From Owenia fusiformis (lineage: Eukaryota): DNA of 64,000 nt. Numbering within the stretch: position 1 is the first letter of the stretch; every line of letters starts with the position of its first letter. The stretch lies in NCBI GenBank assembly GCA_903813345.2, contig CAIIXF020000001.1:17484001-17548000 (forward strand), given 5' to 3'. Both the position numbers and the translations under genes were made by a program. The notes below the pieces were generated by a model. The model was not told where the DNA came from and searched no databases. It saw nothing but the letters and a program-made list of their open reading frames with translations. This document shows, one piece after another, positions 1 through 64,000 of this stretch.

Positions 1-1250
1 GTTATCAATGGGAGTTGGTGGTCTACAGTATCTGCCAGTCTCTATATGGATTTTGCATGTGTTTTGTGTAGCCTGTAGGTACGTAACTTGTTACCATTTA
101 TTGGAGCTTTGCTGTCATCCCAGAGATTATGCATCCATGTGGTGTGATCCGCCGAAATAAGCAGTTGCTTGAAGGCTTGAAGTTTTGTCTTTACATTAGA
201 TATATATGGTTCATTGAAGTATTCTGTTCCAGACGATTCAAATAACAAGGTAGTCTGCATTTCCCATGACTTTGATCGTCCTGGAAAAGTACATGATGAT
301 GACCATATAAAGACTTTCCTATTGAGACGGTCATGGTCCATGTTAGTTAGCCTACAGAACAGACGTGCAATTTCCACACGCTGTTTAGTGTAAATTGATG
401 GCCATGCCATGTCTCCGGTGGTGGCTATGTTTGGTGCACATTTCCCAAGGCATAGAAAATAACGACATGCTCTGTTCTGTATGGCATTTATGCATGAATA
501 CTGTCTTGTACCCCATATTCCAGCTCCATATAGGAGAATTGGCTGGACCATAGTTTCAAAAAGTCTTGTGTATACTTTATATGGGAATCCTCCAAAGGAT
601 TTAAATTTGGCAATCACCGCTCCAAGAGCTCGGTTGGCAGATTTTGCGAGTATTTTTACTGATTCATTATAGTCCAGATGTTCATTAAAATACAGTCCCA
701 GATATTTATAATCATGTGTGTAATCAAGTGTAATTTCACCACATATAAATTGTTTCTGGCATCGATTAACATTTTTGGGGCGGAAATGCATTATTTTGGT
801 TTTGTCTTTATTAATCTGTACTCTCCACTTTTTGCACCATTCATTTAATATATTAAGTAGTTGTTGTAGATTATCTGGGCTTGGGGCGATCAAAATAATA
901 TCATCTGCATATGCTAAAATACCTATGTTAGTCCCTCCAATGTCAATGCCATATCCAGTGGTATTGATTTCTGATATAAGGTCATTGAGATATATCGAAA
1001 AAAGCGTGGGCGATAATTTGCACCCCTGTTTCAGACCACAGGTCACGTCAAACCATTCTGTACTGCTGCCGTCACTCATCCTTACTGCACACTGAACATC
1101 CTTGTACATTGATGTAATTGCAGCATACATACGTCCTTTAACACCCATGTTTGCAAGTTTGAGCCACATGCAGTCTCTATTGATATTGTCAAACGCACGG
1201 CGGGCGTCCACTAGAGAAACGAAGGTAGATTGCTTGTTATGACCAATTGT
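1..1250 (-). mobile_element. 5'-truncated non-LTR retrotransposon (LINE) ORF2 fragment, reverse transcriptase and C-terminal region; possibly RTE-X clade
   Basis: ORF 42-1211 has RT motifs (STFVSLVDARRAFD extending upstream to ~1250, GLKQGCKLSPTLF, AYADD, YKYLG). After a frameshift/deletion, positions ~1-51 read IHIETGRYCRPP, an IETGR motif typical of the C-terminus of RTE-X-like LINEs. No endonuclease domain upstream. Confidence 0.9.
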
Positions 1251-1444
1251 ACCATGTAGTTAAAATATAGGTATTTTATAAAGATTATGAAGATAAATGC
1301 TGCATGCTGGATGCCAAGAGGGTCCTTCAATAAATGTGAGCCTTCTGGCCTTCAGGACAATTCTGAATGGGTGAAATTACGGATGTCCCATAATAATTGC
1401 TTATATCATCTTACACACCCAGGGCCAACCTAAAATGAACAATT

Positions 1445-1770
1445 TGCGTGAGATTTCCAAAAATTGTGGTACTTTTACGGGAGATTTTTCCAAAATCTGG
1501 TAGTTTTTACAGGAGGTTTTCTAATAAATTGGTAGTTTTCGCCATAGATTTTTAAAAATCGGCAGTTTTTGAGGTAAATTTTCAAACAACTGGAGTTTTT
1601 ACGGTAGTTTTGAAATAAAACGGTACTTTTTAAAAAAAAGCGGATTATCTCCTGTTTTTTCTAATAAAAGCAATAGTTCTTGCGGTTCTGCAAAAAGTGG
1701 TACTTTTGTGGGAGATTTTTGACAAAATCTGTTGTTTTTGCAACGAATGTTGAAAAACTTTGGACTTTGC
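1445..1770. repeat. Degenerate ~31-bp tandem repeat array
   Basis: Recurring unit resembling TGGTAGTTTTTACGGGAGATTTTTCCAAAATC, about ten diverged copies. Confidence 0.6.
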
Positions 1771-1974
1771 CATGAATATACGCTTTGCATGGCCAGATTT
1801 GAATATTCACGCGAATTACATGTACGTCACGCATTTACTTCGAATTTGTGTGTCCCTAACCACCTAATTTTACATATTATTTGATGTTTTTGGTTCGTAT
1901 AGTAGAAAATAAATTTTGTAGACCATAATGCATCTTGGGTAAGAGTAATGCAACAAATAGGTTTTAAATATAGC

Positions 1975-2300
1975 TAATAAATAGGTAATACTCTGATAAT
2001 TCTAATCTAACACTACATTGTTGTTACAATGTAATTTTCATTTTATAATCAGTCAATATTCTACATGAGCGTTGAATGGTAATAAATACCTTATTATTAA
2101 CACCTATTTATTAACCTAATTCTCTCTAATTTGCATGATAAATTTTTTAGGTATTTGTTAGCTGAGAATTAACAGAGTATTACCTGGTAACAAATACCTT
2201 ATTATTAACACCTATTTATTAACGTAATTCTCTCTAATTTGCATGATAAATTTTTTAGGTATTTGTTAGCTAAGAATTAATAGAGTATTACCTATTTATT
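1975..2300. repeat. ~108-bp direct duplication (2084-2185 / 2192-2293) with an inverted outer copy; probable MITE remnant
   Basis: AAATACCTTATTATTAACACCTATTTATTAAC...AGAGTATTACCT occurs twice; AATAAATAGGTAATACTCT at ~1976 is the reverse complement of the end of the second copy. Confidence 0.65.
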
Positions 2301-2811
2301 GTCAATATTTTCCCATTGATTTTTTTCACTTGGGATGGCACATTGGCCAGGTGGCTTTACTAAAACTTGAAAAGTAGTTGAACGATTTTGAGATCAAAAG
2401 TTCGATGGGATTTGCTCCACCTCGCGTTGCTGTGATCTAGTTCTGAAATGTTTCATATCTATGTCTAATTATAGTTGTATAGATGTGTTTGTAATAACCT
2501 TTATGCCCTTAAAATGTATATATTCAGGGGGGGGGACATTCGTGGGTTCAAGTGGACCACTCCATTGGCCAAATATTCTCTCAAAATCAGTACAATTTTT
2601 CACGATTCTGAGCATTTTCAAGATTTCTGGGCCACTTGAAAATTGTGAAATGTTCACCCCTTGATCCTTTTGAAAAACTTAAATTGGCAGAAGCTGGTTA
2701 TACGAACCTGATATGACCTAGCTTGCAAGCTTTTTCTTGAGTTTGTGTTTATTTTCCTTGTACCCTTGCATGCTTTGGATTTTGTAGGATGCAAAACAAA
2801 GAATCTACTTA

Positions 2812-3311
2812 CTGTAAAACGGGTAATTTTGACACCGGGAAATTTTAGCGATTTTTCAATTTTAGGGGGTTTTAGCGCGGGAAATTTTAGCGAAATGAAG
2901 ATTAATCTTTAAAAAATCAAATTAGCGAAATGCATTAGAAATTTTATCATTTATGGCAGAAGAATGAATAACGGACATGACAGAGGAATAATCAAAATGT
3001 AAGACTTCTAACGCACATGGTATTGGTCCAAACTACTGTAATCTCATCTGACTAATCACAAAATCACGGTAGCATTTAAAATCGTTGATTTTTCGGTCCA
3101 AACTAATCTCAAATTACAAACCAGAAGTCGAGCACTGAACGAAAAGCTCCCTAAATAAAAGTATTCATGTAGTTTCCCGGGAATTTGCAAATTTTAGCGC
3201 CTGGTTTATTTTAACCCCGGTTTATTTTAGCGAATTGAATTTTTAGCGAAACTATAGCAATCGCTAACAATCGCTAACAATTACCCCTCGCTAACAATAC
3301 CCGTTTTACAG
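2812..3311. mobile_element. Non-autonomous Tc1/mariner-type MITE
   Basis: TIRs CTGTAAAACGGGTA / TACCCGTTTTACAG flanked by TA on both sides; subterminal TTTTAGCG repeats. Confidence 0.85.
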
Positions 3312-3522
3312 TATTTAGTTGGCATTAGATTCTTAACTATACAAATCCAAATTGAATCAAAGTTGATAAAATCAAAAGACGGTTCTCTTTTAACTATATA
3401 AAAAATTTGACCTCCTGAAAATATGCACGATGCGCCACTGTTACAATGTGATGGGAAAAGCACAAATATTTTTACTGAGGAGGTAAGAAACGTTCACATT
3501 CGAATGTGCTTGAAAACATTAA

Positions 3523-3966
3523 ACCTGCACATCGCTCTAAAACGCAATATGTTGACATATATTGTTTTTACATTTTCAAGCTCAAATATAAAGTTTATGT
3601 AAATAAAAAAAAAAAATTATCTGCGTAATGTCAAAGAACAATCATTTAGTTAAAAAAATAAAAAGGCGATTGCGGGATTAGAACCCGAGCCTCACGCATG
3701 CTAAGCGAGCATTCTACCGCTAGACCACCGTGATATTATGAATGGTGGAAGTAATTAAACGCTACTTATTTTGATGCTATGATTCGGAAGTGACGTCACG
3801 TTCTTCATTTAAAAACCTTTCCAAAATCATATCGCCGGCTCCGATCGAAGCAATTCAATGAAAAATCTTTGAAATGACACATTTATCGTAAGTATTTCTA
3901 CACAAGATTTGCCCCATTTGTTCTTCATTCTATAATCTTTCATTAAGCTCAAAATGATAAAGTTCA
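3523..3966. mobile_element. Truncated copy of a Kolobok-type non-autonomous transposon with an internal tRNA-like sequence (minus strand, ~3665-3730)
   Basis: Starts TTAA|ACCTGCACATCGCTC; nearly identical to 51365-52255; right end missing. Confidence 0.8.
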
Positions 3967-4282
3967 TCATGAGAAATAGAAGGTCGAAGGGTTTTTATAA
4001 AAATATATTTCAAAAATTCTTGACACGCTGTAAGTCGTAGGTTGCAGGGTCGAAGGGTCGAAGGGTTTTTAGTACATTCCCTCTGGGAGCCCAAAAATCA
4101 AAGAAAATGCATTTTCTTGGTGTTGTATTTTCTAAACTACCCTAGAATTCAAAGATGACATACACTTATAATTTCAGGCCGTCCAACTGTCCCGCAATTT
4201 GCCTATTTGTCACGCATTTGCTGGAAAATTTGAAGTCATGCAAGTTTTTTAGCGTGACAGAGTATGTCACGCAAATACACAA

Positions 4283-4536
4283 CAGGGAATCCCCTTTTAA
4301 TCCAACTGTCATCTTGAAAAGTGATGGTATCTCTCTCAATGAAAAAGAAAAATGTTCTAATTCTGACGATAAACCCAGATAATTGTGGATTCAACTACAC
4401 GAAAAGAATGCTAAAATACCCAGGAATCTATTGAAGTAGGTATCGTAAGAGGCGTAGAAAATTCTCCCATCTTGTATTAAATCATACAGGCAAAAGATTG
4501 AGACGTTCTCAGGATTACAGTCCTGGCACGGGATAA
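4283..4536. mobile_element. Right-half copy of the MULE-type foldback element at 7113-7653
   Basis: Near-identical to ~7397-7652; ends GTCCTGGCACGGGATAA. Confidence 0.8.
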
Positions 4537-4810
4537 ATCAACATCCTTCAAATCCAATTTTCAAAAAATAAATTTGAAGAAACAATAAAAGGTAAGTGGA
4601 ATTAGAAGATGGTTTCAAGTTATTACAGAAGTCAATTTGAAAAAGTCGGGTAACTTTTCACACTGGTATCCACCAGCTTAGTTTTACTTACTTTGGGAAC
4701 ATTTTGGGCCTCATTTAAAAACATAGGCCCCATTATCCCCATAAATGAGGGAAAATAATGAAATAAATCTACACTTCTCAGAAATTTTCTGATAAAAAAT
4801 TGGAATCTAC

Positions 4811-4895
4811 CTTGATTTCCACCTCCGGGGTGCTCATTCCAACACCTATCTCCATATCGACAATGTCCTTGTTGGTAAAACCTACAAACTACCAT
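4811..4895 (-). CDS. NUP42: Nucleoporin NUP42 (NUPL2/CG1), first coding exon with N-terminal CCCH zinc finger; no further exons found in the window
   Basis: [28 protein letters not shown] matches the NUP42 N-terminus (C-x-F-x-x-x-G-x-C-R-[FY]-G-D-R-C-W-N-E-H-P); donor G|GTAGAT at 4810. Confidence 0.85.
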
Positions 4896-4919
4896 CGTAG
4901 ATATGCCTTACAGCTGGAA

Positions 4920-5130
4920 TAAGTGGATTATTATGAATTTATTTGAGGATTTAAAAAGTTTGATATGTTTTCTTAAAAAGAACAATTCATGTTTAGATAT
5001 AGCGAGTTATACCGGAAACGGAAACGGCATGGTAATTTTTTTACATTTCTTATTATTTTTATCAAATTTAGAGCTATTTAGGCAACAAGGTGTCGTTATC
5101 AGCTGTTGATATTTTTAAAATTTGTAAGTT
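4920..5130. promoter_or_regulatory. Probable bidirectional promoter region between NUP42 (-) and MTERF3 (+)
   Basis: Divergent gene orientation; tandem ETS-like CCGGAAAC/CGGAAAC motifs at ~5012-5025; the MTERF3 ATG exon is preceded by an acceptor (7830), implying an upstream non-coding exon whose position I did not locate. Confidence 0.45.
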
Positions 5131-5376
5131 AGTCATTATCTTAGCCACTGGTACTTGTAACATCAGTTCGAAGCGCCATCGTCCAAGTTTTTAAATGATT
5201 TAGAAATTCTTGACAGCTGAGCAAATTCTTCACGAAACAAGACAACCAGGATCACAGGAAGTTGTATCAAGACCTTTTTCGGCCTCTACGAAGCCTTTTG
5301 CCCTTCCCCAATCTCGTAACAGAATTCATCTGTTACGAGATTGGGGAAGGGCAAAAGAGACCCTATCTGTTGCAAG

Positions 5377-5958
5377 CATAGGCTAAGGGTTAAGTAATAG
5401 TAAGCTGTATATATAAGAGACAGGTCCACAAGTAAGATTGAAAATTATTCAAATTTTTTTAGTCTTGGCACTAGTTCTCCTTACTGGTATCAAATTTTAT
5501 TCCAAAATTTCTCCAAAATCTTCTTCAAAGTGTTTTTCAAACTTATATCATTGTTTTTTTCAAATCTTTATCTAAAAACTGCATATTATACTGCATATAA
5601 AACAACAACTATGGAAACCTACAATTGCCTGGCAAGCTGAAACTGATTGTCACTGGTGGAGGTCAGGGAGGTCAGCAGTGACCAATCAGATCACTTGTTT
5701 ACTAATGAACTTGCCAGGCAATTGTAGGTTTTCAGAAATTCTCTCTTTTAGACAGCATTATTCACTCTATATCATCTGACTGAGTTTCAATCTTAGGTAA
5801 GAGCTACAAACTATCAATTTTATATCAACTCCCCATGGCTTTTTGAAAATAATACACTAAATATTGTTGAAATCTCCATCTTAACAAGTGGTCTAAGTCA
5901 GAGTTGTTCACCTGTCTCTTATATATACAGCTTACTATTACTTAACCCTTAGCCTATG
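5377..5958. mobile_element. P-element-like MITE nested in 5253-7019
   Basis: TIR CATAGGCTAAGGGTTAAGTAATAGTAAGCTGTATATATAAGAGACAGGT (~49 bp, perfect); 8-bp TSD GTTGCAAG (5369-5376 / 5959-5966). Confidence 0.88.
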
Positions 5959-5970
5959 GTTGCAAGACTA

Positions 5971-6184
5971 GAGATAGGGGCATTCTCGGCCATGGGGCAT
6001 TCCCGGACAAACCCTTGGTATCAGGTGGAAATCTGGGACAAAGTTAGAATTTTTACAATATATAGCACTACATCTATAATATGATGTGTCTAATACAAAG
6101 TTTCAATAAAGAAACCATATAAAACAAAGAATTATTGAAGATCGTCCGACAATGCCCCATGTCCGAGATTACCCCTATCTCCTC
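5971..6184. mobile_element. Small TA-flanked MITE nested in 5253-7019
   Basis: Imperfect TIRs GAGATAGGGG..TCTCGG.CATGGGGCATT / AATGCCCCATG.CCGAGA..ACCCCTATCTC; TA on both sides; it interrupts the left arm TTGCAAGACT...ACGCCTG whose mirror is intact at ~6938-6955. Confidence 0.7.
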
Positions 6185-6269
6185 TAACGCCTGGCGTAAC
6201 CGTCACCATGTTATTCAGTGTTTTTAAATAGCGGAAGGATCCTGCCATGACCGTGGTAATGTTATCGTG

Positions 6270-6585
6270 AAAGCCTGGTATAAACACGACAATGCTGTAT
6301 TATATTGCAATGCCTGCCTGACTGTGACAATGTAATTTACTGTAGTACTGCAAGGCCTGGCATGACCATGGCAATGTTATATAGTTCTGCAAGGCCTGGC
6401 ATGACCGTGACAATGTAATATAGTATTGCAAGTTCAGGTGTGAGAGTGGTAATGTAGAAATTTACGATTAGGACTGCTATAACCGTGACAATGTGTATTG
6501 CAAAGCCTGGCATGACAGTGGCAATGTAATATAGTACTGCAAGGCCTGGCATGGCCGTGACAATGTAATATAGTATTGCAATGAC
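6270..6585. repeat. 39-bp tandem repeat inside the foldback transposon
   Basis: Unit GCAAGGCCTGGCATGACCGTGACAATGTAATATAGTATT, about 8 variably diverged copies. Confidence 0.85.
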
Positions 6586-7112
6586 TAGTAAATATGGAAT
6601 ATCCTTAACAATTTTAAGTGATCGTCATTACAATTAAACAGTTTAATACTATGATCATGGTGTCTAACTACCTTAATCATGTCAAAATCAAAATTACTAC
6701 ATGTACTATATATTTATATTAATGTTCACATTCTATTATAAACCACAATAAAGGCTACTTTCACGCCAGGCTTCCACAATAACACTTCCAGGGTCATGAC
6801 AGGCCTTGCAATATAATACAGCATACGGTTATACCAGCCTGTCACGCTTATACCAGGCTTACACGATAACACTACCATGGCCATGGCAGGATCCTTGCGC
6901 TACTTAAAAACACTGATTAACATGGTGACGGCTGTGGCAGGCGTAAGTCTTGCAATAGATAGCATGTTGGGCAAAAGGCTTCGTAGAGGCCGAAAAAGGT
7001 CTTGATACAACTTCCTGTGACCAGGATGAACTTTATAAACACAGGTTCTGACTAGACAACAGGAAACACATCACGGCGGGACTATTAAACTGTATTATCC
7101 TAAGCAGAGGGT

Positions 7113-7653
7113 TATCCCTTGCCAGGACTATAGTCCTGAGAACGTCTCAATCTTTTGCCTGTACGATTTAACATGGGAGAATTTTCTACGCCTCTTACGA
7201 TACCTACTTCAATAGATTCTTTGGTATTTTAGCATTCTTTTCGAGTAGTTGAATCCACAATTATCTGAGTTTACTAGCAGAACGAAGAAATTTTTGTTTT
7301 TGATCGCAATATTTGCGTGTAATATTTAACTTATTTCAATCGTCAAATTCCTCCATTTATTGGTACTTCCGGGCCACTATCGGGTGAGTCAAATGGGGAA
7401 TCTCCTTTAAAATCCAACTGCCATCTTGAAAAGTGATGGAATCTCTCTCGATGAAAAAGAAAAATTTTCCCGTTCTGCCGATAAACCCAGATAACTGTGG
7501 ATTCAACTACGCGAAAAGAATGCTAAAATACCCAGGAATCTATTGAAGTAGGTATCTAAGTGTAAGAGGCGTTGAAAATTCCTCCATGTTATAATCGTAC
7601 AGGCAAAATACTGAGACGTTCTCAGGACTATATAAGTCCTGGCATGGGATAAG
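7113..7653. mobile_element. Mutator-like (MULE) non-autonomous foldback element
   Basis: ~170-bp TIRs beginning TATCCCTTGCCAGGACTATAGTCCTGAGAACGTCTC; 9-bp TSD GCAGAGGGT (7104-7112 / 7654-7662). Confidence 0.85.
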
Positions 7654-7838
7654 GCAGAGGGTAGTTTATAACTAGACTAAAAAAACCAGGAAGCTCAGAA
7701 TTGTACTTGATATCAGTCTTCTTTTTAACTCTGGATTTACAGTTTGAATTTAATCAATCGAACACAGTATTAATCTGCTGATATCACTATATGGAATTTG
7801 TAATAATATCAGATTGATTTGTAATTTCAGATAGCAGT

Positions 7839-10800
7839 ATGGCCTCACAAAGATTAATAAGGACTAGCTCTAGAATATTGTTGTACTGTCAAAGTAAAAC
7901 AAAACCACCTTGTAATCAATTATTGGATCAATATACATCTTCAAGTTATAGATACTTACATCAAAGTTCCAAACTTTTATGCAATGACAACTCAAAGTTG
8001 TCACCATCAAGTAGAAGCAATGAGCAAGAAATTGACTATTTCCGGAAGTTGGTCAGAGACTCAAAAGATACTTCAAATAATATTATGCTTCAAGACAAAC
8101 AAGATCAAACAGATGACAACCCAGAAGAACACACAGTGATGTCACATTCAGAAAATCAACTAACCACACATTTGCAAGGCAGTGATGATATAATAGTGGA
8201 TGATGAAAACCAGATTGATATCTCTAGCTTAAGGCCAGCCCCTAAACCAATATCTCTCAACCTAGCCCCATATGTAAATAACTCTGAAACCTTATCATCT
8301 TTAGTGAAACTTGGGGTTGACTTATCAAAGCTAGAAAAAGCTCCAGGTAATACTACTGAAAGCACTGTCTCTGAATGTGTATATTGAAGTGTGTATAAAA
8401 AAGCACAACAAACAAATAAATTATAGAATCACAAAACCAATGATGACTGCATCAGTTTTATGACATGTTTCCTCTTTTCAATGATATGTCATTATTTCAC
8501 ATTTGGTCATGGTTGGCTGAATTGAATCACTCTTTAGCACAGTAGGTCCATGTTGGCCCAGGAGTCAGTTTCAAGTTTTAGAGATTTGCAAAAGTCAAGC
8601 AATTGTTGGTGCTATTGGAATGTCTGCTGAACAGAATAGTTTTGACTTTTTCCTTTTGGGCTATGTCAAGAGCAACATCTCTTTGGCCCATTTTGCAAGA
8701 GGAATGATTAAGCCAATTATTAAATAAATGACATATTATTGGAAGAGGAAAACATGATAAATTGAATGAAATTGTGCAGTCATTACTGATTTTGTGATTT
8801 ACGATTTATTTGTTTGTTGCATTTTTGATATGCATTTGTATAAGTCTTTTCCTCAACTTAAGGGATAGATAACACTAACAGCAAATATATGGCTAATTTT
8901 AAATCATAATTGTTTGGATAAACTTCTTTATCAATCGCTAATCCCATTCTTTCTATAAGTCATGTAAATACAAATAATACTTTGCTTTGAAATATTATCT
9001 TTTTCTAATTTGATTAGATGTTGCTGACAAGCTAGTCCAGAAAGATTTCGAGCGAGACATCAAGCCTTACATAATGTTCCTGAATGACAATGATGTGCCT
9101 GCCAAAAAATTAGGAGTATTTATAACAAAGAATCCTCGTATATTGAACCAAGACTTGGAACATTTACAGGTAAAACATGGAGCTGATTGCTAAATATTTA
9201 GTAGCTAGAATAAACCTTAAATATCTTATTCAAGGGAATGTAGAAGTTTTACCCATATATGGCAATAATATCAATGTTGCATTCTTGGAGCCAATCCTCC
9301 TTGGGCTGTAGATAGTAATGTACAGGGTGTCCCGAAAGTATGGGCCCCCCCTAAGCAGACATATTCCAGTGTCCTCATAGTATGTGTCATATATCATTTT
9401 AAAGCTTATCCAAAGTTACATTGATTTGCCAAGTATCATGGTTTAACTCCCAAATGGGAAAAAGTTACAGTCATTTTAAAAGTTAGTGTTTTGTCAAAAT
9501 AAAGTTCAATTTTACACCACATTACTAGTCAATTTGTCCCCCCTTGGCCATGTTAACAGCAGCAATTATTTTCAGATATGACCTTAAAAGCCCTTCAAAT
9601 AGGGGTGTGGGATTTTTTAATCCTCTTAAAACTGTTAAAAATGTTTAAAAGGTTTTTTGATAGACTACCATCTTTTGTTTGCAGACAAGAATCAACTACT
9701 TGGAGTCAAAGAAGTTCACTAAGGCAGACATTGCCACAATACTACAGAAGGCACCCCTCTTTCTCAACTTTACTACATATGTGGTGGACAGGAAACTAGG
9801 TCATCTTCAGAAGGAATTTAAACTTACAGGTAAGATGTATTAGTATGCTATATTGTATGTTAAGCTTCTAAATGTTGACTACGCCCCTGTGTTTCCCTTG
9901 TCCCCTTTCATTTATCTTCTGTAAACTTGTTTGAACAAATTAATACTAGTACTACAAAGATAACTTCATTCGAAACGCATGCAATTCACTCCAATTATAT
10001 TTATTCATGTATTTGCATTAGTGAGGGAAAGGGATTTGATTATAAAATTGACGGTGGTTGCGAAGTTGTGATTTGGGAGGGAGGGGTATACTATACTAAG
10101 GTGTTATAAGACCCAATAATTAATATAAACAACTAAGCGCCTTCCTGATTGCATCCTAGCTCATCCTGTCCGCCAGTCTATCTCGATCGCATTTGATCAA
10201 TGAATTTATAATTCCTGATTAAACTGACTCTTGATTTTAAAATAGGAATTCTCAATCTGTTACTAGTATTTAAAAGTTGGTGTCTATTATGATACTGGAA
10301 ATTGGAATACTATATTTTGTATTACTATTCTATCTCCATCTATAGTATATAAATATGGATTTCTAGGTCTACAGTCTGTCATTCCCACATGGGCTTCATT
10401 GAAACATACGACATTGCAAAGTTTATCCATTTCAAACAAGCCAGGAAAACAGATAACCTAAGTCTTGCATCAGACCCCGCAAATGTCCAATTTTCTCTCG
10501 GGAAATACATAAATATCAGAGACATATTTCATAGCCAGAGGCCAAAAATGTCAAAATCGATATAAAATCTAAAAAGGATAAAATGTCCCCCCGAATACGG
10601 TACCTAGGTTATTAAATCTAATACTTCATAGTTATCGCATAATAAGCATAAAACTTTCATTTACCGCTTGTATCGAAATTCACGTGATCCCTTATTGAAG
10701 TTTTACTAAATAATTGAGTTTGATCATTTAATGCTGTTGGATAGAATCATGGGCTCTGTGGCTGAAAAGAATCAAAATTTTAGCCCATGTCTGAGCGAAT

Positions 10801-13800
10801 GGTATAAATTCACATAGTTCTGATTACAATGAGAATTCTAAAAAAATTCCTGGCATTTCCTTTACTCTACGTTTATAATCACGTATCATGCTTATTAACT
10901 AGATCAATACAGACTCGATTTCCTTTGCCCACCTTCAACATTGTTATGTAATGACGGGAAACAGTCACTGTAATCTTCTAATCAGCCGTTTGTTTTTATT
11001 GTAATTAGGAAACTAAACAATTTTGATTTCATATTGTTTCAATGAACAAAAAAGCACATTAGTTCAGCATTTCAAGGAAGGGGGGGGGGTGTAAACAATT
11101 ACTGACTGTCAAGTACATGTATCTCTCACGAGGCCCTATTTCCACAACCCTCCACTCATGCATACGCCTATCATATAATGGATAGGGAAATATATAACAT
11201 TCCAACAGATACTGTCTGTGGACCTCCTACCCTTTTACACCGGGTCTCTTCTTGAACCCCTCCCATATTCTAATGTTTCTCGAAACTGCTCATGTAAACT
11301 TTGTAAGGCAATGCAGGGTTTGCTACGGGTGTGACTTGAAATGTATAACTTACTTGTACTTGTATAAGAAATAAAAACAAATAAACAAACATAAAAACTT
11401 GTGCTCATAATTAATACGGTGAAAAGCAACAAAACGTCAAAATAAAATTTTGAAGTTTCAAAAACAGCCATGCACTTAACCCTGCATTTTAGCTGAAATT
11501 AAATTTATTCCAAATAACTAATGTAACGAAATGGAAATGATTCGAAAAATAACAATTCCATGAACATTTCACAATGAAGCAAACAAAACCAGATAGTAAA
11601 GAATTATTCTAATTTAAACCGACGTGAAACCTCAACCCTAAAGACACTGGTGACATTTGAAAGACTAATTTCTTAATCTAATTTCAACATAACAAATCAA
11701 AACCTAAACAGGTTGACGGTCGTTCTAGTTAATAGACTCAGGCCCGTAGCCAGGGGGGGTTCGCAGAGTTCGGACGAACCCCCCCTGGCCAAAAATTCTT
11801 TCAAAATCATGCAGTTTTGCACCATTTTGAGCACTTCTCAAGTGATTTTAGCCATATTCGGGGCAAACTTGTCAAATGTGAACCCCCCCTGGAAATTTTT
11901 GAAAACTGAACCCCCCCCCTTGGCAAATCCTGGCTACGGGCCTGTAGACCATGCTAACAAAGTTTAAACATTTTATTTACGGCTTATTTAAAACATGCAA
12001 ACGGGTGTATTTACTGAAGGAATATGTTAGGAAATATATTTAAAGTGTATTCATGCCTGCAATCATCGCTGGTAACACCTGAAAAACAACTTCTTAAAAT
12101 ACAAACATAATTCACTGCACTGCTGTATACGTCTACCTGCTCTCAAATCTAATAATGAAACGAAAAAAATAATGCATGCCAAACTTTTATCTATTGTAAA
12201 ATTATCTATGGTTATTTCAAAGTTTTACTCTTGCATCAAGCAACTGTGCCATTTCCCCAACGGTCCTGTCTTTAAGGGCTAACACTTTACTTGAGGCAAG
12301 ATGCATAAACTTGAACTCCCTCAGGCCTGGGCTATAACTTGAAGAACGGCGTATTGTTCTTCAAACTGGACTTGAAATCTCAATTGTCACTGCTTGTGTG
12401 TCATACTCATTGGCACCTGCAAAACAGAATAATATAATAAGAATAACATCATGATGATATCAGATATCATATTTCATTTGGAGCCTTAAATATTAAACAA
12501 GGCATAAACATGAAAAATGTCACCACCCGCCATTTGTTACAGACGCTGAACGCCGAATCCAGACGCTAAACACCGTACATAAAAAAGTTGGAGACTTTAA
12601 CAATATGTGGCCACTTTTGGTGGTGACATAAAAAGGGGAAGTCCCGTCTAAATAAAACTCCTGATTTCAAGTTTTTTGTAAACATACACCATTGCATGTT
12701 GATGGTTGGCATGACCTGCAGGTCACGATGACAAATGAATGTTACGTTGTCAATAGAATATAGCGTTTGACCATCTCTGATCATAAAAATGAGTTGATAG
12801 AAATTCAAGTAACATGTATCAAGTTCATTTTATCACGGACTACAACTATTGATTCCAAATCTGGTTCACTGAACGCTCAATAATTAGTAGTAAAGCGTAT
12901 TTTATAGAGTCAGTAGTCTGGTGGCAGTTTCGAAATCCCGCGTTCGAACACTTAGTACTATAATACTCCTAGATCTTAATATAACAATACGGTTTTTGCA
13001 ATACGTTGTTTTTATTCACCTGTAGACGCACCTGGTGATCGGAAAATATGAACGGATCGGAGGGGGTGGGGTTGGCGAAGATTTGTTGAATTTTCTATCA
13101 AAAATGGGCTGACCTCCCTCCTCCGTTCATTTTGTCCGATCGCTGGGCGTGATATATAATGTATTGAACATTTTTATGTGTTTCTTATTGAATGAAATGT
13201 GTATTTTGGACTAATAATGTAATTCATAATAAATACAAGTATTTCAAGAATTGCCATACTGCACGTAAAACGGGTAGCCGTAGCTTCTTCACTGATGTAC
13301 GATCGGATATACTACATGTACTTAAAAAAGTTTTGTTGCGACTAATAAAACAGATCATCTTTAATGTAAAAATAACAGGTGCACTTCATTTAATCAATTT
13401 TAGATACTGTATTTAGTAATATTATAAATCCCAAACACAACAATTAAATGCATGTTTAAGTGTCAATTAGCCTATTAGAATAAATATATTAAAACTATTA
13501 TGAACAGATAATTCATTGATATGTATTTATTCAACTCTAATGGGCTTTTCTCTTTTAACTGCTACATGGCTCTCATTTTACAGATTTACAGATTTACAGA
13601 TTTCGAGCCATCAAAGTCAGATTAGGTGGAGCCCTTATCTCAATTAGAAAATAATATTGGTAAGGAAGTCAGACATGTTTGATACCATTTCTCATCTCTT
13701 TTCTGCTTTTAAAATACCGACTTGAATCACAATTTGTGTACGATCATTGCATCAGATCTGAAAATATCAATATTGTACTCACTGGTTTTGTGATCGAAAG

Positions 13801-16800
13801 GTAGTTTTTTCGTATAACAAATATATGAGTTATAGATTATATAATTTGTGTGTTTTTTATGAAAAATAACATGCTACCCGCAGGTGACAAATATTTTGAC
13901 CACAGCCGTGATACTGTTTTATTTAACTCGTATTTGAAAACAGATTGCGGAGAGACTGAATTGTTCATTTTCTTTTAAAAAATATACGACTGAAAACTTA
14001 CTTCGTCAAATTTTGGCCATTGCTATCCCCCCAGCACCCGGATACATTCCAATATAAAAATAAATTAACACCATCAAATCTTTTCATTCCAAAACACAAA
14101 ACGCCTAGGCGCGTGCCGGTGTGATTTCAGGCATGATCAGTACTGTACATTTCTTAGAAGAAATGAGATGTCATGGTTTATCATGATGCATTTTCCGATC
14201 CACGTTGGAGTTGGCCAATGCATCGAGGAGTGCACCGATCGACGTAGCCAGCTTTCAGTCAGAGATTTTTTGAGCGTTTTGGCTATTCATTGGATCCCAG
14301 ACAGTTATCTAATTCTCAGACATTTGATGAGTCTAGATATTTGTACTTCCTTTGACCAGTGAATGGTGTGACTGAAATTCGAATCTAATCTGTTTCATTT
14401 TTATGTAAATTGAAAGAAAATAAAGTTTTGTTTTTAATGTTTTAACAATCTTAACGTTATGCGTGCAGCGCAGCTTAATACGACAATCAAAGGAAAGAAT
14501 AAGAACATGTCTTTTATTTGTTATTTCAGCTCGTACAATATCCCCGTTATAAAACCAAAATACGCTCCTTGGTCATCGCAGAAATGGTCTTGCAACAAAC
14601 CTCTATGTGCCCGCTTGTCTCTGTAACTTAATAAATAAAAATAAAAAATACTAGATATAAAATACTTTATAAGAATGTGGTTTGCGTTATTTATTTATTT
14701 ATTCATTTATACGAACGCGCTCGTCTTTTGAACTGAGTATGGAAATACACCAAGCCAAGTGGCCATTAAGTAATAGTAATTATTGTACACGTATTGCTTT
14801 CCAAGAATTATTAATAAATGTACGTTCCCAAATAAAATAAAAATAGAAGAAGAATCTGGACAGAATTCCCACTTCTTGCAGTCGATCAATCCAATAAACA
14901 ATATCAAGTTTAAAATCAGACAATATGCGCCGGCCGTAAAAGCTTCTGAATTTAATAACAAAGTACATGTGACTGTGTAATTATATCCATTGATGTTGTA
15001 AACTAGACTACATGTAGGTTCAGGTAGAAACATATAAAACTGCTATATATCTCTGGTTAAAGCAAAACAATTAATTTAGCTTTTAATTATCGATCCTCTG
15101 TATATTACACGATCGACCAGGAATAATCGCCACTGTACAGTAGCATTCGATTTAGGCGGCTTTTATTAATTCATGAATTTTGTTCAAGAATATGATTTAA
15201 ATATAAAATACATTGAACAATTGCCGGTTGAATAAGACTCACAGTTGTCCTGTCTTAATTTTGCATCGATCGATGCATTCCTCGATCCACCGATGCACAT
15301 TGGACGTTGCATCGAGAAATGCGTCGGTCGTCGCATAAAACGTGCCGATCGGTGCATCGTTAAAATGCGCCGAGATGCATTTCGGCGCGCCGATGTTGCA
15401 TCGATCGTCGCATCGATCGTTGCACCGAACGGTGCGTCGATCGGTGCATCTATCGTCGCACCGAGGTGTGATGGCCGCTCTGGTCTGTACTGTACTTTAG
15501 AATGATACAATATCCAAAAGCCATTTGTTTTAATCTGAATCAGCTGATCTGCAGAACAAGTCCATAATTCAGTTTTCACCAGGGTGCACCCTATGCAGAC
15601 AGAGCCTGTGGGAAATATTGGGTGCGGCGCAAATGAGCGGAGGGTGCGGAGCTAACGGTCATTTTTGAATTTAAAATTGGGATATTTCTGAAACTTAGCC
15701 GTTTTGGGACTTCAAATATACCAAGATATGTGTATTTGACACCAAATATCAATAAAATTGTGAAAATAGTAGTGCAATTCATTTTATAGCGACACAGTAT
15801 GCTCCGCACCCTCCGCTCATTTGCTCAGCACCCAATATTTCCCACAGGCTCTGTCTGCATAGGGTGGGGTGTTAGAAATTGAAAAGACTCACCTAGGCTA
15901 CATTTTGCTGAGAATAAGATGATTGCCACCCAGTTAAGAATTCTTGAATATGCAAAGAATATTAACTTGTTTTGCAGATCAACTTCATTTACTAGTTTAC
16001 ATCTACATGTATATTTATTAAAACACCAGTTGGAAAGTCATGACACTACATTTCCTGCTTTTTCTACTTGCTAATATTCATTGCACATTTGAACATCTTA
16101 AGTCTTATACGAGTAAAATGAAACATTTAAATGTTTAAGGTGATTAAGACCCAAACTGTAAATTATAAAATCATAAAATTGGATGAGTAGTGAGACTTAC
16201 CAATCAGGATTGAAGGTTCTAAAGACTGATCAGTAGTTTTCAGTACTGTTGAGTAGTTCACACTGCCCAACTAGGATTGTGTGTGTTAACAATTTACATT
16301 TAAACTGAGGTAAAACACATAATATGACATCTCTCTGATTGTAGGTGCACAAGTCCGTCAAGTGACAACTCATTGTCCAAAGTTAGTTACATGGCCACTT
16401 GATCAGCTAAAGCACACTACGTTACAACTCTCAGACTTCTGTGGATTCACTGGATCTGAGCTGAAGGAAATGTTGCTCTTACATCCTAAGCTCTATTTAA
16501 CTGGTAAGTGGACTATCATCAAATTACAGTAAAACCTCTCTCTCTAGCGAACACCTGTATCTAATGAACGTCCCTTCTCAGTACATACGAGACTCCACTG
16601 ACTTCTGTATAAAATTACTTCTTTGTAGTGAACCACTGAACACCTACTTGAGTGAACACATTTTGTTGCTCTATGTACACAGTCCGTGTTCATTGTACAC
16701 AGGTTTTACTGTATGTCATCTAACTTCATTGAATCATGTCATGTCACATATAAGTAAGGTACAGTAGTCTTAGTTAATCTTATGTACATATAAATTATGC

Positions 16801-17280
16801 TCCAAATCTTTTTGTTCTGTATTTAAAATTGTCATATTCAGTTCAATTGTTCATAATTTCAAGTGGTGATGTATCTGTTCCATTGTGTATACTCCATGTC
16901 AATGTAAATTATGGCTTTCCTTGTCATTCATATCACACACGCTATAATATTGTTTGATTGTAACAAAGAAGTAATACTGATGTTTTCTTCTTTTTTCAGC
17001 TGAGAGCCATCTACTAGAGAGATTTGACTATGTACATAATACAATGAATATATCACATGAACTCATATCAAAATACTGCAGAGTTTTACGGACTAGGCTT
17101 AAAATTATCAAATCTCGTCATCTATTTCTGAAAAGCCTAAATAAAGATCAGTACGATCCTACCAAACCTAACTACATCTCACTGCAGGCCATTGTACTTC
17201 CATATTTGGACAATTTATGGTGCCGTGATATTGCTGATGTTCCAGTGCAAGAATATAATGACTTTTTGAAGACCCTGTGA
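7839..17280 (+). CDS. MTERF3: Mitochondrial transcription termination factor 3 (mTERF3), 414 aa; exons 7839-8346, 9018-9169, 9685-9829, 16345-16503, 17000-17280
   Basis: All introns GT-AG with consistent phases (1245 nt). Motifs LAPYVNNSETLSSLVKLGVDLSKLEK, DFERDIKPYIMFL, TRINYLESKKF, ERFDYVHNTM, RHLFLKSL..DQYDPTKPNYISL..EYNDFLKTL match mTERF3; basic N-terminus like a mitochondrial presequence; AATAAA at 17577 and 17901. Confidence 0.95.
8395..8835. mobile_element. Degenerate palindromic MITE in MTERF3 intron
   Basis: CAACAAACAAATAAAT..AATCACAAAA..ATGACTGCA mirrored by TGCAGTCAT..TTTTGTGATT..ATTTATTTGTTTGTTG. Confidence 0.6.
11739..11944. mobile_element. Short MITE with GC-rich TIRs
   Basis: TIR CAGGCCCGTAGCCAGG / CCTGGCTACGGGCCTG; flanks TAGACT / TAGACC (possible 5-6 bp TSD); related internal sequence at ~2540-2660 and ~42830-42990. 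Confidence 0.8.
12040..12776 (-). pseudogene. Antisense three-exon gene fragment of unknown protein with an in-frame TGA (exons 12688-12776, 12229-12416, 12040-12078), inside MTERF3 intron 3
   Basis: GT-AG sites with consistent phases; joined peptide ..DGQTLYSIDNVTFICHRDLQVMPTINMQWCANEYDTQAVTIEISSPV*RTIRRSSSYSPGLREFKFMHLASSKVLALKDRTVGEMAQLLDARVLPAMIAGMNTL*; no homolog recognised. Confidence 0.4.
12496..12633. mobile_element. Short Helentron/HINE-like non-autonomous element (AAACAAGGCAT...GGTGGTGACATAAAAA family)
   Basis: Same start and end motifs as 56725-56877 and 46952-48698; inserted in A/T runs. Confidence 0.6.
15263..15480. repeat. CpG-rich array of short palindromic GCATCGAT(C)G motifs, probably subterminal repeats of a DNA transposon
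   Basis: Repeated GCATCGATCG / GATCGGTGC motifs; related motif at ~14185-14245. Confidence 0.55.
15587..15866. mobile_element. MITE with CAC termini and 5-bp TSD (Transib-like)
   Basis: TIR CACCCTATGCAGACAGAGCCTGTGGGAAATATTGGGTGC (near-perfect to ~65 bp); TSD GGGTG (15582-15586 / 15867-15871). Confidence 0.8.
16527..16711. mobile_element. Tc1/mariner (pogo/Tigger-like) MITE
   Basis: TA|CAGTAAAACCT ... AGGTTTTACTG|TA. Confidence 0.8.
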
Positions 17281-18321
17281 GAAGACAGTTTAAGTGACAA
17301 AGGATAATAAGGATCAGTATGGATGTGCAGGTGTTGCAGTTCTCTAACATGACCCTTCTACAGTTTTGGTGTTCCACTATACATAATAATGAAAAATGCT
17401 ACCTGCAGTGAATGGTTAAAATTTAGTGAATTTTTCCAAATGGATGAATGCAATGTAAAACTCCATTCGGATACAACTGGATGATCTGGTTGATTCATAG
17501 TTTCCAAAGTTCTCCCCGTGAGTTCTTAGAAGATGAAAATTGCACAAAATTCAAATACTATATAAGTAACGTATGTAATAAAATAGAAAACCCAGGTTCT
17601 TAGAGGTTGAGTATCAAAATCTTCTAAAAATGAGTCTTCAGTGAGATTTCAAAGCTATACAGTATAGCAAATGGAAAATTATATGGCAGTAATCAATGTA
17701 CAGTGTAAATATATTTCTTATAATTATTAAAGAGAATCAGATCTAACAGGCATGTCTATCTTCACCAATTTATAACATATCATGAATCTTTTTTGAGATA
17801 TTGTATTTGAGATTGTAAGGAATAGTTTGGTAGGTCAAATGTACATGTTGCTTGTAATTTTGTCACCCCTATACATGTATATCTGATTCTTCCTTTAAGG
17901 AATAAATTTAATTGTGAATATCTCATGGAAATTCATATTCTTTGATGTCTTTATTTCAGTATTTACAAGAATATAATATCAAATGTAGTTCAAGATTAGA
18001 AAGATTGTCATTCCAAACAAATAGGAATAACAGCTACTATTCTAGTATTGCTGCATCTGTTCATTTCAGGGGGTCTACATGTCATGCTGGAATAACCTAA
18101 TATAGCTGTGAAGTTTGCTTATATTGTGACAATGGTATAAAGAGAATATTGTTGAAGTTGAGTCTATTACAAAAGTTGAAACAAAATGAATAATTGGCCA
18201 AAAATAAAAGATGTAAATAATTCCATTCACAGCTTGTTGTGTTTATTTCAATTATCCAAACACTAGACACAGAATGAACAATATGATAGACCCTCGAGTC
18301 ATATCAATCTATGCAACTTAA

Positions 18322-19077
18322 GGTGCCATGATACTTAACAGGAAATGACGAAACAGGAAGTGACAAAAATCTTTGCATTTTTAGACATTTTTTGAACAAT
18401 GATAACAAGAGTTCTGTTTTGACCTCCAGTCAATTCAACTAGTTCCACATACCATTTACAGGTCCAGGATCACAATGTTTATGGTCAGAATGACCCTAAA
18501 CATGATGAAATAACTTTTTCAGCCCTCTGAAAATGTGACTGAAAAATAGCTAAAAGTAGGAGCTAGGGAAGGTCACTGAACAGAATCTTTTGGATTTTGC
18601 AGAAAATGTGCCCAATATAATGCTCTAACTGATACAATCTTTAAAATTTTAGAAAATTGTCTGAAACAAAAATCGCGGTCATAAAAAGGAAAATAGATCG
18701 CTTTTCAAATCAATTTTCTTCAATTTTTTTCTTTTTCTATGAATGATATCAAATTTTCAAAGATTGTATCATTTAGATCAATATATTGGGCACATTATTT
18801 GAAAAATTCAAAAGATTCTGTTCAGGGACCTTTCCTAGCTCCTACTTTTAGCTATTTTTCCGTCACATTTCAGAGGGCTGAAAAGGTTATTTCATCATGT
18901 TTAGGGTCATTCTGACCATGAACATTGTGATCCTGCACCTGTAAATGGTATGTGGAACTAGTTGAATTGACTGGAGGTCAAAACAGAACTCTGTTATATT
19001 TGTTCAAAAGATGTCTAAAAATGCAAAAATTTTTGTCACTTCCTGGTTTGTCATTTCCTGTTAAGCATCATGGCACC
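18322..19077. mobile_element. Kolobok-type palindromic non-autonomous transposon
   Basis: TTAA TSD; termini GGTGCCATGATACTTAACAGGAAATGAC; ~330-bp inverted arms; internally deleted second copy at 29180-29728. Confidence 0.88.
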
Positions 19078-19093
19078 TTAAATTGTAGCCTAA

Positions 19094-19890
19094 CCCCCCT
19101 ATCACACCAAACTAGTTCTTACCCGATCTTGCCAGTCATACGAAAACGTCGTAAAACGCCTCAATCTGGCTTTGGTCGAGAAATATATCTGAAATAATTA
19201 GCTTCTTCGTTCTTAAACAGTCTTCAATACGTCCATCTCGTTCGCAGTTCGTTCAGGTCGCATCACGTCGGTGTGCAACGTCGTAGAACGCGTCCCTTAG
19301 TCTAGAAGGTCAACATGACCTGATTACAGAACTGTATGGTCGCCATCAAATTTTGAATCGATTCAAAATTCTAAAATCACATTCCCGTCTGAGAACGTTC
19401 ATAAAGTTCGTAAATAGACCTTAGAAAGTTGCAGCTACTTTCATTCCGTTCGCACACAGTTTAAAACCAGTTTTGAATAACGCAGTGGCAACTTGTTTGG
19501 TGTAATAGCTATATTTTTGCTAACTCGTTCATAAGCAGTGTTAAATACGTTCTTAATCAGTTTAAACCCGTTTGCAATTAGTTCTACCACATTCTCAACA
19601 CGTCCTCAGACAGTTCAACTCGTTGTTAAAACGTCCCTAGTAGGATTGAAGTACGACGGTTCCCTTCGTAGTACGTCCAGCTCGTCGTTAGTACGTTGTC
19701 ACTCATTCTAATTGTAGAACGTGACGACCACGAGAACATTTTGAGCATTGTCTAAGTTCTAGAGGACCTACCCGTTCGAGTATGTTCGATGACGTTTGTA
19801 AATAGATCCCAAACGGTTCTTAGTAGGTCCAATCCGTTCGTACACAGTTGAAGCCCGTTTTCGAGAATGTAGTTTGGTGTGATAGTAGGG
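19094..19890. mobile_element. PIF/Harbinger-type non-autonomous element
   Basis: TAA TSD (19091-19093 / 19891-19893); TIR CCC..CTATCACACCAAACTA / TAGTTTGGTGTGATAG..GGG; CpG-rich interior. Confidence 0.8.
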
Positions 19891-20467
19891 TAATCAATTA
19901 CAGTATAGCAATGATTTGGCTCGGAAGATGAAAACTAAATACCAAGAATGCCTACAATCAAATCAGCTCTTTATTACTCAGTATTCCAAAAAAATTCAAT
20001 CAATCTAAAGTATCCTGTAATTTGACATATGTTTGATACATCTTTCCACCAAATTATTTCAGTTATTTTCCAGATGAATGGATAGAGGGCTTTACTATAT
20101 CCCTATCGAACTTTGATTGTTGAGATAATAGAGTTAGTTTATCAAATCAATCTGCTATTTCAATTGTCTCGACTGCATAATGGTTATCCACTTGTCAATC
20201 AAAAGAAGATAAAATATAAATATTTTGTAAAATTTATTTTATTTTCTTTATTAAAGGCTAGAAGAATACAGTCATCCAAAAATAACATTGATCTCAGTTC
20301 TCAAAATGAGAAACATATGTCTTGGCTAATTCAGATTGAAATTGCAAAATTGTCCTTCTTGATCTAACAATTTATATTTGGCAAAGTGATATTTGGAGGA
20401 ATGAAATAGTTAGGATGCAGTCCTTTATACTAATCATTGTTGTAATTAGTGTCCATGATCTGGTCTC

Positions 20468-23400
20468 CTAGATTTTCTGGAAGGCAGCTACATCCACACT
20501 TTGGACCTGAAATATACAATGAATTTTAATTAGTTACGGATAAGAAAATAAATGTTAAAATGGGAGTCACGTCTTACTTCCCAGTACAGTTAATTCTTGA
20601 ACAATACTAGACATAAGCAACGCCAAAGCGTAGCAAATCCCATCGAATGGCCATGGCTGGCATTTTTACAAACGAAGTATATAGCAAAAATCGAAAAATA
20701 ACACACAAGAAATGGCCACCATTATAGCCATTATAGGCGTGTAAAGGCCACCATTTTTCAAGATGGCTGCCATGTGCTCCTTCGATACCGATTGGAGACT
20801 TCAGAAGAGTTTCCCATAGATGACCATTATAGCATTAGAATGGTTAAAATACTTACAAAATCTTCAAATGCACATATATTTTCTTCCAAGAAATCAGTTC
20901 CAACTTTGTCATCCTCTACGACAGCAGCAATCTGAAGCTTCTTAATACCATAGCCAACTGGAAGCAGCTTAGCTGAAACACATACAACTAACAGTTAGCT
21001 CTGCATAAAAGGAACACCTTGCACATTTGGTGAAATAGATAGTTCTTCATAACGGGTTTTTATGATTCAGCCCACCTACAATAGGATTTACTCAATAAGT
21101 ATAGGGCTGTTACACATAATCGATAGTGCATTTTATATTGATTCCACGCATACAATATATGTAATATACAGTATATGAAAAGAGTACTCACAGGCACCCC
21201 AGAGGAGACCATCCTTTTGAACAGACCGCACCAGTTTCTCCATCTCTGCCATGTCAGTTTCATCATCCCAAGGTTTCACATCCAGAATAATGTTTGACTT
21301 GGCAATAAGAGCAGGCTCTGTAATAAATGTAAAGATTTCATGTTATGTTGCATGTTGGAATTTTCAGAACATGTTTTAGGATCTACGTCAACACTAAAAA
21401 TGTTTATCAAGAATTATTTACACAAGCTCAATCAATCTTGTAAACATGAAATATTCTGATCCCCGCAAATTGTAGTCCACCTTTCGATTGATCTAAATGG
21501 AGACCTTATTAAAACTATTTTCTTCACACCTTAATACTTCATCGGGCAAATAAAACCCAGTGAGGTGAATAGTCCATAGAGAACAATAATTTTACATGTT
21601 TCATATACACATTCTTCAAAACAGTGCTAACTTTAACTACCTAGTATCTGTAAATGTCTGACATAGCTAAGATTCATTTAAATTGTGAATCATTTCAATA
21701 TTTAAAAGAAACTTTCTCAGTTATAAACACGAACTTAACTTACTTTTTCCCTTCTTTTCTTGGTATTTCTTGACAAGGTCAGCTTTCTTTGCCTCCAATT
21801 CCTCATCTTCGCTCTCATCACTGCCAAAGAGATCAATATCATCATCGCTATCATCATCTTCATCAGCTTTGGATGGTGCAGCTGCCTTCTGCCAGTAAAG
21901 AATGAGAATAGAACAAAAATATATAAATTGTCTGTCTTAAAGTTTCATTCTAAGTATCCGCCCTTCACCCTTTATATCCTCCTACATGATTTCTAAGGAG
22001 TCTCTGCAAGGTTAGCTTGAGTGCTATTGTATTTTTCTTTCAGATTATGTATATACTGCTGGAATTATACTGGGAAAATATTTCCTTAAAAACACTTATT
22101 TTTGCTCGATCCAATCCACCTTTTAATCTTTACCATTATGTATGGACAAATAAACAAGATGATTCTATCATGATTCTTCCTCAGTTCATGGGTTAGGTGG
22201 ATCATTGGGAAGCAAGGGAGGTGTATTACCGAATAAGGGAAATAGATCCAACTAAAAGTGAAAAAGCGAATGACCAATTTCAAAATCAACCCCAAAAAGC
22301 TTACAGGTACAAACAGGGATATCGACCAATGGGTCATCTGACCATCTGAATATTTACTTAAAAATATGATTTGCACAGTTGATGGTATGATGTAGGCGTA
22401 ACTGCTTCTAATAATAAAGGCAGACTTACAGGAGCGGCGACAGCTGGTGGCTTGGTGCCACTGGCACTCTCTAGGGCAGCTACACGGCTCGTAAGTGCAC
22501 CAATCAGAGATCTCAGATCAGCAGCAACTGTGACACAAAAGATGAGAAACCGGAGTAAATTAACAATTTTACACTGAAAGTAATTTATTTCTATATTTGG
22601 CAATGTTTTTTTCTGAAATCATTTTTGTCTGAATATATATAAATTGACAACAAATGAGTTATTTAGTGTCTTACCTAGTTTTGATAAAGCCCTCATTAAC
22701 CCCCCCCCCCCCCCCTACGACAAATCTCCCTCTTTCTCTCATGTTCAAGTTGAAAAGACGGAAGGGTCAAGAGACTTGAAGCAAGACCATGCCTTACCTT
22801 GTCTTAGAGCTTGGTTTTCCTGTTCCACATTGTTCAGCCTGTTGATAACCTCGCTATTATCAACTCCTACACCAACAGCAAGTCCTTGACCCTACAACAC
22901 ATTAAGAGATCTAAATTGAATCAACCAAACCAACTGTACAAAAATATTGTTGCCTTAAGAAGCTAGGATTCTGACAATATAATGCACATTCTATGTGCAC
23001 ACAAACGTATGGATGCAAGACATATTATTAAGTTTCCATATAACAACATGTCATGATAAACCTTAGAGTTAGTAACTCATATTTAAATTAGCCTGTTGTT
23101 ACATCTAAAATTAAGTTGACTTCAAGAAACTTATATTACATTAAACAATAATTACATAAAACTATTGTAATAAGATTTAGACTTAGAATATCAAAGCAGC
23201 TATTGCTTATCAAAGCCATCACCCTTAAGAATCACACTACTACAAACAGCACATTAAGTACAGGCCAGGGTAAATTAAACATAAATAAAGTACTACTTTA
23301 CAAATGATGAATTGAGAAAAATCATATAAATATCAAGGAACATAGTTTTATTCTCAACTCATCATATCGGCATTTTTAGGTGTGACTAGTAATTAACTTA

Positions 23401-25270
23401 AATGTTTCTTAATCGAGAGTACAATATATATCGGAACAGAATTGGAATAGAACAGATTTTAGAACTTGCTTTTTAGAGTTTGGAACTTTTGAAAATTTCA
23501 GACCTAACTGACTAAAATTTTGTACAATAACATATTGTCAGTGATAATTTATTTACTTTATTTCAGTAGCAAAATTAATTATGAATTATTTATAATAATT
23601 CATCTCATATAAAACAACTTTAACAAACAAGTGAACTCCTCAATATTTTCAATTTATAATTGATTTGGTTCAATCTACTTGAGCAAATGTGTTCTTTGAG
23701 AAAAACTGATAAAATATCAGAACATGGAGAGGCAGTTTCAAAAATCTGTTTCAAACGGGAAAATCGCATGGATTGGACATTTATTCCATTCTGTGCCAGG
23801 CTTTAATACAAAGCAAATCATAGACATTCAGACATTTCAGTACAATATCAAACAAACAAGAACAACAACCATACAAAGTACAACAGTGCATACATACAGA
23901 CTTGGTGTAATGTTAATCATGCTATTTGAGGTAAGCTTTACTCACACTGTTACTGAGAGAGTTTTGAATTTGTTGCCTGGCCCGAGCTATTTCATTCACG
24001 ATGGAACTCTGAGAACCCTAGAGAAGATTGAAAAGGCAGTTTATTCCTCTGATACCCTAGAACTATAATTCAATCATGCCACATGGTAAAGGCAGTGATT
24101 TCACACCAGCAGAGAAAAAATAATTTAGGGCACTTCACTCAGGAGTGAAAGGGATCTTTTATAAGTTGAAAATCAGTTTACATTTAAAGTTGAGAATTTG
24201 CAGCGTGTTCAAGATCAGAGCCATTGGAACATATTTTGTTTGATTTTTACAATTGTAAGAATTGGCAAAATCAGAATTTGCACTCTGAGTTACAAATATG
24301 AAGATCATGGTTTTAATGCACAATCTTGTTATATCACATGCATAATATCAGGCAACAATTTCATTTCGACTAAAATGCTTAAAACAATGTGAAGTAGCAA
24401 CAGTATTGTCTCTTTTAATTCTTGCAAGTATTTAATTTAAACTGGCAGCTAGGTAAACTTTTACTCAATAAAGACCTACACAATATGTTATTTGAGTAAT
24501 TACCCAAATGGATAGAGGCATTCTCTGATTTAGTTCAATGGGATGATTAAAGGGGTAAACCATAGAGAGTTTGGGAAATTGCCAAAAGATTCTAATTCAA
24601 ATATAAGACATCACCACAAAAAATGACATTGATTATGTTGCCATTTCACAGTTTTATGTAGACAGTTTCCTTATAAACTTTAACACAATTAGTAGCACAA
24701 ATTAATGTATCGGAATTATCATTCAGTTACCAAAAACAATTCAGATTTTAATATCAATGTGCAAACTCTAATGTGCAATTTTATACTAGGGTATCTTAAA
24801 TGTTATTATACAATGTATTTTGCAGATGAAAAACGAGCAAATCTTCAGAATGATTGAGCTACATGTACTACTTCTACTACATGTATTTCGAATTTTTATT
24901 TTTTATCAAGTTAATGTTGAAAATATCTCAATCTGAGTGAACATCAAATCAAACAAATATTGTAAATATCACCTGATGTTATATATAAGGTTTACATTCT
25001 TGACAGTACCACTGGTACAACCTACAGTACTAAAACAAATATCCAAAACCTCAACCAACAACATGAATGTTCAATAATGAAATCCTCAACCAAGATAAAA
25101 AATAATTACAGAACCAATTAGAATTAAAGTACCAATAAATTTACCTGAACTACAAGGCCAGAGTGAGCACCAGCTAGCTTCTCTTGGTATGCCTTCTCAG
25201 CATCTTCACAACGCCATTTATCGTACCATACATTCTCCTGCATTAAGAACTGGGCAGCGTTGGTGGCCAT
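20468..25270 (-). CDS. EEF1D: Translation elongation factor 1-delta (eEF1B-delta), 271 aa; exons 25145-25270, 23946-24017, 22798-22891, 22430-22527, 21744-21888, 21192-21317, 20857-20972, 20468-20506
   Basis: Phases consistent (816 nt). N-terminus [35 protein letters not shown], leucine zipper [23 protein letters not shown], and GEF domain [59 protein letters not shown]. Confidence 0.97.
20607..20796 (-). mobile_element. Deleted non-autonomous Helitron copy in the last EEF1D intron
   Basis: Minus-strand 3' hairpin GCTACGCTTTGGCGTTGC followed by CTAG|T; 5' TCCAATCG; same family as 59328-60417. Confidence 0.75.
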
Positions 25271-25599
25271 GTTAGTTGAAGGTGTATGTTCTGGAATAAG
25301 ACAATAAATGAAAAAATAATACCGTGGGTACTGGGCTCACATGGTTTTGCTCAAAAGTGAATGATGGCTAAAATGGCAGAAAATAAAAAAATGGAAGTAA
25401 TTTTTGCCGATTTTTTGCAACAAAATTATTTCATACAACCTGAGACTAACATTAGAGTATATTAGTCTCAGATACAACTACTCTTTACAGTGACATGACT
25501 TTTTACAATGCAGGACACCTGATGTTATTTGTAAAGCTAGGAAATGGGCCACAAGTGAATTTCGCAAGACAAAAATGGCGACCATTTTGAAAATAACAT

Positions 25600-25866
25600 T
25601 TTGGTAAAAAATTGCTATACCTGCACATGTTATTTTCTGGTACAAAATTAAGTATGAAGGCATGTGTGTATCTCCTTGCTTTTTTCAGGAAAGTATCATT
25701 ACACTGTCTACTTTTAGTAAACCTGGAAACAGGTCAATGGTAGCGCCTGTGTTGTCTGGAAACTTTGGAGGCCTTTGGAAAAATAGAAAGTGTGAAATAT
25801 CAGAAGCCTTCATACTTTATTTTGTACCAGAAAATAACATGTGCAGGTAAAGCAATTTTTTACCAA
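25600..25866. repeat. Inverted repeat (MITE remnant) in EEF1D intron 1
   Basis: TGGTAAAAAATTGCT.TACCTGCACATGTTATTTTCTGGTACAAAAT..AGTATGAAGGC mirrored at ~25806-25865. Confidence 0.7.
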
Positions 25867-26131
25867 AGTATTATTTGCTAGCTGTACCTTAACATCCTAA
25901 GATTGTTGCCACCCGATTGACATTTCTGATTTTCTTCAAGAAATTCTTGCAAAAGAAAGTTGAGTTTGATTGACCGGCTTCACAATCTAGTTGTTTTCTC
26001 AGTCAGTATTGATAAATAAACATTTCAATCATTGTCAGTTTTCAGATGACACTAAGAAACATTCAAAACAAATAAAAAGCAAGCATACGACTCGTAGATT
26101 CCAGGTAAATTAGATCAAGAAATACACAAAC

Positions 26132-26353
26132 CTGGTGGAAACGTGTACAACTTTTGAAACAGGAAGTGAAAGGAACGAAACGGGGAACAAGTAAGGAAAG
26201 GAAAAATTATGCCCTTATATCGCAAATATATTTCAACATATACCTTTTAATATTAAATAAATTATAATACATTTGTTTAATGGAAAATTGTATGAAAAAG
26301 TTCAATTTTGAATTTATTTATGATTACAAAAATATTCACTCCGAACTTTGATC
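26132..26353. promoter_or_regulatory. EEF1D non-coding exon 1 (pyrimidine-rich, TOP/TCT-like) and compact bidirectional EEF1D/CHRAC1 promoter
   Basis: Minus strand: TATAAG (26214-26219), then TTTTTCCTTTCCTTACTTGTTCCCC...CACTTCCTG...CCACCAG|GTTTGT donor at 26131; acceptor at 25291; CHRAC1 ATG at 26354 on the opposite strand. Confidence 0.7.
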
Positions 26354-29300
26354 ATGGCGGAACAAAAAAGTGAGAAACACAACTGTTTGTTGCCATTATC
26401 AAGGATAAAGACCATAATGAAGAGTTCTCCCGATGTCACACACGTAGCACAAGAATCACTCTTTGTCATAACCAAGGCAACCGTAAGTAATACGAAATAA
26501 TATTGTAGATAATCAAATGCGAAAAGTACAATTCACATATTATCGCCCACAAAATTGACAACCCCAAAAATCATTATTCTTTGTTTATTGGGACATTCCC
26601 ATTCTAGTGGGCACCATGCATTGATTTCTTTAGAAAGGAGACTGACAGTACGAAAATTTCGTGACCACATGTTTGGAATTCAGCTGTTTTATACACTGAT
26701 GTTTCTCCATTATTCTTAGCCTACAGTCTGCAGATAGTATGTATCCAACAGACCCCTCGCATGGATATCGCGGCGATATTTTGTGCACATAAATTTCTTG
26801 TTTATTACAAGAATGTTCACCTTGAAAATTGGTGAATATGTTGAGGAGATGTTCATCTTATTAAACTACTATTTTTTTCAAGGCCTGTCTGCGTCGCTAA
26901 CATGCTAAATATAAGAGTTAGCTGACGTTTGGGAGTCTGACTTACCTTCTAAAGGTTAGAACCCGAATCTTAATGAAACCATATCACCTTTGTTCCGTCA
27001 ACCATGGAGCATTTGCCACAACATCCAAGAGGTAAATCATGGATCGAGAAAATGAATGATTTCCTTGTAAGTTCCGGAAGTTTCAATACGAAAAATTACC
27101 GAACATATGTGAAAACCAAATATTTGTTCGTTGTTTTCACGATTTACAGGTTCGTTTGTTCTTCAATGTTTTGGTCTAAATTAAAGCATTATAAAGCATC
27201 ACCAACAGGTCTTTCTCTATTAATCGACTAATACAGCAGACGGCTCATATTTCTACGTAGCATTTCATTCAGACCAATAGTGGGAGTGTAGATCACGCAG
27301 TTTCGTTCGTTGCGTACTTAACTTGAAATTGGTAATTTTTAATATTGACTACTTCAGGATGTAGAACATTGCTTAATATTCTTTTAATTTTCACACCAGA
27401 CATGCTTGGTTGACACGTCAACAAAGTAAAGTTCAAGGTTCAATGCGTTATTTCGTGATAACTACAACGCCTTCCCGGAAGTCAACATTGATGAAAAATG
27501 AAAAAGTCGGAAAAGCATTTACGCTAATTTCTATCAAATGCTATGTTTATGCATCATCATCGACGCAACAAAGGTGATATAGTTTCATTAAGATTCGGGT
27601 TCTAACCTTTAGAAGGTAAGTCAGACTCCCAAACGTCAGCTAACTCTTATATTTAGCATGTTAGCGACGCAGACAGGCCTTGAAAAAAATAGTAGAAGCA
27701 AAAATATTTGTTTAAGGTAACGCTTAAGTTAATCAAAAGTACAAACGATAATCCATGCCACTTGGTGAAGTCACAAAAACTTATATGAGGATTACATGAA
27801 GTCTAGAAGTAGTTCCGGCAAGAAAAATGGTGCACATGAAATATTTGTCAGAAACTATGGTTTGAGCTTTATCATTTCTAACAATGCAAGAAGAGCACAT
27901 TTTCATGCTCCCTCGATGTTCCATGGTAAGGTAAGATGATTTGTGGAAATTTTGGATTCTTGCAAATGTTTGACTGTTGCAAGGCTACTCCTTCAAACTT
28001 TCAAAAATTAGCCTCATTTCACGGTCTTAATGTTAGCTTTGGGGACCCATGCACCTCCAATTCATAGTTATAAAAAATGCGCTAAAAGTGAAGTTTTCTT
28101 TGACATGTCTCTTTAGTCAGGAAGTGCATTCACATATAAGGAAAACAGAATACAAAATCATGTGACTTAGTCAAAAATATATGGCCGCCATTTTTTTGTA
28201 CTTCTGATGAAGTTAACGGTTACCATAAGGCAGGTAGGCAACAAGTTGATATAAAATAATGAAATATTCAGACTCACCAAATTTTCAGGATGTGTTCATA
28301 AGTAGATCGCAAAATCAGTGTCAAGGACTTTTGACTTCACGAGATCCAAACGAGATATTCAAATTTTTGAACTTTGACTTTTAACTTCAAACACATGACC
28401 ACTTGATTACCTCGGCCTTATTCATGAATATTCCCGCTCTATTAACTATAAATGTTGAAAATCAATCGGGATAATGATACTAAATGACTAGATCTAATAA
28501 ATTCCAGCACAAATTGAATTTATCAATAGGCTTCCATAATGTTGCTCCATCCGCTCCACATGTTATTTGTTTACAAATAGACTGACATCACTAAATCTCG
28601 TTTATCGTGAGAGTTGGCATTGCCAAAATGGCTTGACCTAATCAATGCCTTCGCTACAAGAAGCTTCTGCATATTTTATGAATATCTTTAAGAGGACAAT
28701 ATACGAAAAAATAATATTGTAAGTTCTTTATAAGGTAATCATTTTATAATTATACATACTTATTTGTAACATTACAACAACACCACATTTTACAATAGGT
28801 GACTTACAGTCTGAATTTATTCAGATGAAGGATACAGTCTAAGTCTGTTGAAGTGCTTCAAGGCAACCAGTTGAACCTAAAAACTAAGAAATCTAAAGAT
28901 TATTGTGCAACATATTCATACTGCACATGAATGGCATTTGTATATTTCAGATTATTTAGTGTTTAGTGCAATAAAAGCTTGTGCCCTCTTGTAATCTGAG
29001 GTCTAAAGTTTGGAACATAAATAATGACTAACACTATGAAAAAGACATTATGTCGCACATAAAATAAATGCTTACCTCTTGTCTCTATTTTTCCGTACTG
29101 AAAAGTACAAATGTAGTGGAATTTGTGTCTATAATGACAATTTGGAACTTAAAAATTTGAAGGGATTTTCACATGTTAAGGTGCCATGATACTTAACAGG
29201 AAATGACAAAACAGGAAGTAACAAAAAGCTATGCATTTTAGACATTTTTTGAACAAAGATAACAGAGTTCTGTTTTGACCTCCAGTCAATTTAACTATTC

Positions 29301-32300
29301 ACATATCATTTACATGACAAGGATCACAATGTACATGGTCAGAATGACCCTGAACATGATGAAATCATGGTATTACCTTTTCAGCCCTTTGAAAATGTGA
29401 CTGAAAAATAGCTAAAAGTAGGAGCTAGGGAAGGTCAATGAACAGAATCTTTTGAATTTTTCAGAAAATGTGCCCAATATAATGCTTTTACTGATACAAT
29501 CTTTGAAATTTTAGAAAATTGTCTGAAACAAAAATGGCGGTCATAAAAAGGAAAATAAATCGCTTTTCAAATCAGTTTTTTCATTTATTTTCTTTTTCTA
29601 TGAATGATATCAAATTTTCAAAGATTGTATCATTCATTCATATTCATTCATTGTTCAAAAAATGTCTAGAAATGCAAAATGTTTTGTCACTTCCTGTTTT
29701 GTCATTTCCTGTTAAGTATCATGACACTTTAATCCAGACTCTTTAAATGTTGAGGTGATTTTGGAGCCAGATTACGCCGCAAGAAGAATTGGCTCCCAGA
29801 ATGCAATGTGACATGTGACAGCTTTCAAAATGCAGTTCCGCCATTTTGAAATCTGTCACGGGGTTAACTGATGTTGCATGCTGGGAGCCAATCCTCCTTG
29901 GATCATAACAATGGCGGTCCATGAAAACATTCATTCGATTTGGTAGGAATTTATCATTTGGAGGTATGAAGCTTTGGATTCATTTATTGTGCTACTTACA
30001 GTGAGCGGAGATTATTTTTCTACCATTTGGATGAGTTTGAGACATAAAACTTAGAATTTAGCTCATTGTGACAACTTTTGATGGTTGAGGTTTATTAAAG
30101 TTTTCCAGTGAATCTGTCATGTTATTTTTTTCAGAATTAACATTGCAGAGAAGCATCAAAATATAAGAGGATACAGACTTTATAAGCAAGATATTATTCA
30201 AAATGGTGAAAAAATATTCAAAATGCTTTAAATGATTTAAAGGAACATGTCAGAAAAATATTTGCTGTTTGTTTCATTATATTTAAATGCAAAACAACTA
30301 TATTGTAATATTGAATTAGCAAATTGTTATCAAATGACACATCCCTATCCTATCTGTATATAAAAGCTGTCATTCAAATTGATGTTTTTCTACACTCTGA
30401 TCTTAGCCAAAAGGCAGAGAAGCGAAACTACTGTTAACATTGCTCCTTATATTATATTCAAAAGTGCATCAATGTCTTCTATAATGCCATGCATGCATTT
30501 GGCGATTGAAGATAATTTTGTAAATGTAACTAATGATGATAATTGATCAATAAATAAAAAATAAAATAAAATAATGTTTTTCTACAAAAAATACGTAATT
30601 AATTGGTAAAATCAGCGAGGTCTGGGGCAAATCACTCAAAATTGGATTTTGTAGTTAATATACCAATATTTCAGGAAATTTACTCCCTTTTATTAAGTCA
30701 GAGAGGAACTTTTAATCATGAGAGGAAATTGACATGGAAAAAATGCTCAAAAAGGGTTTTTTAGGTGCAGGACATAGGTATTAAGAGGTATATTGGAGTG
30801 AAACCCCCGGGGTTCTGTTTGGATTGAAAACAGATGAAAAGGATTTTGAAAGTAGCCTGCCTTATGATTTTTGAATTGCCTAAAATTAACAATGAATAAG
30901 ATTGTGTTTCAGAATGCTGGTACCACGGGGTACCATCGAATAATTTTGGCAACGTACCGGAGAACGACATTTTACTAAGAAATGGCAATAATTTAGCACA
31001 ATATATTTTTTAACTAGAGTTCTATTTTGATTTTGACAAAAGTAAGTATTCCATGCAATAACTATTTCATTCATGAGTTTGTAGGAATTCTGTTGGAACC
31101 CAGTTCTGATCTAGTACGAAGTTATTGAAATCGGCGCAGTCGGACTTTACTCCGAAAGATGGTTTTTCGATTATAACTTATAGGCCCTATGCTTTAAATC
31201 ATATATTTTATTTTTTTAAATTACATAATTCAACTGATCTGCTCCGGTTACGTTCCCAGCTCCGGTTACGTTCCTAAGTAATATTTTTAAAACTTTTTTT
31301 TTAATTAAACAAATCAGAGTCGTTTGAATCAGAAATAACAGAATTATTCAATAGTATAAGGACTATTCTGTACTTTTTTCAAAAGTCTATACTTAAATGT
31401 TGTAAAAAGTTATAATCGAAAAACCATCTTTCGGAGTAAAGTCCGACTGCGCCGATTTCAATAACTTCGTACTTGATCAGAACTGGGTTCCAACAGAATT
31501 CCTACAAACTCATGAATGAAATAGTTATTGCATGGAATACTTACTTTTGTCAAAATCAAAATAGAACTCTAGTTAAAAAATATATTGTGCTAAATTATTG
31601 CCATTTCTTAGTAAAATGTCGTTCTCCGGTACGTTGCCAAAATTATTCGATGGTACCCCGTGGGTACAAGGTCACCCTGCTGGTCCATCCAGAATAGCAT
31701 AATATTACATCTACCATAACTTGACATTGTTGATTTGAGGGCAGCACAATCTTAAAAATAAGTTTCACATATTCTGATTACATTGGATAAGACTACAGTA
31801 TAAGCCAAGGTGGTTTAACTTCATACATGGCCTTTGAATTCTTCTCTTTTTCGGACACTGATACTGATATCTGAAATCAAACGAATGGTCCCTAAAATTA
31901 CAAGATTTACAAGTTTTACAAGTTTACAAGATTTACACAATTTATACTCTACCCAGACTTTTAACAATAAGCCAACACTGGGGTTGCCATTCCAGAACTT
32001 TGCTTATATTCTAAAAGGACACTCCACTAGAACCAGACCTGCAATAACAGATTTTGCCACAAAAATTGCAGAAGGTTTTCACAAATGCTCACAACACCAA
32101 ATTCAAATAATGGGAAAATATATAGAAATACATTATTTAAGTGTTTTTTTAATATGTGGTTATGTTTCATGTACATATATTTGCAGGAGTTGTTTGTACA
32201 AGACTTGGCTAAGACAATACACAAAAAATCAGGCAGTGGTAAATCAGTTTCTTATAAAGATCTCTCAACTCTGGTGGATGAAGAGGAAAATATGCAATTT

Positions 32301-33061
32301 TTACAAGGTAAACTAGAAATGTATTTATCCCATACTTGGACATGTTACAGGTACATAAAGCAGGTTTTGCCCTCGGGCAGATATATTATATTGGCCTCGG
32401 GATAATCCCAATATCCTGAACCTCATAAAGGATAAAGGATCTCTATATATCCTATATGTTACATTTTCAATATAATTAGATATGTATATACATGTATAAT
32501 GTTTATACATATCTCAAGTGTAATGGGGATTAGTAGGATTGAGACAAATTCAGCTTTTTTGAAAATATATTTTTGAAATTTTTTTTCCAATTTAATGTTT
32601 TTTTGCTCTCATCATTTGATTCTATGTCATGCTTATTTTCTCTAAATTCCCAACAGTTTTTAGTTTATTAAAGATAAGTCTTTGACTCTTAAAGTTGTCT
32701 TTCAAAAAATTAAGAAAAGAGACATTTCTGCATCAGTAATTTCTATATTTGATCAGCAATCTCAATTTCTCTTTCCAGAAAAAATTGCAATAGAAATAGT
32801 GGCATGATTTTATGAAATATTCCCTTCAATATTTCACACTTCACACTCCAGGAAAAAATCAACTTAATTTGTAGTACTCTAAACCTCAAATACCCTTGTA
32901 CCATAAACATCAAACAAATGCATAAACACATGTGTGCTTGTAATTCATTGTCAGCTTCATATTTTCTTTCAGATATCATTCCAAAGAAGATCCTTGCAAA
33001 GGATTACCTTGATAAACAGAACAATACAGAAAGTGATGATGACATCGTTATGCTAGACTGA
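26354..33061 (+). CDS. CHRAC1: Chromatin accessibility complex protein 1 (CHRAC-15, histone fold), 112 aa; exons 26354-26482, 32187-32307, 32973-33061
   Basis: LPLSRIKTIMKSSPDV..QESLFVITKAT|ELFVQDLA..SYKDL..MQFLQ|DIIPKKILAKDYL matches CHRAC1; GT-AG and phases consistent (339 nt). Confidence 0.95.
26869..27692. mobile_element. Non-autonomous DNA transposon with ~125-bp near-perfect TIRs in CHRAC1 intron 1
   Basis: CTATTTTTTTCAAGGCCTGTCTGCGTCGCTAACATG... mirrored at ~27567-27692; TA on both flanks; diverged relative at ~63115-63600. Confidence 0.85.
29180..29728. mobile_element. Internally deleted copy of the Kolobok-type element at 18322-19077
   Basis: TTAA|GGTGCCATGATACTTAACAGGAAATGAC ... 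GTCATTTCCTGTTAAGTATCATGACACT|TTAA. Confidence 0.85.
30390..30425 (-). pseudogene. U2 snRNA 5' fragment (~36 nt), part of a retroposed chimera
   Basis: Minus strand TCGCTTCTCTGCCTTTTGGCTAAGATCAGAGTGTAG vs U2 5' end ATCGCTTCTCGGCCTTTTGGCTAAGATCAAGTGTAG. Confidence 0.85.
30924..31662. mobile_element. Young foldback MITE with CAC termini and 5-bp TSD (Transib-like)
   Basis: ~255-bp nearly perfect TIRs starting CACGGGGTACCATCGAATAATTTTGGCAACG; TSD GGTAC (30919-30923 / 31663-31667). Confidence 0.88.
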
Positions 33062-36016
33062 AATCAAATATAGAAACCGTGAATTACACTACATTAGTGC
33101 TGGACTACTGACATCATAGAATGCAATATAATATGCTGTGTCACCTATACTCATGCTACATGTAACGCAATGGAGGACATAAATGACTAGTTTATATGGG
33201 TAGCTGCAGTGGCCTGCAAGGGAGCATATTTGTTTCATGTTTTGTATGTATGTCTTGAGAAAGTGATCTGATGAAAAATGTATGCAAATCAAACAATGGA
33301 TTTAGACTTTCTGTCATGTGCTCCATGCACTTGCAGGATTTGGCTACTAGGATGTTTTAGTGTTTCAAAACTGATTCTGATGGAATGGAAAACATTAATT
33401 ACTAAATGCTGTTTTCTATTGCATAACTGGAACAATATGAGCCATATCTACATACCCTTTCATGCATCTCATTCTTCAGATTGTTATTTTTAATGTTGCC
33501 CTTTGTATGTTTTTATAAGGAAAATAAACTAATAAAATTGTACAAATCAGTATACTTGATTCCAGTCTTCAATCATCTTACTTGTAATGTGTCCATGTGG
33601 TCCATGCTTTTTAGTACATTATGTAGATTGTCAGAATTGAGTGCTATTCTAGTTAAAAAGTTTATGATTTACAGTCTACCAGAGATGTCAGGTCATCCAT
33701 TATAACATTTTGTGTCACTATATCCGAGAACATCAACATCTGCATTGTTAATTAATTACAGAAAATTTTGGATCTAGCTTAGCAATGATATGTGAGTAGA
33801 TGACAAAGATTTCATTGGGTTTATTAGAATGTATTACATGAATGCATCGGAAATAGCTTAATGGTGCATTTATCACTGACGGATCGAGTAAATGCAGTTG
33901 AAATTATTTGTTCAAGTCTAAAACTTTTTAACAACATTAAGCTATTGCACTAGGGCTGTTATATAGATATTAGCAAACTAACAATTGTTCTTCCTTCATA
34001 ATTTAGATTTAATTACACTATACTTATCATTAATTCGTCATTCATGGTTTAATTACTTAATGCTGCAGATATCAGGTTCCTTGTCTGGCGCGCGTCAATT
34101 ACTATGAGAGTAATTTCATAAAATGTAATAAGAGGTGCCACATTGGCTCATATATTTTTACGAAACAAAAAGTGTTGTTCCAACCAATCAAAAAATGATT
34201 CTGAAATGAAATATGAAGTCATAGCTGATGGGCATAAATAGAATTCATCTTCACTAATTTTTGCAGGGACTCAATATGAGTGATTGCACACATTTAATAG
34301 AACATATTTCACTTATCAGATTGAGTCATTGTTATCACTTTTTAATGATGATTGAGTCTTATCAACTTTGCTAGGGATAATATCTCGTCAAATATACTCC
34401 AGGTCCCCATGAAAGCATAAATGGATTGCCACGAAGCATATCTGAGTAGCCAATACTGTTGGAGCATCTAGCTGTCTGTGGTGTTTTAAAGACTTTAAGT
34501 TGCCAAATGAGTATTAAATCTGCAATTTCAAATATAATAATGCTGTAATTAAAAATCTTTATTTTTTGGTATTAAGTTTAATAAAAAAACTTAGCTATAA
34601 TATTTTAATGACTTTGTGAGAAAGATGAGATGTCAATGTTGTATCAGGTTAAGCTTTTAAATGAGTAAATCTACTTTTCTGATCCATTTCCTCGGTTCTG
34701 AGCAGGGATGGATGTGTCATCCGATAACCAAGTTTTTATTTCTAGGGTTTGAATCTCACAGTTGCATGACTGGCAAATTGCCAATGGCAACCAGTTTCCA
34801 CCCTTTGCAATAGACTTTGAAAAACAGTTGCCCATTGGGCAATGGATTGAATGCCAATATGGTAAATTGTGGCAACCATCAGTTTTATCCTTAGTTGTAA
34901 ACCCAGTCTATTTCATAGTTTATTTCTTGGATCATGGAATTCATCAACTGACCATGTTTTCAGGATTAAGGTATATCTTCATCAATTATAGACATAATTC
35001 CACCTACAATTGCCAGGTTATGAACCTGAATGCCTTTATACATACATTAATTCCAGAGGAACTTGGTTTACTTTCGCATCTCATAAAAATACTAAATACA
35101 ATTTCATAAATACTATGCATTTTTATTCTTAAAATATATTGCTACAAATGTACAGATAATATTCTTGTCAAAACTACAATATAAAAATCAGCCACAAGTT
35201 TTTGTCACTCATTGCAAAGTTTGGGTCTTTTTACGTCTTTAGATTGGCAAATGAATTTTCCAAAGCAAAGAAACCCATTGTGTCTTATATTAATAAACAT
35301 ATGTATATCAGAACATTTACATATTTGGTATGGCAACAATCATTCAATTACATGTATTAAAATTGAAGTCTGGTAGTTCATCTGAGAAAATAAGGAAATT
35401 TAATTGTTCTCATTCAAGTCGAAATAAGGTTTGGGTCAATGTGACCAAGTCAGCTGTTTTGTATAGTCATGGCGTATCAACAAAACCAAATTGAGCATTG
35501 TTCAGTTGTTAGGGATTGTGAAGCACATCAAATGACAGCTCCAGGAGGCAATAAATTGAATAGGAATTCTGTATACTACATGTATATCTAATATTTCCAA
35601 TAAAGCCTTGAGAGCCTTGGAAAATGGAAGTTCTAAATTTCAGCTAATTTTTTCATTTAAGAACATGTTCTCACATTTTTGCCGAAAAGCTAAGCATTTA
35701 AAAGACTTCAAAGACAAACTCCCTAAAATTAGGGTAGAGAAGAAGTAGATCAGCTATAAAATAACAACCAAGTATGTGATATACACAAATGTATGATGCA
35801 CTGTACTACAAGACCTTGAGGAGAAGCTTTATATTACACAATGCTGCAAAAAAACAAACATGAATGGATTTACAATGATTAAAACAACAGTAATATTGCA
35901 TTTTCTGATTAAACATTTATATAGTCAATACTCATTCACCAGTTGACCTTATTTGTGTCGTAAAGATCAGATATTGACTCATGAACACATTTATTCACCT
36001 GTCTATTTTGGTAATA

Positions 36017-36750
36017 CAGGGTGTTCAAAAAAACGCAACCCAAAGAAATCGCTATATCTTGGGAAACACTAATGCAATTATGTTCAGGAAAGAAAGAAGA
36101 GACGTTTGTATACCTCCTGTAGTTGGTAAGTTATAAAACTTGATGTCTTAGACACCTGCTCAAAAGACATTAGTATTGGAAAGATACGAAAAACGCAGTC
36201 AGGGGTGACTGCCACAGCAATAAAACCGAATAACTTTCTAATCATAGTGTTTTAGCTCTTCAAATTTGGCACAAATCATCTTCATTCAAGGTATGGTAAA
36301 TTTGTAGAGTGAAATCAAAATCACTCCAGGGACTTTACAGATATGGTCGAAATGCGTTCAAAACGCAGTCAAACACCCTGGTTCAGGCAGACTTAAGAAG
36401 GTATTTTGACCATGACTGTAAAGTCCCTGGAGTGATTTTGATGAAACTCCATTAATTCACCACACATTGAATGAGGATAATTTGTGCCAAATCTGAAGTG
36501 CCAAAACACTATGGTTAGAAAGTTTTTCAGTTTTATTGCTGTGGCAGTCAGCTTTGACTGCATTTTTTGTATCTTTCTAATACTTATGTCTTTTGAGCAG
36601 GCGTCCAAGGCTTCATGTTTCACAACTTAATAACTACAGGAGCTCTACATGCACAGTATCTTCTTTCTTTCCTGAAACAATGAGTGCAATTGGATAAGTA
36701 TTTTCCAAGATATAGCGATTTCTTTGGGTTGCATTTTTTTGAACACCCTG
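36017..36750. mobile_element. Mariner-type palindromic MITE
   Basis: TA|CAGGGTGTTCAAAAAAA.GCAACCCAAAGAAATCGCTATATCTTGG ... GAACACCCTG|TA; arms inverted over most of the length; similar CAGGGTGT end at ~9323. Confidence 0.88.
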
Positions 36751-36959
36751 TAATTCATTACTTGGCAAAAAAGGTGGCGCTATTATGTACATTTACACCA
36801 ACAGTTCACAAGATAATTCAACTAGATATTCATCACAAACTAATATTCCAATATCAGAGTTGCATTTTCTGGCTGGTTCACATTGTACCAATAACCAATC
36901 CAGAAATTCAGATGACCAACATTTAATATTCAATGGGACAAGTATATTTTAAACAATAT

Positions 36960-37657
36960 AGATCAAATTCTGTTTGATAAGAGATCAAATTTTGTTTTCA
37001 TGTAGCTATGTGAATTCAAATCAAACTGATTCTATGTCTGATAATAAATTACACTCTGTGTCTGAGTTTGATTAAAAATCAAACTGTGTTTCTATGTGAA
37101 TTCAAATCAAACTGTGTTTCTATGTCTGATTATAAATTACATTCTGTTTTTAAGTTTGATATAATCAAACTGTGTTTCTATGTCTAATAATAAATTACAC
37201 TCTTAAGTTTGATTAAAAATCTGTGGAAGTTTGATTAAAATCTTTGTTTCTATGTCTGATTATAAATTACACTTTTTTCTAAGTTTGATTAAAAATCAAA
37301 CTGTTTTTTCTATGTCTGATTATAAATTACACTCTGTTTCTAAGTTTGATTCTAAATCAAACTGTGTTTCTATGTGAATCAAAATCAAACTGTGTTTCTA
37401 TGTCTGATTATAAATTACACTCCTAAGTTTGATTTTAAATCAAACTGTGTTTCTATGTGAATCAAACTGTGTTTTTTTATGTCTGATTATGAATTACACT
37501 CCTAAGTTTGATTAAAAATCAAACTGTGTTTCTATGTGAATTCAAATCGAACTGTGTTTGTAGCTGATTATAAATTACACTCTGTTTCTAGGTTTGATTA
37601 TAAACCAAACTGTGTTTCTAAGTCTGATCATAAATCAAATTCTGTTTCAATGTCTGC
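36960..37657. repeat. ~30-bp minisatellite in the 3'UTR of the cystin-like gene, overlapping its last codons
   Basis: Unit like TCAAACTGTGTTTCTATGTCTGATTATAAA, roughly 20+ copies with 25-30 bp variants. Confidence 0.9.
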
Positions 37658-40600
37658 GATGAGCTGTTCTTCTGAGATATCATAGTTTATGGATGGCTTC
37701 TTACTGGAAACAAACAATTTAAAGTAACATTACATTTTGCATCAAACCATATTTGAATCTTATATATCATGATTCAATCAGATCATATTTCATAATACTA
37801 AGACTTTACAAACTTTTAATGTAAGTATCATGTCTATACGCTATATTATTTGGTGTATATTATACCAAGTTGATATTTTTTCATTTATACAGGTGATTTG
37901 TGTACCTTTTAGTTGCAGATACACCCCTTGTATTACTTGAATCTTCTAAAGCACCTACTGTAGTGGAAGCTAAAAATAAATATAGAATATTTATTGAGTA
38001 CACTCACACCCCTGAGGGTCAGGTACAAGAAAGTGTAATACATAAAAAGAATATACATTGATTAGTAAGCATAAAACATGTACCATATGGTAACCATGAA
38101 AAGCATTGGAACATGGCCAATCACAATATTTTTGAGACCATAAAGCATTTGTGGGAAAACTGTAGACCTCGCTTGCAATGTTTTCAACCTAGATATCTCA
38201 GATTCTAGAATATTTAGAATGACTTACTTTTTGCAGGACTACCTCCATATGATCCGAATTCATCCTATAATAGACCAAACAATAGATATAAAATATCAAC
38301 TATAACATATAAGAATAAGCCTTATAGCAATCTTATAGGCAATAAGCCTTATTACATCCCCCATGTCATTTATCTACTCTCTCGTGATCCGGGTATGAGT
38401 CCAACCTTTCCTTCCAGCTGCATTTTTAAATAACAATTAAAATGCTATATCAACTATATATCCAATTAACTCCTGAAGAAAAAGCCTCTCCATGTCATTA
38501 TTCTCGCTTGATTTCCACTTTATTTTTAAAAAAGTACAGCTATGCATAATGCATCTTTAACTTCAGTTACAATTGTTCAGAAATATTAATGGGCTACAAT
38601 CTGTTAGACAATCTGTATTTGAAATTGGATGTTTTATGAATATAAGAATTTTTCCAGTTATAGGTTATTCAAATGAAATTCAGACACTTTTTTCATCAAA
38701 ATCAGCAAATGAATATATTACCATTTAATTTATTTGGCATCCCATTAAACAAACTAACACTGTTAATATATATCTGTTGATACATGAAAATAATTCCTCA
38801 TTTTCTCAATGTGAAAAAATCAAGAGTTATACCCTGATTACAGATAATGCCTCTTTAAGTCATGTACTATGGTCTGGAAATTACCATGCTAATGAACAGA
38901 TAATGCCTCTTAAAGGGTAACGCTTATTGTTTAGCAAATCAAATGCTCGTTTTTGGTGTTGCTCACCATTTAGTACAAAATAGAATCTGGGACCTATTGC
39001 GTAAGAGGTATCTGTGCTACTGCTGAGCTATATGGTGGACTACTAGTATAGATCACCATGCATTTATCAATGGGAATTTTTTATTTTGATGATCAATTTT
39101 ACCTTTGATTGCTGAAGTTTCAGGATCTTCTGTCTGTGTTTAATTGAGAAATTGATATCTTGATCTACCTATACCGAGTATAAGTACAAAGCATGGTCTT
39201 ATGAAATGTTCTACTTATAGTTGAAACTATCAGTGACACAAAAATAAACTATTTTAAACTAAACTAAAACTAAAACAAAACGTTTTGGACTAACACAAGG
39301 ATTTATATTTGTCCATGAATCCTTTGGATAAGTCACACACCCAATCTCTCAATATTTACAGATTGACATGAAGACGATTTGAATAAACTGGAATGTACCG
39401 AACTCCCCTAAATAGACTGATCCAGTGGACTTGTCTGGAGTCTGTAACATGGTCTAAAAACACCATGCTAATTAATAGATAATGCCTCTTTAAGTCAAGT
39501 AACAATAGTCTGGATGCCATGCTAATTAAATGAACAGATAATTTCTCTTTAAGTCATATAACCATGGTCTGGAAAATCTTAAGCCTCAATGAGACCAATG
39601 AGCTCCATTTTTATAAGATCATAACAATATACTTGGAATAAGCAATCAATAAATGTTACCATGTTAAAGGTTCAAAACATTATTTAATCATTGATTATGA
39701 TCTGAGGCAAAGATATATGTACAATGTAAAAATGCCTGAAAGACACCAGTGTTATGGTGATATAAGGAGAGTGGGAGTACTCATCGTGCCAATACCTACT
39801 TTACATTATTTCCCATAAGGGTTGATACATGTTCAACAACTTATAATTTCAAGATTGGAACGAATATAGAAAATCTTGTTATTTCAAAAAACAAATGCTG
39901 TTTCATCGATAACAAGAGGTATTTGAAATGATGTTACAAAAACATTTTAAGTCACGTAATAAGAAGATTTATGGGTAGTTTGAAAATATTGTTATTCTGG
40001 TACTAACATTCCAATCAAATAACATGGTAACATTGAGAAATTAATATATATTTTAAATCCTTCAATCTACCCAGAAATAAATGTTATGCTTTTAGGGTAT
40101 ATGTGGCACCCTATACTCCCACCCAGAAATAAATGTTATGCTTTTAGGGTATATGTAGCACCTATTCCCTTTTCCCACTACAACCTGTAAATATGTTTCA
40201 TTGATTTTAATTAAAAAAAGAACTTTCTTTTGATCTCAGACATTATTCTGCCATCTTATACTCTTTGGAATTATCTGAGTGGGATTTTACAAGCAAGAAA
40301 TAAGAACAACGATGAAAATATTGGCTTAATTATAGGCTCTCAGGCATGCTATTCATCAATCTCATCCCATTCAATTTGATGTCTTTGGAAGCTTGTATTA
40401 ATTGGTAACCTTCATGGATTAGAAATGGAATCTCAATTAATTTCACTTTCTCACTTAAGTTAGCAGAATAAGTTTCAAAATTGAAAATTCTGCTTGTACA
40501 TTTTTAATTCTAAATGGTCAGTTTGAGAGAGTTATCACTATACTGGATGTATTTATAGCCACAGAAGATAAAAATCAATTGCTCTGTCCTATAATTGTAT

Positions 40601-43600
40601 TGATTGTATCACACTTCCCATCATTTCCGAGACAATGAACTTGCCAAAGGTAAGGTTATAAAAAGCCAAATTGTAAGTCAAATAATGATTTAAAGAGGTA
40701 GTATCTGCTAGAAGGCACAATTTGAACTACTTGGTATCTTTACATCGATTTGCCAATGGCCAGGTACCAACTCCTACATAAATGAGGTTAATTTAACTCT
40801 GAATGGCAAAAAATCATTTTACTAGTTTAATATCATTAATTACTATCAATTTCTTGGGTACTTGTATCTGTATTTTGACCTTTCAAACAATTTGTTATTA
40901 TGGCATTCACTTTAAATCATGAAATCAACATTTTCAGACAATCTGGAATGTCATATTGTCCTTTAGAATAAAGCCACATTCAGTCCCTACTGATCAATAG
41001 CTTCTGTTTATCCCATAGTCTCCTGTAGAAGATGGTATTCTTTAAGTTTCTTTTATAGTCTCTTCACGTTATGCTCATTTATGTAATTTATTAGTGTTTC
41101 ATACTTACATCCTTTTTATTGGCAGCCTTGAATTTATTTGGATCGAAGCCTTGGATTATATTCTGAAAAAATAAAAAGAGGAGGCTTATATATAATATAA
41201 ACTTGACTATTAGATGTATTGCTGCAGCTTTTCATTGGATAAAGTTATTTAAGGTGTCTTATAAGACATCATCAGTTGGAAGCAATGTTATTAAAAACAT
41301 TTTAAGTGAATTTATATATTGCTTGTGACACAGATACAAATTATATAAAACTTGAAATCAACTTTAGAAAGTAAGTTCAAAGTTGTATTTGCCATTTCTC
41401 TGATGGCAGCTTCAAGTATAGACGATAGAAAGAATTAGGTATTTGAACCTTGATAAAAGAATTAGGGTTGCAAGGGTATAACATTGTCATGCTCCTGATT
41501 TATAAGATTGCATGCCTTTTTTCCTTTGCTTCCCCTTGAAACCACTTAAAACAGCCTTTATTTGAGCAATGAAAGGCTATAAGGTAACAGTAAAGGTCTA
41601 AAATTCTTATACACAAAAGCTTCATTGAAGAATTATTCTCAACATACCTGTGAGATGTTGTAGATTGAACACAATTGATTTTGAAATGTTTTGCTCACTA
41701 AAAATTGTTTGTACTTATCTAAGGCTATACTGTTGTCAAATAATGGCAAAAAAGTATTTAAAAATTCATCACAATAACAATGGTTTTATCATGCTATGAT
41801 GGTGACAAAAAATGTAAATCCATATTTATTATTTTAGAATCTTTAAAATGCAAAACAGTTTGACTGATGGACAAATTTAAAGAATATTCCTTCATCACTC
41901 ATAGAATCATTCTGTATTAATATGCTATTCTGGAATAAATTTGTTGATTATAATAAATCTACATAAAAAAACCAAAGGATCCACCATTATCACTTTCAAA
42001 ATGGTTGGGTTGCATTTCTAGTGTGACCCTGTAATATCATTTGTCAGAGACAGAATTATTATATTGTATTAAGATTTTAGTACTGCTTTAATAGCCATGT
42101 ATCACTAGAAAACATTAAATAACTATAGATCTACCTTATAGCACTAAGAATTATGATTGTCTAAAGTGCAGATAATCTCACAGAGAGCATAAAATACTGA
42201 GTAGAATATCACAATAGATCTATAGTAAAAGAAAAAACATTTCTTATTTTGCCTAATATTGTTAATATACAAAAGGCTTTAACAAGATTATTCAAATATC
42301 ATTATATATTTGTATTTAGGACACTAAGCTCAAAATGGACAAGGTAACAACATAACTTATGAAGACAAATGTCTCCACCCTTTAAACATCATAGTCTATT
42401 TAAACAATTGTAAAACTGGTTTACAAGTTCAAAAAGTCTTTTTAGACTGGCCTAAAAAATAAATACAAAATCAATAAATATGAGGTAAAAAATCCTGCCA
42501 CAACACAGTGAAGTTCACGGGAGGTGCATGGTACACAGTCTTTAGGCATGACTATAGCACAGTCTGATCATTAAAGGCTATAGTGCAGTTTCATGCCTGC
42601 CAACATTCTGTTTTTTATTTGCTAGTTATGATGCCTTGTAAACATAATTACAGGAATATGATATAATATTCATCCAGTCTATTATATTTACAATGCAACT
42701 TGGTAACAGAGTGCTCTTATAAGGAACCTTATCTTAGAGTAAATAGTTGCAAACAAGATCAGTTACATGAACACTTTGATATTGATACCCTTATCAAGAA
42801 ACCTGTGAATTAAATCACAATGTTACACGGGCCATAGCCAGCTTTTGGCAGGGGGAAGGGGTTACTTTCTAAAGAATTCCAGAGTGGGACCACTTTTGAC
42901 ATCATTGGGCCAAAAATGGCCAAATCACTTGAAAAGTGCTCAGAATGGTGAAACACTGCAAGATTTTGTAAGGATTTTTTCTACAGGCCTGTTACCTTTA
43001 GGAACTTTTCTATCCTCTCTATACATGTAACTTTACTACATGTATATAAAATTAAAGAATATTTTGGAAATAAGAAAAGAGGATGAAATTTCCTATTGCA
43101 AGGGGAATGTTGACAAGAGGAATGGAACGCAGTCAATACAATTACCATTACCAGTTGGTGTCACACATTCTCATGAAATAAAGTACATTCTTCAAAATCA
43201 AATCAATCATTCAATGAACTCAAATATTGTTAAAACACAGCAGGTTTTTCTTAGTGACATGTGACATATCTTATATAAATATAGTACTGCTGTGCTGTGA
43301 TCAATTTGTAAAATTCTTTCATCCAAACTCATTCGTCATCTGTAGCCATTTCTATGCAATATTAATTAGAAATCAAAATTGAATTATGTAATTCCTTTGC
43401 TTATACACTAGAACCAATAATTTTATTGATTTACACAGTTGCTCAAACTTAGCCAAACCAGAACTATACATGAAATCACTTTTAGAGAAAGATCAATCTG
43501 ATAAGAGGCTAAAGTCCATGTATGATTGTAGGTAACTTGGGGGCTTCCGTGGATTATCATCAATAATTTAGCCTTTGTTAGTATGCATGATCAAAATAAT

Positions 43601-44827
43601 CAATGTTTCTGAGGATCAAAATAATCAATGTTTCAAGGCTTGAATTCCTTAGCAAAGATTAGTGGCAAAGTATATCACACTTGATCTGAAATACTAAACA
43701 GTTTGGGAAATTGTGATCATAATGCTTTTTGGTAATTAACTAAAACACAGTGAAACCTGGGAAGTGGAACACCTCTAGAAATGGAACACCTCTGTTAATT
43801 GAACACATGGGAAGTGGAATACCTCTGTTAGTTGAACACATGGGAAGTGGAACACCTCTAGAAATGGAACACCTCTGTTAGTCGAACACTTTCAGAGTCC
43901 CAATACCAACTGACTTAATGTTAAATGAACCTAAGTGTTCCACTTAGACAAGATTCATTGTACTGCATATAAGATATACCAGCCCCCATAATTTTAATTT
44001 TCCAAACTATGCTTTTAGATACTGAACCTCATTTGAATATACATGTACAGTGAAACATGTTTAGTAGAACAAGAACCTCTAGAAGAAGAACACCTCTGTT
44101 AGCGGAAACCTTTTCAAGAGCCCCAAGACCAACTGATTTAATGTAAATAAACCTATATAAGTGGAACATCTCCCAACTAGAACACTTGTAGAGGTACCAA
44201 AGTTGTTCCACTAAGACAGGTTTTACTGTAGGCCTATACATAATATTTTAAACAGTAATTTAACATCCATCTGCTTTATACTGTTAACCTATAAGTGAAT
44301 AACTTCAAATGTTTACTCACCTCTTCCAGTTTCCAATCCTCTGAATTGCGATCCCATTGGCTAGTTGGTTTCTCTGACCCTAATATTAAATCCTGCTCAT
44401 TTATATTCTCCCGATTTAAATTCTGTTTAGCAATTTTTTGAGCATAAGACTCTGGATATTCCTCCTGAGAAAGTTTTGAATTTTTATTGTTGTATTCCAT
44501 GAGGATTTTCTCCTCTTCCTCATCAGTATCCCAGCTTTTTTGAGAAGTCTTGTCATCAGTTTCCATATTGTCTTTAGGTTGGGCTATATCTGTAGCCCTA
44601 TTTGACTGTTTAGTTGATTTTGAATAATCTGTATTAATTGCACTATCCAAATCCTTTTCTAACTCATTCGCACTTTCTTCGTCATACACATTATTTTTTG
44701 ATTTCTCATCCGGTTTTATTGTACATGTCACTGTTTCTTCACCCCAATCGTCAGTTGTCTCAGAATCACTACTTTTGATTGTTTTCCCATTTCTTGGAGA
44801 TTGTCCTTTTGAACCTCCAGATCCCAT
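37628..44827 (-). CDS. Uncharacterised 243-aa acidic protein with N-myristoylation motif and cystin-1-like C-terminus; exons 44321-44827, 41109-41162, 39103-39133, 37906-37969, 37628-37703
   Basis: Starts MGSGGSK (myristoylation consensus); all GT-AG with consistent phases (732 nt); ends SKKPSINYDISEEQLIADIETEFDL*. The 31-nt exon is the least certain. Acceptor at 44878 and an upstream non-coding exon donor at 45039. Confidence 0.8.
40069..40165. repeat. ~52-bp direct duplication
   Basis: ACCCAGAAATAAATGTTATGCTTTAGGGTATATGT.GCACC occurs twice. Confidence 0.7.
44048..44228. mobile_element. Tc1/mariner (Tigger-like) MITE; diverged sister copy at ~43748-43965
   Basis: TA|CAGTGAAACATGT ... ACAGGTTTTACTG|TA; internal GAACACCTCT repeats. 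Confidence 0.75.
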
Positions 44828-45054
44828 TCCTACCAGCTTACCTCCGTTTAATAAACTCCACTTTTATTATAACTCAGCTGTAAAATATCCTCAGTTAAAT
44901 CTTCCATTAGAGCCAATTTGATCCTAATACAATCCAAAAGAATTCCTCTATTATCAAGTAAGACGTGTATACATTCTAAATTCCATATCTCCAAAACACT
45001 GTAGTCTAAGGTAAATACCACTTCACATAAAACTCTCACTTCTGACTAGTGTAC

Positions 45055-46052
45055 ATTCTAATAGCAACAAAGGTAAATAAGAAATTAAACAATGTTTTAA
45101 GCTTTTCTAATCGAACTAGTGCACTTTTTCACTTTAAGTTGATTCAGTCTTCTAACCTTATTATTGATTGAATTAACGTATCCAACAATATGTTGACTTA
45201 ACCAACCAATGCAATTGATCTAATTCCCATTGTAACTTAAAGTTCAAGTTCCAATTTTCTTAATTCTTTACCATTGGCTATATGTGTTATCAATGACTAG
45301 TAACTAAAGCTACATGTTTATAGCTGGTGTTATTGGCAATTGAGTGATAATAGGGAGCTAATATGGATGATTTCTTCAGTCAGGTTGTCACGGTAACAGT
45401 TTTTTCAACAACATGTTCCATTAAGAAAAGTTATTTACATTAACAAGTGGTACCACTCGCCAGTAATATATTAGAGAGTGAAAACTTAATCTAAACTAAA
45501 CTAATGTAAATCCCTTAACTTGTTGCCATGGTGACTAATTCTGCCCATAACATGCTCAATCATGGTGCACATTGTATTTTCAAGTCAATAATCTGACCAC
45601 AGCATCACACAACAGGATTCTCGGTATTATAGATTTTTGCACTTGAAAGAGCTTTGAAACTATTAAATAGATGGCTCTCACTTCAAAGGTTCAAGGTTTA
45701 TACTTTCTTTGTTAAATAATTCCTTATGATACAATAATGTTTGGTTGTAGCCAGGCATAAGGCAGGCGACGTAACTGCCTCCCATAATTCTACAGAATTC
45801 TTGAAATGAACATGAACTTCATTTAGTTATTTTTCTATTATTAAAAAACTTAATTAAAGGGTTCATATTTCGTTTGTTGGGGTTTGCAACTTTCTAAAAT
45901 TGCTGTCTTATAAATAGACATTTTTGTCCCCCAAAATTCAAAAAATAAATTGAAATTGATGACATTATGGTTTCCCATATGAAATCTAAGATTAACTCGT
46001 TGAAATCTATACAAAGGAATACCATCAGGCCAACATATGTCACAATGGCAAC
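45055..46052. promoter_or_regulatory. Cluster of RFX X-box-like motifs upstream of the cystin-like gene
   Basis: GTTGCCATGGTGAC (45522-45535), GTTGTCACGGTAAC (45384-45397), GTCACAATGGCAAC (46039-46052), weaker ATTCCCATTGTAAC (45223-45236) and ATTCTAATAGCAAC (45055-45068). Confidence 0.7.
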
Positions 46053-46951
46053 TAAACAGTCATTTTCTCTAAATGTTATCAAGAGATTTTGATTGAACAT
46101 TGTAACAACAGTCAGCACCATCTATCAAACATCTAATATAATAGAATGATGTCCGATAATTTAGAAAAAAATTCTGAATATTTTTTTTCTCAAGTCAGGG
46201 GCTTTGATCAGTGATATTATATGTTTATTCAACTTTCATATTTTTGTAACTAGTCAGAATAACAGTTTTAATATTTCTTGGCAATCTATGAATAAATAGA
46301 TACAATGCGGGTGTATTCCATCATGTCCTTGAGCAGCAACTTGGCCAAAAAATAAGAAATTTTGAACTTCAAGCTCAATCTACGACTCACAAGAGATTCT
46401 GGCCATGGTTTCAGTTTCAAAATAATGCTTAAAGTATTGAAATTCAACTAAAGTTAAAAATAAGGTTAATTACAAAAGAATCAATGATTATGACCAAATA
46501 AAAAAAACAGAGTCCAATGAGCTACCACACTTTCAGTCTAATCACTGTGGTTGTAACAAATGCTTTGTAGTTGAGATCATTATGGAATCTGATAATATAA
46601 TTATGCTCCATTGTTTTGGTACCATCATTCTGAATGATTCATCATCTACATGTACACATATATGACTATTATTATAATTACGTATTCAACATGGCTTTTA
46701 TTAAACATCACATATTTGAATCAAACAAGGTATTAACATGCAAAATGTCACTAAATGCCATTTGCTACAGACACCAAACCCTAACTGCCATACACCAATC
46801 ATAAAACACCATCCATAAAAAGCTGGATCCACCTGATGCATGCATGATTGTTCTCTGTAGAGCACCGCCTGCATAATGTACTCTCCATGGTTTGTTTAAT
46901 GATTTCCTTTGTGAAAGCATGGTTTCTCTTCAATTCATGTTTGACAAATAA

Positions 46952-48698
46952 CAAACAAGGCATTAACATGACAAAACTTCTGAGAACTTGTAGATGATTT
47001 TTAAAAGAAAAATTGGTCGGTTTGAGGCAAGTTGGAAAAAGATCTTTTTGACCTTGTTTTACCTTGAGAAGGTCATTGAAGGTCAAATCTTAAATCTTCT
47101 GTAGATTAAAAAAAATTAGTCAATTTGAAGCAAGTTGAAAAAGACCCCTTTAACCTTGAGAAGGTCTTTGAAGGTCAACTCTTAAATCTAAAGTCAAATT
47201 TGAACTTCTGAGAATACATCGATGATTTTGAAAAAAAATTTAGTCAATTTGAAGCAAGTTGAAAAATGACATTTTTGACCTTGTGAGGGTCAAATCTTAA
47301 GTCAGATCTGAACTTCATTGAAGATCAAATCAGTCAGATTTGAATTTCTGAGAACTTGTAGAGATGATTTTGAAAAAAATATTTGGTCAATTTGAAGCAG
47401 AAGGTCAAATCTTAAGTCAGATTTGAACTTTTGAGAACTTGTAGATGATTTTGGAAAAAAAATTGGTCAATCTAAATCAAGTAGAAATTTTTTTTTTGAC
47501 CTTCAGAAGGTCAAATGTCAAATCTAGAGCTTGTAGATGATTTTGAAACTAGACAACAGCAATGACAAAGCGTAGCAAATCTCATCGAACAGCCTCGGCT
47601 GACATTTTTACAAATGAAGTATATAGCAAAAATCGTAAAATAACACACAAAAAATGGCCACCATTTTCAAAATGGTTGCGCACTATAGCCAGATTGTCAT
47701 CAGAAAGTATAATATGCTTCTAAGTAGGCACATATAAAAGGACGATTCTCGGTTTGGAGAACAGTCTCCTGGGCTAATAATTTTTTTCATGAAAAATATA
47801 GAAATATTACCCAAATTAAACTATGAATATTCAAAAGAGGACATTTAAATCTACAAGATGTAAAAATAAAAAATTGGTCTGAAGCAGGGATAATGCTCAA
47901 TTAGACTGATTCAATAAAATACAAGTCTTGATTTTGGGGAAAGAAGTTCATCAGTGTACTGCGCTAATATTTTTTTGCGAAAAAACTAAAAATATTACCC
48001 AAATTAAATTATGACTATTCAAAAGAAGACATTCAAATCTATATTATGTAAAAAAAATCAAAGGACGATTCTCGGTTTGGAGAACGAAGTTCATCAATCT
48101 AAATGAGCATTATCCCTGCTTCGGACAGATTTGATTTTTTTTACATAATATAGATTTGAATGTCTTCTTTTAAATAGTCATAATTTAATTTGGGTAATAT
48201 TTCTATATTTTTGCAAAAAATTATTAGCGCAGTACACTGATGAACTTCTTTCCCCAAATCGAGACTTGTATTTTATTGAATCGGTCTTATTGAGCGTTAC
48301 CCCTGCTTCAGACCAATTTGTCATTTTTACATCTTGTAGATTTAAATGTCCTCTTTTGAATATTCATAGTTTAATTTGGGTAATATTTCTATATTTTTCA
48401 TGAAAAAATTATTAGCCCAGGAGACTGTTCTCCAAACCGAGAATCGTCCTTTGTCCGAAACAGGGATAATGCTCATTTAGATTGAAGAACTTTGTTCTCC
48501 AAACCGAGAATCGTCCTTTCAACAAAATCACACACACGTACATGTCAATGGCAGCCATTTTTCAAAATGGCTGCCTACTTGCCAAAATGTCAAAAGACAG
48601 TGTTGGAAGTTGTAAGAAATTGTTACAGGCGCCAACTACCATCACAAAAATATCGGAGACCATAGCAATATGTCACAACTTTTGGTGGTGGCATAAAA
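46952..48698. mobile_element. Helentron/HINE-like element with internal tandem repeats (GACCTT..AAGGTC cores), hosting a nested Helitron (from 47549) and a palindromic element
   Basis: Starts AAACAAGGCATTAACATGAC, ends TGGTGGTGGCATAAAAA like 12496-12633 and 56725-56877; repeats of CTTCTGAGAACTTGTAGATGATTTT..AAAAAATT.GTCAATTTGAAGCAAG at 46975-47545. Confidence 0.7.
47737..48519. mobile_element. Long palindromic non-autonomous transposon (possibly Kolobok-like) nested in a Helitron
   Basis: AAAGGACGATTCTCGGTTTGGAGAAC at 47737 and ~48060; reverse complements ending at 48452 and 48519; ~320-bp inverted arms. Confidence 0.75.
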
Positions 48699-49523
48699 AC
48701 ATACTGACATTCACATATTTCAAGTACATTTCAACTTTCATTCAGTTGTTTTTATCATAATACATTTTTTATTTGAAAAATCAAAATTCTTTTCATAAAA
48801 CTCAAGTAGAACCACAACTTTTTCAGTCATTAAAAATAATATTGAACTGATAAAAATATTTCACGAATCTGTGGTATTATAAAGACAAGACACTGTATTA
48901 AGAAACTCAGCTCAATATTCTTTATTATGAAAAATGAAACAATAATGTAATGTAATAATAAATACATAATAACATATGCAAAAATTCTGTTTTGATCAAA
49001 CTCAAGTGATTATTTTAAACAACATTTTACTGTTTTTTACAAGAGTTCAGCCATGTGAGAATTTCTTTCATTGTTATCTGTGAAAGACATAATAGTAGCA
49101 GTATAGGCTGTGCAAGAATCATAAATATTTCATTGTCTGAGAATGTACTGTACCACTAAAATTCAATCTTATATTATTAATAGATAATGCTGATTTATAA
49201 GGAATATTTCAGCATATATAATATATATTTGATTATTTAACCATATTCATATGCATATGAAATGGTAGCTTTTTGTGCATATTACTAATAAAGCAGTCAA
49301 TAGTACATGCTGAGCTGCTGCCTTGCAACTACACATCTTTGCGAAGGAAATGTACAAAAGTTTCTCTATGGATTTTATTATGCCATATTCAATAGACAAT
49401 ATGACCTTCCAGCATCTGCACCCTGTAATACAACTCCATCTATTCTCAGCAAAGCTGACTGGAACAGTTTATTTTACTTCCCACTGTTTAAAGATTTCTA
49501 ATATTTCCTATTTCCTCATTTTG

Positions 49524-52500
49524 TCATTTTATTCCATACTGCTTAGCTATATTTTCTATTTCCAATTTGGTGTAATTTGTGGGAGGTTTAGTTTTCAAAC
49601 TTGACAAAATGTCCGTCAAAACTGAAAAATAGACATAGCAATTGCATAAAATATATAAACATTTTGGGTTTATCCATTAAGTTTCACCTGATTTTAAAAG
49701 TTAAGTCAGTATGAATTGACCTTGACCTTGACTTTGAATTTTGATATGCTTACTGAAAGGCATCCGTGTTCAACTAATATTTTACTTGCCGACTTACAAT
49801 ATAAATTTCAATTTGACATCATCGCAGCTTCTCCTTAAACAATGTTCTCAATTGGATGCAAAATTCATTTTTCACAATTAAGTTCAAAATAGGTCAAAAT
49901 ATGCCTAATTTTTTCATAATTTTTCTCATTGTGAGCATGAATTGGAATTGAAAAGTTCAAAATTGATGCTGAGTGCCCACTTAGGCTTAAATATTTGGGA
50001 ATTACTGAATATATCCGAAAGTAGTTCTACTTGCCCCATCTTATAAACACCTTAAACCATACAACACTTACCTTGTTTTTCTTGGCTTGACATGAACATG
50101 GCAATCACATCAAACCTCTGAACTTTGGAGAGAAACTTCAGGATATCTAGGGTCTCTACAACTTTACCTGAAAATGAAGCAGGCATATTTTTAGGGTATA
50201 TTATGGTTAGATAATAATTATCAGACAAAATTTCATACTACATAAATGAGTTTGAGGTTCTCAATACAGAATATTAGATCATTTTGAGTGATATCGATTT
50301 CTTCTTGATGAGTTGATATCAACACAAGTGATTGAAGCAAATGAGAGTTGACATTTGATCTAAATAAAATGTTATGAAAGAAATGATCTGATATTGAGCA
50401 TTCCATGACTATAATCAAATTGTTATTTTGATTCAACTTCCACCATATTTTAATTTTGAAGTACATATGTTACAAACAAACAAGCTTTAGTTGGAACAAG
50501 AGTACATCTCCTCTAACTTATTTGAGTGGAAGTAATAACAAAAAATAGCCAATGGATAAAGCATCTGGCCCATTCTGGTACTAATCACTCAATCTGATAT
50601 CTCCAGATGAGAGGGGTACAACATTTTAATTGTGATGATTCTCATATTTATCGCCCTAAGATGTTGAAACATTACAATGTTACATAACATTCTATTGTCA
50701 TTGCTTTTATTGTTCATGGAGTGTGTAGCAGTTTGGGACAATATTCCATATTTCTGTACTTCAGAGTTCAGACATGAGGTAGTGAATTGTACAAGTAAAT
50801 CTGATCTCTGACAAGATGAAAATTCCAATGAACTCATTCATCTAAGTGTACGAACCAAAATTTAGGATTACAAGTTAATTAAATACGTAAGGCTTGTTTG
50901 TTTCAGATTTTTGTTGAACATCATTTTGTAAAAAAAATCTTATTAGATTAAATATACATAACATTCATTGACATCCCCTCATCAGATAGATTCAACTCTT
51001 ACCTTCCTTATTGTAATCTTCTACACACTTCACTATAATACTAAACATCCCTCCATCCAGTTTATTACTCAGGACTGAAACAAAACAAAACACAGGATTA
51101 TAACTTGCAATACACTATACTGTATACACAGCAGTAGGTATAATTTCTATGTTCATAAAAAATCATATACTACATTTAGTCCTTTGGGAGTAGACAAGTT
51201 AGCTGAATGGTAAAGGAAAAATCCTGCATTAAAGTCAAAATTAAGTAAACATTGCATTCAAAATTCGTATGGCTGTCTCTCTAATTATCTCTAAATAACT
51301 TCAGAGAAATAATTTCTAAATACATGTCTACAGTACTATGTAATCTGAAAATAGAAGTGATTAAACCTGCACATCGCTCCAAAACGCAATATGTTGACAT
51401 ATATTGTTTTTACATTTTCAAGCTCTAATATAAAGTTTATGTATATAAAAATTGTTTTTTTCTGCGTAATATCAAAGAACAATCATTTAGTTGAAAAAAT
51501 AAAAAGGCGAATGCGGGATTCGAACCCGGGCCTCCCGCGTGCTCAGCGAGGATTCTACCGCTACACCACCGTATTACTATAAGGCCATAAGAAGTAGATT
51601 CTTTGTTTTGCGTCCCCTTGCTTGCACGATTTTGAGTAAATCAGAAAAAACAAACACATCCAAATAGCAATCACAAGGATCTGAATGTACCATCACATTT
51701 CTTTCAATTAGAATCAGAAGAAATGGCGGATAATTTGATGTGCGTCAAAATTGACAGTATTATTGATTACGTTGGCATACATTTTGTATTTTCTTATTTT
51801 GTACCCTTGAATAATATAGTTTAAATTATTATATAATAATAAACATAGATATGTCTTCGTAATTACTGCAAATTGGTATGTCATCCCATTTTATTCCCTT
51901 AAAATGTATACATTTCTCAGCAAACAAGTTTGTGTTTTTTCTTGAGTTTGTGTTTGTTTTCCTTGTACCCTTGCATGGTTTTGATTTTGCCAAGACGCAA
52001 AACAAAGAATCTACTTCTTATGGCCTAAGTAGTGTATGTAATTAAACGCTACTTATTTTGAATGCTATGATTCGGAAGTGACGTCACGTTCTTCATTTAG
52101 AAACCTTTCCAAAATCATATTGCGGCTCCGATCGAAGCAAATTCAATGAAAAATCTTTGAAATGACACATTTATCGTAAGTATTTCTACACAAGATTTGC
52201 CCCATTTGTTCATCATTCTATAATCTTTCATTAAGCTCAAAATGATAAAGTTCACCCCCGAAACAACCCAAGATTGCGTTTTGGAGCGTAGTCCAGCTTT
52301 AAATATAAATACATGCATGTTGTAAATGACTATACCTTTGGGGATATTTTTGGGCTTTAGCTGACTGAGAATTTTGGCATATGGAGCTATCTCAGTGGAA
52401 CCTTTCAGTGAGTTCCAAGCAGTCATGAACTCATATGGTGTAGGCTTACTGCTCAGGTGTGGTGTAGAAGGTGCTGCCTTAGGTAAACCTGCAACATGTG

Positions 52501-55500
52501 CAGACTTCAGCTTATCATTCAAGCAAAAACTATTACATTAATAAAATAATAAAAAACAGAAAGTGAAATTAAGTCAGACCCAATGTCTTTGAATGTATTC
52601 TTTAATCTAAATATACATACTTCTTTTGAAATTATTCTACATTGCTTAAACTGAACTGAAACTGAAAGACACTATACATTTTTCTTAGTAATTTCTCAAT
52701 AATATGTAACTTGACTCTGTTTAGGTTTAGAATTTAGTGAATGAAATATTTTACCTGCACTAGTTTCCACCAGAGTGCTTGCTTTTTTCACCTGTTCCTT
52801 TTGCTTCTTGTCTTTTCCAGGTGTCTTTTCTGGACTTCCTGCTCGTTTGCCATCAATACCTTTTGTTATTGTAGATTTCAATTCAGTTATTTTTTGGGTT
52901 ATTTTTCCCGGGGATTTTTTCGCCTCTTTCCTCTCATCATCTGAAGAGCTCCCCACTTCCTCAATGGTGATTTTCTTGCCTCTGGTCAGAGAAGCACTTG
53001 AGCCAGGGGACTTCATTTCAGTCAATTGCTGAAATTAGAATGTGAATCGCAATTATTATGGCATACAGTAAGTGCAAAAATATTGAAGATTCAATAAAAC
53101 ATCAAGAAGTGAAAATGACCAGAGCTCTCTCATAGCACAGTAGTTTTCCAACACTGATCCGCCCTGACTTCTACCTCATTTTCCCTTGACCTGATGATAA
53201 ATGGAATAACATAACAGTAATGACATGTTATACTGCAAATCAGTATTGTATCACTATGCTATGTGCTACATATGACTGAAAATGAACAAATGATTGATTT
53301 GTCTACCGGATATGCAGAATAATTGCTCATCTCTTTTCACTCTGACAAACTATTTAAAACTGGCTGCTGGACAAGTATCCCTGCTTTCTCAAAACAATTT
53401 TGCATCTTAAATTCCCTCCACAATTTAGTCAACTTTGAGATAAGATGAAATTTTTAGATAAGGGAAATATAATTTTGTTTTCCCCAAAAATGTTCCAACA
53501 AAATTTCATACCTTTTTGTAATACTGTTTCACCACATCAGCTTCTTTCTTAGCAGCAGAGTTCTTAGGGTCAAGTTTCAGCAATGTCATGAGATCTTCCA
53601 AACTTTCCTTATACTGCATGAGCATCTGAAATATGGAAATTTACAACATTAGGTACCAGATCGATACTTTTACATAGTCCCAAAACATAACACATAACAT
53701 ATAAGTTTGTATTGACATGTATTGACACCCAACTCATAAAATCGAATATTCTTTATTTTCTTTATAAATTAAAGCTCCTTTTCAAAATTGATGTATGATA
53801 GAGACCAATTTTCAATGTGCATGTGAACCTTTGGTCTGTGTTTTCTATGTACCAGTATATACATGATTTTACCACATTTCTCTCACTCTGACAGGTAATC
53901 TACATCTTCAGAAAGAGAACCATAATAGCTATAAACAGTCAATTAGTTTTAAGCCGGACTCTACCTTTCTAGCTTGAGCTCTCCTGAACAAAGCCTTGAT
54001 ATTCTGTGGCTCATATTTCAGCACCACCTTACAGTCTTGTTCAGCTTGTTGAGGTTTGTTTATCCTCAGGTAGCACAGGGCACGGTTAGTGTAGCTAACA
54101 GGTCTTTCTGGGGCCAGTGAAATACATCCAGTGTAACACTCTATAGCCCGACTGAAGTTACTCTGAAAAATTCAAAGTATTCAAAATTCAAAGTATGTAT
54201 ACAATTTCTAGATTGACACAATTGTGTATCATAACAATGAAACTGATTTCAAAAGAACACCCATGGAAAATATGAATGTGGTAAAGAACTATAAGGTTAA
54301 GCTTTTCAAATTAGTGGTATTTTAATTTTCTACTAATGATTTATTTCCATAGAAAAATATAAATAAAACATACATGTGTTGCAGTATTTTAATACATCCA
54401 ATATTTGTGGTTATATACACCCTTACCTTCTGTACACAGTCATTCCCCTGAGCTTTTAGGTTATCAAATTTGGCATCAATGTCCTCCCCATTCCCAGTGA
54501 GCAGATTTGTCACAGTTGAACTTGCTTTTTGAGACTCAGAAACAGCTGCCTACATTAAAAATTACATAATTTACTAGAATGCCTTTAAATGGACATTGGC
54601 CTTTCTGAAGCTGACATTCATTTTATGTTTAAACTTACATAAATAGCGAACTGAGCGACATTTAGCATCATTGAAATCTAAATCGAAAAATACGACATTT
54701 AATTTATATCTAGATTCAATAGGTGATAAACCCTAAATGAAAGCTCTTTCTACTTACTTGTGTGGTGGTGACATTTGTTGTGATGGTGGTTGATTTTGCT
54801 AATCCACTTCCAGACATTGTTGTTATCACTGGGATTTCATGCTTTTGGATAGGGGGAATTGTGGGTAGTTTTTCCCGCCATTTTGTGCCATCGAGGGCAT
54901 TAAGCATTTGGCTGCACCTGGATGAACCCTGCATGGCATTGTCAACGCTGTTGTCAACTTGGAGCACATGTTTGTAGTCGATATATGCTAACTGATATCT
55001 GAAATATAGATGAACCATAAGTAGCTCAGATTTATATGACATAAACTCTTCCATCCTCCGATCACGGGGTTTCAAAATGCAGAATATCTTCTTTCTTTTT
55101 ACACCCCACTATAAGCAGTAGGCATTTCCCCGATTAAGAACTCGCAATTTGATGTATACGTCGTCGGTGCATAATTAGATCACACGACTCAGTTTAATCC
55201 GGCGCTTCCAAATTGGTTATAGCAGGGGGGAAGAAGGAGGTAGGATTCTGGACACCTGCTTAGGAGGATGAAACTCTTTCTCATGCTATTATCTGCTTGA
55301 ATTTGCAATTCTTATCAGCTTATCACTGACCTAATTTTAAAGAAGAAGATCATGTTTGGGCGAGCTGGATTCAGCTGAGGATAAGCCAATGATCAGACTG
55401 GATAAGAAAAAGAAGAATTGATTTGTTCCTGCTGTAAGTGAACCCACTGACCTCCTCGACTTGAATCCAGGGAAATCTGCCAGCATGACTGGACAAAAAG

Positions 55501-58500
55501 CCCATCTTAGAAATTCTTTTTTAATAAATAATTACAAAATCCTGCATAATGCTATTGAGTTACAAGACTTACTTTTCCATAGTCTCATATGCAGCAGCTC
55601 TTCGTAGGAGAGGTTTCAATGAATGAGGTACGAGATCTAGAGCCTTGGAACAGTCATCTACACAACCTCTGCAGTCCCCTATCTTAGTCTTACAAGCTGC
55701 TCTGTTACTGTACAATGTGGAGATGTTCACCTTCTGTTTGTCTTTAGCTACAATAAATGGTATAACTTTCAAGGTACAACCAAACTTCATAGAAATATGC
55801 TTTACAGCTAAAAATTACTGAGACAAGATTGGGAACATATATTAGATTAGATCAAGTTATTTGAATGTAGTTTTATGATCATAACATTTTAATGAAGTGA
55901 TAAGATTTTTAACTACATTATTCCTTTACATCAATGGAAATTATATCAAGAAGGATATGACTAGAACATTAGTCACTCTGACACTGACAAGACCTGAGAA
56001 AATCAAACTCAACAGAAGTATTCTCCAGATTTGTATCAGGTTTGCACTTTACATGTAGAGGGTTATGGTACTAGTATACACTCAAGACTACAGTGGTGTT
56101 ATGGTAGAATTTATGTTATAGTGGATGGCTGTTACATATCATACCAGGTAGCAGTTTCTCAATTGCCAAATTGTACTTCTCCACAGCATGTGCATACTGT
56201 CCTGTCTTGAACAGTTCATTTCCACTTTCCTTTAGTCTTCCTACACTGGATGGCAGAGGTGGCATCTCAAACACAGGCCTCTTTAATTCATCCGTTGGTG
56301 TCTCCTCAACAACAACAGCATCAATAACCTTTTCAGTGCCTTTCTTAGGATCATTAATTTTATCAGTATCTTCACCCCTAAGACATGACATTTTAGTCAT
56401 AGCTCCTCCATCTGTTTGTTCACGTTTCTTTATAGTTCCTTCACCCTGAGATTTTGAGTCGATTTCCATAGTGTTTTCTGGCTTGTTGATTAGATCAACA
56501 GGAGTTGAACTTTGTTCTGTATTAGCATGTCCATTCACCATAGGTGGCTCAGAGGTATTAGTTGTAGCTTGAGTAGATTGCTCTTCTTCTGATTCTGAGT
56601 CACTATCCGTCTCAACTATCTGTATCTTCTTGCCTTTCTTGGTGACAACTGGACTGTCTTCTCTGAAATAGTAAGGCATGCACCGACCTTTAATAACTGT
56701 ACTATTTGATGGGCTCACATAGTGAAACAAGGCATCAACATGACAAAATGTTACCACTTTGTAAGTTATTGCAAATTGCTACAGACATTGAACTCTGACT
56801 GGCAACTATTGAACACTGTCCACAAAAAATTGGAGACTATTGTCAATATGTTACCACTTGTGGTGCTGACATAAAAACTAATTTTCATAAAATAAGGCAA
56901 AAGAAGAGGAGCCAGGACCTGGACCTACAAAAATTGAGCATTAGTTCAGATAAATAGCAGTTTTCTTTGTCCGAAAATTGTTGATGGAAAGATAAATGGA
57001 AGGACAAACAGAGGAATAAATAAAAATTTTAGAGTAAGATTAAAAAAATTAACTTATTAATTTTTCTGAATTCCACTAACTTTTTTTGTTCCTCATCTGA
57101 TTCTTCCATCTCGTCCACCTCTTCAATGACCATTCTCGTTCCTTTCTCCTTCTTCTCAGCTAGTTTCCTGTTCAGACTGGCAAGAATATCCTACAGGTAG
57201 AAGTTAAAAGGATACATTGTAAAAATGGGCAGATTTCGAGTGTACATTCGATTGTGTTGTACATATTCAATGGTTTTCAAGAGTGCATTGTTCAAATGAG
57301 CCTTGGTTCATGAAGGATTAATGCATGTATGTATGTTAAAAAATCTACAGGAAAATAAATTTCAACAAAGGAAAAATGTAGACCTAACTAAAGCACAGAG
57401 TATATGTCTCATAATTATATCTGCTGCACAAAAGGTCTGTTATCTACCTCCTATATTGTATATGGCATGCTGCGTGACTCTACAAGCATCCCAAATCTTA
57501 GGAGGAACATGTTAATATAGAGTACATCAACAATTAATTTGACAAAAAATGACCATACACTGGGTTATCTTGAAAAGTAAGCATGCATTCGGTAAAATAA
57601 TTCTTTGAAAATATCTCAATTTCTTCTTTCTTTTACAAGCAATTTTTACCTTGGCACGTTTGTTAATTGGCTCAAGGGCCAGGACCTTCTGTATATCTGT
57701 CTTAGCATTCACATAGTCCTTCTTTCCCTCTCGAGCAACACCTCTTCTTAAGAAAGCTACAATACGAAACTCACATTGCAATATGGACATCAAAATGTAA
57801 CCTCACATTGAGATAATACAACACATGATCGAGATATCAGAAATGTCTCATATAATAATAATTGAGATCTTCAATTTACAAGTAAAATTATTAATTTAAT
57901 TTCTTCCGAGTGGAATTGGATCACCACTTAAGACACTGTTACCTCCGCTTGGACCTTAAACCAGAATTAACAAACTGAATCTATAAATTCTTTTTGGCTA
58001 AATTGGCAATTTGAGGAATTTTCATCCATATTTTCAATCTGCAAAACTGAATGAACAATTTTGAATATAATATATGTCCTACCTTTTATATTATCAGGCT
58101 CGAGGCTAAGCACTGTATTGCAGTCTTTGATAGCCTCATCCCAATGTTTTAACTTCAGATCTGAAAAAAGGAACAATATGGATATCTGTCTATCAGGTGG
58201 TCAAATACTTGTTTTGAAACAAAAAGCCATGCCTCTGATTTTTCCTACAACTCAATATACCATTATAAATTTCAATAATTTCTCAGGTTACTTGTTCATG
58301 TTCAATAAAATCTTGAGCCCAGATTCAATTTCAAAAAACTGATCCAAATCCCCAGCTTTAAAATCTTAGATCTCGGATTCATTTTCCATTTCAATCCCTT
58401 AACCAGGATTTTTGGGGACAAAATCTCAACCAGGCAGTATTGAAAAATGCATCCATTTAAGATCACAGAAACATGCAGATGATTACTCAAGCTTACATGC

Positions 58501-61500
58501 CAGGGCTCTGTTGTTGAAGGATGCAGCAGTTGAAATGAGAGAGAGGCTCCGGGAATAGTATGTTATAGACTCCTCAAAGTCACCACAACGGAATGCCTAG
58601 AAAGAGAAAAATTTTGATTATTGAATGAATGAACTTCATTACATAGTCATCAGTGAAGCTGATCAAACCATAATCTGCACTGTTTGTTCAATAACTGCAG
58701 TTTAAAATGGTTAAAGCACTTTTTACATCAGCCCTATGATGACAAGATGTAACATTTCATATTATACTTATATAACATGGCAACAAGCAATTTGATAGAT
58801 TGGTTTAGAGTCCATGAATTGAATTGAATTGAAAGAGTAATATACAGCACAAAACCTATATCCAGACAACTGAGTGTCACAGAGTAATTCTAAATCAATA
58901 CAAACCTCATTGCCTTTATCCTTTTCTCTGTTTGCTTTCAGCTGTCTTTCTTCAGGAGTCATGTCTATAACAGAAGCAGACATTAAAATAAAGTCAAAGG
59001 AATTCAATACTATGTTTACAATTTGTTGTTTTTCATAAATAACACATGAGAAATTCTTGGGAACAAATGACATGTTAAATGTGTCCACACACAATTTCCC
59101 AATTGCTGTACTAATGCAATCTGGATCCATTTTACTGGAGAAAGTTGGTTAACCAAGGGTAAAGACAGAGAACATATTTAAATTGAAAAATAGTTTAACA
59201 GTTTCCATAATGATTATAAGACAAAAAGGTTGTTTTCAACGCATTGTACATTTATAAGAAAAAATCACAATGCTCACTGACATTGTAGAATGTGTATTGT
59301 TATTGTATATATTATAAATTGTGTAAACCAGAACAACTGCAACGCCAAAGCGTAGCGAATCCCATCGAACAGCCATGGATGGCATTTTTACAAACAAAGT
59401 TTATAGCAAAAATGGCAGGCATTTTTCAAAATGGCTGCCTTCTACCAAAAGTGTCATTAGACCATTTGCCATACTTATAGTATTCACATACCAAATATGA
59501 ACAAAATTGCTCCACTACTTTTTGAGTTATAGTAAAATACGTTAAAATGGCGGCTATTTTTCAAAATGGCCGCCTTCTACCAAAAGTGTCATTAGACAGT
59601 GTGCCATGCTTACAGTATTCACATACCAAATATGAACAAAATCGTTTCACTACTTTTCGAATTATTATAAAATACATTAAAATGGCGGCCATTTTTCAAA
59701 TTTTTTTTCAAAATGGCCACCTTCTACTAAAAGTGTCATAGGATAGTGTGTCATGCTTTTAGTATTCACATACCAAATATGAACAAAATCGCTCCACTAT
59801 ACTTTTCAAGTTATAGTAAAATACGTTAAAATTTCTACCAAAAGTATCATTAGACAGTGTGCCATCCTTATAGTATTCACATACCAAATATGAACAAAAT
59901 CGCTTCACTACTTTTCGAGTTATAGTAAAATAGGTTAAAATGGCGGCCATTTTTCAAAATGGCAGACATTTTTTAAAATGGCCACCTTTTACCAAAAGTG
60001 TCTTTAGACAGTGTGCAATGTTTATAGTATTCACATACCAAATATGAACAAAATCGCTCCACTACTTTTCGAGTTACAGCAAAAATCGTAAAATAACGAG
60101 TAAAGGCCGCCATTTTTCAAGATGGCTGCCATGTGCTTCTTTAATATCTACATTTCTAGCTTTATTAATGTCCTATATAATTTTTTTACATCTAAAACAT
60201 ATTGCTATTACAGTTTTACATATTGCACCTAAATTCCTGTAAATTCGGCACTAAAATGGCCGCTATTTTGAAATGCTTTCGAGCAGAACTTCTAGCCCCA
60301 TAGGGTATATGTGTACAAAATATGAACAAAATCGGGCCAACGGTATTTGAGTTATTGCCCGGACGGACAGATGGACGGAGGCGTTCCCTGTATCCCTCCG
60401 AACTTCTTTCGATTGGATAATTACCTTTATCTGATATTGTGCTGCTGATGTCACCCAGTCCTGTTTTGCTGTCTCCCATTTTTTTAACTTTCTCTTTGGC
60501 ATCTTTATCAACCTTTTCACATTCCCCCTCAATGTCAAACTTATCCCATTCGTTGTAGCTTCTAGGCTTAACAGACTTCTTTTTCTGAGATTCATTCTTA
60601 GCTGCAGTCTGGAAAAGAACAGTAGTTCACTGAAGGCATGTACAGTATTAGCATATTATCCGATAATTTGGTATTCAAAAATTTGGTTGAAAGTTCTTAT
60701 CCACTGCATTGACAAGAACATGATAAAAAATTAATGGTACACATGTATGTTTAAAATAAGTGTAGTAAAAGATCTCCTCAAAGTGCAATTGTTCATACAC
60801 ATACATGTAGGAGTTTATTTCAATAATCATGTAACCAATCATAAAGTTACCTTTTTATCAATTGGGATACTTTGTCCAGTGCCTCTAATGGGTGGAAGTT
60901 CTGGTTCCTGGCCACCATCTGCCACTTTCATTGTCTTAATGTGCATCTCTAAGTCTTTCGTCTCCTGATGCCAGTCCTTAAGTTCATTGTCGAGGGCAGC
61001 TTGTTCCTCATATGTTAAATCTGCTTTCGTTGAGATAGGTTTAGATTTCCTCAACACACGACTACAAAGTGTTATAAAGGACATAGTATACATGTACAGT
61101 ATATTTATATTTCGTAGGTTTTGAAAATGTCCTACCTAACCTAATAGAATGGATGTTGGCTCATTACTATTCTGACTACTCAGATTTCCTGTATTTTCCT
61201 GCAATGTTAGTTGGGTAAAATTTGTACTAGTTTTAGCTGATTTTTTTGTTGTTATGGGAATGAGAATGCAACATGCTCTAAACAGACAATCATAATGGAC
61301 TTCATCATTCATTGCTCTGTATTTCATAACTAATGCTTTAATCAATTTCCTGGTGAGAACCCAGGGATTTATAACAAGTTGTTAACAAATAACCTATATT
61401 TAAATAAAAAATATACAAACACATTGCCTACCTATTTGGATTGATTTCTCCTATTTTTTCCTCACATAATTGCTCCAAGTCTGGGTAGTGGCCTTCCTCC

Positions 61501-61890
61501 TTTGACCTTTAATATATTGTAGAGCTAATTTGTTAACATTCATTTTAATTTCTAGTCTGGTTTTATGAAAACAATAAATGTCAAAAGGTATAGCTTGTAA
61601 TAGTGTGCCATGCCTGTCTCTATTCTCTAATTACTTTAAGTTTTAATATAATTCTCAACATACGTAATTTCATGGTATGCAATTAACTAATTGAAATTAA
61701 ATTCTTGACATTTGACAGATTTATAACATATATTTTAACAGGAAAAGACTATGCCTTACCTCAATGCCTTGAGAATTTTTTCAAGTTCTTTTAGGTCAGA
61801 ACAGCCTCTTATATAAGTATAGTCGAGGTGGTCCAGAGGAATGTCATACTTTGATGTCACATTCGAAGAAGATAACATGGAAGCACTCAT
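49524..61890 (-). CDS. SPAG1: Sperm-associated antigen 1 (TPR co-chaperone, axonemal dynein assembly factor; RPAP3-like C-terminal domain), 1038 aa; exons 61760-61890, 61432-61506, 60851-61061, 60425-60608, 58906-58964, 58497-58596, 58083-58160, 57650-57756, 57081-57190, 56145-56662, 55573-55747, 54758-54998, 54427-54549, 53965-54162, 53512-53625, 52755-53028, 52336-52488, 51003-51074, 50072-50167, 49524-49621
   Basis: N-terminus KYDIPLDHLDYTYIRGCSDLKELEKILKALRSKEEGHYPDL, PRSYNEWDKFD, three TPR blocks (ANREKDKGNEAF, LKESGNELFK, LKAQGNDCVQK) and C-terminal TPYEFMTAW..LSNKLDG..LSKVQRFDVIAMFMS..YGIK*; all 19 introns GT-AG with consistent phases (3117 nt). Confidence 0.96.
51506..51572 (-). pseudogene. 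tRNA-derived sequence (tRNA-Gly-like body, AGC at anticodon position) inside the transposon
   Basis: GGTGGTGTAGCGGTAGAATCCTCGCTGAGCACGCGGGAGGCCCGGGTTCGAATCCCG then CATTCGCC and TTTTT; A and B boxes intact, acceptor stem cannot pair. Confidence 0.75.
51583..52025. mobile_element. PIF/Harbinger MITE
   Basis: TAA TSD; perfect 32-bp TIR GGCCATAAGAAGTAGATTCTTTGTTTTGCGTC; a fragment of its right end recurs at ~2731-2810. Confidence 0.9.
55052..55270. mobile_element. Small degenerate MITE with 8-9 bp TSD
   Basis: CATCCTCC / GGAGGATG termini; AAACTCTT on both flanks (55043-55050 / 55271-55278). Confidence 0.55.
59328..60417 (-). mobile_element. Non-autonomous Helitron with internal ~128-bp tandem repeats and (GGAC)n microsatellite
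   Basis: Minus strand: A|TC 5' end at 60417; 3' hairpin GCTACGCTTTGGCGTTGC and CTGG|T at 59328; ~5 repeats containing TAGTATTCACATACCAAATATGAACAAAATCG; relatives at 20607 and 47549. Confidence 0.85.
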
Positions 61891-62403
61891 TGTTCTACTT
61901 GATTTTTGAGTGCTCCCAAATTATTTTACTGGAAAGAAAAATATCAAACTAAGCGCCATGTTCACACCTGGTAATTGGGCAAAAAATCCATTAATGAATA
62001 GGTGTACGGTTTACCTAGTTGCAATCCCATTCTGGTCTTGGGAGCATTCAATAGAAACTCACATTAGATTTCAAAAGTAAAATAAAATGGTGCTAGCCAT
62101 GCACATATTTCTTACCTTAATTGATTCTAAACACAAGCCTAAAAGTGTTCTCAAAGCCAAAAAAGTGGCTGTCTCAAATTGCAGTGATACACACTCCAAT
62201 CTTTAAATCGACCAGTATTCCAAAACTGTATTTCTAAACTGAGGTTACATACTGAATGTAAAATAATTTCTTCTTTTTCGGCTTTGCTAGTTTTTTTTTC
62301 GACTTTTGAAATCTCACGTACGTGAGCTTCTAATTACTTCCTGCAAAAGCTATGTGGATTTTGATATAATAGCTTTGCCATGGCGCACTTGGGGCAGCTG
62401 AAA

Positions 62404-62760
62404 ATAATAATAGTGACCTTTAAAACATGAATAATGAGATCCGCGGCTTACTTTTTCTCTAACTATGTCTTACATCAGTATCATCAATCCGTGCAAGTAT
62501 TGGAGCGCTGAAATACTTCTTTTTCGATCAAGACTTGTAAATTGTTCACAGAGTGAATATTTTTTTGACCCATTTCCAATATGGCGGTCTGGCGGTGAAA
62601 AAACATTCACTCAGCTAACAATTACAAGTCTTGATCGAAAAGGAAGTACTTCAGCGCTCCAATACTTGCACGGAAGGATGATAATGATGTATGACATAGT
62701 TAGAGAACAAAAGTAAGCCGCGGATCAACTTATTCATGTTTCAAAGGTCACTATTATTCA
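62404..62760. mobile_element. Palindromic MITE upstream of the SPAG1 start
   Basis: AATAATAGTGACCTTT.AAACATGAATAA..GATCCGCGGCTTACTTT mirrored at ~62709-62758; arms inverted to the centre. Confidence 0.8.
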
Positions 62761-64000
62761 GCTGTCCATTTCTCCGTTGAAGAGCCATAAGTTTCAAAAT
62801 CTAACATGGCTCTCGAAGTGAGTAAAGCTTCTACAGTTTGGAACAAAAATAATGACACATGGATTTGCTGAAGTGAGGATTTCCCATGTTAAAAATAAGA
62901 GAATTTTCAAAAGGTCATACATCAGTGGATGAGAGTATGTAATATATATTATTTATATATAATATTTGAGACTATAGGGCTTTCAAAACACCATGGTTTT
63001 GATATGGTGATATAAAATCCACCTGTCATTTATTTTGTTCCAAACTGTATATAGAGTAGATTTCATGGCCTGACTTCGTCGGTAGAACTTGAAAAATAAG
63101 ATTTATCTGAAGATAAGGAGTCTTACTTACCCTCTAGAGGTTAGAACACACATTTTAATGAAACCATATCAGCTATGTTTTGTTCATGATGAAGCATAAG
63201 CACAGTACTTGATTGAAATTTGTGTTAATGCTTTTTTTCCTCGTGTTTACTTCCGGGACGGCTTTGCCTCTATCACGAAATACTGTATTGACCTTGAAGT
63301 TTAATTTTGTGACATATCATCCAACCATGTCTGATATAAAAATAATTAAAATATTTGAAAATAATGTTTTGTGGTCTGAATGAAATGATGCGTGGAAAGT
63401 ATGAATGGGTTGTCTGCTGTATTAGTCTATTAATATTCTAGGACCTGTTTGTGATGCTTTATAATTTAGACCAAAGTGTAGACGAATACACGCATGTGTA
63501 AATTATAAAATCAACGAACAAAGATTCAATTTTCACAAATATTCGGTAATTTATCGTACTGAAACTTCTAGGAAATCATTCATTTTCACGATCCATAATT
63601 TACCTACCTCTTGGATATAGCCTTTTCCAATGGCCATGATGATATCATGGCTAGTAGGACTAGGGACATCTTGAAGTCTACTTGGATATTGTGTACCCTG
63701 CGTGCAGAGTCTAGTTAAACTACACTCTGCCTAGTAGAGACTATATTACAGTTTAGTAGCCCCACCCCCACGACGGGTACCGGTGACAGTTTGGGTAATA
63801 AATCACTTTTGACCTACGCGCTGACCTTTCTTCCACCAATCAGCGAGCTTGAAGAAACATACGCCAAATGCATTCTAATTAAATATGCACATGTCATTGG
63901 TCAATTCCGGGCTCAATGACGACGTCAGAAGGACTGACCATATATAGAACGTCGGTCAAATTTGGCCGACGAACACTGATTGGCGCGGTGAGTTCACAGG

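What the first reader, a model, noticed from the sequence alone, without database searches (positions are those of the whole stretch)
37628..44827. Candidate invertebrate cystin-1 (CYS1)-like ciliary protein
Seen in sequence: five exons splice in phase to a 243-aa acidic, low-complexity protein that starts MGSGGSK and ends PSINYDISEEQLIADIETEFDL*. The ORF track shows only the first exon. From established knowledge (recalled, not searched): vertebrate cystin-1, the cpk polycystic kidney disease gene, is a small myristoylated ciliary protein that starts MGSGSS and ends with a motif like AISYDYSEEELMASIEREY; it is mostly discussed as a vertebrate protein. Inference: this gene is a distant cystin homolog keeping only the two conserved termini. 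The vertebrate AxEGG ciliary targeting signal is not evident here. Short conserved blocks (YPESYAQK, QGFDPNKFKAAN) may define an invertebrate family.
Basis: partly seen in the sequence, partly recalled or inferred. Interest (0 to 1): 0.85.

Follow-up and report, generated by a model that had tools for sequence, protein, structure and literature searches.

The report
Annelid homolog of ciliary cystin-1
This is a real five-exon gene of the annelid Owenia fusiformis for a small, acidic, disordered protein with a lipid-anchor signal, and it belongs to an unnamed invertebrate family that is a distant relative of vertebrate cystin-1, the protein lost in the cpk polycystic-kidney mouse.

Summary
Five GT-AG exons on the minus strand (44827..37628) splice to 738 nt, giving 245 aa rather than 243. 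The product is identical to a public, unnamed Owenia fusiformis protein.

- The protein has uncharacterised relatives in a nemertean, molluscs, a brachiopod, hemichordates and a sea star.
- All 13 aligned members share MG[ST]GxS, FDxx[KR]FK and a C-terminal YDxSEExLMxxIExEF motif.
- A profile built only from invertebrates found, beyond its own family, nothing but cystin-1.
- hhalign of the invertebrate against the vertebrate alignment gives 96% probability, E 4e-9.
- A lungfish Cys1-family protein still carries FDPWKFK at the right spacing. It aligns end to end with the invertebrate profile at 37.6 bits.
- AxEGG is absent, and it is present in only 34 of 119 vertebrate sequences.
- The shared C-terminus matches the 25 aa of mouse cystin that bind necdin (PMC3859662).
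- The only exact RFX X-box in the 64 kb lies about 700 bp upstream of the ATG, with two near-matches beside it.

Splice junctions were not confirmed by reads, because coverage was too thin. Ciliary localisation is inferred, not shown.

The parts
44321..44827 (-). Coding exon 1 (aa 1-169, phase 0). It holds the N-myristoylation signal MGSGGSK (44807-44827), the ELEKDLDSAI helix block (aa 55-64), EKILMEYN (aa 106-113) and YPESYAQK (aa 124-131, 44435-44458).
   Evidence: low strand-specific RNA depth
41109..41162 (-). Coding exon 2 (aa 170-187, NIIQGFDPNKFKAANKKD). The family-invariant FDxx[KR]FK block lies at 41118-41147.
   Evidence: FDxx[KR]FK in 13 of 13 invertebrate members
38228..38264 (-). 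Coding exon 3 (37 nt, DEFGSYGGSPAK plus 1 nt). It is an unconserved linker.
   Evidence: supported only by the public model and reading phase
37906..37969 (-). Coding exon 4 (64 nt, TSTTVGALEDSSNTRGVSATK). It is an unconserved linker.
   Evidence: supported only by the public model and reading phase
37628..37703 (-). Coding exon 5 (aa 221-245 plus TGA). The cystin-type C-terminal motif INYDISEEQLIADIETEFDL lies at 37631-37690.
45522..45535 (-). Exact palindromic RFX X-box GTCACCATGGCAAC, 695-708 bp upstream of the ATG. It is the only exact match to GTNRCC N0-3 RGYAAC in the 64 kb.
   Evidence: consensus from PMC10530576
45384..45397 (-). X-box-like site GTTACCGTGACAAC (1 mismatch).
46039..46052 (+). 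X-box-like site GTCACAATGGCAAC (1 mismatch).
37018..37656 (.). Minisatellite (period about 30 or 58) that starts inside the last 29 nt of the coding sequence. Its units are copies of the gene's 3' end.

Best explanation
The gene encodes the Owenia member of an unnamed bilaterian protein family that is homologous to vertebrate cystin-1 (Pfam Cys1, PF26203). It is probably the pro-orthologue of CYS1.

The product is a 245-aa acidic, intrinsically disordered protein built from short conserved helical motifs.

Shown here:
- the gene model;
- the family;
- the homology to cystin-1;
- the motif content.

Inferred from established knowledge:
- Gly2 is N-myristoylated after removal of Met1.
- Residues 3-5 (S-G-G) are small, which fits the motif for high-affinity UNC119 cargo. 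Such cargo is released only by ARL3-GTP, that is, in cilia.
- The lipid tethers the protein to ciliary or plasma membrane.
- The C-terminal amphipathic acidic helix is a docking motif for a partner protein. It matches the 25 aa of mouse cystin that are necessary and sufficient for necdin binding.
- The middle blocks (ELDxxL, YPExYA, W..GFDxxKFKAAN) are further docking motifs that amniote cystins have lost.
- An X-box cluster upstream suggests RFX control, as for ciliary genes.
For: Gene model: the spliced translation is identical to public P0003.

Family:
- phmmer over 1.84e9 representatives gave 7 proteins at E<=1e-3. Besides the query itself they were from Lineus, Liolophura, Lingula, Saccoglossus and Sinanodonta, plus one unnamed.
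- The profile search added oysters, scallops, Ptychodera and Patiria.

Homology to cystin-1:
- the only non-family hits were 4 avian cystin-1, at 25-28 bits and E 0.65-3.8 on 5.77e9 sequences.
- hhalign probability 96.0, E 4.2e-9.
- the invertebrate-only HMM matches lungfish P0052 in one end-to-end domain of 37.6 bits, E 4.4e-9 at Z=30,000. By my arithmetic that is about 8e-4 at 5.77e9 sequences. All 119 of 119 vertebrate sequences were reported.
- BLASTP of Saccoglossus against lungfish gave E 4e-7 over 77 aa spanning both FDPxKFK and the C-terminus.
- 0 of 1000 shuffles reached the real scores.
- FDxx[KR]FK arose in 44 of 200,000 shuffles of P0052.
- by protein-language-model features, the third-nearest cluster is a chordate cluster named Si:ch211-139d20.3 that carries PF26203 Cys1 (score 0.91, 197 of 256 features).

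Motifs:
- N-terminal MG[STG]G.S occurs in 13 of 13 invertebrate and 105 of 119 vertebrate sequences.
- The C-terminal motif occurs in 13 of 13 and 118 of 119.
- The recalled PROSITE-type myristoylation pattern is met by 13 of 13.
- Positions 3-5 are S/T, then G, then G/S/A/T/N/Q. This fits the UNC119 high-affinity rule in PMC8246649 (passages).

Structure: AF2 gave pTM 0.18 with isolated helices at 50-69, 101-115, 128-148, 177-183 and 232-242. These coincide with the conserved blocks.

C-terminus: the last 25 aa of mouse cystin are the necdin-binding part (PMC3859662, abstract and passages).

X-boxes: 3 of the 4 distinct sites with at most 1 mismatch in the 64 kb lie 560-1225 bp upstream of the ATG.
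Against: - Significant similarity to amniote cystins is confined to about 7 N-terminal and about 18-25 C-terminal residues. The interior alignment to lungfish has low posterior confidence (acc 0.53).
- The Owenia protein's own reciprocal score is modest: 17.9 bits with a 19.2-bit bias correction, E 7e-3 at Z=30,000.
- The collection's precomputed Pfam column shows no PF26203 on any invertebrate member.
- Two of the three features drawn for mammalian cystin are missing. There is no AxEGG (0 of 13) and no polybasic run, only 4 K/R in the first 20 residues.
- No CYS1-type neighbours were seen in the window.
- One exact X-box somewhere in 64 kb is not unusual in itself: 51 of 200 shuffles had at least one. 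Only its position and its two near-match neighbours are suggestive. The transcription start is not mapped.
- Myristoylation, UNC119 binding and ciliary localisation are all untested.
- No exon-exon joint was among the 15 listed, and 18 more joints were not shown.
Confidence: 0.75

Rival explanations
1. The family is homologous to cystin-1, but the Owenia gene is the orthologue of a separate, unnamed vertebrate paralogue rather than of CYS1 itself. That paralogue would be the longer fish, shark or lungfish proteins that keep FDPxKFK.
For: The sawshark P0110 (222 aa) carries no PF26203 in the precomputed column. The second-nearest Atlas cluster is an unnamed chordate cluster of about 222 aa, distinct from the Cys1-bearing cluster. 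Only 1 of 119 vertebrate sequences keeps FDxx[KR]FK.
Against: Lungfish P0052 does carry PF26203. Shark, lungfish, turtle and marsupial sequences share the (T)QDxENNN block and the C-terminus with named cystin-1, so they look like one orthologous series. No species was shown to have both forms.
Confidence: 0.15
2. The resemblance is convergent. A myristoylation signal and an acidic helical C-terminal docking motif arose independently in unrelated disordered proteins.
For: Both shared segments are short linear motifs. The rest of amniote cystin is unalignable GC-rich low complexity. HMMER bias corrections are large.
Against: Three to four collinear blocks are shared with lungfish and shark, at the same spacing. 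hhalign E is 4.2e-9. No other family appeared at E<=10 in 5.77e9 proteins. Shuffle controls reached the real score 0 of 1000 times.
Confidence: 0.07
3. It is a cystin homologue that does not act in cilia. It would be a myristoylated plasma-membrane or nuclear adaptor, and ciliary targeting would be a vertebrate or mammalian novelty linked to AxEGG.
For: AxEGG is required for ciliary targeting of mouse cystin (PMC10929748 passages). It is absent from all 13 invertebrate members and from 85 of 119 vertebrate sequences. Mouse cystin also acts in the nucleus with necdin. RNA depth is low in the three runs laid.
Against: Residues 3-5 fit the motif of UNC119 cargo released only by ARL3. An X-box cluster lies upstream. 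No hit came from nematodes or arthropods, but this absence is weak evidence.
Confidence: 0.3
4. The gene model is an annotation artefact or a decaying gene.
For: No exon-exon joint was among the 15 listed, with 18 more not shown, and RNA depth is low. Exons 3 and 4 are unconserved. The last 29 coding bases lie inside a minisatellite.
Against: The 738-nt frame is open and runs across five exons with canonical splice sites. Exons 1, 2 and 5 carry blocks conserved across six phyla, right up to the last residue. Exon 1 shows strand-specific reads.
Confidence: 0.03

Closest known systems
Vertebrate cystin-1 (CYS1/Cys1, Pfam PF26203 'Cys1'), the product of the cpk polycystic-kidney gene
   Same: Both are small, disordered proteins with an N-terminal MGSGxS myristoylation signal whose residues 3-5 are small. 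Both end in YDxSEExLMAxIExE(F/Y). In mouse this end is the necdin-binding 25 aa. The SKKPS stretch just before the motif is shared with bird cystin. The ELDxxL and FDPxKFK blocks are shared with lungfish, and ELDxxL with shark.
   Different: The Owenia protein is acidic rather than basic or proline-alanine rich. It has no polybasic run or NLS1 and no AxEGG. It keeps the YPExYA and GFDxxKFKAAN blocks that tetrapods lack. It lacks the vertebrate (T)QDxENNN block. It has five coding exons. It is not recognised by Pfam Cys1 in the precomputed annotation.
Other N-myristoylated UNC119/ARL3 ciliary cargoes (NPHP3, GNAT1)
   Same: They share the Myr-Gly plus small residues at positions 3-5 described in PMC8246649.
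   Different: There is no sequence relationship beyond the first six residues. This is a likeness in mechanism only.
Uncharacterised LOC proteins of Lineus, Liolophura, Lingula, Saccoglossus, Ptychodera, Patiria, oysters, scallops and Sinanodonta
   Same: They are true family members, with all five blocks collinear and 22-34% identity to the Owenia protein.
   Different: None has a name or a described function, so they add range but no knowledge.

Membership tests
Cystin-1 / Cys1 (PF26203) | N-terminal myristoylation signal MGSGSS-type (G2, small residues at 3-5, S6) | tested here: met
   Owenia has MGSGGSK. MG[STG]G.S occurs in 13 of 13 invertebrate and 105 of 119 vertebrate sequences. The myristoylation pattern is met by 13 of 13. 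The modification itself was not tested.
Cystin-1 / Cys1 (PF26203) | C-terminal about 25-aa motif (I)xYDxSEEELMASIEREY, the necdin-binding part in mouse | tested here: met
   hhalign probability 96.0, E 4.2e-9. The regex motif occurs in 13 of 13 invertebrate and 118 of 119 vertebrate sequences, ending 3-6 residues from the C-terminus. Function is from PMC3859662.
Cystin-1 / Cys1 (PF26203) | Reciprocal profile recognition | tested here: met
   The invertebrate HMM scores cystins at 28-38 bits. The vertebrate HMM scores Saccoglossus at 27.6 bits and Owenia at 17.9 bits (E 7e-3 at Z=30,000), which is modest for Owenia itself.
Cystin-1 / Cys1 (PF26203) | Match to the Pfam model PF26203 above its threshold | tested here: inconclusive
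   The precomputed Pfam column is '-' for P0003 and every invertebrate member. The local Pfam copy lacks the model, since bird cystin P0019 itself gets 0 families, so no score could be seen.
Cystin-1 / Cys1 (PF26203) | AxEGG ciliary targeting motif (mouse aa 28-35) | tested here: not met
   It occurs in 0 of 13 invertebrate sequences. It occurs in only 34 of 119 vertebrate cystin sequences, so it is a feature of a subgroup and not of the family.
Cystin-1 / Cys1 (PF26203) | Polybasic region / NLS1 after the myristoylation site | tested here: not met
   Owenia has K7, R12, K15 and K18 but no basic run, and the whole protein has pI 4.47. The feature is listed for the mammalian protein in PMC8440558.
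Cystin-1 / Cys1 (PF26203) | Localisation to the ciliary membrane; UNC119 binding | not testable with these tools
   Only indirect hints are available: small residues at 3-5 and upstream X-boxes.
Cystin-1 / Cys1 (PF26203) | Orthologous genomic position (synteny with CYS1 neighbours) | tested here: inconclusive
   The window neighbours are an RT fragment, a CCCH zinc-finger exon and a TPR/RPAP3_C gene. None is a CYS1 neighbour as I recall them. 64 kb is too little to judge.

The most novel reading that the evidence does not exclude
Cystin-1 is not a vertebrate invention. It is an ancient bilaterian protein: RFX-controlled, myristoyl-anchored and ciliary. Its ancestral form carried five short helical docking motifs, and amniotes kept only the lipid signal, part of the ELDxxL block and the C-terminal helix. 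That helix is conserved in animals which, as far as I recall, have no necdin. Its original partner must then be another protein, perhaps the single ancestral MAGE/NSMCE3 protein. On this reading the cpk/ARPKD pathway has an older core that can be studied in marine invertebrate larvae.
Probability: 0.4. Interest if true: 0.75.

Novelty: new variant of a known kind. Interest (0 to 1): 0.6.

Why it matters
Cystin-1 is a disease protein, lost in the cpk mouse and mutated in human ARPKD. It is poorly understood, and it is described only in mammals in the papers I saw.

A protostome and ambulacrarian family changes what can be asked:
- It shows which parts are ancient: the lipid signal and the C-terminal helix. 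These parts are probably central to function.
- It shows which parts are late additions: AxEGG and the polybasic NLS.
- It reveals further conserved motifs (YPExYA, W..GFDxxKFKAAN) whose partners are unknown. Basal vertebrates still carry one of them.
- It implies that the 'necdin-binding' helix had an older ligand.
- It offers experimentally tractable ciliated larvae for study.

All public records of the invertebrate proteins are 'uncharacterized'. Four literature searches listed no paper on an invertebrate cystin. Orthology databases could not be checked.

Tried and rejected
- Pfam scans gave no relevant family at E<=10. They covered exon 1, the last exon, the whole protein and nine relatives. 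The few weak hits (HCV_NS5a_C, DUF7711, Fn3-III_PB4, DUF3040; E 0.06-0.7) are noise. The local copy lacks PF26203.
- A PDB profile search gave 2 chains at E 0.29 and 1.2, a thymosin/cordon-bleu fusion and a PAPS reductase. Both are irrelevant.
- Atlas structure neighbours all had TM <= 0.32 and mean nothing for a disordered protein.
- RNA: no RNA holder was listed by the index. The runs laid were found by species label.
- Run X1 shows contiguous contigs over the introns. It looks like DNA and was not used as evidence.
- The mixed invertebrate plus bird profile served only to fetch sequences. Its E-values are not independent and are not counted.
- Synteny: no KLF11/RRM2-type neighbour was found. 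The names of the CYS1 neighbours are recalled.
- I considered whether the C-terminal tail is merely a captured satellite unit. I rejected this because the tail aligns with orthologues up to the last residue. The satellite more likely grew out of the gene's end.
- The search of earlier findings returned nothing.
- The paper PMC13554239 mentions cystin only in its reference list.
- No supplementary files were requested.


Full report
**1. The observation**

The gene lies on the minus strand, with its start codon at 44827-44825. Five coding exons make up the reading frame:

| Exon | Window coordinates | Length |
|---|---|---|
| 1 | 44827..44321 | 507 nt |
| 2 | 41162..41109 | 54 nt |
| 3 | 38264..38228 | 37 nt |
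| 4 | 37969..37906 | 64 nt |
| 5 | 37703..37628 | 76 nt, including TGA |

- The four introns begin GTGAGT, GTAAGT, GTAAGT and GTACAC, and all end in AG.
- The exons join in phase to 738 nt with no internal stop.
- The product is 245 aa and is identical to P0003, the NCBI 'unnamed protein product [Owenia fusiformis]'.
- The window is therefore annelid DNA and the gene is already predicted, but unnamed.
The length is 245 aa, not 243.
- The protein has pI 4.47, with 53 D+E against 32 K+R.

**2. RNA evidence**

The index listed no RNA holder. Three RNA-seq runs of the same species label were laid, and about 6-12 in 100 of their letters were read.

- Exon 1 and its 5' flank (44258-45000) have depth 0.59-3.2. 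All of it has the first mate on + and none on -. In the usual stranded libraries this means a minus-strand RNA.
- Reads cover position 44916, so the 5' UTR runs at least that far.
- No exon-exon joint was among the 15 listed. Those listed all lie in intronic repeats at 42856-44205, and 18 more were not shown.
- The junctions are therefore not confirmed by reads.
- Exons 1, 2 and 5 are supported by conservation (section 3). Exons 3 and 4 rest only on the public model and on reading phase.

**3. A family exists**

- phmmer of P0003 against 1.84e9 representatives gave 7 proteins at E<=1e-3, including the query itself.
- By their records the others are uncharacterised proteins of Lineus longissimus, Liolophura sinensis, Lingula anatina, Saccoglossus kowalevskii and Sinanodonta woodiana, plus one unnamed sequence.
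- A profile of these seven (A1) added Crassostrea, Magallana, two scallops, Ptychodera flava and Patiria miniata.
- No arthropod, nematode or cnidarian appeared. That is no proof of absence.

In 13 full-length members (A3):

- The invariant columns are M1, G2, G4, S6, F175, D176, F180, K181, N184, Y228 and L235.
- MG[STG]G.S, FDxx[KR]FK and the C-terminal motif are each present in 13 of 13.
- [YL]PE.YA is present in 9 of 13.
- [ED][LI]D..[LIM] is present in 8 of 13.

AlphaFold2 on A3 gives pTM 0.18 and mean pLDDT 55.9. It predicts only isolated helices, at 50-69, 101-115, 128-148, 177-183 and 232-242. These are the conserved blocks. The protein is thus a disordered chain carrying short helical motifs.

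**4. Is it cystin?**

*Forward test.* A1 contains no vertebrate sequence. On 5.77e9 proteins it listed 13 proteins at E<=10 among 4956 candidates. Nine were invertebrate members and four were avian cystin-1, at E 0.65-3.8 and 25-28 bits, carrying PF26203. Nothing else was listed.

*Fetching more vertebrates.* A mixed profile was used only to fetch more vertebrate sequences. It gave 201 proteins at E<=1, of which 120 were listed. Almost all are named cystin-1.

*Intermediates*:
- Lungfish P0052 (272 aa, PF26203) has MGSGSSR, IDAELDRILHKY, CFDPWKFKEVNKNK and LYDYSEEELMASIEQEYC.
- Sawshark P0110 has IEQELDRVLAECEDW and the C-terminus.
- The distance from FD to YD is 47 residues in lungfish, against 47-74 in the 13 invertebrates.
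- FDxx[KR]FK arises in 44 of 200,000 shuffles of P0052. It occurs in none of the other 118 vertebrate sequences.

*Clean statistics:*
- hhalign of A3 (13 invertebrates) against A4 (13 vertebrates) gives probability 96.0 and E 4.2e-9 over 18 C-terminal columns.
- The A3 HMM scores P0052 at 37.6 bits in one end-to-end domain, E 4.4e-9 for 30,000 sequences. It scores birds at about 31-34 bits. All 119 of 119 vertebrate sequences are reported.
- The A4 HMM scores Saccoglossus at 27.6 bits (E 7.4e-6) and Owenia at 17.9 bits (E 6.9e-3).
- 0 of 1000 shuffles reach the real score in five tests.
- BLASTP of Saccoglossus against lungfish gives E 4e-7 over 77 aa. Owenia against lungfish gives E 6e-4 over 18 aa.
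- By language-model features, the three nearest Atlas clusters are a mollusc cluster (0.94), an unnamed chordate cluster (0.92) and a chordate cluster named Si:ch211-139d20.3 in which 30% of members carry PF26203 Cys1 (0.91, 197 of 256 features).

*Weak points:*
- The interior alignment has low confidence.
- The Owenia protein's own reciprocal score is modest.
- The precomputed Pfam column shows no PF26203 on any invertebrate member.
- The model is missing from the local Pfam copy, so I could not score it.

I conclude that homology at the family level is well supported. Strict orthology to CYS1, as opposed to an unnamed vertebrate paralogue, remains open.

**5. What differs from characterised cystin**

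PMC8440558 (figure-legend passage) and PMC10929748 (introduction passages) describe mammalian cystin through four features: myristoylated G2, a polybasic region, AxEGG at aa 28-35 needed for ciliary targeting, and a nuclear complex with necdin.

- Owenia has the first feature.
- It has no basic run, only 4 K/R in the first 20 residues.
- It has no AxEGG. This motif is found in 0 of 13 invertebrate sequences and in only 34 of 119 vertebrate sequences. AxEGG is thus a later feature of a subgroup.
- The invertebrate proteins and the lungfish protein keep FDxxKFK, which tetrapods lack.

**6. Likely mechanism**

*Shown:* the motif architecture and the homology.

*Inferred:*
- Gly2 is myristoylated. 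The recalled PROSITE-type pattern is met by 13 of 13 members.
- Positions 3-5 are S/T, then G, then G/S/A/T/N/Q.
- PMC8246649 (abstract and passages) states that small or medium residues at positions 3, 4 and 5 give high-affinity UNC119A binding. It also states that such cargo is released specifically by ARL3 and goes to the cilium or the immune synapse. The protein therefore fits the rule for ciliary cargo.
- PMC3859662 (abstract and passages) shows that the C-terminal 25 aa of mouse cystin are required for necdin binding, and that the C-terminal fragment alone suffices. This is exactly the segment conserved in Owenia. I therefore read it as a partner-docking helix.
- As far as I recall, necdin is a mammalian MAGE gene. 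If so, the ancestral partner must be another protein. This is an inference.

*Upstream sites.* The X-box consensus GTNRCC N0-3 RGYAAC is taken from a passage of PMC10530576.
- It has one exact match in the 64 kb, GTCACCATGGCAAC at 45522-45535, which is 695-708 bp upstream of the ATG.
- With at most 1 mismatch at N2 spacing there are 4 distinct sites, or 6 strand matches against 2.66 expected. Three of them lie at 45384-46052.
- One exact site somewhere in the window is not unusual: 51 of 200 shuffles had at least one.
- The position and the clustering make this a lead for RFX control. It is not proof, and the transcription start is unmapped.

**7. Surroundings**

- No CYS1-type synteny was seen.
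- Within the window there is a reverse-transcriptase fragment at 42-1259 (RVT_1, E 1.8e-31).
- There is a CCCH zinc-finger exon at 4632-4907.
- There is a TPR/RPAP3_C gene on the minus strand at about 52.1-61 kb.
- A minisatellite at 37018-37656 overlaps the last 29 coding bases. The last 30 nt of the gene's end match ten of its units at 22-24 of 30 bases, and match nothing else in the window.
- The C-terminal residues are conserved across phyla, so the array most likely grew out of the gene's 3' end.

**8. Novelty and verdict**

Four literature searches listed no paper on an invertebrate cystin. One hemichordate paper holds the word only in a reference. Orthology databases could not be consulted, and no supplementary files were requested.

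The gene is a divergent, more ancestral-looking variant of a known disease-protein family.

- Homology: about 0.85.
- Whole best explanation, including myristoyl anchoring and a docking role for the C-terminus: about 0.75.
- Ciliary localisation taken alone: about 0.5.
- Interest: 0.6.

Noticed in passing
window 37018-37656: A minisatellite (period about 30 or 58) has units that are 22-24 of 30 identical to the last 30 nt of the gene's end. In frame they read IETQFDL-like peptides. The array overlaps the last 29 coding bases and seems to have grown out of the gene's 3' end.
   Followed up: partly
window 43750-44257 (intron 1): Tandem repeats with a 17- or 33-bp unit (GGAAGTGGAACACCTCT-like) show RNA depth of 5-72 on both strands, with many back-joints and loose ends. 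Exon depth is about 1-3. This looks like a dispersed repeat transcribed elsewhere in the genome.
   Followed up: no
window 42734-42987 (intron 1) and 11677-11967: A short element shows very high depth in all four runs (RNA 10-33; X1 about 10,800). A similar translated stretch lies at 11677-11967. It is probably a high-copy dispersed repeat.
   Followed up: no
window 42-1259 (-): A reverse-transcriptase ORF fragment (RVT_1, E 1.8e-31), that is, a retroelement.
   Followed up: partly
window 4632-4907 (-): An exon encodes an N-terminal CCCH zinc finger (zf-CCCH_4, E 4.5e-7). It resembles the start of nucleoporin NUP42 as I recall it.
   Followed up: partly
window about 52100-61100 (-): A multi-exon gene has TPR-like exons and an RPAP3_C exon (E 1.8e-3, below the Pfam cut-off). 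It is RPAP3- or SPAG1-like. If it is SPAG1-like it would itself be a cilia-related neighbour.
   Followed up: partly
window about 21745-21888 (-): An acidic stretch, [20 protein letters not shown]..., looks like elongation factor 1-beta/delta as I recall it. It was seen only as a chance tblastn row.
   Followed up: no
relatives P0004/P0010 (Lineus) and P0013/P0016 (oyster): The Lineus isoforms differ by a 14-aa cassette at the place of Owenia exons 3-4. The Magallana model P0016 has an insertion exactly at the place of Owenia intron 1. That looks like a retained intron and hints at a shared intron position.
   Followed up: no
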